Translations under genes and position numbers: made by a program
Assembly (NCBI RefSeq): GCF_037042905.1
Contig: NC_087251.1
Span: 32,242,001 to 32,306,000, forward strand
Origin: Lytechinus pictus
Taxonomy: Eukaryota
Reading direction: 5' to 3'
Length of the DNA stretch: 64,000 nt
The notes under the pieces: model-generated
Seen by the model: only the letters and a program-made list of their open reading frames with translations
Database searches by the model: none
Told to the model about the DNA's origin: nothing
Shown here: positions 1 through 64,000 of the stretch, in pieces
Numbering within the stretch: the first letter of the stretch is position 1
Layout: every line of letters begins with the position of its first letter

Positions 1-186
1 AACCATCAGTCACTTGGCATTTTAAGTTTTAAATACCAACCAAGAGAAAGAAAGGGGTGGAGGGCGGGGTGAGTACATGACATGTAATTTGTAAGAGAAC
101 ACAAAGAAGAATGCCCCTTTAACCCAGTCTTACCCTATCTCATCCCCTTGCATGTAACACCATCACATTACTCTGACTCTCACAAG

Positions 187-760
187 CACACTTGCTAAGA
201 TCCACATAATAAACGAAAAATGCTACACTAAAATTACAATTCCTGTTTACTCATGCATTACATTTCAATTTAGTAACTCGTGAAATTTGCTTAAGAAACC
301 AAAACGGATCTCCATTTATCAGTAATTTAGCATAACACCCTTAACTTTGCAAGTTCCAAAGGACTCACCTCAAAAAAAAAATGGAATTAAGGCTAATTCC
401 TGCTCACCCTAGCAAAGGCTAGTCTCTCAGGAGGGGTGAAAGGGGTAGAGAGAGAGAGGGGGGGGGGTTATAAGTGTTCTGTTGACCCATATCCCGTCAA
501 CCTACTTCCCCCACCTAAGTCCTATCCATATTCTGACTTCCATGAACACATTGCTGAGATCCACTTAAAAAGTGAAAAATTGTATTTCATGTTCACTCAT
601 ACATTAAATTTCAATTTAATAATTCTTAAAATTTGCTCTAAAAACCTAAATTGATAATGCTTGATCATTGATTTATCAAAACATCCTCAACTTTGCAAGT
701 TCCAAGGGACTCGCATCTCAAAAACTGAAAGAAATTGGAAGGCTAATTCCTGCCCACCCT
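187..760. repeat. Diverged direct repeat, about 220 bp of clear similarity at ~350-360 bp spacing (187-410 vs 547-760)
   Basis: Shared blocks ttgct(a/g)agatccac, aactttgcaagttccaa.ggactc and aaggctaattcctgc.caccct. Confidence 0.75.
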
Positions 761-924
761 AATTTCCATACCCTTTGTTTTAGTGGGCAGTGCTCGCTCA
801 AGCATGAAAAGTTTTCCAACTTTTTGGTGTCATTTTAAAGTTGACTTTATAGGCTTCCATGTATGTAAGTCTTTTCCCCCAAAGTGATATACTTTTTATT
901 TGGCAGCCATTTCAAAAGTGTATA

Positions 925-946
925 GTTTTTTTTGGGACGCACTGTA
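925..946. mobile_element. Right terminus of a Tc1/mariner-type MITE
   Basis: tttgggacgcactg|ta is the same terminus as the complete element at 55165-55896. Confidence 0.6.
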
Positions 947-1349
947 TAATACCTTTTATTTTACACTATTCTTCCCTTTAAAAAAAAACCTGATTGTACT
1001 CCTGCCTCCCCTGATCTGACATTTGCCTCTCAACGTACTGTACATAGTGTTATTTTATTATCTCTTTATATCGGAAACTTCGTTTTACCGAATTGCCATG
1101 CACTCTCTCCGACGCGTTTGAAGTCTTAGACAGCATGGAATACTACCAGCCGATGATACACACACGCACACACACACACGTTATTTGACAACTTGTCTCT
1201 GGAGCCAAAGTTCCTCGCATATAACTATCTGCATGCCTGCACGCAGTGTGTATTGAACACGCACGACCACGATCTAATGAATATTCATCGGCGAGAGTGA
1301 CGTCATTTTACGAGTCTCCTTTCAAACTTGGATCATAAGTGCCTACCCG

Positions 1350-1366
1350 GTTTATATAGGGCCTTG
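1350..1366. mobile_element. Right terminus of a second P-type element; its left end is not in the window
   Basis: gtttatatagggccttg is identical to the terminal 17 bp of the 1375-6266 TIR and is followed directly by CAGTAAAT. Confidence 0.7.
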
Positions 1367-1374
1367 CAGTAAAT

Positions 1375-4300
1375 CAAGGCCCTATATAAACAAGGTTGCG
1401 ACACCGGAAGTAGCCGTCATTTGCTCATGGAGCTTTTGATTAGTTCCAAATTCACCGAAGTTTGTGTACAAAGTCAATGGGGGAGATTTTTCGACAGCAA
1501 ATTTCAGGTAATAACAATTGTTATTAAGAAAAACAAAAGGATAGTTTTTAAAGAGAATTTTATGTGCTTCATTTTGATATGATTGGTTTGCAATAATTTT
1601 GAATTTTAACATGCTTTTTTACTAATTTTTAATAGTTCCAAGGCGTAAACATGACAGTAAAGATACGGTATGGGACTGGCAACTGTAGCCGGCAGTGCGG
1701 CTGGCTCAGTAGCCCGATATACGCTGTGGTTGTGTTTCCTGACGGGTTGGGTCCGGACTCACGACATCTCCTTTAATTTTGAAAAGTTTACAAAAAATAC
1801 AAGCAATGTCTTTGATTTTTTTTTTAGCTCAGAATGTAAGAAAATATTATAAAGAACAAATAATGATGGTGATAAGCATTATCCAAGCTATATTTTTTGC
1901 TTTATTTTGCTGAGAAGTGAGATAAAATAAAAAAAATGAAAAAAAGTCAGTGAGATAAACAACAGCAAGCCTAAACTTAGAAATACAAGGCTTCATTTTT
2001 CAGTGTCCGGACACCAAACCCCTCATCGATTTTCCACAGATCCAAAACAAATTTCCTGAAAATGAATCCCAAATTTTCTGAAATTCATAGACAATTCCTG
2101 GAATTTTCCATTTTGATTTTTCAAATCTGGCAATAATAATTAATACAGTGAGCCTAAATTTGGTCCAAGAAGTGACCAAAATCAAGAAATAAAACATTTT
2201 TGTTTGTCATGTCCTCTTGAAAAATAGGAACAAAATTACGAAATGACGAGGGCAGAAAATTTTGAGCTCCGACGACGGAGCCTATGTCTGGATCCGGAGG
2301 AAGATCTAATGTTAGATCTAAATCTTTGTAAAATATTACATGAATATTTTAAAGTTGCTACGGTAAATTGTCATTTAATTGTAATCATGGGCTGATCCAG
2401 GATTTTCCAAAAGGGGAGGCACATTTTCCTGAGGAAAAAATTGACATGCAAAAATAAAAGGGACTTCACGTTCAAAGGGGGGGGGGGCATACTTCTGCAT
2501 TTCTACATTACAATTTTAAATTTTGCTTCTCAAGGGGCCCCCCTTGTAATTTTTGGATTTCCCTGAATTTCCTGGAATTTTTTTCATTTCTGGAACCTTT
2601 CCTGGAAAAAGTAAAAGTTTCTTGAATTGCGGGAAGAGTGGAAGCACCCCATCCTCTTGCACTCTCCAACCACTCTTTCTGTCTTGAGTCTACGCAACAT
2701 TCATGTACAATGCACACTCAAAAAGACAGATCCATTCAGTTATTTGTTTTCATTCTAGACTTAGAAATCTTTTTTTTTTATTCACAAGAGCGCTCAAAAA
2801 CTTTTAATTTTGAGCATATTTTTGTGAGGCCCTCTGTGACTGATGCAGATCTTCATCTCCATAGACTCTCTTTTTAATCTCTTTTTAATTAGAAAAAAAT
2901 TATAAATTTCAAGAATTTAGTTTTGTGCCAAGGCATTTTTTTATGATGATGAATTCACTGTAAATATCAAGTATTCATCCAGTCTAGATCAAGAGAAAAT
3001 TGACAATCTTGTTGACAATCTTGTTCACCACACAGGTTACTAACTGTGGACAAGGTTATCACAACCTTGTGATAAAAGTGGTGTTAGCTTAGCACTGCAT
3101 TTTTTAAAAGTGGTTTAAGACCACATGGATGTTATCACAACCTTGTAGTATTGGACAAGTGCCCCTATCATACCACTAGTTGCATGTCCGGACAGGTTGG
3201 GTATCTAGACCAAAAATTTCTTCGACTAGGCCAAGTAATTTGAAATGGTTTGGAATTAAAATCAATTCTTTGTAGTTTTTCAAAGAAACTTTAAAGGCCT
3301 AATTTAGCATACATGCACATGTAGACCTCTACTCTGTTGATATGTATGGTGTGATAACTAAGTAATTACAAAAGCCAATGATAATACGTGCTTAGTTGAC
3401 AAGATAATCATTGATGCACCAAACTTATCTAAGTTAGATCTAAATGTAGATTTTTTTTTTCAATTTGATTGTGGAAAATAAAATAGGCCCTACATGTAAT
3501 TGCTGCCGATTGATCTGTTTTGGATGAGAGGAACTACTGGATAAGCCAGTAAGCTGTGTAAGTATGATTGTTTGATTTTCATCATGATTGTAATAAGATG
3601 TGATTATATTACATACATGTAGGGCTACATTGTGCAGTCAATCTTTCTTATTTCCTTGAAATGTTCTCCTTTAAATCTTTCATCATGTATCATTCCGCCT
3701 GTCTTCTGACCGCATTTTGTGCAATGTTGGATGAGTTCGACTCTCATGAAGTTCCAAATTTAAATTAAGAACTTTCATTGGTGGCAACAGCATAAAATGA
3801 GGGTCAATCTCTCACTCTCTACCTATTGTTTCTTTTATTTCATATTTAGTGTACATGTAATGATAATATAGTTGGATCATGCGTTAATTTAGATAGTTGT
3901 AAAGAGGTTGTTTTATTAAGCAAATACATTTTAATGCCAATATGAACTTTATATGGCATTGGATGGGTGAGGAGGTGCCATGGCCACATTAGTTTAGTCT
4001 GCAGGCACAGACTGAATGAAACTTGTTCTAAGTGTGGCTCCACGTAAGGACTAGCACATACAATACTTGCTGTCTGAGCGAGAGGGCTTTCAGTACACAA
4101 GGCATGAGTAGGACGACAAGAACACACTTGTCGCAACGTCAAGATTGGGTGGTCCTTTTCAGGACCAACATTTGCCCAAGAAAGATACATGATGACCATG
4201 AAACCTACTACACTATCTCAGATGTTTTTTGCTACACTATTCTTTTTTGCCATGGAAACTTCCAGAACAACATCTGAGATGGTACAGAGATTGAAGATTT

Positions 4301-6266
4301 TTGGTCTAGAAAATGTGCAAAGTATTGGCAGTGCAGAAATGAAAGTAATATTTAAAAAAAAAAGGAAGCTACATGCAAACCAACTGGATTACTAAACTCA
4401 TTTGTCCATGTACTGACACCATGAAAGCATTTAGGGTTATCATAGACTTGGTGGTCAATGATGTTCGAATATGCCTCGTGAGAATTGAACTCACCCAGTA
4501 CACAACAAAGAGTTTATAGCCAAATTGGTACTAGGCTAGACAGGAATAACCATTTCTAGGGATTTATTTAACAATTTCTGACATTTTACTAAGTGAGAGA
4601 AGCCAACGCAGTTCAGCAAAACAACCAAATACAGATACTAAAGCTTTTGGTCTAGTACTGTACTAGGCCTACTTGGGTATTTCACTTTCCTTCGGAATAG
4701 TTTTACATCACGTTGGCAACTATAAGGATAACACTGGCCTCGCCTGTATCATATATGAAAATAAAATAAAGCATGTTGATCTCTAGAGCACTGAGGTACA
4801 TGTATGTAAGGCATTGAAGTGATATAAAATCCAAAGAACACCATGGTATGTTTTTACAGGACATAAAGGGTAGAAATATTAAGAACGCTATGAAAAATTC
4901 TGTAGCGATAGGAATATAAGGGGAAACTAGCACTAGCCTTATTCTGGTGACAACTGACAAGACCACTTATCCAATGTAAAATTTTATGATATAAGTAACC
5001 TAACGTTATCCTCATTTAGTAAACATTGTGCTGTGTGGTGATTGAAATGAATAAATATTTATTTACTTTCTTTTTTTTTAATGTTCTTTATATCTAAACT
5101 GGATAAAGCACTTCACTATTTGGTACAGTCCTGGTTGTAAATTCACTTTATGCATTGGCCCCAAGCCCCCAAAATAAATTGAATTCTTGAAATTAATTTT
5201 GTTCTTATTATTTTTATTAAAAATAAGGTTAGTAGAATTGAATATCTGCATTCTGCACAGCACTTATCTCTCTTTCCATCAATTAATAGGCAATATTATA
5301 TGCTTCATCTTCAAAATCTAAATTCACAGGTTTGATTCAAATTGTCATAGTTGATTTTAATATTAAATGAACATAATTCCCAATTAAGGATACCAATCAT
5401 CTTTCCTATAACATGTTCGCATACATTTTTTGCCTACATTTTGTCATGTTTATTTTAACTCCCTGCAGCTGCATGTAGATCTAGATCTAACGTTAGATCT
5501 ATTTGGTATTATTAATAGATCTAGTAACATTTTTTGTTGTACTTTTTTGTTAATAGGGCCACATGGAAAACCACCAAGTTGATGATATGTGCCGCCCTGT
5601 GGCCTATTTAAATATCAGAAATCAAAAATAAATAAATAATTAATTAAAATTAATGATTAAGCCTTAAGCCTAGGGCCCACTCAGTCAAACTCAAACTAAA
5701 GACAGGCACAAAGATATGCTCAAATCATTCATGTTTTTGAGTGCTCTGGTAAAAAAAAATCAAATTCAGCTAAATTTACAACGGCAAAAAATCTACAATA
5801 AGAATTTAGGACATGAAACTAGTATTTATGGCACCACATGACATTCCGGTACATACTCACCTCTCGCTCTCCAAACGACCCGTGGGGGGCAGCAGAACCT
5901 CACATCCAGCCCGACAGTTCCGGGGAAAATTAGTGCAGCGTCCCGCTCGCTACCAGCAGCAGTGAGCATTTGCGGCTTGCGACGAACTCGGTTGCCATTT
6001 TTCAAATCAACGATATTTCACGATTTTTGTTATAAGATTGTACACATTTGATAAATTTAGGTGGCCGCTAATATATTGATATGGATGTGCAGTGTGAAAA
6101 TAAATTTCTAACGTCGATTTCCGATATAATTATAAAAAATGATTCAAAATTATACACGCATTTCCAATGGTAGCAGTCGACAAAAAGGCCCGGTTGGAAC
6201 TATTCGAGATCCTTCAAATTTGACCTTTGACCCCTGTTGTCGCAACCTTGTTTATATAGGGCCTTG
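1375..6266. mobile_element. 4.9-kb non-autonomous TIR transposon, P-superfamily-like
   Basis: Perfect 29-bp TIR caaggccctatataaacaaggttgcgaca (1375-1403 / 6238-6266); 8-bp TSD CAGTAAAT (1367-1374, 6267-6274). CANRG termini with 7-8 bp TSD are typical of P elements. No transposase ORF is visible. Confidence 0.85.
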
Positions 6267-6274
6267 CAGTAAAT

Positions 6275-6395
6275 GTACTAACCCCATCTACGGCGAGACA
6301 TTGTGTTACACAACAACAAAATTCAGAGTTCAGACAAACTTGTGAAAAAGCCACCGCCTTATTCCCTTTTAATGGAGAGGAACGTCAATCTATAG
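6275..6395 (+). other. Probable non-coding first exon / TSS region of the DNAJC4-like gene
   Basis: Strong donor AG|gtaagg at 6395 followed by CpG-rich unique sequence (6400-6900). Contains a short uORF, ATG 6372 to TAG 6395. The start coordinate is approximate. Confidence 0.5.
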
Positions 6396-7194
6396 GTAAG
6401 GTATAACAATCGCTGTGAATATACGCGATGGTTGATTATATGGTTGTATTTTGACATCTCAAAATCTTACCCACCATCAATTATAAATGTTAAATCTAAC
6501 TGATACAAATCAAGCTTGTCTCTATGTAGTCCGACATGTGTAAAATTGTGTACCGTCATGACCGTAGATTGTGCTTAAAATTAACCTTGTAATTGTGTTT
6601 GTAAGTGTAACCGAGACGTCGGATCGACAGCCGATATAACGATCTAATCACGGCTGACCGGCTGTTTCACACTGATCGCCAATCATACAGAGTGTGTCAG
6701 TGTGATCGGTGGCTATTTGAGTCTGACTTGGCAAGTCTTGCCACACGGCGCAATTTTTAAACAGTTTCGAAGTCAAAGCAATTTTAAAATGCGTGCTGAT
6801 ACTACCTAGATCGTGCAATTAATCTGAGTTCTCGACTCCGACTCCGTGACTTATATTCATTTTTATTTTCCTTTCCAACGATGTCGAGAAAATGCGCTAT
6901 TTAATAGGAACGGGAGATCACAACGAAATGTTTATAAAATGTTGATTTCTTGTGATGATTGGGGGTGATTAGTGTCTTGAGTTCTGGTGTGGGAGCGGAG
7001 TGACTGATCGGGGGGGGGGGGGTACTTTGAAAAATTGTGTAATTCAAAGCAATAAAAAAAAAAGAAATAGTGACAGACATCAAATCTCCGGTATTTTATA
7101 GATGGCAAATATAGCGATCTTCAACGCAAGTTATATATAAGCGTCGAAATTTGTAGCCATCTCCTTGTATTAGTCTATATTATACGACGTGTCA

Positions 7195-7730
7195 AATTGT
7201 AGCGAACTAGTTCGCTATTTCCAGATCTCCTCTATATATATATACACGACGGGAAATTGTAGCGAACTAGTTCGCTATTTTCCAGATCTCCTGTATATAC
7301 ATACGATGGGAAATTGTAGCGAACTAGTTCGCTATTTTCCAGATCTCCTCTTAACGACGGGAAATTGTAGCGAACTAGTTCGCTATTTTCCAGATCTCCT
7401 CTATATACATACGATGGGAAATTGTAGCGAACTAGTTCGCTATTTTCCAATTCTCCTCTATGTATACGATGGGAAATTGTAGCGAACTAGTTCGCTATTT
7501 TCCAGATCTCCTCTATATATATATACACGACGGGAAATTGTAGCGAACTAGTTCGCTATTTTCCAGATCTCCTGTATATACATACGATGGGAAATTGTAG
7601 CGAACTAGTTCGCTATTTTCCAGATCTCCTCTATATATATATACACGACGGGAAATTGTAGCGAACTAGTTCGCTATTTTCCAGATCTCCTCTTAACGAC
7701 GGGAAATTGTAGCGAACTAGTTCGCTATTT
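7195..7730 (+). repeat. Minisatellite left arm: 10 copies of a ~51-61 bp unit with the palindromic core TAGCGAACTAGTTCGCTA
   Basis: Unit aaattg-tagcgaactagttcgcta-ttttccagatctcct-(variable TA-rich)-cga(c/t)ggg read directly. Confidence 0.95.
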
Positions 7731-7771
7731 ATTTTGACCGCGCAAAATCCGACCACGCATTTTTAAGAGTG

Positions 7772-8949
7772 TAGTGGCGTACCGTGGGTCACAGCATTGG
7801 GGGGGGGGGCAGCAAAAATTTTGAGTCAATCATAGTGACTCAAAGACCACTTAGCGCGAAGCACGCTCAGATGTCAGGTATACTGACCTAATAGAGACAT
7901 TTTAAGGAAGCACTTGTAGTCATTTGTAATCATGAATTAAAAAAATACGCATCTCATCAATCAAATAATGCGAGCGCGAAGCGCGAGCTGAAAATATTTG
8001 ATATTCAGACCTAAAAAGGGACATTATAATCGACTTTGTAATCATGATACGTATCTGTCTCGCTAAACAATGCGAGCGCGAAGCGCGATCCGAAATGTGT
8101 GTATATATTGTCCCCAAACAGGGAGATCTTAAGGACTATATTATAGGAATAATCCCTTTATAAAATTATAGTATACATATCTCACCATAGATCTAATGCC
8201 AATGCCAATTAAGCGCTTGGTGATTTTGATAGAATTAAATTTAAACACTTATGAAGCACTTGTACTCATTGTAATCATGAACAACATACGCATCTCACTA
8301 ATCAAATATTGCTAGCGCGAAGGAAATTTAAACATGAAGAGGGGCATTATATAGCTTGTTGTAGGAATTCACTAAGACCATACGTAGTTAACTAACCAAA
8401 TGATGCGAGCGCAAAGCGCGAGCTGAAAATGTTTGATATTCAGATCAGAAAAAGGGACATTTTTATGACTGATTTTAGGAATTCACGGAGAACAGACATA
8501 TCACACCAATCCACTGATGCGAACGTAATCAAGGACAGGAAATATTTTATATTAAGACCTTAACATGGGGCAATCACTTTAAGTAGTCATGAAAAAGAAG
8601 CATATATGTAACTGCATAAACAATAATATATTTGGTGTATATTGACTTGAAACAGGAGTTTTTCGTACAACAGGTTTATATATAAACAGACAATGCGAGC
8701 ACCAGGAACAATGACATCATAGGCCCTGAGCAATAATGTTTCATAAAGTTAGGATAAAAGTGTTTTCTATGTAACATGATTATAATATAATATACCATTA
8801 TAATGAATAATAATTTCTTCTTTCCCACTACGTTCCTCTTCTTTTCTCCCTCTTTTTCTCCTTTTCCCCGTTTTTTTTTTTGTCAGCCGATTGGGGGTTG
8901 AGGGGAAGGGCACGTGCCCCCAATACCCCCCCCCGTAGTTACGCCACTG
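7772..8949. mobile_element. hAT-like MITE with GCGCGAAGCGCGAGC internal motifs
   Basis: Termini tagtggcgta...tacgccactg with subterminal G/C runs; no TSD match. Confidence 0.7.
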
Positions 8950-11920
8950 CCGTCGTATGTATATAGAGAGGAGATCTGGAAAATAGCGAACTAGTTCACT
9001 ATTCTGGTGTATATATCGAGGAGATCCGAAAAAATTGCGAACTAGTTCACTACAATTCCAATCGTATATATAGAGGAGATCTGGAAATAGCGAACTAGTT
9101 AGCTACAATTTCCCCTCGTCTATATATCGAGGAGATCCGAAAAAAATAGCGAACTAGTTCGCTACAATTCCAATCGTATTGTTAGAGGAGATCTGGAAAA
9201 TAGCAAACTAGTTCGCTACAATTCCCCCTCGTCTATATATCGGGGGGATCCGAAAAAATAGCGAACTAGTTCGCTACAATTCCCATCGTATATATAGGCC
9301 CTAGAGGAGATCTGGAAAATAGCGAACTAGTTCGCTACAATTCCAATCGTATATATCGAGGAGATCCGAAAAATAGCGAACTAGTTCGCTACAATTCCCA
9401 CTGGTGTATATATCGAGGAGATCTGGAAATAGCGAACTAGTTCGCTACAATTCCCATCGTATATATAGGCCCTAGAGGAGATCTGGAAAATAGCGAACTA
9501 GTTCGCTACAATTCCAATCGTATATATCGAGGAGATCCGAAAAATAGCGAACTAGTTCGCTACAATTCCCACTGGTGTATATATCGAGGAGATCTGGAAA
9601 TAGCGAACTAGTTCGCTACAATTTCCCCTCGTCTATATATCGAGGAGATCCAAAATAGCGAACTAGTTCGCTAAAATTCCAATCGTATATATCGAGGAGA
9701 TCCGAAAAATAGCGAACTAGTTCGCTACAATTCCCACTGGTGTATATATCGAGGAGATCTGGATATAGCGAACTAGTTCGCTACAATTTCCCCTCAGGCG
9801 CGGATCCAGGAGGGGGCCGAGCCGGCCCCGGCCCCCCCTATTTTTTGACAACCTGCAGAAAAAGTGTACTCTTTAACTTGATAGAAACTATGAAAAACAG
9901 AAAGAAAAGTAAGAAAGAGGTATCATACCCATGATGTGTAATTTACAACCTCGTAACGGCCGGCCAACCCCGAAAGGAAACAATAAAAGGGTGAAGGGGA
10001 GAATTAGAAAATAAACTTTATATAAAAAATTTCGCTCGCGCTTCGCGCTCGCATTGATTGTGTAATGAATCCCATTCAAGAGGATTAAATGGCACTTATA
10101 CATCCAGATCTGAAATCAATTTTGCACACAATATTTTAGCTCGCACATCAAGCTTTATTATTTTGTCTGTTTTACACAAATTGTTTATATCAAAGTTTTC
10201 AGCTCGCGCTGCGCGCTGGCATTGTTTGATTTGTGAGTTACCTATCCTCTGGAAATTCTTACCAAAATATGTCAAAATTCTCCTTTATCATGTCAGTTTA
10301 TAAAAGAAAATGAGCTCGTGCTTCGCGCTCGCATTTAATTATTTGAGAAACACAGCTTTTTCTGTATTTAAATAAAAACGCGCTTAGACTGTCCAGTTTT
10401 CAGGTCGGAATATCAACAATTTTGAGCTCGCACTTCGCACTCTCATTATTTAATTGGTGATCACTAAAAACCGTCCTAATTGAGTCCCTTTTCACGTTAC
10501 TATGATAAAATTTAGGCTCGCGCTTCGCGCTCGCGTTGTTTAGTTGGATACTTATCTTTTTTCATAATTATAATTATCTTCAGAATCTTCAGGTCTAAGG
10601 ACATGAAATATCAAAGAATTTGAGCTCGCGCTTCGCGCTCGCATTATATATTAAGACCACACGAGATACCTTATCTTGTTTATAATAATAAAATTAACAT
10701 ATACTTAAAACTTCAGTCTCTCGTTAGGACTACCCCCTAAAAAACCGAAAAAATCAGATTATAGCGGCCAATCGAGAAAAACGTTGATAAAAATATTTTT
10801 CGGCCCCCCCCTATTGGCGAAAGCTGGATCCGCCCCTGCCCCTCGTCTATAATCGAGGAGATCCGAAATAGCGAACTAGTTCGCTACAATTCCCACTGGT
10901 GTATATATCGAGGAGATCTGGAAATAGCGAACTAGTTCGCTACCATTTCCGCCCGTCGTGTATATACAGGAGATCTGGAAAATAGCGAACTAGTTCGCTA
11001 CAATTTCCGCCCGTCGTGTATATACAGGAGATCTGGAAAATAGCGAACTAGTTCGCTACAATTTCCCGTCGTATATATATATATAGAGCAGATTTGGAAA
11101 TAGCGAACTAGTTCGCTACAATTTCCCGTCGTTAAGAGGAGATCTGGAAAATAGCGAACTAGTTCGCTACAATTTCCCATCGTATGTATATACAGGAGAT
11201 CTGGAAAATAGCGAACTAGTTCGCTACAATTTCCCGTCGTGTATATATATAGAGCAGATCTGGAAATAGCGAACTAGTTCGCTACAATTTCCCGTCGTTA
11301 AGAGGAGATCTGGAAAATAGCGAACTAGTTCGCTACAATTTCCCATCGTATGTATATACAGGAGATCTGGAAAATAGCGAACTAGTTCGCTACAATTTCC
11401 CGTCGTGTATATATATATATAGAGGAGATCTGGAAATAGCGAACTAGTTCGCTACAATTTCCCGTCGTATGTATATAGAGGAGATCTGGAAAATAGCGAA
11501 CTAGTTCGCTACAATTTCCCATCGTATACATAGAGGAGAATTGGAAAATAGCGAACTAGTTCGCTACAATTTCCCATCGTATACATAGAGGAGAATTGGA
11601 AAATAGCGAACTAGTTCGCTACAATTTCCCATCGTATGTATATAGAGGAGATCTGGAAAATAGCGAACTAGTTCGCTACAATTTCCCATCGTATGTATAT
11701 ACAGGAGATCTGGAAAATAGCGAACTAGTTCGCTACAATTTCCCGTCGTGTATATATATATAGAGGAGATCTGGAAAATAGCGAACTAGTTCGCTACAAT
11801 TTCCCATCGTATGTATATACAGGAGATCTGGAAAATAGCGAACTAGTTCGCTACAATTTCCCGTCGTGTATATATATATAGAGGAGATCTGGAAATAGCG
11901 AACTAGTTCGCTACAATTTG
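8950..11920 (-). repeat. Minisatellite right arm: about 34 copies in inverted orientation, split by the MITE at 9795-10838
   Basis: About 15 cores in 8950-9794 and about 19 in 10839-11920, counted by eye. Confidence 0.95.
9795..10838. mobile_element. hAT-like MITE inserted into a minisatellite unit, 5-bp TSD
   Basis: TIR caggcgcggatcc / ggatccgcccctg; TSD CCCCT (9790-9794, 10839-10843). Neighbouring uninterrupted units read tttcccctcgtc and give the empty site. Confidence 0.85.
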
Positions 11921-12029
11921 ACATGTCGTATAATATACACTAATACAAGGAGATGGCTACAAATTTCGACGCTTATATATAAGCGTTTAAGATCGCTATA
12001 TTTGCCATCTTATAATTTCCCTCAAATCT

Positions 12030-12225
12030 CGTTTGCATATCACTGAGTCATTAATGATTAAGATTCACTATTTTGTGTTTTTGTGAAAAATAAGTGAAAC
12101 TTTAAAATGTGATGATAACTTTCTTATTTCACATCTGATTTTGATGAAGTTTTAGCATTATGCTTGCTTATGTGAGTTTTCTCTATCAATGCAAATCAAC
12201 AATTTTCTGGGGTGGACTTGACCTC
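12030..12225. mobile_element. Right half of a Kolobok-like MITE (family of 54657-55072)
   Basis: Shares ataactttcttattt...gattttgatgaa...caaatcaac...ggggtggact with the 54657 element. Confidence 0.6.
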
Positions 12226-12714
12226 TAGACTTTGAAGAATAATCCTTTTCAGCAGCTCCAAAGCTACCCCGGGTTAAAAACAATCTGTGTATCAGTGCGA
12301 GGTGCCACAGTGAAGTGCACTGAAATAAACAGCAGACTCATCTGGCACTCTTTGTTCTAAATGACTCTATGTTACTGTTGAAGAATGTTGCTTGTTGGGG
12401 CATCTTGTCTGTGTTTGATCCGAAGTCAAATGAAACTTAGAACATGTAGGCGTAAACTCCTGTTCTTTTTTATTAAGATCCATCATCCACCACAAAATAG
12501 AGAAGACTTTAACAGACCTGCCAACCAGTACATTTTAGCCGTATTTAGTACGTGTTTTTTTTAAAACTAATTGACATCAGATTGATAAAGGACATTACTA
12601 AAGTGTGAGTCACCTCGGGTAGATTCCCCTTTTAATAACCTTGAGTTTAATTCTGTTTTGTTTTGTTTGTTTTTTTTCCTAAAGGAATCTTTCGAGTGTT
12701 ATGACAGAAGCAAG

Positions 12715-12812
12715 ATGCCATTTACCAATGCTTTCACGCTATGCACCAGATGTCAGCACAAACTTATACTTCAAAGTCTGCACCATGTTAGAGGAATAAC
12801 AACAGGAATAAG
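12715..12812 (+). CDS. DNAJC4: DNAJC4-like coding exon 1 (exon starts at 12685): MPFTNAFTLCTRCQHKLILQSLHHVRGITTGI
   Basis: Polypyrimidine tract + aag acceptor ending 12684, ATG at 12715, donor AG|gtttgt at 12812 (phase 2) in frame with the J-domain exon. No acidic residues, as in a mitochondrial presequence. Confidence 0.75.
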
Positions 12813-15800
12813 GTTTGTCATGGCTTGAAGCTTCATCTTTATATTAATATTAATCTTTGCTTGTTAAGACAGTGTACATTATTGTTTAAAGGGTTTTTTA
12901 AAGGTTATACTGTAAAGAAGAATTTTCATGTTAAAAGTATTAAAAGTAATTATATATTTCTCTACTAGGATAGTGCTTCTTAGGGACACTAGTCTCCCAC
13001 TAATAGGAATAAGTAAATCTGTACTATATGGTCATGTTGTCAGTCACATTGTTGCAATTTTTTTTCCATTACCTGTTATTTTCAGTATGTGGATTCCTAA
13101 ATTTGTCATGTTTGATGATCATTGATGTCAAGTCTATCCACGTTCTTACTTGTACTAATACATTTTTGTCAGTGATAAATTAATCAAGTTCTTTTCAAGT
13201 AATTATATCAGTGACAGATTTTTGTGTGAATGACAGTTGTAACATTTGTTCTAAAGTCTCAAAGGATTATTTATTTCTCTGTTCATTTACAGGCTTAGGA
13301 GCCAGACACAATCAAACCATTATGAGACTTTAGGTTTGCCAAAAGATGCAACCAGTTTAGAAATTAAAGCAGCATACTTTGAATTGTCTAAAATGGTAAG
13401 TGTGTATGCCTGTCATTGGAAGTTTCAGGTACATGTATACTCTTCCACCACCTTTTCTCTCTTTCTCTCCCTATTTTTTGTTCTACTTGTTCTCTCTTGC
13501 TCAACAGTTAATCTGTGCGACAAATATTTGAAAACAGTTGATATAAATATGTATTAACAGACTCTCCAAAATTAATAGCTTATCTGCATAATAAACAGTT
13601 TATTTACTAATTAAATTTATAGAAAATTCTCTAAATAGTAACAGTTAATGTGCAATCCATTACTTAAACCTACAATAATCATATGACGTCATGGAGCACA
13701 TATAAATCAAACATAAAACACGATTCTAATCCTCACTTCTATATGAATATGAACTGCTCATTAGCTGATTATTTTAGGGTGAAGGTATGATAGTTGAGTG
13801 CTTTCTTAGGGGATTCAACTGAAGTGTTTGTTCTTATTATGTTTTTTTGGAAGTCTCAGTAAATGCACACAACATAGAGCAAATGAAGTTAGATATCTAC
13901 AGTCACACACACCCACTGCTGCTGACATTTATATCTCTTAAGCCTGTCTCACACTATGCGATCTGGTGCGACGCAATTTTTCAAGAAATCGCATTTTGCA
14001 TTAAATATGAACGTTCCAAAAAGTAAAATTATTTTATTCAAAGTTTGTCATATTGTTAGGGAAACTTAAATCATATTTTTACTTTGTGGCAAGCCCTATG
14101 CAGAGCTGCCAAATAGTACGATTTTGTCGTATTCCGTACGATTTTTCACTTAAAATACGACACTAGGATTTTTACAAATAAAATACGATTTTTTGAAAAT
14201 ATAGCTATGGCAAGATCGACATTACAGAAATCCACCTCGGGCAATCATTATTGAAAAATGTTAAGTTTTGGTGGCCCGAATCGGGCAACCAATAATTTTC
14301 ACAGTAGCGCAATTTTTCTCCCGATTTTGCACGCATTTATCAACTTTTTACAGTTCAAATTGCAACCAATTTGTCATGCGCCCTTTTTGTTGATCTACAC
14401 ACAAATACACACACACATGACAGTACATAGGCTTACCGCTATAACATACAGTAGCTATTATCCAGCCGGGCGGCTGGCTGGCGTGCGTGAGCTTTGCATG
14501 AAACCACTGCAGCTACATGTAGCTATCTGTGCGCTATCAGCCTATTCAGACTCGGGGAGCTATGATACGAAATGTTGCTGCTAAGAAATCTTCCACAGAA
14601 CTTTGAAAATCTATGTCAAAGTCACATTTTACAACAATGAATTGCCCTTCTACAGTCCATATTACTCAAATCTGGTGTAAACTGACTATTTGCAAGCATT
14701 AAAAACAGGAATTATGACCTCTCTTTTGACTCAAAAAGACCGATTTCCAAATGTATTAATACACATAAAAACACATAGGTGAGTACATCACAGTCCCATA
14801 TGTGCATTTGTATGTATGTTGATACTTGGTTTCTTTCGAAGCTGTGTCTTTTCTAGCAAAAAATAAGCAGGCCGTTTTTTTCTTTTTTGTTTATAAATGA
14901 CTTCTTAAACCACTCTTCAGAAAGAAAATACTTTGGGAAGGCATTTCATTGATATGAAATGTGAATTTTTCAAATATTTTGGCAAACAAAGTAAAGGACT
15001 TCTCACACTTTTTTTCCAGATATAACTTTTGCCGTTTTCTTATTTTTTTTTTTTTTTTGACAGTGGTTAAACCATATAACCCTTCCCATTGAATATGCCT
15101 GATTAAAGAATATGTTTCTACTGAAAAAATAATACAAGCGAAATTAAGGTTATAAAAATTGAAATGCGCCATCCCCAAAAGGTGAGTGAAAATTATTTGC
15201 TCAATTGGCTTAAACTGTTGCTACGTACAGCTGTTAAAAATATTTGTAATGGCTTCTCATTTTTACCCCTTCCCCATTTTTTATTAATTTTGTTTTATTA
15301 ATTTTTTTTTTCATTTTCTTTTGTTTCTTTTTTTCTTTATTTTTTTTTCTTTTTTACTTCTTTTTCCTGTTCTGTTTTTCTTCATTTTCTTTCTTTTGTT
15401 TTATTTCACTTATTTTTAATTATTTTTGTTTTCTTTTTGTAATATTCTTTTAATTTTTTTTTGCTCGTTTCCCACTTTTATGCATTGTTCTAATTTTGCA
15501 GCATATTTTTCTGTGATTTTCTCCGCTATAATATGCTGCAAAAGAGAAAACAAAAATAAATGGGATTTGGAGCCTGTATAATCTAGGTTTTAGGATTCAA
15601 AGAGGAAGAAAGGAAAAATCATTGTTTTGTACATTTATATGAGTTAGCTTTGCACTATTTTTACTATTATGAGTGTGTGTCTATACAGAGATTTTTTTTA
15701 AAGTCCACACATCCTGGGAACAATACATTTCACTCTCTTTCAATCATTTCATATTTACAATGATAGAACAATTTATATTTTACCACAAATCAATTAGCAA

Positions 15801-18800
15801 AGTAAAATAACAGCAAACAAGATTTACATACAAGATGTACAAAATGAAAGTGACTTAGTGGTAGTGGCTGCAGAATTGATATTTCAGAAGTTTGTTGTAT
15901 TCATTTTTAATGTTTTTCTTTATATTTTTGGGGCCACCAAACTTTAATATCGGGCCATCAAAACAAATAATTTGAAGGTTTTGGTGGCCCGAACGGGCCA
16001 GCACTAAAAAAAGTTAATGTAGAACCTTGCTTGTCGGATGTAAAAATTACGGTGAGCACAACAAAATAATGAGATGTATAGTAGGAAAGTACATAACGGG
16101 TACGAATAGGATTTTTTGTCTAAAAATAGGATTTTTGGGGTGAAATATAGGATTTTTTGTCAAGTGTGGTTGGCAGCTCTGCCTATGGTCGGAGCAAAGT
16201 CCAAATCGTCTTCAAGTCACAGCCGATGATGACGTTATTACGATTTGGAGTTTAATTTGTTTTATTCCTCCAGGGAAGCTCGAATTAGACTGAATTTCGA
16301 TTTCAGTATAGTCCTACCACTATTCTGAACTTTGATCCGTGATATCTTATTAGTTGGAATATCCATATCAAATGTTTTCACAATTAATTTGAAATTTGGA
16401 TCGCAACGAATCGCATATTGTGAGGCGGCTTTAGATTGATGCCATCTTGAATTCTTTTCCTAATTGTTACCCATCCAGCTCCATCCCGATGCCAATCCCC
16501 AGAACCCTGATCAACACGATCGCTTTGTGCAGCTGAGTGAGGCGTATGGAATCCTAAGTAAAACAACCTCTAGGAGAGAGTATGATCTGAGTCTTACCAG
16601 GCCACATGTAAAGGAGATCAGAGTACACAATATGGATGTCTCACCGGACAACCCATTCGGTGGACACAGTGAAGCAGATTGGTAAGATAGTCAGTTTCTT
16701 TCAGGGTCCCAACTAACTTTGCTTTCTCACAAAGACTGAAACCCTGTCACCTGTTTGTATGATCCGCTATACATGCCAGCAAGCTAGATTAACGATACAT
16801 AGCATGCATCACAAGTTTTGGTTGAACCCCATTTCCTGTTAAGTTTTGATACAATATTTCCACAGTAAATTGTGAATAACAAAATTGACACTAATTGTCA
16901 CCATTCATAAATAAGTATTTGTGCGTATAAGTATGCACAAACGTCAATATTATTGACAATATTGGCAATATTGTCAATAATATCAATTGTAACAACCACT
17001 TTTTATATAGTGAGTCGCCCAATTTCAGACTTTAATTTAAGGGAATTTTTCACTTTGCAAAATGTGAGCCGCATGATGTTAATTGGTAAGAAAACATTTT
17101 TTCCCCTGTTCTTTAAAGTGTGCTGCTATTGTAGGCCTATTGATATTCATTTTGATTATAGTAATGTAAAAATGAACCCCAGATTAAATATTGAATTCAA
17201 AGCACCATCATGTTCTTCAAAAAGTGTGAGAATAATGGTGTGTAAGTATTATAGGAATTGTCCGATATTTATTTTCCCTGGGCATACAAAACAGTGTTAT
17301 GTTTTATGAATTGCACTATTCGGTCATAGTTTTTTTTAATGCATACATAACAAAATGTTATGTTGGCTGCGGCCTTGTTGTCGTCGTTGCTGGTCAAACT
17401 TGTCTCATGTGGGAAGAGGAAGTCTATGGGAACGGTTGATATTGGACGGTTGGATATCTATTTGAAACCCATCCCTGACAAGATTGATTGATGAAGGTAT
17501 GGTTTTGTACTTGAAAATAAAATAGAATTTCATTTTTTTTCTTTGATCAGGTTTCCAAGAACTCACATCTTCAGAGCAGGTGGTGATGAGAAGGTCAATG
17601 AGAACTACTATGGAATCAAAGGACTCAGGAGGGTTAGAAACTCATATGTAGTGTATGGATGTATAGCATTCATCTTTACTGGTGCTGTCTTCCATTTCTT
17701 TGTTTTCAAGTAAGTTCTGTTTGGTGTAAGGTCATCCGTGACCCAACCATTGCTCCTATGACAAGTGATTTTGTATAAAAGGAAACCAAACATTAAGGAT
17801 AGAATCAATCTGAGAACGATAAGATGAGATCATCAGCTTAAAAGAAGGTTTATCATAATCAGGAAATTTGTCCTGCAACGCTTTTGATCATTATTTTAAT
17901 TTTAATTTGCATGTAGACAACATGTTGCAAAAATTAGGTCAATTAGTTGGTTTTCTGGGAAGATTGCAGCGATCCTTAGGTGAATCGACTCTGAAATTAA
18001 TATGTAGTTGATTGTTGTTTACGATGCAGCCTTTAGGAAATACACAGACCGCCTAAAAAAACAACTACCAAACAGGGCAGGCCGTATTATACTCCAGATT
18101 AAACCCGAATCTCAAATATTTATTTTGGAAATGCATAATACACTTAATTGGCAATTGTTGGACAAAAGAAGAAATGACCACTCCCTTGTTCTCATGTATA
18201 AAATCATGAACAATCTCTCCCCATAATATTTAAGAAATTGATTTGAGTTAGTAACACATACCGGGTAGGCTACATATCCCTCCTGTTTTGGAACCAAATT
18301 TGAATAACCCAAACCAAGAACAAATTACATCGAAAGATCCTTCAAGTAGAAAAGCACCATGGCTTATAATTCATTAAATCATCCCCTAGTATTAATGTTT
18401 TCCAATCTAAGATTGTTGATCTGTAGAAAATGGACTCCGGAACCCCCCTCCTTCCATTCCCTGTTACTAGGTTTACACCCCTTCACTTTTGTTTTTGTTT
18501 TTCTGTTTGTTTTGTTTAATCCACCATATTTTATGCTTTTATTATAGAAATAAATCCTATTACTACTACTACTACTATTGGGATCCTTGAATTAACAAAT
18601 GTGCTTCAAAATGACTGATTTTGTGGACATCTCTATATTTGTTTTGCACACAAATTATCAGCCTTTCCTCATAATCTTCCAAATGCCATATTTCCACTGG
18701 AAAACAACATATGTCATAGGGAAGTATAATTCACACCATGTATATCAATGTCAGGAGGAGATATCAGAAATATGTAAAATAAAGGGGAAAATAATGTGTA

Positions 18801-21653
18801 CAAAACAGATGAGTTGACGCATGATTGTCAATTTGAGGATCCCTATATAAAGTGTTGCAAGACTTTTCAAACTTCCATAAGTCTCTTGTTTTATTACAGA
18901 TTTCAATGAAAATTGTTTTGTTGACTTTCTTAGAAACTCCCATTTTGCCCTTCCGATCAGAATGATTCTCTCCTTGGGTTTTGGTTTCCTTTAATTTGTC
19001 TGAAAACAGGTTTAGGATTTGAATTGGGGTTTAATTCAGAATGATTCTTAGACACCTTACTGGTAATAATGGAGATTTAAAAAAAAAAAAAAAAAGCTTC
19101 GAATGGATGCTGGTTCTTATAAGCGGTCATTCATTTTGCTTTCAAAACATACAAAGAAGGCTCTCCATCAAGGCACATTGCAAGGAGATGCAGGTTGAAA
19201 GTTAAGATTTAGGATAGCTACTTTGATTATCTCTCCTGCTGTTTGGGAATATTTATTATCAAAAGGAGTCCCACACTGAATTCCTGGGCAGTAATAATGT
19301 GAGTCCCTTAATCCCGGTAGTTGATTGATATATCACTGTCCGAAAGATGACGGTTTGTTTATTTTCTGTCTGTCCCGAGTCATAGATTCTTAGTGAGTCA
19401 TTTTACAAGGGTAGCACATCTTCCTCTCACTGCCTAGTTTCTATTCCTACTTTTTGCAGTTGGTTTTGTATGGTTGTATGGAGGTCGCTGCACAATTTAA
19501 AGAAATTTTAAAATTCCTCCCCGTTTCATTTTACCCTTGTTATTATGGTATTTCAATAGACCATTTTGTAGTTACTTCGTGGCCAATTTTGGTCAAATGA
19601 CCTTTCATTTCTTTCATTATGAAGGTAGATTTAATAGACCATGTGACTAGAATAGCACACCAATGAACACTCTATGGAGGTATTTGTTGCATTTCTACTT
19701 TGAATGCATTAGCTTGATGTTATAGCAATGTACTTGGCTAACTGTGATACCGGTCGCTAGTGGAAGTATTGTTGTTTTTGTGGATCTGATGAAAAACACA
19801 ATTAAAAAGAATATATTAATAATCAAGACATCAAAGTTGGTGCTTATCTCATTAAATATCAAACCACCATGTCACTTAAGTACCAATGACCTGCTTCTGA
19901 TCATGCGGAGAATGGAATTTCAAAATGGCTTATATGTTGGTAGTTTTTATTTTTTTCCCTAAATTCAGTATGTACAAGTAATGAGATTCAAAATAATACT
20001 TGCATGTTTTAATTTTTTTTTTTTTCATTTTCCCAGACAAAGTAGCCAGTATGCAACACAAAGACTAGATGCTAAGGATAGGAAAATTGCAGAACTGTAT
20101 AACGAAGCCAAAGAGAGAGCAAGGTAATAGTATAATTTTGTTTCTGATTTTGATATTTTTTGTTTTTAGCTCATCCGGCCCGAAGGGCCAGATGAGCTTA
20201 TGGCGTGGCGTCTGTCGTCTGTCGTCCGTCCACAATTTCAAAATGCTTCTTCTTCGCCATTTCAAGTCCGATTTCAATTCTGTTTGCTTTATATGATAGC
20301 ACTAGGTGGGGGATTCAAAACTTCTACACAGAATTTTGAAATTTTCAGTAGAAAATTATATATGCAAAATGTTTCATAAATCACAGAAAATGCCTTTTCT
20401 TCTGTATTTGTTGACCGATTTTGATTTTTTTTTCCATCTGGTAGAGCTGCATGAGGTTCACCAAACTTGTACACAAAATTTTGAAATTTTGTCTAGAAAA
20501 TTATTTATGCTAATTTATGCAAAGTTTATTCATAAATCACAAAAAATGTTTTTTCTTCATTTGTTGATCAATTTCAATTTTGTTTGCTTTATATGATAGC
20601 TCGAGGTGGAAATACAGAATTTCAACACAGAATTTTGAAACTCATTAAATATGCTAATTTATTCATATATTTTCAAACTCACAAAAAATACTTATTTATT
20701 TGTTGATTGATTTTGATTATTTTTGTTCCATCTGAGAGCTACATGAGGTTCACCAAGGTTCTACACAGAGTTTAGAAATTTTGACTAGAAAATTATTTAT
20801 GCTTAATTTATATGAAATTTATTCATAGATCACAAAAAATGCTTCTATGTCATTTCTTCATCAATTTCAATTCTATATCCTCAATTTATGTCACCTATGT
20901 AATTCACTACAGTGTCAACTGGGCTGAAATTAAAATTGTTAAATTTTGTTGCGAGATGCGGGATGAGCTCCACATCATTGATGTGCTAGCTAATGATTAG
21001 GATAATGGTAACCATGAAATAATGCTGATGTTGATGTTTCCCTTACCAGTGATGAACCATGAATGGACTTATGTTTCTTTTTTATGCTTTTCATTAAAAC
21101 CAACTTGCAATATGGTGAACTTCCTCCTTCAGAACCAAACACAAATTTACGAATTTTTAGCCAAAGGAATAAGATGATTATTTTTCATCAGTCCATTATT
21201 AAATGTTGCTACAGATATATACCAGGGATATGATTCAATCAAAATTCTGAATATTAATATTATTTCATTGAAGATTGCAGGGAGAAGATTGCACTGGTGA
21301 AAACCCCATAGAGAATTCGTACATGTGACACAGACCAAGGCCGAGGTCAAGGCGGGCAAAATGTGACCTCAAGGCCCGCCTTGATGCATCTCTGGAAGAT
21401 TGTAATCTTTTTTACAATATTTTTAAACAATATTTTTGGGATACTTATTATGGATAATAATATGACATTTTGATTATAGTTCGATGCATTCAGGGATGTG
21501 AATATATTCAAGGATGTAATTGTATTTTGCTATTAATCATTAATGTATTGCCTTTGCAGGAAAAATGGACCCAGGAAACAGATGGAGTTATTAAGAGAAA
21601 GACACAATGCAAACCAAATGAAGCTTGCCAAACAACTTGAAGGAGACACATGA
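12715..21653 (+). CDS. DNAJC4: DnaJ homolog subfamily C member 4-like, spliced gene: join(12715-12812,13293-13395,16479-16681,17551-17709,20037-20123,21560-21653), 744 nt, 247 aa
   Basis: Six exons with GT-AG boundaries and matching phases give one ORF. It has a basic N-terminal presequence-like segment, a J domain (NHYETLGL...EIKAAYFELSKMLHPD...FVQLSEAYGILS...RREYD), NYYGIKGLRRVRNS followed by one hydrophobic TM segment, and a basic helical tail (DAKDRKIAELYNEAKERARKNG). This matches the DNAJC4/DnaJ-60 architecture. Confidence 0.9.
13293..13395 (+). CDS. DNAJC4: DNAJC4-like coding exon 2: J-domain helices I-II
   Basis: tttacag| acceptor and |gtaagt donor; encodes LRSQTQSNHYETLGLPKDATSLEIKAAYFELSKM. 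Confidence 0.93.
14101..16181. mobile_element. hAT-like element with 6-bp TSD, middle layer
   Basis: TIR cagagctgccaa / ttggcagctctg; TSD CCTATG (14095-14100, 16182-16187). Confidence 0.85.
14211..16029. mobile_element. 1.8-kb non-autonomous P-type element, copy 1 (inner layer)
   Basis: Full-length inverted homolog of 31164-32973; termini caagatcgacatta / taatgtagaaccttg; TSD not preserved. Confidence 0.8.
16479..16681 (+). CDS. DNAJC4: DNAJC4-like coding exon 3: HPD motif and J-domain helices III-IV
   Basis: ccatccag| acceptor and |gtaaga donor; encodes LHPDANPQNPDQHDRFVQLSEAYGILSKTTSRREYDLSL... Confidence 0.93.
17551..17709 (+). CDS. DNAJC4: DNAJC4-like coding exon 4: NYYGIKG motif and transmembrane segment
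   Basis: tgatcag| acceptor and |gtaagt donor; encodes FPRTHIFRAGGDEKVNENYYGIKGLRRVRNSYVVYGCIAFIFTGAVFHFFVF. Confidence 0.9.
17905..18578 (+). mobile_element. Decayed 3' fragment of an L2-group LINE
   Basis: Translation HVDNMLQKL...NRAGRIIL...LNWQLLDKRR...MYKIMNNLSP...PKPRTNY..RSF with stops and frameshifts; ends in aataaa plus a (TAC)n tail. Confidence 0.75.
20037..20123 (+). CDS. DNAJC4: DNAJC4-like coding exon 5
   Basis: ttcccag| acceptor and |gtaata donor; encodes QSSQYATQRLDAKDRKIAELYNEAKERA; phase 2-2 is consistent. Confidence 0.88.
20163..20991 (+). mobile_element. Helentron-associated non-autonomous element (HINE / DINE-1-like)
   Basis: T-run then agctcatcc (5' subTIR), nearby inverted gatgagct, GTCT/GTCC microsatellite, internal ~150/300-bp tandem repeats, 3' ggatgagct and terminal hairpin cacatc-att-gatgtg. 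Confidence 0.75.
21560..21653 (+). CDS. DNAJC4: DNAJC4-like terminal coding exon
   Basis: ctttgcag| acceptor; encodes KNGPRKQMELLRERHNANQMKLAKQLEGDT then TGA. Confidence 0.85.
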
Positions 21654-21895
21654 TGCACATCACAAGATTGTAGTATGGGTTTTATTTTTGGTCATACTTA
21701 TTCATTTTAACTGTCAGGTACAGTTGCTTCTGTCATCTATCAAATCTGTCCTAACTTAATTTACCTGATTATGGTTAGGTAAATGGATTTTAATTATGAG
21801 CCATATTTTTTTTTAAATGAAGGTCTATTTCTCTACTTTGGTATTTAACAATTATGTTTTTAGACACCCATAAACGGTGTTTGGGTTTTATATTG

Positions 21896-23717
21896 TTTTT
21901 TGTTTGTTTGTTTTATTTTTATTTCTGCGTTCACAATACATTATCATAAATATTTACATTGTTTGTAATATACAAAATAATTCATAATGCATACAATATA
22001 AACATAATACATAATTTGAAGGAAAAAAAATTGTGTGGGCATATACTTCACATTTTGATAATAAAAAAGGAAACATTAACAAAATTTAATGAACGCAGGA
22101 GACCGCCATCGTGAGCGGTTAAGCTTGTAATTGATGGCGGCCTCATAAAAAGGGTTCGTGACTATGATTGGTATAATTACTGAACAAGTGGGTGCAATGC
22201 AGGTGCAGGTGCGGGTGCAGAAGATAGCTGTATAATTTATATTTTTTATTTAATTTATAGTGGTAAATGAGGATTAATTTGAAGGTTGGGATGAATAAGA
22301 TCTTATGATATTTCTTTTAACAGTTGATTTTAAAGAGTATAAAGTGGAACAAGATTTAATATTTTCTGCAAGATTATTCCAAATGTCTGGACCATGATAA
22401 CTATTGAACTTAAACATATCATCAAAAGACGAAGGGAGTAGGTTATTAATATACTTAAACATAATGATAGCTACTTGAAGAGTATACAAGTCGGCAAATT
22501 TTAGTGTTTTCTGTTTGAAAAATAATGGATCAGTGTGAGCCAAGTAATGAGATCCTGTACAAATGCGAATAACTCTCTTTTGTAATTTGAAAATAGAAGT
22601 CAGCTTTGTTGAGCCACAATTAGCCCAAACAACGTTACAATAAGTAATATACGGGAGTACTTAGGAATTGTACAATAGGAATAAAGTTTTAAGAGGCAAA
22701 ATAAATTTTAACTTAGAAATAATTCCAATGCTTCTCGAAATACGCATTGTAATATGGTGCAGATGCTCATTCCAAGATAAAGCTTCATCTATGATAACCC
22801 CTAAAAATTTAGAGTGAGTTTTCCGTTCTAATGACTTGCCGTCAATCTGTAGGTGAAATTGAGTGTTAGAAATATGAGAGTGATGTTTAAAATATATGTA
22901 GTGAGTTTTGTGTGTGTTCAAAGATAATTTGTTAGCTTTGAACCACTGTGATACTTTGTTTATTTCATGATTTAAAATATTGTATAACGAAGTAGGATTT
23001 GTATGAGAAAAAAAAATATTTGTGTCGTCAGCGAATAATACAAAAGATAAAATGGATGATGTATTAATAATGTCATTGATATATAGTAAAAATAATAGTG
23101 GGCCTAATATGGAGCCTTGAGGGACACCACAACGAACTAAAAGTGAGTCAGAGTCATAACCATTAAATGCGACGTATTGTTTTCGATTTCTTAAGTAATC
23201 TGTAAACCAAAGGAGGGATTGACCTCGTACGCCATAATAATTAAGTTTTGAGAGTAGAATGTCGTGATTAAGTGTATCAAATGCCTTACTAAGGTCACAA
23301 AATATGCCAATGACATGTTCTTTATTAGCAATGGCGTTTGTAATTTTATCATAGATTTGGATTAAAGCCAAGTTTGTTGAGTAATTTTTCCTAAAGCCAT
23401 ATTGATTAGAATTTAGCAGATTGTGTTTGCTGATGAATTTATAAAGTCTGTTATATACTATTTTTTCTAAGATTTTTGATATAGTTGGGAGAAGAGAAAT
23501 GGGGCGATAATTATTAATTTCATGAGGATTGTCTTTTTTGAAAATTGGATTGACTTTGGCGATTTTGAATAAGTCAGGAAAAACTCCTTGTGATAATGAT
23601 TCATTAAAAATGTTACTAAGAGGATTAGCAAGTGGGTAAATTATTTCTTTTAAAAGAGACATACTAATTCTATCATGTCCATGCGATTTTGAACTGTTAA
23701 GAGACCGTGTAATATTG
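21896..23717 (-). mobile_element. 5'-truncated L2-group (Crack-like) LINE: reverse transcriptase plus 3' UTR
   Basis: RT motifs NYRPISLL, QYGFR, DLSKAFD, GVPQGSILGP, FADD, KFLG. The frame continues through one TAA (22661-22663) to 22274. The 3' UTR ends in aataaa plus A/CAAA-rich tail; possible flanking duplication ATATTG. Confidence 0.92.
22274..23715 (-). pseudogene. LINE ORF2 RT/C-terminal remnant with one premature stop and an apparent internal deletion
   Basis: ORFs 22661-23737 and 22274-22543 are in one frame, linked by VLPYITYCNVVWANCGSTKL...QKRVIRI. Confidence 0.85.
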
Positions 23718-24214
23718 ATATAAAACGACCCCCTCAAATTTTACATTATTTTTAAGTGTTATTTGAAAGTATAGATCATGTTTAGTTCATTAATATTTAT
23801 CTATTGAGCCTAATATAAATGTTCTTTCAAAAGTGGAACATTTCCCATTTGACCTTCCCCTTTTAGCCACTTGGTTCATACTTATAACTTGCACATGTAA
23901 GAATACGGTATCTTATTTCTTCCTGTTACAATGCAAAATTCCTAGCTAATTGCTGTGCAATGTAAGTGTTATGAAAGCTGATATTTTTCATCTCTTTTTC
24001 CAGTATTTTTGTTATTTAAGGCTTTTTAAAAATATATCAGTAGAAGATTATATTGCCATGTTTTTTTTATATGTCGAGAATTAGATGTGGGGGTGGGGGA
24101 CTTCGGAGGACCAATAAGAGCCAAAGTGATCAGATATCATCCCCTTTTTTTTCTACAGAATACTTGCTTTACATTATAGGAATGTACACAAAGCTGTATT
24201 GTATTTCTAGAGGG

Positions 24215-24456
24215 CATGGCCGTATGCAGGGGGGGGGGGGGCAGCTGCTCCCCCAGAAATTTTGAAAACTTGAATTTTTTTACTAAAAATGTTCACAAAA
24301 ATCACATCAAGTTTGCACGAAATCTTTCTATTTCACTTTAAAAAATGCAAAAACGCCCAAATATCAAGCTCAATTGCTTGATCCCTTGCTTTCGAGTTTC
24401 TTTCAAAGTGTTTATGCGTCCTGCCCCCCTGCAAAAAATGTCTGCATATGGCCATG
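24215..24456. mobile_element. hAT-like MITE
   Basis: TIR catggccgtatgcag / ctgcatatggccatg; 8-bp TSD ctagaggg / ctagaggt. Confidence 0.8.
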
Positions 24457-25559
24457 CTAGAGGTGGGGGGGGGGGGAATGTAGCATCTTCCACACCAAAG
24501 GTAAGCGAGGGACTGAAATCATCAAGCATTTTTGTTTTTATTATTTTAAGGTTGAAAAGGCAATGATTTGGTGACTTTGTGTGTGCATTTTTGTGAAAAT
24601 TTGCAATAAAGAAAATAATGTTTTGAAATAATAAGGTAGGGGTGGGTAATTCCCCTCCCCCGTCCGGTTAACTGCCATAAATTGACATGAACTCTATAGG
24701 AAGATGAAATCATGTAAATCAGCAAGCAAGAACAGTGGGGTGTCAATGTGTGCTCTTAAATGTGATCATGAGACCATTTGTCAAGAACAAAATGTTTGGA
24801 ACTAGGGATGCCACTTTGATTAATTCAGACATTTTCAACATATTTTCAGCCACAGAAAACACCTTTTCATTTAGGAATGGGGTCATTCTACATGATTTTG
24901 AGACTTTTTTTTTTAAGCAAGGATTTTTGAAAATTGTCAGGGCTGAGAGTTTAGTCAGATCTGTGCGGAAACTTTCATGAAACTGTACCCATTGTTAAGT
25001 GGAGCATTTGAAGGATGAATCTATTATATAAGCCAGCAATCGTTACTTTCTGGTGACAGTTGCTCTCATCGAAATTCTGTGCATTTCAGCCGAACTTAAA
25101 ACCTAACCTGAACTGAATTCCAACCCTTATCCTACATTGATACATTATTTCAAAATAAAAATAAAAACCCCAAAACTTTCACAATCCCTCATCATTTGTG
25201 AAATTAAGACAGGAGCAAAGTTACAAGAATAAAACAAACCCTGACTGTCTTTGTGTTACTGCCTTCAAGTGTCTTAAAACAACTTGGGTTAAAAATGTCT
25301 GGGGGGGGTAAAATGTTAAGAAATTAGAATGTAATTTTGTGCTGAACATCATTGTGTAACATACATGTATATAAGAGTATTAAATATAACAAAATATGAA
25401 ACCATTTTCACTTTCTGTATTATTTGCAAAATGTCATACTAAATTCTTTGTGTTGATATGCCTCCACCCACAGTATGAACCTCTGATGGCATTATGTATT
25501 GTGGTGAACCGTCAGCAGGTGTGGATCCACAGGGGCTAAGTTGGCCTTTGTCCCCCTCC

Positions 25560-25960
25560 TGTGCAGAAAAAAAAAGAGAAGGGACAAGGAGAGGGGAAGA
25601 AGATAAAGGGGAAAAGGAGAGGGAAGGAGAAGGGAAGGGGGAACGTTAAGGGAGAGGTGAAAGAAAAAGAAGGGGAAAGAGAGAAGTGGAAGGAAAGGAA
25701 GGTGAAACAGAAATAAACAAATGTAAAGGGAGAGGGCAAATAAAGTGAAGGGAAATTGAGGGAGAAAAGGGAAAAGAGAGAGAGAGAAATGAAAAGAAGG
25801 GAAACAAAGAGTGGAAAGAAAAAAAGAATGGAAAACAGGGAGAAAGTGAATGGGGAGTAAAAGCAGAGAAGAAAAGGAATGAGAAGGGAAAGGAAGGAGA
25901 GAGACGCAAAAAGAAGGGAAAGAGAGAAGGAAAGTATACAAAAACTAGAGAAAATAGAGG
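25560..25960. repeat. Purine-rich (GA) low-complexity tract
   Basis: Almost pure A/G; produces spurious Phe/Leu/Ser/Pro ORFs on the minus strand. Confidence 0.85.
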
Positions 25961-26263
25961 TTAAAAAAGTACAGCCTTAGTCTGCCCTTTAGCATAAGGT
26001 GATATGAAGATCAATTCAAATGAATATATACAAGTACGTACATTCTCGCTACTTGTTCAGTGAGAAAATTATCCTATTTATGATTATGGAGGATACTTAA
26101 AATGTCACCTTTTCAGGTCAGTGTTGTAAAAGATTTCAGTCCATGTTTGAAAATGCTGCCAACCTTATATGAAACAGCAAACATGAAAGTCTCTACACCT
26201 TGAAGAAGATCCCCGAACTCTTATACTCTGTTGTTTTGCGCCCACATTGACAGCTAGAATTAC

Positions 26264-26729
26264 AGGGGAAGTTCACCCAGATGAAAAATTTATTGTAAAA
26301 TACAAGAAAAAAGAGTAAAATATCGGTTAACTTAGGTTCACAGAAAATCCTTCAAAGATTATCATAGTTTTTAATATGTGATGTCTTTATGAGAGCACCT
26401 GCCCCATAGGCATATAAAATGCATAAATTTAAATTTTTATAATGGTTTATGCATTAGTATAAAAATCCTTCAGGAGTGGGTGTGAAATAATATGTATATG
26501 TATATATTATTTCACATTTCACAATAAGTATATTCTACTGAAGGAAAATCCATTTTCATTTTTTTAATATAAAATGACATTTCATTGATTTGTTTAATTC
26601 ACGATAAGGGACACAATAACTGCTCACATAATGACGTCAGTAAATCAACAAATTTAAATTGTAATAAGTTTAAACCTACATCATTATTTTCGGCTATTTT
26701 ACGAGAAACTTTTTGGGTGATCTTCCCCT
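26264..26729. mobile_element. Kolobok-like MITE sharing its right TTAA with the next element
   Basis: TIR aggggaagttcaccc / gggtgatcttcccct; flanks ttac / ttaa. Confidence 0.7.
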
Positions 26730-26733
26730 TTAA

Positions 26734-27318
26734 AGGAGAATAAAACCTTTGGAACAAGATAGCTTGTGTGAAAACAGAAAAATCAAAGAAACAGATCAAC
26801 GAAAGTTTGAGAAAAATCGGACAAATAATGCGAAAGTTATGAGCATTTGAATATTGCGATCACGAATGCTATGGAGATCCTCAAATTGGCAATGTGACAA
26901 AGATGTATGATGTCACTTGTGAACAACTCTCCCCATTACTGTAGTATATATTTCACTTAAATTGCCTCTTTTATCACATCTATCAGTAGATCATGTGTTC
27001 TTTCTATAGGAGGGCATGTAATACAGATTTTTAAAGAATACATCATGGATAAAGAGTTTGTATCACCACAAGAAAAAGCAGAAAGAGACATTTTGAGGGT
27101 ATTTTATAGTCCATCAAAGGGAAATTTGTTCACAGGTGACATCACACATCCTTGTCGCATTGCCAATGGGAGGATCTCCATAGCATTAGTTATTGCAATA
27201 TTCAAATGCTCATAACTTTCTCATTATTTGTCCGATTTTTCTCAAACTTTCTTTGTTCTTACTCTTTCATTTTTCTGTTTCGAAACAAGCCTACTTATTT
27301 CAAAGGTTTCATTCCACT
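26734..27318. mobile_element. Kolobok-like palindromic MITE, copy A (diverged subfamily)
   Basis: TTAA on both sides, AGG-type terminus, ~200-bp inverted arms, similar to 28352-28940. Confidence 0.85.
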
Positions 27319-27599
27319 TTAAGTTATTCTACTTTTTAAAAATATTCATTTATTTATTTTGTTTGATTTATTTTATACTGCATGGTTGGCCTGTTCAGTT
27401 TTGAAAAACTGCTTTAATTAAAATGTTGATAAATGTAAATCAATTTTTCAAAAAATTAAGTGCCCCCATCTCCCACAGAAATCCTAGTTGCTAAAGCTCT
27501 TGTGTTTTATTATGTTCTTTTACCAATCTAAATTGAGTTTTGAAATAAACTAAATAATAAAATGTGAACCGAAAGAGAGAGAGAAAGACAAAAAGAGAT

Positions 27600-27654
27600 T
27601 AAAAGAAATATGGATTATTTATTTATTTTTATTTTTATTTGTTTATTTTTTATT

Positions 27655-27700
<46 letters not shown>

Positions 27701-27948
27701 TATTTCTTTATTTTATCTTATTTTTTATTCATAAAATTTACTTATAAAAGGGGGCCTTCACCCTACAAGCTCTGCTTTTTAGTTGGTCTCCTTCCCTTTC
27801 GATTTCATGGTATTATTGTATTATGAAAAAATGATTTAAATGTTATATTTTGTAAATATGTATATTGAACTATCATTGTAAATGTAAAAAGATTGAAAGA
27901 GAAAATAAATGAATTGAATTGAATTGAATTGAATTGAATTGAATTGAA
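27600..27948 (+). mobile_element. LINE (L2/Crack-type) 3' UTR remnant with (TA)n and a (TTGAA)n tail
   Basis: Ends aaataaa-(tgaat)n, preceded by a ctacaagctctgcttttt-type stem region. Confidence 0.55.
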
Positions 27949-28351
27949 TAATTAGAAATAATTCGCAGCGAATGACAGAGCAATAGTCAGACCGATTGGC
28001 GATTGCCGATACCATAGAAAGCTAAAGAGAGCGGCGCGCCAGATTTAAGCGAAGGAAGAGTGAATATTTGTGTCTTGCATTTTCTTGTAAAAAGTTGTTT
28101 TCTTTCTTGTAATACGAGGGCAAATTAGAGGTAAGTGTACCAGACTTATAAATGTAAATAGATTGTGGTATTTTTGTGAAATTTGAAACCACTGTTCACT
28201 TTTTACTGCGGTGTTTTTCAGTCACTGCGCTGAAATTGATTCTCCATTTTTTTAGACATGCCTTTTCTACCTCCATTCACTTTGTACACAACTCATGAAT
28301 TGCGGGCGTGTGTGTGTGTATTTGAGTTTTTTTTTGTATCACTGACTTTAA

Positions 28352-28940
28352 AGGAGAATGAAACTCTTGGAGCAAGTTAGCTTTTGTGAAAGCAGAAAAA
28401 TCAAAGAATAAGATCAACAAAACTTTGAGTAAAATAGGACTAGCAATAAAAGAGTTATGAGCATTTGAATGTCGAGATCACTAATGCTATGGAGATCCTC
28501 CCATTGGCAATGCGACCAAGATCTGTGATGTCACACACGTACAACTCTCCCATTCGGACACTGAAAATATACCCCAAAACATCTCTTTTTGCTCATTCTA
28601 ATCATATGACAAACGTCAATGATTCATCAATGATATAATGTTGTGAAACCTCTGTACTTGTCATCTCATAAAGAAAACACCTAACCTTGTGATAGACTCT
28701 ATAAAAGTGAGAATATACGTGAAATAAGTACTAAAGTAATGAGGGAGTTGTACGTGTGTGATATCACAGATCTTGGTCGCATTGCCGATGGGAGGATCTA
28801 CATGGCACTAGTGATCTCAATATTCAAATGCTCATAACTTTCTTATTATTCATTCAATCTTCCTCAAACTTTCAACAATATGTTTCTTTGATTTTTCTCT
28901 TTGATATGGATTCAGCTGGTTTCAAGGGTTTCATTCTCCT
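28352..28940. mobile_element. Kolobok-like palindromic MITE, copy B
   Basis: TTAA|aggagaatgaaac ... gtttcattctcct|TTAA. Confidence 0.9.
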
Positions 28941-28981
28941 TTAAGACGTTAGTTTAGTGGCCATTCCGTGCTTTTTAACTG

Positions 28982-29174
28982 GTGGGTGTTTCATAATGCT
29001 GTTTGTAAGTTTAATAAGAGCGACTATAATAAGAACGACTGGTGATCCTTTCTTATGATTATGGCGAATGGTATATTAATTAGCGATGGTTTTGCGCGTA
29101 AGAAGAAAGGATCACCAGTCGTTCTTAAACTTAAAGTCGCTCTTAACTTACAAACAGCTTTATGAAACGCCTCC
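28982..29174. mobile_element. Harbinger/Tourist-like palindromic MITE
   Basis: Long inverted arms gtgggtgtttcata.../...tatgaaacgcctcc; CTG on both flanks. Confidence 0.75.
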
Positions 29175-30610
29175 CTGGTCACCAAATCGAATTTGTACCT
29201 CCTTTCACCACAATATAATGTAAACAGTGTTGACTAGACAGCTGGCAGCCATCTGTTTCAAGGAGTTTTTTAACATTTTTATTATTTTTTAAAATTTCTC
29301 CTCGTACACAGACGGCTCGCTATCGTGCAGCCACCAGACGGGGCTCATCGATTTTTGTCTCTTTTCATAAAGATATTTAAAAAAAATTGTACCAAAATAA
29401 ATATTATTATTCCGTTTTGGCCTGAATTAATGTACCAAAACGGAAAAATAAAAGAGGAAAAAACAGTGACTTACTTCCGCTGTCGCACAACTTCACTTCC
29501 CTGTTTTATTCGAACTTAATAGTACATAAACATATGACCATTGAGTAATTTACCATTGAGTCCCTGTACAGATCGAGCTAGAACTTGGGTCTCTGTATTT
29601 GGTGAGTGGAGCCAACGGAGTTCAGCGGAACAACCAACAGAACAGAGACCGAAGCTTTTGGTCTAGGTGCTAACATAACTTTTTTGAAGCACTTGTACTT
29701 GCCTGGTTGGGCAAGTGAATTCCTAAAAAGTTGGAAAATACTTGCCCGAAAATATATTTCACTTGCTCGGAAAAACTCTTTCAAAACGTTTTACCGCTCC
29801 GAAAGAAAGAAGTGCAGGTTTATTATATACCATTGCTTTTTTCCTCTCTTTTAAACATGAACTGGCCTGTGTACCTTGCATTTGCCTGCCGTGACTGAAA
29901 TTAGTGTCAATATGCCATTTGATTAATTTCCTCTATCATATATTTTCATGTACTTTTGTATATGTCCATGACACAAAATAAAAAAGGGAATCACTGAAAA
30001 TAACTAAAGAAGAAAGAAAGAAATTACAAAGATAAAGAAAAGAAGAAAAAAGGAAGGGAGGGTGAAAGAAAGAATGAAGGAGAGAGAAAAAGGGAAAGAA
30101 AAGAGAAGAAAGAATGAAAATGCATTAAAAATGAAGAAAAGAAAATGATGGTTAAAAGAAAAAAAATGAAAAGAAAGAGAGAATAAATAAGGATGAAAGA
30201 AAGGATAATGAAAGTAAAGAAAAAATGTTTCCTTTATTCTTTGAAATAAAGAAAGAAAGAAGGAGAGAAAGAAAAAGAAAAAAAAAGTAAGAAAAAATGA
30301 GGAGGAAAGAAAAAGGTTTCCTTCATTCTTTGAAAGAAAGAAATAATTAAGAAAAACAGGAAGGGAGAAAGGACGGAAAGGCCAAACAATGAAAAAAGTC
30401 CACGACAAAGTCTCTTCACTCACTTAACAACTTCGAAATATAATAATGAAAAATCGGCGCACATCGTCGGTGCACATATCGTCTGTTGCTACTCATCATG
30501 CATGAATTGATTTGGATACATACATTATTTTATAGTTCGGACCTATTATTTCACTTGTTTGTAAGTACATGCAATCACTTTTTTTTATTATCATATTTCG
30601 AAGTTGTTAA

Positions 30611-33011
30611 AGGAGAATGAAACTCTTGGAGCAAGTTAGCTTTTGTGAAAGCAGAAAAATCAAAGAATGAGATCAACAAAAGTTTGAGTAAAATAGGACT
30701 AGCAATAGAAGAGTTATGAGCATTTGAATGTCGAGATCACTAATGCTATGGAGATCCTCCCATTGGCAATGCGACCAAGATCTATGATGTCACAGATGAA
30801 CAACTCTCCCCTTTTGGACACTGAAAATATACCCCAAAACATCTCTTTTTGCTCATTCTAATCATATGACAAACGATTCATCAATGATATAATGATGTGA
30901 AACCTCTGTACTTGTCCTCTCATAAAGAGAACACCTCACCTTGTGATAGACTCTATAAAAGTGAGAATATAAGTGAAATAAGTACTTAAATAATGAGGGA
31001 GTTGTGCGTGTGTGACATCACAGATCTTGGTCGCATTGCCAATGGGAGGATCTACATGGCATTAGTGATCTCAATATTCAAATGCTCATAACTTTCTTAT
31101 TATTCATTCAATCTTCCTCAAACTTTCAACAATGTGTTTCTTTGATTTTTCTCTTTGATATGGCAAGGCTCCACATTAACTGTTTTTGGTGGTGGCCCGT
31201 TCGGGCCACCAAAACCTTCAAATAATTTTTTTTGGTGGCCCGATATTGAAGTTTGGTGGCCCGGAAAATATAAAGAAAAACATTAAACATTCTGAAATAT
31301 TAATTCTGCAGCCACTACCACTAAGTTACTTTCACTTTGTACATCTTGTGTGTAAACCTTGTTTGCTGTTTTTTACTTTGCTAATTGATTTGTGGTAAAA
31401 TAGAAATTGTTCTATCATTGTAAATATGTAATGATTGAAAGAGAATAAATGAATTGTGTGGACTTTTTTTTAATCTCCCTATAGACACGGACTCAAAATG
31501 GTAAAGTAAATAAACAGTGCATAACAAACTCAGATAGATGTACAAAACAATGATTTTTCCTTTCTTCCTCTTTGAATCCTAAAACCTAGATTATGCAGGC
31601 CCCAAATCCAGTTTATTTTTTTTCTCTTTTGCAGCATATTATAGCAGGAGAAAATCACAGAAATATATGCTGCAAAATTAGAACAATGCATAAAAGGGGG
31701 AAACAAACCAAAATAATTTTCAAAAAGTATATTACAAAAAGAAAACAAAAATAATAAAAGAAATAAGTGAAATAAAACAAAAGAAAGAAAATTAAGAAAA
31801 AACAAAGAACAGGAAAAAAATTAAAAGAAAATAGATTTAGACTAAAGAAACAAAAGTAAATGAAAGAAAAATGAATAAAACAAAATTAATATAAAAATGG
31901 GAAAAGGGGGAAAATTAAGAAGCCATTACAAATATTTTTTAAAGTCTATTCTGACTGGAATATAATTAAAAGCCAAGCAAATAATTTTCACTTATCTTTT
32001 GGGAATGGCGCATTTCTATTTTTATATCCTTTAGTTTGTATTATTTTTTTTAGTAGAAACATATTCTTTAATCAGGCATATTCAATGGGAAGGGGTATAA
32101 AAAAAAAAAAAAACCGGCAAAAGTTATATAGATCTGGAAAAAAAAGTGTGAAAAAAATCATTCCCTATATTTGCCAAAAGGTTGGAAAAATTCACATTTC
32201 ATATCAATAAAATGCCTTCCCAAAGTATAAACTTTCTCAACAGTGGTTTAAGAAGTCATTTATAAACAAGAAAGAAAGAAACTGTTTATTTTTTGGCTAG
32301 AAAAGACACAGCTCCGAAAGAAACAAAGTATCAACATACATACAAATGCACACATGGGACTGTGATGTACTCACCTATGGGTTTTTATGTGTATTAATTC
32401 ATTTAGAAATCGGTCTTTTTTAGTCAAAAGAGAGGTCATAATTCCTCTTTTTAATGCTTGCAAATAATCAGGGTACACCAGATTTTTAGTAATATGGACT
32501 GTAGAAGGGCATTTCATTGGTGTAAAATGTGGCTTTGACTTAAATTTTCAGAGTTCTGTGGAAGATTTCTTAGCAGCAACATTTCATATCGCAGCTCCCT
32601 GAGTCTGAATACCGGTAGGCTGCCAGCGCACAGCTAGCTGCGCATGGCTTCATGCAAAGCTAGCTCATTCCAGCCTGCCGGCGCGGCCGGCTGGATAACA
32701 GCTACTGTATGCTGTAGCGGTAGTACTGTCATGACTATGCAAAATTTGTGTGTGTGTATTTGTGTGTAGATCAACAAAAAAGGCGCATGACAACTGGCTT
32801 GCAATTTGAGTTGTAGAAAGTTGATAAATGCGTGCAAAATCGGGAGAAAAATTGTGCTACTTTAAAAACTATTGGTTGCCCGATTCGGACCACCAAGACT
32901 TAACATTTTTTCAATAATGGTTGCCCGAGGTGAATTTCTGATGGCCCCGGGCCACCGCTAATGTCGAGCCTTGGATATGGATTCAGCTGGTTTCAAGGGT
33001 TTCATTCTCCT
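30611..33011. mobile_element. Kolobok-like MITE, copy C, interrupted by a P-type element
   Basis: TTAA TSD (30607-30610, 33012-33015); nearly identical to copy B once 31164-32980 is removed. Confidence 0.9.
31164..32973. mobile_element. 1.8-kb non-autonomous P-type element, copy 2
   Basis: TIR caaggctccacatta / taatgtcgagccttg; 7-bp TSD GATATGG, present once at the equivalent empty site in copy B. Confidence 0.9.
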
Positions 33012-33750
33012 TTAAGTGAGTGAAGAGACTCTGTCATGGACTTTTTTCTCATTGTTTGGCCCTTGGGTAGTGCACCATGCAGGTGCAAATGAAAGTGAGT
33101 TGACTAACAGTTATTACGCCAGGGGTTTGCATTCATTCCACTCTCCATCACCGGCGAAATTCCCCTAATTTCTTTCTTCCATGTCGCTTTGTTAACTAAT
33201 GAGAAGGCAATACACATTGAATAACTTATTAATTTAATTTTTATTCATAAATTCATTTTTTCTTTATTCAGGCCTTACACCAGATTTAATTTGCTCTCTG
33301 CAAGACGACTCTGTGTGATTAGCTCAACTCATCCACGTTCTAATACATTCAAGAATTCAAGCTGGGCTCAATGTAGGACAGATCAGATCAAGGTAAGCAA
33401 AAAATAGATGGAAAATGTATCTATTCTCTAAAGATAATATTTTCTGATTAGCAAAGAAATTGTTGAGCCACAAAAAATTCATATTCAGGTGAGAGTCGGC
33501 CTATAGTCAAAGAGCTTATTTATATATTGATAGAATTCATATTTTTTATGTCATCTTTAATAATTTGAAGCAGAATGGAAATGTAATAAACAATCAAAAT
33601 TTGGGCCATTTTGTAATTACTTTATTAATTTATTTTGCACAATTCAGCATGATGCCCGCAGATTTGAACCGCTGTGAAGCCCCTACCACCAGTACCAATT
33701 ACATCGGCCCATCGACCACTAGACCGCTGCAGCTCTGGACATCAGATCAG

Positions 33751-33880
33751 GGGCCTGTTTTTAAAGAGTTACAAGTAACATTTCCATTATGGCAACTACC
33801 ATGATAATTAGGCTCAGTAGCCAATCACAATCAACATTTCCAATGAAGTTACAATAGTTGTTGGTCTTTATGAATCGGGC
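33751..33880. mobile_element. Tourist-like MITE inserted in the exon at 33648-33947
   Basis: Termini gggcctgtttttaaaga / tctttatgaatcgggc; CAG on both flanks; central agccaatca. Confidence 0.7.
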
Positions 33881-35649
33881 CAGATCATCATCTGCTCAGC
33901 TCACCTGCAAAGCTTGGACACGAAGCAGATCGTCAGAACAAGTCAAGGTAAGTAAAAATTATAATTATAAAAGTATCACATCTGTTGTCAATGTTACGTT
34001 TAAAAGCAACATGGACACCGATCAGTTTAGGAATTGAGTTTAACTGTTGTATTTAAACTCAAAACCATTTTTGTTCATTTGATTATTCAACATTCTTGTA
34101 AGAAATAATACATTTTCATAATTTCTGTACTTTAACAATGATTCCGAATGAAAATAAATACTTTTGTAGGCCTTAGGTGCAAAGTATTGGAACTGCACAT
34201 GTTTGATCGCTAGGCAATCATAAAAATGTTCAATCATAGGCCTATATTTTAATATTAATATAATAATGATAATAAAATTCTTGTTACTATCTGCCAGGGA
34301 TCAACTGGTGGTGCAACAGCGAGGATGTAGCAGAGAATGACTTCAGGATCTTTGTGAAGAGTGTGGTCCCTGGCGGGTTAGCTTCAGAGAGTGGTAAGTC
34401 ATTAATTCCACCTCCTCTCCATTCGCAGACAATGAATCATTTGAAGCCCTATGTGATCATCTCTAATTCTGCAAATTGGCAATCTTAGTATTTTTCCTTT
34501 TTCTCCTTTTCAATTATAAATAGAGATTGATAGAGAATGTCAATAGAAACTTTGAAATTCAATGCAAATTGGCATTTTAAAAACAAAGAAGTGATTTTGA
34601 GGTTCCATTGCATTGCAAATTTGGGGATAATGATTATTTAAATTCCTTTAAAAAATAGAATGAAACATTCTGATCATGCATTTAAATGGACACAATACAT
34701 GTATGTGTAGATTTTATTTCTCTTGTCTTGTCTGATATTATTTTTAGGGCACTGAATCAAAACTTATTGGGCCAAAGTAAACTACAAAATGTTTTTCCTA
34801 AAGAACACATCACACCGGACTAGCTCTAACTACAACTATTAAAATCCCTACCCCTCCTAAAAAATCTTAAAAACAGGTTTTTGGTCAGGGTGAGGTGTCA
34901 TGTTGGCATCTAATATAATATCCTATTTCTAATTTGTCTTCATTAAAAAAAATCTTGTATGTAGGCCCGGCCAATGCACAGTCCATTAATGTGAAAAATC
35001 AGATCAAGTAAATTTGCTGTGATTGTGAATATGATAAACTTTGTCAGGTGGATTATGTATTTCAAATGCAAGTGAAGGAATTATTTTAAGTGTGGTATTG
35101 TGCAGTAACCACATTTTCAAAATGAACACATGTAAAGTGTTCAAGTTCTGCCATGTTTTAGATATTAAAGTGTGAAGTCAGGTGATAAAATACTAAAAAT
35201 AGTATATTAATCAAAGTTTGTATCTCTAGGCTCGCTGGTCATTGAAGTGTTGTTGTCTACATTCAACACTCAGAACGAAGGAGTACATGTTGTGGTGGGG
35301 TTCACTAACTTTTGAGCACAACTGTACATGTTCATGTATATCTCATCATGGCTTGGGCCTCCGAAGCTCCCCCCCCAAAAAAAAAAAAAACATTTGGTAC
35401 AATATTTTGTTAACAGAAAAAGCTCTTTGCTGCGATGTTTCCATTCATTCACAGGGTATTGCAACGTACATGGTAAAAATTACAGATACAAATAAGATTA
35501 TTCACATACGTAAAATTTGCACAGTAGATTATTGTTAAAGATGAATAAATAACAGATTAATGCAAATAATTAATTGATAAAAAGTATTTCTGATAAAACT
35601 TGTTAAAACATGTTGGTAATTAATGGTAATAGTAACTTTGTGACCTTTG

Positions 35650-36100
35650 TCCTTCATGTTTCCCGCATCTTTTAAGACCTCATTTGCGATGCCTGGGTAT
35701 GCGGTTTTGAAATTACTCAAGTGCATGTCAGACCAAAAATCCCTCAGATATTTGATTTTGTATACAAAGTCAATGCAAATTATGTTTTCAATGAAAAATA
35801 ATTTTTGTATGGTTATTTTCACTTTTACTTGTTTAAATGGATTATTTATGCTCTTTCTGATGATCTGATGGCAAAGGAGTCCCCGATAATGTTCATAAAA
35901 AACAATGAAAAACAAAAGTTTGACAAAACAGAGAAATATATATGAAATCGCAAAAACAATAAAATTCATAAGAAATTTATTTGATATCGCAATTTTTTTT
36001 CATGTACATTTGCTAAGAACATGACAAGGAGATTCTATGCCAAAATTAGGACATTTGGAGGTTTATTTAGGGAGTTAAAGTAAAAAGTATGTCTTTATGT
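35650..36100. repeat. Dispersed repeat family (gagaccaaattt..gatgcccgggta core), with further copies at ~37670-38150, ~41840-42435, ~42455-42700 and ~56290-56340
   Basis: Shared blocks catcttttgagaccaaattt, gatgcc(c/t)ggg and aagtgcatgtcaga. Confidence 0.65.
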
Positions 36101-38155
36101 TGTTTAACCTTATTTCTGCAATGAAGACCTAGTTATAATCTTATACAATGTTTTGTTATATTGTTTTTTGGACAGGAAGTCTCCATGAAGGGGATCAGAT
36201 CAAGCATGTGAACAGTGAAAGTCTGAATATAGCTTCAAATGAAAGGTGAGTTTAAATTAAATCAAAATTTGATATAGAACTAGGCCCGAGTCATAACAAT
36301 TTATTACTGGTGCTCCCTGGTCATATTTCTGTGGAAACTGGTGGATAGATGAAAATAAACTTGATGAATGTATAGAAGTGCAGTGTTACCATATATATAA
36401 ATACTTTCACATAATATAAAACTTCATGCCTTTGGTCAAACAAGTAGAACTTTTTTATTTTTTTTTGTTTATGTACAATAAAGAAGAAGGAGGGTCATTT
36501 GTAGCCAAATCACTTCACTGCTACCCACTCTTACTATGGATAACAGAAACCATATCTACTTCCAAAGTGATGTGAAAGAAGAATTAATGGCATGTCTGAA
36601 AAATAGTTTTCTGGCATGTATCAAGGCTGCATGTGTAAAATACTGTAAATATAACAATCTGTGACAAAGCAAAGGAAAAGCATCTATTAGTAATACATTT
36701 GTCCCTATTCCTATGTACATGTGTCACAGTCTGATGAATATTTATTTTTCTAAAGGAATGCTGTTACAATGATATTTTGTTCTTTCACTTTACACCTGCA
36801 GTCGTGTCACTCAGTGTAAACGTGGATGCACTCCCTATTTGGTGTTTACCATCTTCCAAGCATAATTAACAGAGATATCCTACCATACAGGGCATGACGC
36901 CAATCTTGAAATCTTCATCTACATGGAATGTCTGGGGTGAACAGTTATTGGTCTTTGCGTGAAGTGTAATCAACACAGGAATGGATTTGACACCAAACTC
37001 TTCATATACATTCTACATATTGTGATAGTAATGTATTCATGATAGAAATAGTTTTACTGGGATGTGCTCTTGACACCAGTCATTATCTACACTCTAATCT
37101 TTGGTGTTGGCCCTATTTTAAGTGTGCTTTTTCAGATCAAGTTTTTACTGTAATAGAGTGTAGATGATTTTTGGTGCTAAGTGTTCAGCTATGTGGATTT
37201 TTACTCACATGAATGTCTAGAATATGGTTAGCCCTATAGTTCATGGGGGGGGGGTACATCAGACTGAATGTCGGTTCAAATTTTATGTAAAAATCTTTAG
37301 TATCATATACGTGACTTGCATATATGTATTCACTACTCATGAACCCATTTTGTTATGTATTTTATGACTTTTGTGTAGCTTCAAGGAGCAGGTCCAAGCT
37401 ATTATTTCTTTGCTGATAGTTTAGGAATATTTTTATGAGATTTTTGTGGAGTTCATAGCATACGACTTAAAAATATAACAATCTGTGACAAAGCAAAGGA
37501 AGAATCTATTAGTAATACATTTGTCCCAATTCCTTAATGAAGCTTGCATTTGTGTTTATATTGAGCTGACTATTCTGCAAAAGTGGATCCAAAGGTTTTC
37601 CAGAGTTTTTCCCTATTGAGTTTTATCTCTGGTTTTTTACCCTGGATCTACTTGTCGTAGAACTAGTCAGAGGGGGGGGGGGGGGTGTCATAGCGCGAGG
37701 TTCAAATTGCAGCGACATTGCCAGACATTTATCGTTAAAGTCTCACACATCTTTTGAGACCAAATTTGCAATGCCCGGGTATTCGGTTCCAAAGATTTTG
37801 GACAGTTTGTAAGGGCTTTTCAGATCCAAGCTGCTCAAAAGTAAAAAACATAATTTTATGTACAAATGCGATTTATGTTTCTTGCCAAATGTCATAGATT
37901 TGTTAATAATTTTACCTCTAATCATTGAAATTCATTAATTTTATTAAAAAAAAACAAATCAAAAAGTTGAAAAACAGAAATACATAGGATATTTATAAAA
38001 AAATAAAATACATAGGAATTTATTTTGATATTGCATTCTTTCTTCACACTAGATTTACATAGAATGCCACAAAGAAAGTCTTGACCCCACATTATATTTG
38101 GACCATTATTTCATGATTTGGAGCACAGGTTTGATTTCATGCATAAATTAGCATA

Positions 38156-38426
38156 CTGTACAAGCTGTTATTTTCGCGTACAGAAGTTTTCGCGAATCGT
38201 GGAGGTCCCGACATTTTCATGGGTTGTTAAATTCGCGATCGGAAGATGTACGAAACACTTCCACAGCATTTTAAAGAAGCAAAACTAGTGCAAATCATGT
38301 GCAAAAAAAACACTTTTTCATTACACAGGATGTTTTCAATATCAAATGTGTCAATATTTTTGCACGTTGTTCAATTCACGGACGATCGCCAATTCGTAAA
38401 ATCCGTGAAAATAAAGGCTTCGACAG
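38156..38426. mobile_element. TA-flanked MITE with CTGT termini and ttttcgcg motifs
   Basis: ta|ctgtac...ttttcgcg ... cgtgaaaat...acag|ta. Confidence 0.55.
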
Positions 38427-39678
38427 TAATCAAGGGAATCATCATGGGATTAAAGAGCCAGTTTTCAAACCATTCATATGCAACATACCTGATGCTGTAG
38501 TTATGAAGCTTGTAAGTAGTATAACCATTGTTAGGCGAATCAAGCTTTCTTTAGTGTAGGTCAGCAATTCTGTATTGTTTATATAATCGCTTGTTTGTTG
38601 AATTAATTTATATCAGAATTATGAAGTCAGTGGTTGTACAGTGCCTGACAAACAATTTTTATGGGGAATGATCTGGAGGTCTAAGTTTACAGAGGTCACG
38701 ATATACTTGAACATACTTTTTCTCACCATAACTAAATAACCACTTGAGAATTCGATTTCAAACGTTACTCCTGTACATATATGCATATGGGAGTGACGAT
38801 GAACTGAATAGATATTTAGGTTCATGAGTTCAAAGTTGAAAGGTCACATACATCATTTTTTAACAGTAATATCTCTCCCCATGAGTTCATAATTTTATAC
38901 ATTTAAATATCTTGTTCTCCCATTCTTAAGAACTGTATGAGAGAACATTTTCAATCTTGGCTCATGTATGTATACATACATATATGAGAGGATGATCTTA
39001 ATCAGATTTTAGGGTCACAATGCTAGGGGTCAAAGGTCACAGCTCAATAGTGTGTAGAGCCTCAAAAATTGTTATGTTGGCCCAAAATCGTAAAATTTTG
39101 TCTTTTTTTAAATACCTTCGCAGCTTTGCTGCTGCGCTGCACAAAGAAATCATGCATGAGATGATATATTTATGAAGTCAAACATTCATACAGTCAAAAT
39201 GCATATTGGAATGATTTTTGAAGCCATTGAATACAAATGTGTTTCTCACAAACACATAGCATTTGTATATTTTGGGTCTGCTAACAAAACCATAGCGACC
39301 CTGTGGGGTTTTTTTTGTTGGCATTTTACGGTTGGTCAGATGAGGGCAACATAAGAAATTTTTAGGCCTAGTGTTTGAAAAGTGCTCTTATAAATATCAG
39401 ATCATTTAACATTCATAAAAAGTTTATGAAAAGTGTTTCACAAATAGTTAAAAACTGACTAAAAGTCTGTTTAAGTACTAATGAATTTTATATCACATGT
39501 TTAACTTGCAGTCTCGATTTATGCATGTATGCTATAGAACATATCCTCTGATTCTGATCCAACCAATATGGTGATCTGTTATTTTCCACACACAAGTGTA
39601 AAGTTTAGAGAAATTTTTAGTAACACATAAATCTTTGTGAAACACCTCTTTGATTTGTATCTTGCATCACATGTTCTA

Positions 39679-39908
39679 GGGACAGTGATATCCGCTTACT
39701 GGTAAATCAAAACAGTTATCTATTTTGGTTCTTTACTTTACATGTAATAATTTGTTGAATTTCCCTCTGAAAAACAGAATTCATGTTTTTTGATGTGTAC
39801 ACTTTCTATGACAAAATGGAATTTTCATTTTAGATCAAGCTCGAAGTGGAGTAATAGTTTTTCAGAAAGAGAGAAGACCATTTTTTTAAAGTGAAAATCA
39901 CTGTCCCT
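39679..39908. mobile_element. MITE with 11-bp TIR
   Basis: gggacagtgat / atcactgtccc. Confidence 0.55.
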
Positions 39909-40017
39909 AATATGTCGAATAGCTTGGACCTGCCCTATACATGTAGTTTATGATTGTCTGTACTGTATACTTGCTTTGTATTCATGATTTCATTTTTCTT
40001 TCTTGAAACAAATGTAA

Positions 40018-40329
40018 GACCAGCAGCTGAGAAGATTCATTCAAGTTGGAGGGCCATAGCAGTTGACCTCATCAATGGCGGTAGGCCCTAAACCTTACAA
40101 ACATGGCTACCTGTCTGGTTTGAGCTGGGATCTTCCTGTCAGAATCACATAATTAGTGACATCACTACCAGGAGATCTATTTTTCAGTGTGCAGAGAAGG
40201 GCACTGGACACAGTTGTGCATGATATACAACTTACCACAATGTAAGTGCTTTAAGAATGATATTTTGTGTAGCCTTAAGTATGTGAGACAATGCAATCGG
40301 TTTTCAGTAATTATGTACTGAGGGCAATA
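40018..40329 (+). repeat. ~310-bp repeat, inverted partner of 44251-44564
   Basis: Colinear reverse-complement blocks agaagattcattcaagt, gagctggg, gtgacatcactacc, ctatttttcagtgt, agagaagggcact, atattttgtgtagcc and gggcaata. Confidence 0.85.
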
Positions 40330-40555
40330 ACCTTTGTGAAAATATTGGGTGGCAATTTTCCCCATAGGATTTTCTCTCTCTTTTCTTTCAATTACTGTAG
40401 TCCCTTCTCTTTACCTTAACTGTTATATTGATAATAGTCTTTCTTTATATACCTCCCATTACTATTCTAGCTGTTGCTCTAACTTTGTTTGTTTCACATT
40501 GTTGCAACATGATATTTGCCATGACTGACATGATAATGTGCTAAGGATATATATA

Positions 40556-40590
<35 letters not shown>

Positions 40591-40749
40591 ATATAGACAT
40601 TGATCTTGTTATTTTTTTTATTGCAGAGCAATGATAGAGTAATGTGAATTATTTTGCAATATATATAATCTCCTTTCTGTACGTGTAATTTTTTTGGTCG
40701 GACTAATTTCAATTAATATTTTGAACTTTATCGCGGTCATTTCACCATG

Positions 40750-40890
40750 TACGTACATAAACCTCATGTTTGCTGAGTGTGTATCCATCATGAAATCACA
40801 GAATGTGAAGAGATAATGTGGACTGCACGAATGTTAAGATATGTGATGATTAAGGTAGATTCTCAATATAGGTTTGTCTGCCCAAATCTG
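40750..40890 (-). pseudogene. Degenerate C2H2 zinc-finger-like remnant
   Basis: KLQIWADKPILRIYLNHHIS*HSCSPHYLFTFCDF keeps C-x2-C-x3-F-x5-L-x2-H-x3-H spacing, a 5-aa linker and Y-x-C-x2-C, but several key residues are substituted. Confidence 0.35.
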
Positions 40891-42959
40891 CAACTTCGGA
40901 TATAAAATTTTCACCCATTTTTATGAGGGTTGTACACTTCAATGAGTTTTTTTCACAATGTGTAAAAAAAAAAGCTCTTTCATTCAGAGCAATATATGTA
41001 AGTCTGGAATCTTGTTTCAGAAGTGCAATGTCAAAGTTTGATTTCTAGAGCCTTGCCAGTGTAGTGTTTCAAATTGACCCATATTGATATTCGAAATATT
41101 GATGGAGCGGTTTAACCAATATGGCTTTGGAGCTCAGTGGCATTGATCAAGATTGATCAAAAACTGGTTTGCACTCCTTATCGACGCAGGTAATCATTTG
41201 TTCTGCACAAAGAGAAGACAGAGGAACTGGCGGGGTATGTTTGAAGAGAGTGCTTCTGACTTTAATAAATTTGTTTCAGTTGCATGTGATATCGTTATAT
41301 TTGGTGTTTGGAATCTGGAAATGTTGCAATAATCTTCAAGTACTGTCTGACCAGAAGGAATCCAGAGCTCTCTGTGGTGACCTTAGAGGAATTCTCAGTC
41401 TTTGTCTTTTCCAGCCATTTGATATTTTCCTGTGTTTATTGGATTTTCCTGGATTTACTTGATGCTGATGAAATGAAAGGCAATGCGAGGTCTTGGTTTT
41501 ACAGAGTCAGAGTCAATAAAGACAATTTTTGCTCCTTCTGCATGCCGATATTGTCACCGAAAGGGAAGATACATCTGATGAATTTTCTGGCTTAGTCTGT
41601 AGCTCTACTTATTAAACCACAATGCACTTGTTTGAATTATATTGAGGCAGATTCTTGAATTCTTTGTCAACATTCATTTTCTGTATCCAGGAGGGAACGA
41701 CGTTTCATTCTTGGAATGAATTTTGAATAGATTCCTGTTCAAAGGAAATTTCATCACATTCAGGTATTCAGAAATTATGTTATGCCTTAACACTAAAACT
41801 ACATTTCTGATCATTACGCCACTCACTGGATTTTTACTCTGAAGTCTTGCGCATCTTTTGAGACCAAATTTATGATGCCCGGTTATGCGGTTGAAAAATT
41901 ATGCAACATTACTCAAGTGCATGTCAGAACCAAAATTGCTCAATGTAAATTGGGTTATCTCATCTTATTCATAAAGATGTGATTATTTTTACTTGTCATC
42001 AACAGAAATCAATTGATTTTAGCATAATTATTCTTCAAAAAGGTTCTGCTATAAATTTGGCGAAAAAACAAAAGGTCAAAGCAAAAAAATACATAAGGAA
42101 TTTATAAAACAATAAAATAAATAAGAAATTCATTTTCAAACCAGAATTTTTTTCTTTTTGTAATAATTAGCAATGGTATAAAGACTATTAACACCAAAGA
42201 TTAGCATTCTAGGAGCTTTTTTAGTGAATTAGAGCAAAAAGTATGATTCACGCATAAATCAGCATAATTAATCCATATTGAAAAAAAATCTTATTATTTT
42301 GTAGATCACATCCCACTCTATGCCAATTTTCACACTGTTTGCGCGATTGGCGGCCGAGATATTGGGGGGGGGGGGGGTTGATTCAAGCCCCCCCACCTGG
42401 TCAAATAACACCCCCAAAACCCTGCCTGGTTTAAAGTGAGGGGAAGTTACTGTGTTTAACCCTATAGAGCCCAGGCTATTTTCAAATTACACAGATAGGC
42501 GGGGGTTGGCTTTTTTAGCCTCCCTCTCCCCCGATCTTGGTTGTTTTGATTTGGACGCTTATGTCTAGGATCTTCATCAAATTTTGTTTATGTATTTCTT
42601 TATTGTTTTTTTTTAATGAAAGTTTTAGTCTGACATGCACTTACAAATATTACCTAACTTTGTAAAAGCATACCACCCATTTGAATTTGGTCTTATAATT
42701 CAGTTGGCCTGATCTTAAGAGATTTATCGCAAAAAAATGTCATTGGGTACTTGCTTACCATTGCCAGTTATATTTGGAGACAGACCTCCACTCAATGATT
42801 CAATTTGCTTATGATTTTGTGCCACTAAAAATCTTTCATGAAAACTTGCGAGTCTTTCACTTTCTTTGCCATGATCATACAATGCTTGACTTGTAGCTAA
42901 ACTGTTCATCCATCTTCCAGTCTGTGGGTAGGGCAGTGATTGGTACATTTTTTCCAAGT

Positions 42960-43265
42960 GTTCCTTTGGCTAAAGAAATGGTTTCCTATATCCAGCGTGG
43001 AACAAGTTTGGGAAATTTTGTTGGTTGCTGTCTGTCAGATTTGACATTGCATGATTTGGTAGATTGTTCCAACGCTCCATGACCCTTTGGCTAAAGAAGA
43101 AGTTTTCTCCATCCAGTCTGGAACAAGTTTGAGCAAATTTATTGGGTGCTGTCTGTGAGAGTTGTCATTGGTTCTTGATGACCATTCGACTGAAGAAATG
43201 GTTTCTTATATCCATGGAAAGATTTTTTGAAATTTTATTGGTTGTCGTTTCTGAAATTTGACATT
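42960..43265 (-). repeat. Three diverged ~100-120 bp tandem units resembling the CR1 LINE ORF2 C-terminal motif
   Basis: Translations KNLSMDIRNHFFSRMV, QTCSRLDGENFFFSQRVMERWNNLP and QTCSTLDIGNHFFSQR. Confidence 0.6.
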
Positions 43266-43849
43266 TTGCTTCACTACTATGGTTCATGCATTGTATTGCA
43301 ATGATTGATGGGGTATTATAAACCATTGTGGGATATGAAGTGTACTCCCTCAAGACAAGCCTATGTTGAGGTCCTAACTTATTAGATCAATCTTTCATTG
43401 TCGGTGCCTCGCCTGATCTCTCAGAGTTCATGGTGGCATGATGGATACAGTATGCAAGCAAACATTTGGTTCTTGTATGATGGTGAATGAATAAATTAGC
43501 TTGACAGGGAAAAAAAATTCATTTGCCGGTTTCGATCAAAATGCAGTGTTCATTGAAATTCATAGAAACGCAATTGCATCATGTACAGAAAAAGGTATAT
43601 TTATTTGCAATATCGTAATATATTCCATTTGCTCTTTGAAAAGAAAAGTCCCCCCCCCTAAAAAAAATGTATTCAATGAACATTTTTTTCATGTGATAAT
43701 AAAAAGTGAATTGTTTAATGAAAATATGAAATGTGAAAATGATTTGTAATAATACTAAAAATATTAGTTTAAAAATTAGAACATTGCAGTGTCAGTCATG
43801 GATAGATAATGTTGAAAGGATTTTAAATGATTGAAAATGGGCAGATACA

Positions 43850-43965
43850 GGGAGCATTTCATGACAGGTTTTTGTTAGTGATTATCACTAATTTGCTCTA
43901 AGCCAATCAGATGCAATGATTTGTTGGTGAAAATCACTGACAAAAATCTTCATGAAATGCTTCCC
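43850..43965. mobile_element. Short Tourist-like MITE
   Basis: gggagcatttcatga / tcatgaaatgcttccc; central agccaatcag. Confidence 0.6.
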
Positions 43966-44250
43966 CGGATGAATAGTACAGGGAGGTATAGGAAGAGAGC
44001 ACAATCAGTGGATTAACTGCTATTCATGTAGAAGGGGAGGGGGAGATGGTTGTAAGGAAGGGAATGAGGTGGTTTTGTTCAAGGATGAATGAAAAGACTA
44101 CAAAGGAGATTAATAGATTTGATTCTTATGGCAAGGAAGAGGGAAGGGGAGTAGTTGGGAAAGAGGATGGGGGGTGGGGGTAAAGGATTTTTTTAAAGGC
44201 AAAATTTAGATGAATGTAAGCAGTTCCCTCCCCCCAAAAAAGAGAGTAAA

Positions 44251-44564
44251 TATTGCCCCCTTTTAACGTAATCAGTAGGAAATTTGATGCATTGTCTGGC
44301 ATACTATTGGCTACACAAAATATTGATAAAGCACTCTCATTGTGGCAAGTTGTATACCATGCACAACAGGATCGAGTGCCCTTCTCTATACACTGAAAAA
44401 TAGGTCTTGAGGTAGTGATGTCACATATTGTGTGATTTTGTCAAGAAGAGCCCAGCTCAGATCAGGCTGCTGGCCATTTTGTGAGGGTTAGGGTTTGCTC
44501 CATCGAATCAAGAGGTCGACTGCAATGGTATCCTTCATACTTGAATGAATCTTCTTGGCTGGTC
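44251..44564 (-). repeat. ~310-bp repeat, inverted partner of 40018-40329
   Basis: Same colinear blocks as 40018-40329, in reverse complement. Confidence 0.85.
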
Positions 44565-44731
44565 ATTTTTTTTTAATCTGCTTTTTTTTGTAATTGTGTA
44601 TCTTTGAACAAAATAAATTCCTGAGAAAGTGAAAAATTCTTTGTTATCAGTAATTTTGCACCTGTATATTAAATACCCTCATTACCCTGCCCCTTTTTTA
44701 AAATCCATAACGATCACCCCCCCCCCACCAG

Positions 44732-44850
44732 AGACATTTACTCCTGCGACAATTGTTCCTCCACCCCTCTAAGGTGCGAGGTTTGTATAATCATTTTCGG
44801 TGAGAGCTCCAGCTCCGTTGTAGGAGCAGTTGTCGCAGGAGTAAATCTGC
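44732..44850. mobile_element. Short palindromic MITE
   Basis: atttactcctgcgacaattgttcct / aggagcagttgtcgcaggagtaaat. Confidence 0.7.
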
Positions 44851-46375
44851 CGTCCAATGACAAAAGGAAGCAATTTTTTTATTTAAATTCTTGATTTGGG
44901 AGATTTTCTCTAAATAATGCTGAAGCAATTGAGTCACATAGCCCCCAATTATAGTAATATAGACTTTTCAGAAGTAACTAAATTAATGTATATTTTCCCT
45001 TAAAATGATACATTTTTCCTCATAAGCTTATTCCTTGCTTCCTTTTGTCATAGGCCGGCAGAAATGTCCCAAAAACCTTTTTGCAAGCCAAAGTGACATT
45101 GCTCCTGAAACCTCCATGTTTTAGGTTTGTCATGGGCATGTGTACAAGGTAATCCAAATTTAGAAGGTGGATGTTTATCATTTTACAATTTCAATTTTTT
45201 ATATTTTGAAAAGCAAAGCAATGATGAAACTTTTTATGAATGACTCAAATGATTGATTTGTCTTTGAATGACTTTCATATTTACTTATTTAGAAATTTCT
45301 AAATTAAGTACAGCATCTTCATGGACAAAAAGTCAAGGATTTCGTTTTTATTTTTCTCTTCAACCCTCATGATTTGGATTACCTTTTGGCACTGTTTAAG
45401 CTGAACTTTTTTTTCACACAGATATTTTCAAGGTAGTGGCAAGTTTGAGGATGATCCGACTTGCAAAATTGGTGAAATGCAAAACCATTATATTGTCAGC
45501 TTATAGAATGCTTTCAGGTACAATGTCATACTTTGGCTTGCAGCAGGTCAAGTTTAATTGCCTCCCCTTTGAGATTTGCAAATTATCCACAAAAATCACG
45601 TATAATGTCCACTGAGTTGGTGATTATTATAGTCTTTGCAGATGTACAACCCTCAATTAGCCAACCCCCCATTCTTTTTGTTGTCGATAAAATGTTGCAA
45701 AAGTGACTGATATTGATGGTACAGTTTCTATCCTTTCAAAAGCACGTTTGTTTATAATATAACTAATGCATTTTTATTTTCTTAAAGATGTTATTTCAAT
45801 ATTGATTGACCTAAATAAAAATATGCACGGTCAATCTCAAAGTTTTCCATAATCCAAAAGAAAAATCAAAAGTATAGTTATATTTATTGTGAATGAAACT
45901 CAATAACAATGCACTTTGCAACACAATACACAGCAGTAATTCACATAAAAATAGGGGACGTTTTATTTTAATATTTTCAAGAGTGAACTTCACAAAACGA
46001 AAACAATTTTGTTGAATAGATTTGATTTTTGTAAGATATCAAAGACTTGTTCGAACAATATTTTCTAACAATGTGTCCTATATATTGTCACACATTTGAT
46101 TTGTATGCTTAAATGATAATTAACAGTTAACCGAATGTAATACATAAAAAATGCACCATGGCATTCACAAAGCAAAAATGAATATTGTTCAAATTGGTAA
46201 TGCTTAAAGTTATTCATACATGCTGGATAAAGTTAAATTTTCAAATTTGTCGTACATCTATCATAAAAGGTTTCAGAATTGAGAATAATTCCAATCTTTT
46301 GCTGAAGTGGGTATAATTTTAATAATGTAAACCTGGATTTGATGAAGTTCACTCTATTTCCAATGGATGTGTGTA

Positions 46376-46615
46376 CAGAGTGTCACATAAAAAGGAAACC
46401 CGTTTTAGTGGTAGATATCGCAGTCATTACACATATTTTGACCATAAATTCATGTTTTGTTACATCTATGTTTAAACAAGTGATTTAAAAATAAGATAAT
46501 AATTTCATGTTGATGAAAGATCATAAATGGTTTGCCAATGTTGCAAAAAATACCCCCCCCCCCATAAAAAGAAAAAAACGAGATTCTCGGTTCCCCTTTT
46601 CCGCGGGACACTCTG
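46376..46615. mobile_element. Tc1/mariner-type MITE
   Basis: TA|cagagtgtc ... gacactctg|TA. Confidence 0.7.
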
Positions 46616-46911
46616 TATAAAATATAAAAAGGGGCTTCCAATTTTGGTCGCGCGACTGTTGAGAGTATTATAAAAAAAAATTGGGGGGGAATATATTGTA
46701 ACAAAATAGTCGCACAGCCATATGTGAAATACCTTCAGAGAGAGAGGGGAGAAGGGAAGAAAGAGGGATGGGAAAGAGAGAAAGTGAGACAGGGATCGAA
46801 AGAGAGATAGAGAGGGTGGAAAGGGGTGGTAGGGGGACAAGTTTTATATTAAACCGAGTACAAGAATAAATACAAGTAGCCAAAAACGTGTAACACGATC
46901 ATTTACTTCCA

Positions 46912-48272
46912 GTCGGGTGTTTCATAAAGCTATATGCAAAGTTACGCCCAACTTTGTGCATGACTAGAGCATGTTCTTAGCTGCTAAGTCGGCTACACAG
47001 GGATATACAATGTGGCGCAAGAAAGCGTCACCAGTCTTGCGAAAAGTCAGTATTGACTTAAGCCCCTTTCACAATTGACGTACGACCATTTGCGACCTTT
47101 TGGTCGTGCGACAGGCTGCAACAGGCATCAATCGCTAGTCATCTCATAAGATCGCACAGAGGCTTTCACAGTTGCAACAGCTGTCGTACAACAAAACAAC
47201 CAGTAAACCCCGATGCACGAGTAAGTCGCATATACTCTTATTGTGCTCGTGCGATCACATGCGAGTGTTGCACGAGGGATTGCGAGTGGAACGGTCGCAT
47301 ACATGCGAATGAAACGGTAGTGCAATGTTGTAAGCCGTTGCGATCGGTCTTGCAACAGTCTTATTGCCCATATTATTATCGCAACCAGTCGCAAGACAGG
47401 TCTCTGTACATGTAGGTCGCTTGCACATGTGCAAGTGTTGCACGACCTCCAGTCAAGTAAATGCGACTACTTAGTTGTGCCACCTCTCGCACCAAGTCGT
47501 ACAACGTTGAAAGACACTCGCACGATGATCGCCCGACCGATGGTACGACCCCGGGTACGGTCTGATGCGAGTGAATCGATCGTATTTGATCGCGTTCGGA
47601 TTTTGAACATGTTCAAAGTTCAGATGTGACCAGTCACGACCACCTCGAGTTCGTGCGACCGTCTACAACGACTGCGAGTGCTCGCAAGACACCAAGAGAT
47701 CGATCGTGCAACAACAAGAAAAAACTGTTGCAGGCAGTCGTAAACTGGTCGGACGTCAATTGTGAAAGGGGCTGAACGGTCGCATACATGCGAATGCAAC
47801 GGTAGTGGAATGTAGTAAGCCGTAATTTCGATCGGTCTTGCAACAGTCTCATATTATCGCACCCAGTCGCAAGACTGGTCTCTGTAGGTCTCCAGCACAT
47901 GTGCAAGTGTTGTACGACCTCCAGTCGACTAAATGCGACTATACTTAGTTGTGCCACCTCTCGCACCAAGTCGTACAACGTTGAACAACACTCACACGAT
48001 GATCGCCCGACCGATGGTACGACCTGTTGCGAGTGAATCAATCGTATTTGATCGCGTTTGGATTTTGAACATGTTCAAAGTTCAGATGCGACCAGTCACG
48101 ATCACCTCCGACCACCTCGAGTTTGTGCGATCGTCTACAACGACTGCGAGTGCTCGCAAGACACCATGGGATCGATCGTGCAACAACAAGAAAAAACTGT
48201 TGCAGGTGGTCGTAAACAGGTCGTACGTCAATTGTGAAAGGGGCTTTACGAACAGCTTTCTGAAACACCCAC
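46912..48272. mobile_element. Tourist-like MITE (family of 28982-29174) interrupted by a Harbinger-type element
   Basis: gggtgtttcataaagct / agctttctgaaacaccc. Confidence 0.7.
47061..48245. mobile_element. PIF/Harbinger-type non-autonomous element with a duplicated right portion
   Basis: TIR agcccctttcacaattgacgtacgacc / ggtcgtacgtcaattgtgaaaggggct; TTA TSD; 47289-47773 is repeated as 47774-48245. Confidence 0.88.
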
Positions 48273-49639
48273 TTGGCAAAATAATTCTAAAATTTAGCCC
48301 AATGTCATTCGCAGATGAACAGCATGAACTTACATTTCAGATTTTTCAAGTGCATTTCAGAAATAGACCTACATGTACCATAATTCATTCTTAACCAAGG
48401 TGAAAATTTCATCATTATCGGGTGTAAAATGAGAACGTTATGGCATTTCAAAGTTTAGCATAATTCTGCAGTATGTCATTTCCGAAATATCTTTATACTT
48501 TTTCCTCATTATGATGCTGAACAGGGAATGGATCCTCTTAGAATGCATGGAATTGCTACTGTTGCAATATACATGCATTGTTATGCAATTAAAATTAATT
48601 CTTGTAAAATCTGCGGAAATTGAAATATCCTGTTTCATATAATAAAATACAAAAGAAATCGTGTGTGACATTATCGACTCTCTCATTTACATGTGAACCC
48701 TTTGTGCATATAATTGTTTCTTGAAATATATAAAGCGAAAATTCATAATTTAACAACTTTGTTATTGTACATCCGATTTTATGAAATCTCAGCATTATGC
48801 TTGTTCGAGTTTTCTCTATTTATTAAAATGCATTAAAAATTTATTAAAGCATATCAGACGATAGTTTCCCAACAAATGAACCAAGAAATTAAGCAAACTG
48901 GACTTTCAGTATTGTTATTCTTAATTCATTAATGAAACATTCAGAACGACATTGTTTCTTTTACTTCCCAGGAAGAATATAAAAAGTGTAACCCATTTAA
49001 AAACAGGTCTGGTGGATTGTTTGCCTTATTACAGAGTTTTCCTTATATTTGATGAATTTACCTTCGAGAAGGTGTAAGTATAAACAAATGTTCTGTACTT
49101 CTGCACTTAATTTTGAGCCAAAACGCAATTTCTTGCGGTTTTTTGCCCATGAAACAAAACAAAATTACACTGAAATTAAATGGTAGAAAATGATCAAAAA
49201 CTTAATATTGATGAACAGTTTCTATTTTTTTCTTAAATTTCTATGTCTACAGATTTGGAGTATACAAAATTGAGAGATAATAAAGGCCTAATCTTTTAGC
49301 AACGGTAATATTTTAAACCTTTAACCTATACACGTGCTGTAAAAATCGTGAGATGGATCAAAGTGCCCGATCTAAAAAATGTTGAATTTCTAACCCTTAA
49401 ATCTTTATTAAAACTTGTGCATTCACCATTTGTATTTTAAAGATTAAGATTTTTATTCTTGTCTCAATTTCCTTTCTCTTCTGCGTTTTCTGTGCCCAAA
49501 ATTGTTACTATCGGGTAGGCTCAGTGGCGTACGCAGGGGCCCTGGGGTGGTTATATGTGTTCAAACCCCCTTCAATGAACTGATTTGGTAGATGAGTTTC
49601 GTTCCATTCTTTGTTTTACAATCAGAGTATACCTAGCAG

Positions 49640-50100
49640 CCGGGGGGGGGGCAGTCAAATATATCGCTGTACACATGCGTGACAAAAAAAAAAACGCGTT
49701 TAAAGGGGTGTTTTTTTTTCAGTTTTGAACGCGGGCCGCGCGTGCACTCGTTAATGATATAAAAAAACACAAATTTTCAAGAAAAAGGGTGGTTTTCATG
49801 GTTTTAAAAGACTGGTCAATGATCAATCGTGGGGTCAAACGTATTCAGAGTATTTTTTTAAAGCTTTTTTTTTAAAGACTAGCCAAATTTGTCATTAGGG
49901 TATATTTTTCCCCAAACTTTTTCCCCGGGGTCATATTCTGGCGACAACTTGTTTAAGGGCCAAAATGTTTAAATCAGTAAAGCCCGCGAAAAACTTGTTT
50001 AGGGGGTTACTTTGCACACAGAGAAAAAAACTCGTTAAGGGGGTGTTTGGAAATAATTTGGTCACGCATGTGTACAGCAATACATTTGACTGCCCCCGGG
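49640..50100. mobile_element. MITE with CC(C)GGGGG termini and 8-bp TSD
   Basis: TIR core gcagtcaaat...gctgtacacatgcgtgac; TSD CCTAGCAG (49632-49639, 50101-50108). Confidence 0.88.
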
Positions 50101-51297
50101 CCTAGCAGTCTCATTTCCCTTTCAAAAATTGTTTGCTTTTCCTCACTTTTTTGTGTGCGTTGTAAACAGCGCGAGCTTGAAGTGGGGGGGGGGGGGGGTG
50201 AGACAGTAATTTTTGCCCTAAATATCAGATATGGGTATGGGCAAGTTAGAGAAGGAAACACGTTAATCGAATTTTTCTTTTCTCTCTTGCAGACTGTTCT
50301 AACAATGCCGAATATCTTACCATCATAGATTTGAGATTGTTTTTCTTTATAGGATGCAGTTAAGCCCTTAACGTTCTCGAGAACATTCCGGTCATGTAAT
50401 ATTAAGTTCTTCGGACTCAGACCGGCAGAAGACCCTCTGGATCCTTGATCAACCCTTACCATGATGGGACCATGGAGCTACTAACGGTAGTAGCTCCATG
50501 ATGAGACTGCACCGGGTGAACTGTTGTCCAATCATGATATCGGCATGTGCTCATCAGGGAAATGTTTGTGAGAATTCCCTGGGCTCATCTTCGGCCGAAG
50601 TACACCGTCCACACCCTTTCCCTTCTCATAATGGTAAAACTTCGGGGACGCAGCGACATCTGACTCTCATCTCACTACAAGATGCCCAGATGCCTTCCAA
50701 GCAACATTCTGCTATCCACCTGGCCCGCCATCATCTCCTGAAGAAAACCTGCTCCATTCCTCGCTGGTCAGGCCAATTCATGGGTGATGTGTATACTCGA
50801 GCGTTGGCTCAGGATATTGTAGAAGTCCTGATCGACACCAGGTCAATTGTTGCACTGATAGAGAACAATAGAAAATAAAATAAATGAAACAGACATGTAT
50901 ATACGTATACTATGTATATCGTTTCCCTTCTATTCAACACAATAACAGCCCCCCCCCCCCCATGGGCGCAGGCTGCATGAGGGTGCACGTGCTCTCCCTA
51001 CAGAGTCATAACAGTTCCAGCCTAATAGAAAAAAATGAGAAAAGAATGAAATATAAAGAACCCTCAAAACGAACACGAAAACAAACAAAAACAACGATAT
51101 ATTCTTTTCTTTATGTTAACCATTTAAAGAATCTGTTCCTAATCCTAATATCTGATTGGTAGAAAGTTGAAACAGTGCCGCGGCTATCATCTTGGTCATT
51201 CCTGCAAAATGTAACAACCTCACAGGAGCTCAGGCGCTGCCTGGGCGGGACTGATTTTTAAATAAGAAACTTGATGCGATCCCCAAAGATTGTTGAC

Positions 51298-51531
51298 CAT
51301 TGGCGGCGAAGGCCAAAAAATTTTAGGGGGGGGGACCACAAAATTTTTTTGACAAGCTAAAAAAAAAAAAAAAGGGTCAACAAAAAATTTTAGGGGGAAC
51401 GCTGGAAAAAAAATTGATAAGCAAAAAAAAAAAAAAAAAAGGTTATCAACAAAAATTTAGGGGGAGGCCGTCCCCCCACCTAAAATTTAGGGGGGGGGGC
51501 ACGTCCCCCCCCCCCGCTTCCGCCGCCTATG
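51298..51531. mobile_element. hAT-like MITE
   Basis: cattggcggcg / cgccgcctatg; 8-bp TSD TTGTTGAC. Confidence 0.85.
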
Positions 51532-52499
51532 TTGTTGACCCTATACTCTTTCAACTCTGACTTAATGAACTATTGTCAAAATTGCATATTAGACACATCG
51601 GCAATATCAAGACCTCTTTGTCACATTGTTGAAGTTAATTCAGCCTGTATTGCAAATACGTTCAATTATTGATATTTATTCCACCATTATGCACTAAGTG
51701 AGATACATTATAATAAGTGTTAATTTGATAATTAAGGTTCAATGGAATACATACAGCTTATAGTACATAAACATAGTTATTATTAGATAACATTCAGCAG
51801 AATAAAGAACATGAAAATTAATATGATACACACCGGCTGTGATTTCCAGGAATAGGTACTATATTGCAATGTAACATTTCAAGTGCAAGGCTACATAGTG
51901 ATATAATTATTCCCCAAAAAAGTGGTTTTGTGCAGCTGTGCAGATTGAGGTTGTTCCCTTTGATTTTATATTTTCTAGGATTTTTTTTGTTTTTATAGCA
52001 TTGGTGTAAAATAATGAGTTTAAAATGAATTTATAGGCCTTGTTTTCAATAACATGAATAATCTATTCTTGCAGTTCTGGGTAAATAATGTAGGCCTATC
52101 TTTAAATAATGATCCGTTGTATAATATTATTACTTAATCTGCAGGTTTTCTTTCAATATATCACTCCGTGCTATTATAGCATATTTAATGTTACTGACAA
52201 GTTTATAAGAATTATAAAGAAATTATTGTTATAGAATGTTATTGTCATAAATATCATCGCTAACGTATTCATACTGATATAAGTTTATCTCATGAATGCC
52301 ATTTCCAGGCTAGTCGGTACCAAATTGAAACACCTATACTTAACCTCCACAATGAAAGAATACCTTATTGTGTGATATCTGTTCTAATTTCCACTACTTT
52401 AATTCCACCTCCTTAAAATGTGCACCTCCCTTTTCCCAGTCCTTACCTTAGACTTAGTTTTATTTTTACAAACAATATGAGGTATTTCGTAAGGCTTAA

Positions 52500-53878
52500 A
52501 TACACAATGCGAGGCGAAGCGCGGGCACAAATTTTGGGATATTTCAGTATTAGGCCCAGAAAATTGAAAATTTCTGAGCAGTTCTTCATTCTGATACGTA
52601 TAAAACTAAACAATCAATGTGAGCGCGAAGCACGAGCTGATTTTTTTTTCATTATAATCAGGTCTGCTTTCAGTGACTCATGAAGAGGAAACATAATTAT
52701 CTCATCAATCAGCCGATGCGAGCAAGAAACGCAAGCTGAAAATGTTGATATTCCGACCTGAAAACTGGACATTCTCAGCAGAATTTGTAACCACGAACAG
52801 AATAGCACTGGTATCGAATAATAATTGATGCGAGCACAAAGCGCGAGCTGAAAATTTACGACATCCCGACCTGAAAATTTAACAGTTGGAACAAGTTTTC
52901 GATAAAGAGCAATGTATTTCAACAGCAAAAATGTCGAGCGCAAAGCGCAAGCTGATTTTTTTAAAATAAGATTTAGACCTATTAAAGATTGGACATTCTG
53001 TGCACTTTTTAAAACCATGAGAATGATGGGAGCGCGAAGCACGAGCTGACAGATTTTTTAAAGGACGTTTTTATATTAAGGAAAAGCTGTGGTTCTCAAT
53101 AAACAATGTGAGCGCGAAGCGCGAGATTTTTTCATACTGACCCGAAAGATAACCCTTTTAGCACTGCTTAACATGTATATGTAAGAAAAGTGCAAAGAGG
53201 ATACGGATCTCATTAGTGAGCGCGAAGCACAAGCTTAATTTTGGGGGGATATAGACCTAAAAAGGGACATTCTAAGCACCATTTTTTAATCATGGACAGG
53301 ATAGGAATCAACTGAACAATTGATGCGAGCACGAAATTTTAGATATTCCGACCTGAAAACTGGATATGTTTTTAATGAAGAACAAAGTACACGATCGTGA
53401 AGTGTGAACTATTCATTTTTCATATATTAATACCTACATGTACATGGACATTCAAAGCAATTTTTGTTAACATGAACAGGATAGATTAATGAAATAATTC
53501 TCGCGGGTTGATTTTTTTTATATTCCGACCTGACAAAGTGGAAAGTATAAGGATATTTGATGAGAACGTGATATGTATCTCAATAACCATTTTTTTTTTT
53601 TTCGTTAGATTTAGACCTAAAAACAACACATTTCATCTATGCACTTTTTGTATCGTAAAATTGATATGTATCTTCCTAAATGAAAGATGCGATATTTTCT
53701 CTGTCTCTTTCTTTCCCTTTTCTCCTTCTCTCTCCTCCCTTCCCCTTCTTCTTTCCTCTTTTACCCTTCATTTTTTCTTCTCGTCCTTTTCTTCATTTTC
53801 CCGACGGGAGCGCAGATTTACTGATAGTCCGAGTTATCGGGGGGGGGGGGGGGGTAAGCGCCACCGCCCTGCTCCTGA
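52500..53878. mobile_element. Truncated hAT-like MITE with GCGCGAAGCGCGAGC repeats
   Basis: Same recurring motif as 7772-8949, ending in a CT-rich tract and G-run. Confidence 0.65.
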
Positions 53879-54656
53879 ATAGCTGAGCCACAAACTAATT
53901 CAGTGAAAAGCTATTTTTTCCCTTTCAATAACACCTGGGATAGGCCCTGCACACTTGAAATAGGCAAACGTCAATATACCTATACTTTAGTATGCTCTGA
54001 CTTTAACATGCGCCGGTGACCGTGGTTTTCTTCGAACATTTTTAAAAGGTTCCTTATGGTTATGTTTTAACACTGAACATTAAGATAATTATTTCACTTA
54101 CCTGCATGGTCACCACCAAACTATGTTTGCATCAAATCACTTCCTGAAGTTTCTATCCTTTCCTCTGTCTCACATGCAGTAATACCAGGAAAAGAAAATC
54201 TGTCGGATGTCTTGTTATTTGAGAGCACAAGACTGTCATTTACTCCTCACAGCCTTTACGCCGAGGTTGTTGTTGTTTTTGCTTGCCGTGTATTTCTGTT
54301 TGAAAAATCCATTCACTCTCGCCTGCTCCACTCCGCTATTCAAACTTTCCCGCTCATTGTGTGCTCGTGTTTCGCTCCAGTGCACGACAGTGGTGGTCAA
54401 TTGGATGGTCATGGGTCGTTTTGCTAATGAACTCGAAGTAATTGTCTCGGTCAATGTCTTTTCAATAAAATTCAACGCTTCATGTTTCTAAATAGCTTGA
54501 TCAATGTTCATGAATAGAAGACCCCCCCCCCAAAAAAAAAAAAAATAAATAACGAAAGATTGGAGTGCAGTAAGAATTATGCATGTTTAGTCCAATTGAA
54601 TCCTTAAAAAAAAGGCTGGTATTACGAGAACGCTCTGTTTCGATGATTTTTTTTAA

Positions 54657-55072
54657 AGGTCAAGTCCACCCAGAAAAATGTTGATTTGAATAAATAGTGA
54701 AAAATCAAACTAGCATAACGCTGAAAATTTCACCAAAATCGGATATAAAATAGGAAAGTTATGGCAGTTTAAAGTTTTGCTTATTTTTCACAAAACGTTG
54801 ATATGCACAACTCGGTGTAATGCAAATGAGTCAGTCGATGATGTCCATCACTCACTATTTCTTTTGTGTCTTATTGTTTGAATTATACAATATTTCATTT
54901 TTTTACAGATTTGACAATAAGGACCAACTTGACTCAACCCTATAGTATTAAACAACTTTAAAATGTCATAACTTTCTTATTTTACATCCGATTTTGATGA
55001 AATTTTCAGTGTTATGCTAGTTGGATTTTTCTTTTTTATTCAAATCAACTTTCTGTTGGGGTGGACTGTCCT
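54657..55072. mobile_element. Kolobok-like palindromic MITE
   Basis: TTAA|aggtcaagtccacc ... ggtggactgtcct|TTAA. Confidence 0.85.
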
Positions 55073-55164
55073 TTAATTTGAAAAAACCCCGCTTCCTTGC
55101 GATATTCTAGAGTTTGAACGCTTGTCTCATAATCATGATTTTCTAATGTCATGTAGGGCCTATA

Positions 55165-55896
55165 CAGTGCGTCCCAGAAAAAACGAAACCGAGATTTAGC
55201 GATGATTTATCATAACTTAATCAAAAATAAAATAGACAAATGACCTACCAATGTAAAGCTTAGAATCTCCTCTTTCATCTGATATTGATTAGATTATTCC
55301 TCATTCACGCATGAGTGAGCAAAAACAATTTGAAGGAAGGATACCAAAAACTCATTTGGCGGGGGGTATATGAATTTCAAAAAGAAAATCACATGTCTTA
55401 AAAGTTCAAAAAAAATTAATTTCATTAAATAAACTGTTTTCACCGGTTTCCCACAGAAGCTATCGCATGGAAAAGACTTAATGCATGGCTGATCGTAAAC
55501 AAAACTGAGTGTCGAGTGAGTTTGAACGCTAGCCTGTAAAACCTCTTAATTTTATGAAATTATTAAAATTCAAGCCTTATTTCAAATAACCAGAACTTTG
55601 TTATTTCTTGACCATTTTATGTAATTGAGGTATCAAATTAAAGAGCAGATATTGAACTTTTTTAAAATGTGGTTTTCCTTTTGAAAGCTATATACAACCC
55701 GCCAAATGACTTCATGGTATCCCCTCTTCAAATTATTTTTGCTCACTCATGCGTGAAGGAGAAATAATCTAATTAATATCAGATGAAAGAGGAGATTCTA
55801 AGCTTTACATTGGTAGGTCATTTGTTTATTTTATTTGTGATTAAGTTATGATAAATCATCGCTAAATCTCGGTTTCGTTTTTTCTGGGACGCACTG
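55165..55896. mobile_element. Tc1/mariner-type MITE with long (~200 bp) inverted arms
   Basis: TA|cagtgcgtcccagaaaaaacgaaaccgagatttagcgatg with a near-perfect inverse at the right end, followed by TA. Confidence 0.92.
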
Positions 55897-56344
55897 TATA
55901 GGTATAAAAGTTTACAAGGCCTAGCCCTATTGATGTGCGAAATGAGCACGAACCAGAAATAATTTACTTCATACTAAAACGTTTTGTTTCATAACATTAC
56001 TTTACTATTTATTGATTTGTTTCAGGTAAGATAGATAATAGTAGCCTGAGAAAAATCTGATAAATGAAACAAATACTTTAGGAAGAAAACGTATATTTAA
56101 GATAGGACAGTTTATACTCAGTAAAAATAGAATAACCTTGCTTTAAAGTGGGATTTAATGTCATGAATGTGGGAATATATAAACATTACAGTAAAAACTT
56201 TGGATTTAGGAATAGTACCGACGATAACTTAATAAATCAAGCTGAAATCAAGGGTCTGACATGAATTTGCGAAATGTTGCGCAATATTAGAACCGCTTAC
56301 GAACCCGGAGGTCGCAAATTTGGTCTCAAAAATTGCGCCAGCTA

Positions 56345-56857
56345 CGGGGGGGGGGGGGGGGGCTGAAAAGTTTTGAGCCTAACATAAAAATAATCAAGAT
56401 ATAAAGACCAAATCTGGGCCATAAAATCTGTCATATTTCTTTATCCTACCCACAAAATTTATTGGCCATATAGCAATATCTAAGGGTTCTTAGAATTTCT
56501 GTATCAGGTGTCTCATGAAAAATGGACAAACCTTACCGAGCTGTCATCAAGTCTCTGCACCTGAAGTGCATGACCACAGCTGAAACTTGGCACTCTCTGA
56601 CGGTAACCCATCCAATTACTTGGAACGATCATCCCGAGACCGAGGAGCAGTCAAAGCAATGGATGCATCCCCCAAAGAAGGCCAACTCAAGTTTGTCCAT
56701 TTTTCATTAATTAATAGACACTATGATACAAGAACCTGAAAAATCAGATTAAATATTGCAATGAAAAAGGAATTTAGTTGGTAGGATTAAAAAACGTGAA
56801 AGATTTAAATGATTAAATTTTGTCTTCATATCTTAATCCCTTCTATGTTGGGCTCAA
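56345..56857 (+). mobile_element. Internally deleted mariner with transposase fragments
   Basis: TA|cggg...gctgaaaagttttgagcctaacat terminus, inverse atgttgggctcaaa. ORF 56522-56710 joins an N-terminal YRAVIK.LHLK to T.ETW...PET.EQSKQW.HPPKKA. Confidence 0.75.
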
Positions 56858-57567
56858 ATGTCGATGGGGCTGAATCAACACCTCACACTCATTATGGTTA
56901 AGTCCAGTTGTAGCATTTTCTTTTCAATATCATTAGATAAATCATGACAGATAAAATCATAATTTACTGTGACAGTAACCCCGCAACGTTTCCCCTTCAA
57001 GTCCGTCTGTATAGATATCGGTAGGACCTATACCCAAAGATGTGACTATCACTATTCCAATCCATTACCAGATCATTTGAATGTGTAATCCCGAAAATCG
57101 TTATAATTTGGAGGATATGTAATGAAAAAAAGTGTTATACAGGATAAACGTTTTGCATGCCCAATCAAAATAGAATATCTGCGTGTGTTCCATTTGATAT
57201 CAAACGTATTCCAAAGTATGGACTCCTGCATGGACTGGACTGAAATTTTTATGACGTAATCTTTGCCTGTAGCTTAATTTGTGAGATAAATACTTAAAGA
57301 GCCCTTTTAAAGTAGAATATAAATATTGCATAGAGAGGGCGCTAGATATGTTTGATTTGAATGTTTAAATTTTTCACTGGGGATTTGCGGCTTAAAAAAA
57401 CCCCGGCTACTATGAGTTTTTTAGATTGGAATGTTAGATAATATTCAAGTATAATTCGCATTATTGACCCTTCACCAAAGCTAAATATATATATATATAT
57501 ATCTACACAAATACAGCAAAACAAAATCAATCATCACATCTGTGCAATCTGCAGTGGTAACAAACAA

Positions 57568-60500
57568 TTTATTAAAACTCTTGGCAAAATTAATTCACAC
57601 TTCTATTCTGTTGCATATGAATTTCTGGACATATTCAAATACTTTTTATATAATACTAGTATATGTACACTTTCAAGATTGAAAAACAAATGTCCAATCC
57701 TCATTACAAATATTTGTATTGATGAATATGACTTTTATTGATAATTTAATGTTTATATAAGAAACCATTAATGTTTATATTTATGACCCTTAAATTATGA
57801 TTAAAGTGAAACGTATTGGCTTGAAACAACATAACAAGCAGTCGAATAACCAACATAATTGAAATAAAAAAATGAAAGAAATTTTCAAATTACCTAATCT
57901 ATCCCAATTTCAAGAAATTATTTTATTTGAGGGGGTTATTTGTTTACAACTCAATTAAATCGTGGAAAAATTGACGGTTCAATCGGTCTCAAAATCATAT
58001 GAATGCTTATAGTGTCATGCTTCGAATTGATGTTTTTGAAAATACATTCATAAATCAAGTATTCATGATCCTGTTTGCATTATATCTGAAATTCTATAGA
58101 GCTTTATCAATAATCATGTGTAATGAAGTTTTGACACTGGTATAACTAGTTTATATTCATAAGGTATAACTAGAGTTTATATTCATAACTGTTAAAAGAA
58201 TAGCAACTCTCGTATTATCCCGGAAGTTTTTAAAATAATTTTTTCATCATTCTTGACCTTGTTCCCCTCCATGAAACCACAAGCGGTAAATATTCATTTG
58301 CACCATCGAAAATGTTTTACCTCAAATTTCTGTTCATTAATTTCCTATATCCTCCTAGAATTATCTTTAGACTCTGATGAAGGTCACTCTTTCATATTAA
58401 AATATAAATTTCTCTATCTTTATTGAAGCTTTCTCCATTTGCCCACTTCTAAAGTTGGGAAATAACATATAGTATTCGCGGGACAGGATTGAAAACTGTT
58501 AGTGATGGATACATCCATGCAATCAAAATTTTACTCTCTTGATAAAATACTTCAAACTGTATTGCCAAAATGAATCACATATTGTGAAATAAATATAAAA
58601 ATATATAAACTTAAAAAAAAAAAAAACAAGAGGAGAATTATGTTTTCACTACTCCAGTATTGCCTCCTTTAAAACACAATGCTTAGGGATGGATAGACCA
58701 TGTAGACGGTATAATTTTTGTTTTCAAGCAATTCTCGTAATTATTCTAATCTCTCTCATTCCTTAATTCTAAAATACCTGTATTAATTTTATCAAAGATT
58801 ATCATTGTGATATATTTGACCCTCTGACAACACATTTGTTCTACGATGCTTTTTTGGTCTAGAAATTATTTTTTTTTTACATTGTTTGTCTACGTAACGA
58901 GGAAAAATGACAAGCAATATGTACACTTCCAAGTTAATGACCTTTTCAAAATACTTTTTCTATACTTCCTACAATACTAATCGAAATTGCAAATGGTCAA
59001 TCGTTCTTAAAGATCAGAACATTTGTTATTCAAACGGTAGAGACTGTGGTAATAGTGGTCTCCATGGGAATGCAAACTATTTTGTAATGCACCTATTCCA
59101 TACAGCTGGCTACCAAACACATCGCTGCATTTAATTCACAAGATTTCTTAACAACATTTTCTGAACATGAATACAAATTTCCAAGCACAATATATCCACA
59201 ATAACATGAATAATACAGTCGAAGTTTATTGGGCACTATTTACACGAATAATATATTGCTGTTGTAAGTTTTCACCATATAAAAACATTAATATTGTTGC
59301 GCGTCAGTTCTTGTTCATTCTCCCCAAACCACTCATTTAATAAATTTTAAGAATAAATGTAAACGCTGAACATTGATGTACAACCATATTGTAAGTTTTG
59401 TGTTCATAACACTGACAAATTCGCGGGGAATAAGTGGGACTTATCTCGCTCATTCATTTTAATCGAAATAGCGTGAATTCTACAAAGAAAATCACACTAA
59501 ATATTTCATCCGTCATTAAATAAAAAAAATACAAGGGGTTCTCATCAGAAAAAAAAGTACTCTCAAACATTATCTTGTGTGTACAACGAAGAACATATAT
59601 GTCCCCAAATAAAGTTAGGAAAACAGAAATCCTGCATGTGCACTAGTTTAAATCATGATGCGTAAGTCTTCGTCAAATTCAATTAGGGTGAAAAGAATAA
59701 AGCGAATCTACCGCGCTCATTTAACGTCTGCGAAGGCCATCGCCCTCCAAGTGATACTGCTAATGACATTAAGTTACAAACGTACATTCTTTGGGTTACA
59801 ATTTGTACATCATAATGCAAATGAAACATTTCCTTTTCATTCAAAAAAGCAAGGCATTATTCTGGGTGGGGTCATGACCTCATTTTTTTTTCATTTGCTT
59901 TAAAAATTTGCTTCACTTTAAACATAATTGTTTAAAACGATATCATCTTCATATGGCAGTTGAAAAACATTTTAAAATACGGTTTTCAATTGAATTTACC
60001 ACAATAGTAATATAACACATTGATTCAAATCTTGTTTGATAAAGGACATACATGACCTTTAATAAATGATAAATATTTTCTTTAAACCATTTCCCCGCAT
60101 AATTTATAAAATGAAGTTCATAAGTGTTATTGTTCAAGCCAATTCGCTTCCCTAACAACTCTTTGAACATAAAAAGAAGGAGAGGGCGTACGAAAATGAG
60201 AGGAACAGATTGAAGAGTGGAGGGGGGGGGGCGAAGAGAACGGGACAAATAAAAAAAATGCCAGTCAGTGAATGATTTTAGAGATACATCTTAAAATAAT
60301 TCAATTCTAAAAATAAATTTTATTTGTCGGGCAGGGAATAAAAACGCTTAAAATGAGAGCGGGTTTCCCCCTAAGAGCTCAGGAAATTCATGCTACATAA
60401 ATTTTGACCCTTGTCAGTGTGGTTCGCTGGAATGATAGAATTTTCTTTTGGTCACTGAGGGTTGAGGGGCATACATTGAAAGCACACAGGACTCTCACGT

Positions 60501-62148
60501 CATGACTACAAGATATCTCCATATATCAAGGTAGAATCACTAGCGTACAGCTGGGAAAGGGGGGTGGGGCTTGCTTTCACGACCAAGACAAAAAAGGAAA
60601 TGATAGGAAAGGGAAGGGATATAGTAGAATATTAGGCCTATATGATATTCTGAATATCATGTCAAAATCTATTTTAAAAATTGACGTTTGTATTGAAAAA
60701 AAAGGTCAAAAATGTTGCTCGCTCGACTTGCCGACTTTGCATCTCTTTATTAATTTTGCTCCACCCACCATTCTGGCCCCCTCAATTTTTTGGGGCACAT
60801 TACGCCACAGATAAAAGAAAAGTAACAGAGGTGACTCGGAACCAAGTGATTTACAGTATCTTATTATGTAAAAAGGAAGATAGAGAAAGAGAGGGGGGGT
60901 GAAGAAAGAATGATGGAACAAAGAGTGAATGAGGTTTCGGAGGATAGAAAGAAGGTTTGATATTTCATATCGAAATAAAAGCAGGGCGGTTAGAAGTAGA
61001 AAAATACCAGAGAAAAAAATGACGCATTACATAAGATGAAAATTATAGACTTTAAAAAATAATTAATTTATCAACATTGAAAACAAATTAAATGCAGTGT
61101 TTTAAAATCTACAATGGTCCAATATAATCCGGTGATTAAGAAACCATTTTGTGACAGAACCCCCCCCCCTCCTGCCTATTATTGATGTTAAAGTGTCAGT
61201 GGCATTGAGACAACCCCATTTCCGAGATGATTGATGCCCAAGCCAGCCTCTTCAAGATGATGAGTCACATAGGAGTAGTGGAGAAAAGGCTGAAGTTTCA
61301 TGAGTATGTTGATGTCATTAAAATAAACCTCAGAATCTACCGAAGTAGGCGGTAACATAAGCAGCGGTATCACCAAATTAGTTTTTGTAGACCTTCCCCG
61401 TTGCAGACGATGCGGTATATGCCTTGTCCGAAACCAATTAACTCTTGTAAACATCTGACAATGATCCACTTTTCTATAAGATGAATGGTTATCCTCTGAA
61501 GTTTCTTTCCATTCCATAGAGTCAAGGAATCATCGCTGCCAAATTGTTTTCATCGCGACTTTTTCCTGCGCATTTTTTTTCGCGGTCATACGTTTCCATC
61601 GCGATAATATTGCTATGAAGCGATTGACTGACGGAAGGAAATTTCAGTTCATCGACTTTCCTTGTCAAGGCTAATGATGATGAATCAGTTGTCTTCTAAA
61701 ACTGGGAGTTCATTCTCCGATCAACAACTGATCACCTCCTTCCATTTTATCTGATTTATGACAACAACAAAAAAGATACACACATAAACAGCTGAATAGT
61801 TGCATTTCCAAAGGAGAATCAGAAGATCGTACTCCAAAATGGATCACTCGCACAAGAGCAGGTCGGTCTTTAATGCAAATCCTGCATCGCAATCTTGAAG
61901 TTTCCACATCCATACACCACGCTGCACATGCCATAATATTGAATTCATAAGTCGAATTCTCTTGTCTATTCTCCGATATGACATCATAGCATGGAGTTGG
62001 TTTTACTTTTAATTCAGTATAATATTGTCTTTAATAAGAAACATTGGGCAGAGCTGTTTGACATGCCGAGCATTTCATTCGGTGAAAGATGACGTACACT
62101 GTAGGGACTGGAATCGGCTAGCATTCGCCCATCAAGTTAGTCTGTCAA
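57568..62148 (-). other. Probable terminal exon / long 3' UTR of a minus-strand gene whose coding exons lie beyond the window
   Basis: Strong acceptor (tttatttacttcatctccccccag) at 62149 with stops within 6 codons in all frames; TE-poor sequence; AATAAA at 57568-57573 followed by a GU/U-rich tract. Confidence 0.4.
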
Positions 62149-63829
62149 CTGGGGGGAGATGAAGTAAATAAAAAAATATATCATGAAAGCATTTTAAGAA
62201 TGTTGGCATACATCCATGATAAGGTTGTGAAAACATTGCCTTATACACAGCTACATGCATATAGAGTTATATAATATTAATGTATGGATTGGTAAAACTT
62301 TGGGGGTAGTTCAGTTTTCAAATGGTTCCAATAGCACTTCCAATACTTCTACCAAGGAGCTACTATCAATGGAGGAGAAGACTATTCGGGCGACCAATCT
62401 TAAAGTGAGAATGACTAAACAACAGCAAGAGACTTACAAAGCTAACCATTATCATATAAACTAGCAACTATCCAAAGTGGTAGGACAGCACTATACGGTA
62501 GTATAGGGCCTTCATCATAGTAGAATTTGGATCATTATATTAATCTGTTCCCCGCCATAATTATGTCTTTATCAATTTATTTATGGATGTTCTCCCATCT
62601 CTCTGCCCCCCTCATTCCCCTCTATACCCATCCTTCTCTACCCATGTCCTCCTTTATACCCCCTATCCTTTATCATGTTTATCCTAACCCCCTTTCCTCT
62701 ACCTCCCCCTTCTCCTCTCTCCTTCTCATTATAGTTTTGGAGTTCAATGACTTGTCCTTGAACCCACGGTCATGTATTCTAAGAATGTTCCTAAGCTTGT
62801 ATAAGGAATAATTCAGGCGCTTGTGGGAACGGAATATTCTGTATCATCATACAGATAATGACAGAAAGAATGTTAAATGCAATGTTGAATGCACAATGGA
62901 CACTGGTTTATGGTGGTAAAATGAGATTTAGGACAAAGATAGTTCAAGAGGCCCACACTTTTTTCGTCATAATCGAAATCGCCGATGTGATGATAAATTC
63001 TTCATTTCTATTAAAAAGGGTGACCAAATGTTCTTGTATATATTCATTAGTTCAAGAATGATCCCTATAGAGACTCATATCGATTTTTTTTCCTTTCATC
63101 TCTTTCAAATGAAAGGTGTGGAACTTTGGAGGTTAAATTTTGACGCACCATTATTGGTTAATCAAATACACAATTACATGTACTTCTATTTCTCAAACCT
63201 AAAAATCTAAAATATAACTGTCTTTAGTACGAAAGATAACTGTTTAAAATGTTTAAAATTCAAAGATAAAACTTGAGACTACTTACTAAATGGATTTCGC
63301 CCTCTTCTGGGGGGAGCTTCCGTTGCAACGGCTAAAAGAGGGAGAAAATGAAACAAAATAATGAAAAACAAATCCACCTTTTCATTTCCACCAAAATATT
63401 TCATCGAGTTTTGGTTGTTAGTGAAGCTGACGCTGTCTTAATTTTTTTTCAATTCTCAGAATTTTTATCCTTGATATATTTTACAGATTACAGGTTGATC
63501 ACATTCATTATTTTTATTACCTAATCACCGGAAATTTTTTATAGCGTGTATAACCTTATATGACAATATAATTAATTAACAGCAATATTCTTATGCTACT
63601 GAGTTATAAATTATGCTAAAATAATACATGCGCATACATATTCAACACTGTTTATGTTATTTTCAATGAATTAACTATTTCAGTCATTCATAACAACCTT
63701 TACATAATTGTACCCCTCCCCTAAAAAAAAGGAGAGAATTTGAGAATGGCCAAATTTCAGCTCATGTTGAAACCTTGAATAATGTAATAAGTCACAAAAA
63801 AATGAGAGTAAAAATAACTACACTGAAGA

Positions 63830-64000
63830 CAGGGGCCGCGGGAAGGTTTCCAAAGTGGGGGGGGGGGGGGAGGGAGGGCTGAGCCAAAAGGGGGGGGGGC
63901 TGACCATGCAAAAATCACAATCATATGGTAATTTTTACGTTTTTGTACACGGTTTTGGAAAAAAGTGGGGCAGCTGAAGCCCCCCCCCCACCCCCCGCTT
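63830..64000. mobile_element. hAT-like MITE cut by the window end
   Basis: caggggccgcgg start, then G-run and C-run subterminal pattern. Confidence 0.6.

What the first reader, a model, noticed from the sequence alone, without database searches (positions are those of the whole stretch)
1350..6274. Two related P-type transposons stacked at one 8-bp target at the probable DNAJC4 promoter
Seen: [..gtttatatagggccttg]-CAGTAAAT-[caaggccctatataaac..4.9 kb..gtttatatagggccttg]-CAGTAAAT. The upstream end matches only the last 17 bp of the TIR and then diverges, so it belongs to a different family member rather than a simple duplication. The target is ~120 bp upstream of the probable exon-1 donor (6395). 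Known: CANRG termini with 7-8 bp TSDs mark P-superfamily elements, and Drosophila P elements favour promoters and sites next to existing P ends. Inference: repeated base-precise insertion at one site suggests a site-preferring P-like family that builds tandem arrays at a housekeeping promoter.
Basis: partly seen in the sequence, partly recalled or inferred. Interest (0 to 1): 0.75.

Follow-up and report, generated by a model that had tools for sequence, protein, structure and literature searches.

The report
Reused P-like target with excision stub
A gene-less 4.9-kb jumping element sits at the likely start of a sea-urchin chaperone gene beside a 17-base piece of the same element end, which is likely half of an excision scar, so the same eight bases were likely hit twice, probably guided by a short motif five bases away, rather than two whole sister elements being stacked.

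Summary
The sequence is as described: a 4,892-bp element (1375-6266, 29-bp perfect TIRs, TSD CAGTAAAT) preceded by the last 17 TIR bases, 121 bp before a probable exon-1 donor of Lytechinus pictus DNAJC4-like. The "sister element" reading is weak. Seven contigs from public runs share the upstream DNA only to 1347-1349 and then enter unlike sequences, and that DNA lacks the element's subterminal words. It is the tip of another multicopy element. What remains is a 17-nt stub, the Drosophila P cut depth: likely half an excision scar split by that element (50%), or an older whole P-like copy hit in its TIR (25%). Either way the target was likely used twice, but there is no array. A second family copy has a 12-bp motif (10/12 alike) in the same register beside its own 8-bp target as here (p about 0.003), supporting offset, motif-guided targeting. 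Double insertion and 17-nt cuts are known from flies. This scan noted both scars and motif-guided stacking before, on other DNA of this genome. No transposase was seen; no genome was available.

The parts
1034..1347 (.). End of a different multicopy element (here called U). Its tip is at 1347 (GG-type) or 1345 (TAG-type); its left limit is unclear (junction at 1034-1047) and no inverted partner lies in the window
   Evidence: contigs leave at 1347-1349 into unlike sequences, variant branches at 1294 and 1341; no partner of the tip within 5 mismatches; unrelated to either end of the inner element
1348..1349 (.). Two bases (CG) between the U tip and the stub; they match neither TIR position 18 nor 19. 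Likely scar filler or U's target
1350..1366 (-). 17-nt right-end stub, TIR positions 1-17; likely half of an excision scar
   Evidence: the 17-nt cut is from PMC7776569 section 7
1367..1374 (+). 8-bp target copy CAGTAAAT between stub and inner element
1375..6266 (.). 4,892-bp non-autonomous P-like element with 29-bp perfect TIRs (1375-1403, 6238-6266); no transposase remnant found
   Evidence: 35 of 77 stop-to-stop frames of 35 aa or more scanned, no transposase family
1419..1507 (+). First exon carried by the element's left end (donor CAG|GTAATA at 1507|1508)
   Evidence: records 6, 31, 32 end at 1507-1508 with loose tails
3487..3517 (+). Start of a second exon inside the element (acceptor AG at 3485-3486)
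   Evidence: the loose tail of an X7 contig matches 3488-3517 at 29 of 30 shown letters
1631..1641 (+). 11-bp subterminal word; inverted copy at 6194-6204, 9-bp copy at 1441-1449 (67 and 65 bases from the two tips). A 12-bp pair at 1593-1604 / 6142-6153
   Evidence: 4 shared words; 2.4% of 2,973 random block pairs reach 4
6267..6274 (+). 8-bp target copy on the gene side
6280..6293 (-). Offset motif, 5 bp beyond the target (core 6281-6292, CGTAGATGGGGT on the minus strand); likely positions the insertion
   Evidence: same register in the X5 flank, 10 of 12 letters
6275..6395 (+). Promoter and probable non-coding exon 1 of DNAJC4-like, donor at 6395|6396; transcription start not mapped
   Evidence: the splice to the next exon was not shown

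Best explanation
One intact gene-less P-like element sits at the likely DNAJC4 start, and the extra 17-base end beside it is likely the right half of an excision scar left by an earlier insertion at the same eight bases, likely split later by an unrelated element. Steps: (1) inferred: a P-type transposase places its 8-bp staggered cut five bases to one side of a short motif (6280-6293). (2) Inferred from known chemistry: insertion duplicates the target, so the motif-side copy is again a correct target. (3) Inferred: excision cuts 17 nt inside each end and leaves target + stub/stub + target. (4) Shown as structure: a family member now sits in the motif-side target, giving stub-target-element-target-motif; it could be the same element hopping back beside its own scar. 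(5) Shown: the DNA left of the stub is the tip of another multicopy element; inferred: it landed at the scar centre, and the left stub and left target lie beyond the window or were deleted.
For: Structure and coordinates. The stub is exactly 17 nt, 17/17 identical to the inner TIR, with positions 18-19 both different. The Drosophila P cut is 17 nt inside the TIR (PMC7776569 section 7); end joining leaves the overhang between target copies (PMC3878927 passage). Seven contigs in 5 listed rows (X1, X2, X5; 2 studies) share the upstream DNA to 1347-1349 and go on into unlike sequence at the point where the window turns into the stub. The upstream DNA shares no subterminal word with the element. 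Other family copies exist: TIR-bearing contigs with two other flanks. One of these 2 listed flanks has the motif in the same register, 10 of 12 letters: p 8e-5 raw, about 0.003 after correction (hand count; p). Only 2 of 128,000 strand positions in the window come within 2 mismatches of the core. Target regeneration by double insertion is described for P (10.1101/158386 passages).
Against: The left stub and left target copy, which a scar predicts, are not in 1-1349, and U's left end was not found. The two bases CG need a filler or an 18th base. TIR positions 18-29 still match the upstream DNA at 6 of 12 (p 0.08), a faint hint of kinship. The motif rule rests on two sites, one of them a 30-letter loose end; the second listed flank lacks the motif (expected if it is the far side, untested) and a third flank was not displayed. 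No transposase is linked to these ends, so the P-type cut is assumed. The contigs that leave at 1347 could in principle be splice products; the window has no GT there.
Confidence: 0.5

Rival explanations
1. A true dimer: an older whole P-like element of a sister family occupied the target, the 4.9-kb element inserted at the regenerated copy, and U then landed 19-21 bases inside the older element's right TIR. The older body lies left of U, outside the window.
For: Same head-to-tail junction with the target inside, as in fly P dimers. An earlier scan note reports two P-like families back to back in this genome (e1-7810261; not checked).
Against: Needs a sister TIR that is identical for 17 bases and differs at 18-19, and also a U insertion within 2-4 bases of that point. 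The scar model needs only one to three filler bases.
Confidence: 0.25
2. A single insertion with a repair accident: the 25-bp right end plus target was copied to the left side, or the left 17-nt overhang was copied by fold-back, and joined to U's tip.
For: 1350-1374 is a perfect direct copy of 6250-6274. 1350-1391 forms a 17-bp stem with the target as loop. No left target copy is in the window.
Against: Fold-back would have to prime without paired bases. The join would have to fall within 2 bases of a natural tip of U by chance.
Confidence: 0.13
3. One reading: the DNA left of 1350 is the body of a related P family that shares only the terminal 17 bp.
For: 6 of 12 matches at TIR positions 18-29 (p 0.08). 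CpG-rich, promoter-like make-up at 1001-1400, as at a transposon end.
Against: Seven contigs leave at 1347-1349 into unlike sequences. No shared subterminal words; alignment at random level.
Confidence: 0.08
4. Assembly artefact at the short inverted repeat.
For: No DNA run of this locus could be laid.
Against: The junction coincides with a natural boundary seen in independent contigs, and the stub has the P cut length.
Confidence: 0.03

Closest known systems
Drosophila P element: 17-nt staggered donor cut and end-joined donor site (PMC7776569, passages and sections 6-7 read; PMC3878927, passages)
   Same: 8-bp TSD, perfect TIR of similar length (29 against 31 bp), short subterminal inverted words, non-autonomous copy, 17-nt end piece beside a target copy, position at a gene start
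   Different: No transposase shown here. The three 8-bp targets seen each match the fly core consensus at 1 of 8 (hand count against PMC2577343). The shared signal lies on one side, five bases away, not in a 14-bp palindrome centred on the cut.
P-element tandem dimers by double insertion (McGurk and Barbash, 10.1101/158386; passages read)
   Same: Right end, 8-bp target, left end, head to tail, near a transcription start; the target is preserved and reused
   Different: Only 17 bp of the first partner are visible; no array; the reuse appears to follow an offset motif
hAT superfamily non-autonomous elements
   Same: 8-bp TSD, short TIRs
   Different: 0 of 3 targets fit NTNNNNAN (PMC3878927 passage); hAT excision through flank hairpins would not leave a 17-nt TIR stub
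Academ, IS3EU or Merlin-type ends, for the upstream element U (PMC10045372, passages)
   Same: U's tip reads TAG.. (or TA..) if it ends at 1345, and GG.. if it ends at 1347; TAG ends of Academ-like elements come from earlier scan notes, the GG start of Merlin is recalled
   Different: TSD length and far end not seen, so no assignment

Membership tests
P superfamily (inner element) | 8-bp target-site duplication | tested here: met
   CAGTAAAT at 1367 and 6267
P superfamily (inner element) | Short perfect terminal inverted repeats (31 bp in Drosophila, 13 bp in zebrafish) | tested here: met
29 bp perfect; reference lengths from PMC7776569.
P superfamily (inner element) | Subterminal inverted repeats or internal binding sites of 10-12 bp | tested here: inconclusive
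   11- and 12-bp inverted words at both ends; 2.4% of random pairs reach that count; found post hoc, binding not shown
P superfamily (inner element) | THAP / P-type DDE transposase acting on these ends | tested here: inconclusive
   No transposase family in 35 of 77 frames scanned; no genome to look for a partner; the 3-kb contigs that start in the left end could not be fetched
P superfamily (inner element) | Staggered donor cut 17 nt inside the TIR | tested here: inconclusive
   One stub of exactly 17 nt; its left partner was not seen
Drosophila P element proper | 14-bp palindromic target motif centred on the TSD | tested here: not met
   3 of 3 targets match its 8-bp core at 1 of 8 positions (hand count); n is small and the fly motif is weak
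hAT superfamily | NTNNNNAN target consensus | tested here: not met
   0 of 3 targets
Tandem dimer by double insertion | Target copy inside a head-to-tail junction | tested here: met
   1350-1403
Tandem dimer by double insertion | Two whole elements with a third target copy on the far left | not testable with these tools
   No left end or target in 1-1349; sequence left of the window not held
Academ / IS3EU / Merlin (upstream element U) | TSD length (3-4 or 9-10; 6; 8 bp) and both termini | not testable with these tools
   Only one end in view; lengths from PMC10045372
CTCF site (offset motif) | Match to a CTCF matrix and CTCF binding | not tested
   The label comes from note e1-7810261 and from recall; no matrix was on hand

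The most novel reading that the evidence does not exclude
A sea-urchin P-type transposase chooses its target by a one-sided ruler: it cuts an 8-bp site exactly five bases beside a CTCF-like motif, read directly or through the bound host protein. Each insertion and each excision leaves the site reusable, so promoters with the motif go through insert, excise and re-insert cycles, and this locus is a record of one such cycle. The 3-kb spliced RNA that starts in the family's left end would be the mRNA of that enzyme.
Probability: 0.35. Interest if true: 0.75.

Novelty: new variant of a known kind. Interest (0 to 1): 0.42.

Why it matters
Reuse of a target and 17-nt cuts are known from flies, so the stack itself is ordinary. 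What would matter is the targeting rule. A eukaryotic cut-and-paste enzyme that inserts at a fixed distance from a short motif would be a natural site-directed integrase, and would explain repeated hits at gene starts in an animal with new genetic tools. This locus adds one independent two-site test of that rule. It also shows that the family's left end works as a first exon spliced to different downstream exons.

Tried and rejected
Whole genome: none held, so no genome-wide TSD, motif or transcription-start table. Sequencing runs: 8 listed, all with shares of 0.06-0.10, no RNA holder listed on record and no DNA run of the locus; 5 of the 8 were laid. Parts without cover, not used as evidence: no contig of the 58 laid was seen over 1350-1373 (the depth of bin 1359-1377 equals what contigs starting at 1374 give, by hand); cover is near zero at 6400-6636 after the donor. 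No empty allele or 1347-to-6275 joint was among the rows shown (27 joints hidden; 6 loose ends and 27 pieces hidden). My first idea that 1089-1347 is exon 1 of a divergent host gene (note) was dropped. A trans-spliced leader or a splice donor at 1347 was considered and judged unlikely: the window has no GT there, and all 5 listed continuations begin with G or C (p 0.005). Pattern scans: TIR and U tip in metagenome contigs 0 and 0; TIR in prokaryote genomes 0; one 17-mer hit in viral contigs that does not extend, chance. Rfam 0 in 1-7000. No other CA..TG scar with a 7-8 bp TSD in the window. The two foreign second exons are not in the window. Sequence look-ups in earlier findings gave nothing. 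Paper searches: DNA transposon + insertion preference + CTCF motif + transposase, 0 papers (one query only); CANRG, 0; no paper on P elements of this species among the listings. The AcademH paper is not held. No supplements were read; family tables in them or in Repbase may already name these elements.

Full report
Observation. The structure is exactly as described. Bases 1350-1366 are the reverse complement of the first 17 bases of the TIR, CAGTAAAT follows at 1367-1374, and an element with 29-bp perfect TIRs runs from 1375 to 6266, closed by a second CAGTAAAT. The 17-mer at that place has a chance of 7e-11 and the TSD match 4e-5. The neighbouring gene is the DNAJC4-like gene of Lytechinus pictus: one exon is 100% identical to that protein, six coding exons map at 12715-21650, and the start codon is in the exon at 12715. 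The donor-like site at 6395|6396 would therefore close a non-coding first exon. Its splice to the next exon and the transcription start were not shown.

The inner element. It is non-autonomous as far as tested: 35 of the 77 stop-to-stop frames of 35 aa or more (most of the longer ones) gave no transposase family in Pfam, while two DnaJ exons in the same call were found. Its ends share four inverted words of 9-12 bp within 300 bases of the tips, one of them 67 and 65 bases from the two tips; 2.4% of 2,973 random block pairs reach four. This resembles the subterminal repeats of P (PMC7776569 section 6). It is a family: contigs of public runs carry the TIR with two other flanks (X5, X7), and interior stretches of up to 591 bases are matched with 0-6 differences, others more loosely. 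With an 8-bp TSD and no fit to the hAT target consensus (0 of 3; PMC3878927 passage), P-like is the best label, but no enzyme was tied to these ends.

What lies left of the 17 bases. No genome was held, so I laid contigs of five coded runs from two studies. In one search, 58 contigs were laid on 960-1520. Five listed loose-end rows, holding seven contigs from runs X1, X2 and X5, share the window up to 1347, 1348 or 1349 and then go on into unlike sequence; pieces shown there are 491 to 5,793 letters long. Two rows are mixtures of two contigs each, and 6 rows were hidden. Variant branches leave at 1294 and 1341. The window turns into the stub at the same point. The simplest reading is a DNA boundary: 1034/1048-1347 is the tip of a different multicopy element, U, and the first base after it is always G or C (5 of 5 rows, p 0.005), as with a target preference. 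Read inward, U shares none of the inner element's subterminal words and aligns at 16-17 against a random mean of 18.8. Against this: TIR positions 18-29 match the upstream DNA at 6 of 12 (p 0.08), and the contigs may come from RNA, so splicing cannot be fully excluded, although the window has no GT at 1348. U's other end is not in the window, and its superfamily is open.

What the 17 bases are. With U set aside, the upstream end is a stub of exactly 17 TIR bases plus two unmatched bases. The Drosophila P transposase cuts one strand at the tip and the other 17 nt inside the TIR (PMC7776569 section 7). It follows that the flank keeps the complementary 17 nt, and end joining leaves overhang sequence between target copies (PMC3878927 passage). 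A scar of 17 + one filler base + 17, or 17 + three + 17, with U inserted at its centre, gives the observed letters. The left half is predicted beyond U and is not in 1-1349; a junction at 1034-1047, where two sets of contigs overlap by 14 bases, may mark a deletion. The first, second and fourth readings all mean that the target was used twice (about 0.83).

Why the same eight bases. An earlier scan note (e1-7810261) claimed that P-like families of this genome insert five bases beside a CTCF-like motif. I tested this with my own data. Read toward the element, the window's gene-side flank is motif, 5-base spacer, 8-base target. The X5 flank of another copy has a different target and spacer, but its letters 15-26 from the TIR read CGTAGAGGGCGT against CGTAGATGGGGT here: 10 of 12, and 14 of all 31 letters compared (hand count). 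The raw p is 8e-5, about 0.003 after allowing for 20 window starts and 2 flanks; only 2 of 128,000 strand positions in the window come within two mismatches of the core. The X7 flank lacks the motif, and an X1 flank was not displayed, so the count is 1 of 2 listed. A one-sided motif predicts that only the motif-side target copy is reused, which makes the 4.9-kb element the later arrival, or the same element re-inserted beside its own scar.

Comparison with what is known. Double insertion that preserves the target, and its enrichment near transcription starts, is described for fly P elements (10.1101/158386, passages). Fly P prefers a 14-bp palindrome centred on the cut (PMC2577343, passages); the three targets seen here match its core at 1 of 8 each. 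One search for an offset CTCF-type preference found no paper, which is thin grounds for novelty. I also saw passages of PMC10983969, PMC12426944 and PMC10045372; PMC7165386 is not held; no supplement was read. Earlier notes of this scan already report P-like scars (e1-9959645, e1-7810740, e1-9108328, e1-9911650) and stacked targets (e1-7810261, e1-8075584) on other DNA of this genome; I could not check their genome-wide counts.

A side result. The element's left end behaves as a first exon. Contigs end at the donor 1507|1508; one X7 contig goes on with letters that match 3488-3517 at 29 of 30, behind an acceptor. A 2,978-nt X7 contig goes on into a foreign exon with an early ATG, and a 3,016-nt X1 contig ends at the same donor (its tail was not displayed). 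That length would fit a P-type transposase mRNA, but a host gene driven by the element's promoter fits as well.

Verdict. Real and correctly seen, but not two whole sister elements and not an array as far as the window shows. It is a P-like insertion in a reused target with a 17-nt remnant and an unrelated element next to it. The stack is a known kind of event; the offset motif is the new part, was noted before in this scan, and gains one independent two-site test here. Interest 0.42; the most novel reading has probability 0.35 and interest 0.75.

Noticed in passing
window 1419-1507 and 3487-3517: The element's left end acts as a first exon: spliced to an exon inside the element and, in other copies, to a foreign exon in contigs of about 3 kb with an early ATG (candidate transposase mRNA or a host gene driven by the element). 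A variant end continues into contigs of 2.35 kb in X1 and X7.
   Followed up: partly
window 5860-6010, minus strand: GC- and CpG-rich stretch in the element's right end with a YY1-like word at 5994 (label recalled) and a donor-like site near 5860: possible second, inward promoter; contigs cover 5752-6142.
   Followed up: no
window 1034-1347: Tip of an unclassified multicopy element with a CRE-like palindrome at 1298 (label recalled) and high CpG; all listed flanks start with G or C, or with CC[C/G] if the tip is at 1345.
   Followed up: partly
window 1034-1047: 14-bp overlap where one set of contigs ends and a U-like contig begins: possible microhomology deletion junction.
   Followed up: no
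window about 690-945: High-copy repeat whose end reads like a Tc1/mariner-type miniature element with TA (label recalled); similar ends at 55161-55184 and 55877-55900.
   Followed up: no
window 2030-2650, 4030-4270, 4550-4660: High-copy repeats nested inside the 4.9-kb element (many contigs and loose ends); boundaries not worked out.
   Followed up: no
   Followed up: no
window 22277-23740, minus strand: Frames of 359 and 128 aa that read like a LINE reverse transcriptase remnant (by eye, not scanned).
   Followed up: no
window 169-411 and 529-761: Diverged direct repeat, 73% identical, covered by contigs.
   Followed up: no

Follow-up and report, generated by a model that had tools for sequence, protein, structure and literature searches.

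A probable Mutator-like foldback element with palindrome-based tandem-repeat arms in the 5' UTR intron of a DnaJ-type gene

The TU elements, foldbacks of the sea urchin Strongylocentrotus purpuratus, have 15-bp repeats in their outermost part and an 8-bp target-site duplication (TSD); they are compared here by description only. Their long inverted repeats are modular, like the arms of the element reported below; the elements are cited in PMC4079207. Mutator-like elements (MULEs) are defined by a TSD of 8-11 bp together with long TIRs (PMC6446971), and G or C is usual in the first three bases of the ends (PMC13359780). It is known that subterminal repeats increase the binding and the excision of Muta1 (PMC5499845). 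Tm1, a Mutator/Foldback (Phantom-like) element of root-knot nematodes, shares with the present element a 9-bp TSD and unlike short motifs outside the inverted repeat; its unit measures about 14 bp (motif C), its outer motifs 7 bp (A1/A2) and the elements themselves 1-2.6 kb, and the paper describing it warns that the foldback shape is no proof of kinship (PMC3169594).

The analysis of the window (that is, the whole stretch of 64,000 nucleotides) revealed a foldback-type element of 4933 bp, spanning positions 7089-12021, which is built of mirror-image arms of short tandem repeats and contains no gene. We suggest, with a probability of roughly 0.7, that it represents a non-autonomous, foldback-built cut-and-paste DNA transposon, most likely belonging to the Mutator (MULE) superfamily. 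The host gene, the flanks and the outer ends are as follows:

6300..6395, plus strand: non-coding exon 1 of the host gene, with an in-frame TAG at its 3' end and the donor GT at 6396
7028..7079, plus strand: left part of an older host repeat, the insertion target, where public contigs show loose ends and a very high depth
7080..7088, plus strand: left TSD, TCAAATCTC
7089..7099, plus strand: left outer end, CGGTATTTTAT, matching the right end at 5/11 positions; other copies align from 7089/7090
12011..12021, minus strand: right outer end, read inward, GGGAAATTATA
12022..12030, plus strand: right TSD, TCAAATCTC
12031..12227, plus strand: right part of the older host repeat, 80% to 54795-54654
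12685..12812, plus strand: exon 2 of the host gene, with the probable start codon
about 13293-13395 and 16478-16681: J-domain exons, downstream of exon 2

The ends had been placed at 7100 and 12010 by the initial annotation; the true ones lie 11 bp further outward on each side. The 9-bp TSD brackets the element with symmetric offsets, 11 bp outside both lead ends in this single copy, and a direct repeat of 9 bp or longer was found in the same scan of the window at only 30 of 20000 random position pairs (0.15%). Shorter duplications at 7100/12010, of 3 bp (TAT), 5 bp (TTATA) or 4 bp (ATTT), were ruled out, since other copies align from 7089 and the 9-bp repeat rejoins the host repeat. The left part of this older repeat aligns in minus-strand orientation to an unbroken copy near 54640-54910, and the loose ends of its other copies continue into the letters of the right part (12031..12227); the two flanks rejoin along the unbroken copy, the element thus splitting a pre-existing repeat. 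In public contigs, taken from 4 of 16 runs, at least three other copies (records 7, 13 and 14, among the 16 rows listed) begin at 7089/7090 within other flanks, record 7 with 2998 upstream letters that do not fit the present flank, and copies also occur, as diverged relatives, in a second organism. The left-type start is common to these other copies. The two outer 11-mers are unlike each other and form no true mirror (5/11 positions match); read inward, they start with CGG on the left and GGG on the right.

The long inverted arms of tandem repeats, unequal in unit number, fit the structural definition of the foldback class, and so do the TSD and the dispersed copies with other flanks, paired ends having been seen in the present copy only. 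The symmetric TSD, the interrupted repeat and the copies beginning at the same base therefore bear out the foldback-type transposon first proposed for this locus. The same observations (the 9-bp repeat against a background of 0.15%, the clean split of the host repeat, the shared starting base in two organisms) make it very improbable that DNA repair duplicated a minisatellite locus once in inverted orientation and that the 9-bp repeat is due to chance, even though a rearranged centre, the absence of a duplication around insert A (see below) and the strong inequality of the arms would speak for such an event.

The element occupies 78% of the 5' UTR intron of its host gene (4933 of 6289 bp). A spliced contig (X1 contig 6) confirms that it lies within intron 1; in this contig 6300-6396 are matched with 0 differences and are followed by the letters of exon 2, that is, by a splice across the element. 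It was also confirmed that the host gene encodes a J domain; it is a DnaJ-type chaperone gene, which may be DNAJC4. An atlas search with its C-terminal exon returned only matches below 0.9.

The interior of the element is organized as follows:

7100..7199, plus strand: left unique TIR lead, with an inner inverted AGATGGC pair (7100/7156)
7200..7730, plus strand: left array, with 9 spacers between 10 exact palindromes, stopping mid-unit
7731..7771, no strand: 41 bp of foreign DNA between the arms
7772..8949, no strand: nested insert A, 1178 bp, with ends YAGTGGCGTA and no target duplication
8950..9794, minus strand: inner right array, 15 palindromes with inner-type spacers, the final 5 bases being the left duplication of insert B
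9795..10838, no strand: nested insert B, 1044 bp, with 15-bp inverted ends (14/15 match)
10844..11913, minus strand: outer right array, 19 exact palindromes
11914..12010, minus strand: right unique TIR lead

Each unit is centred on a perfect 18-bp palindrome, TAGCGAACTAGTTCGCTA, present in 40 exact copies (44 when up to 2 mismatches are allowed), all within 7200-11913; no further copy was found at up to 4 mismatches in a scan of the whole window. The roughly 44 copies in two opposed arrays that had been reported were recovered on counting: the left arm has 10 of them, and the right arm has 34, which are oriented the other way. The right array, previously described as one run, actually consists of 15 and 19 palindromes parted by the 1044-bp insert. 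Palindromes are spaced 51-62 bp apart (mean 56.6); TRF gives periods of 54-57, and trimers give higher-order periods of 166-171. The unique inverted ends of about 100 bp are indeed an inverted repeat, the two sides differing by 3 substitutions and one 3-bp indel; the 3-bp insertion in the left lead (row 7128) is absent from the compared records. The exact mirroring of the two outermost units also holds (spacer types 1,2 vs 1,2), after which type 3 faces type 6.

The arms are layered. Exact twins of the left spacers are found for 9/9 in the outer right arm and for 0/9 in the inner one, and all 5 palindrome mismatches are confined to the inner right array. Set against the leads, which differ at 4 places per 100 bp, the 9/9 twins give a Fisher p=0.0006, a value to be read with the bias that every left spacer had 17 right spacers to match against, and with the possibility that left and right leads differ throughout the family. 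The core columns are conserved in 42-44 of the 44 units, and the spacers average 75-85% identity. A CRISPR-like array was ruled out because the spacers, falling into 23 types, are related, recurring variants.

Two nested insertions account for about 2.2 kb of the interior. Insert A matches both insert B and positions 52454-52877 at 76-84%; insert B is flanked, within one unit, by the 5-bp target duplication CCCCT (9790-9794 and 10839-10843). The 41-bp foreign segment has no significant match in the rest of the window and could be left over from the centre or from a further insertion; the original centre appears to have been lost. The intact duplication of insert B, the unit order and the lead positions, which differ between the arms, and the flanks that rejoin as a single repeat render an assembly artefact (a wrong inversion or a wrong unit order) scarcely credible, a reading that might draw on the fact that no run contained half or more of the flank words (all shares at or below 0.13). 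The term "young" applied by the initial annotation is appropriate as regards the intact duplications and the identical outer arrays; it does not agree with the two insertions and the deletion at this site, nor with the diverged relatives in the second organism.

Insert A and the 41 bp keep the arms at least 1219 bp apart. Cruciforms require little or no spacer, so that their extrusion by the arms, suggested earlier for this locus, is unlikely, and the DNA could form no more than small 18-bp hairpins. The long double-stranded RNA that had been envisaged in the pre-mRNA is possible, 598 inter-arm pairs being predicted, and four reads give a tentative hint of A-to-I editing. For the host the element would be a passenger removed by splicing; its RNA is able to pair and might be edited in this way.

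No transposase is encoded by the present copy, the longest stop-free frame of which has 111 amino acids and which encodes nothing; Pfam detected no family above the cut-off in 6 stop-free frames of the element, and Rfam gave 0 matches at the gathering threshold over 6000-13500. Collections holding little animal DNA were uninformative: viral contigs gave 0 matches for the palindrome and 0 for the lead, metagenome contigs 2 palindrome matches, neither with the present unit or lead, and prokaryote genomes 0 for the core 22-mer and 0 for the lead 21-mer.

In the mechanism that we propose, a transposase supplied from elsewhere would cut at the 11-bp ends, which are unlike each other; the tandem units might act, by analogy with Muta1, as extra binding sites raising end-pairing and excision. 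The invariant core (the palindrome plus 3-5 bases on each side) is the likeliest candidate for the transposase binding site, and we infer that the palindrome might be recognized by a dimeric transposase. No helical phasing exists in the palindrome spacing (R=0.15), which makes strictly cooperative binding on one face of the helix less likely; homogenisation alone could also account for the conservation of the core. As to the history of the element, unequal exchange may have gained, lost and reshuffled units, and the outer parts of the arms may recently have been made alike via inter-arm copying; later, two smaller elements would have inserted, and a deletion adjoining insert A would have removed the centre together with the inner portion of the left arm.

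The assignment to the Mutator superfamily is in agreement with a TSD of 9 bp, within the 8-11 bp of MULEs and known from one copy, and with long TIRs whose first bases (CGG and GGG) are G/C-rich. Academ ends have the form YR..YR; in the one copy at hand, the left end (CG) fits this form and the right one (CC) does not. The G/C-rich unlike outer ends and the tandem-repeat arms, which match published MULE foldbacks, and more tentatively the CC end, speak against a genuine foldback transposon moved by the transposase of another superfamily, whether AcademH, a little-known group or a new one. The TSD of AcademH is 9-10 bp (PMC10045372), a range that includes the 9 bp observed here, and foldback structure arose in several superfamilies (PMC3169594); we consider this reading unlikely, yet worth keeping in view. 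It is improbable, in our judgement, that the element is instead the deleted copy of a larger palindrome-armed element, whose protein family (an unrecognised transposase or an end-binding protein) reads the 18-bp palindrome as a dimer. If so, a foldback group beyond the recognized superfamilies would gain a defined pair of protein and site, and its arms would be kept alike from the outside in.

This work is mostly an instructive annotation, in which the ends were corrected and the TSD points to a superfamily; a transposon specialist would not be surprised unless the partner protein proved to be of a new kind. The gradient of arm homogenisation from the outside inward bears on the maintenance of foldback arms and on the seeding of satellites, and a single invariant 18-bp word would be a candidate for a binding test if an autonomous copy came to light. 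Moreover, with about 600 bp of paired RNA and 78% of the 5' UTR intron, carriers and non-carriers would represent a natural test for effects on splicing, editing and expression.

Among the known systems, Galileo, of the P superfamily, resembles the present element in its long TIRs and in tandem repeats that gain and lose copies in one arm independently of the other; it differs in its 7-bp TSD (9 bp here) and in its repeats of about 210 bp (PMC3573991). Tetris of Drosophila virilis likewise has an outer unique domain followed by tandem repeats and an 8-10-bp TSD; no autonomous copy of it is reported, and it is placed in Mutator by its TSD only; its unit (about 220 bp) and its outer domain (up to 866 bp) are different (PMC4079207). 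Rehavkus shares the 9-bp TSD, the long inverted ends and variable tandem repeats (up to 50) evolving in concert; however, it is listed from arthropods and annelids and is defined by a PHD-finger transposase (PMC6446971; bioRxiv 10.1101/2024.12.02.626372). The 9-bp TSD and subterminal tandem repeats typical of it are found here in a non-coding copy.

Muta1 of Aedes aegypti is alike in its 8-9-bp TSD, its TIR, which is a "type 2 foldback" and carries subterminal tandem repeats, the unequal repeat numbers of its non-autonomous copies and its GGG ends, similar to our right end; it differs in having a symmetric 145-bp TIR, 12-bp repeats with 3-4-bp linkers and a palindrome that is a 10-bp terminal motif, whereas here the palindrome is the core of every unit (PMC5225508, PMC5499845). 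Unlike Tm1, the element described here has units 51-62 bp long that contain a perfect 18-bp palindrome, 11-bp outer ends and a 100-bp lead, and the size of its units and ends sets it apart from the Tm1 family proper. The Phantom/Tm1 group is defined by FLYWCH and a MULE transposase, and the present copy is non-coding; the short unlike motifs outside its inverted repeat, 11 bp per side, agree with the plan of this group. Tm1 is also alike in its tandem-repeat arms differing in number, its mostly non-coding copies and its nested insertions (PMC3169594), and the CGGT of our left end, in a comparison of left ends only, is the start of Tm1 motif A1 (CGGTTAA), a coincidence that may be due to chance.

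The foldback-type element in the first intron of the DnaJ gene is real and occupies positions 7089-12021, flanked by a 9-bp target-site duplication (TSD). This delimitation is based on the start of other copies at 7089 or 7090, on the symmetric placement of TCAAATCTC at 7080-7088 and 12022-12030, exactly 11 bp beyond each lead (the ~100-bp unique inverted stretches outside the arrays), and on the two flanks, which rejoin along a host repeat, aligning consecutively to an unbroken copy of it near 54.7 kb. Four public sequencing runs were aligned to 5800-7259; at least three other copies, among the 16 aligned pieces listed (266 more were present), start at 7089 (run X1, record 7; run X6, record 13) or 7090 (X6, record 14), each preceded by unrelated sequence. 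The flank at ~7030-7088 is a high-copy repeat, and reads of its other copies continue into letters matching 12031 onward. An identical scan of random position pairs in the window gave a flank repeat of at least 9 bp in 30 of 20,000, and the outer 11-mers of the element agree at only 5/11 positions. The initial annotation had recognized a foldback-type element, which the 9-bp TSD and the other-flank copies sharing its start site bear out; its ends, 7100 and 12010, yielded three short, mutually conflicting TSD readings and were moved to 7089 and 12021.

An X1 contig, whose source may or may not carry the element, joins 6395 to 12685 and so defines a first intron of 6289 bp, in which 693 bp separate the element from the donor and 663 bp from the acceptor. 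Exon 1 has an in-frame stop at its 3' end and is thus 5' UTR, and a J domain is encoded across two downstream exons of the host gene, which we take to resemble DNAJC4. A short upstream ORF (MERNVNL plus stop) lies in exon 1 at 6372-6395, and in exon 2 an out-of-frame ATG (~12700) precedes the probable start. Directly upstream of exon 1, at 5800-6266, reads and contigs suggest minus-strand RNA and a possible head-to-head promoter; this stretch is high-depth in X6, and the apparent minus-strand reads may stem from other repeat copies.

The arms are built of 51-62-bp units, with trimer higher-order periods, around a perfectly palindromic 18-mer whose 40 exact and four near copies are confined, over the whole window, to 7200-11913; the 10 copies at 7200-7727 are opposite in orientation to the remaining 34. 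Elsewhere in the window, the perfect palindromes of at least 16 bp are all TA runs, apart from a handful of isolated, unrelated examples. From the outside inwards, spacer types run 1,2,3,4,5,6,2,6,3 on the left and 1,2,6,2,4,5,5,7,8,2,3,9,2,3,10-13 and further on the right, so that, as initially described, the outermost units are mirrored and inner order and number diverge (after 1,2 comes 3 on the left and 6 on the right); the longest exact match between arms is 193 bp. The arrays carry no sign of CpG decay, with observed/expected ratios of 1.5-1.75 (7089-7730, 8950-9794, 10844-12021) vs 0.68 in the whole window.

Two insertions account for 2222 bp of the interior:

Inserts nested in the element
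7772-8949, insert A: 10-bp inverted ends; duplication absent
9795-10838, insert B: 15-bp inverted ends; perfect 5-bp duplication within one unit

Both inserts and a stretch at 52.4-52.9 kb (52454-52877) show patchy likeness (68-84%), and all three look like non-autonomous members of an abundant family, possibly of a hAT group with 5-bp TSDs. One further CAGTGGCGTA end lies at 49522. Both arms stop mid-unit where they approach insert A, and 41 foreign bases intervene on the left side, from which we infer that the inner left arm and the centre were deleted. The element is non-coding: its longest stop-free frame is 111 aa, six frames tested gave no Pfam match above cut-off, and Rfam gave none in the element. 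Other repeats of the window comprise a 1.2-kb GC-rich element (47060-48246) bounded by 38-bp inverted ends (92%) and containing an internal tandem duplication of 472 bp; a probable LINE-type fragment with a reverse transcriptase frame on the minus strand (22274-23740; RVT_1, E=8e-37); two inverted 1.8-kb copies, 84% alike and 15 kb apart (14225-16030, 31163-32940); and a ~600-bp hairpin-shaped repeat in three copies (26730-27322, 28348-28944, 30607-31163).

The arms are layered. Exact twins of the left spacers (9/9) occur among the 17 outer right spacers (array 10844-11913) and never (0/9) among the 15 inner ones (8950-9794), mean identity being 0.85 vs 0.76; the palindrome mismatches, five in all, are confined to the 15 inner copies, the remaining 29 being free of them. 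The words GGATCTCC (7/15 inner spacers) and CGAGGG (3/15), both 0/26 in outer spacers, are carried by at least four of the spacers listed for other copies (two from X1, two from X6; judged by eye). These patterns suggest that inner units retain an older, shared type, with recent homogenisation between arms acting on the outer ones. Alternatively, the layering might represent left-right differences fixed across the element family. The leads differ by three substitutions and one 3-bp indel, and their divergence exceeds that of the arrays (Fisher p=0.0006, a test biased by choosing best matches). The 3 bp are absent from the public-run records covering that place, so the insertion looks private to the left arm of this copy. 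At 11965-11982 the right lead contains another perfect palindrome of 18 bp, ACGCTTATATATAAGCGT, which the insertion disrupts on the left.

The idea of long dsRNA in the pre-mRNA agrees with the predicted folding of the left arm with the outer right 642 nt (598 inter-arm pairs, -1046 kcal/mol, against ~-250 for each alone). Cruciform extrusion, also proposed, requires little or no spacer between arms; as these lie at least 1219 bp apart, a whole-arm cruciform is unlikely. As for A-to-I editing, a consensus of four loose-ended reads from run X14 over the second unit departs from the window by T>C at three positions (7257, 7268, 7271) and by a single A>G, two of these positions being invariant in 44/44 units of the window. 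At 7245 the first mate is on the plus strand in 4/5 variant reads, which in the usual library indicates minus-strand RNA, where T>C reads A>G. The 5' neighbours of the T>C sites (A, U, A) are of the kind that ADARs favour (PMC9989829); 8/11 candidate sites share such neighbours, and the match adds little. However, the differences were scored against the window, the same reads hold further ones, and they probably derive from another copy; other copies carry palindrome variants in genomic DNA, which speaks against editing. Run X15 has zero reads over the site. Editing is thus a hint only.

Exon 1 of organism A, one of the two run sources, shows zero differences. In organism B the intron is ~10% divergent, the units are present but diverged, and depth is ~470 over the lead vs ~50 over unique intron, a ratio not convertible to copy number; on this basis copy number in the family is low to moderate, and its origin probably predates the split of the two organisms. 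The duplications flanking this copy are still intact.

Boundaries, TSD, dispersal, non-coding state and core conservation are direct observations; as for mechanism, the conserved ~26-bp core is the putative bound site, perhaps of a dimer, although homogenisation alone, without selection, could keep the core constant. Palindrome spacing lacks helical phasing (R=0.15), so binding to the units would add up without strict cooperativity. More subterminal repeats give Muta1 stronger binding and more excision (PMC5499845), and the arm repeats of Galileo are reported to be secondary binding sites (PMC3573991).

No paper among the literature matches listed (12 of 238 in one search) describes this family; it may already stand in Repbase or Dfam. 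The palindrome of the units recurs, lengthened to 22 bp, in an unrelated metagenome contig (L001, 1175-1225), where a degenerate second copy follows ~41 bp further on, close to an apparent small transposon end that may be pogo-like. By the TSD criterion for Galileo, the element, with its 9-bp TSD, falls outside that group, and TSD alone does not separate it from AcademH. It is likely a MULE member; its plan is that of Mutator-type foldbacks, the nearest being Tm1 (PMC3169594), followed by Muta1, Rehavkus and Tetris.
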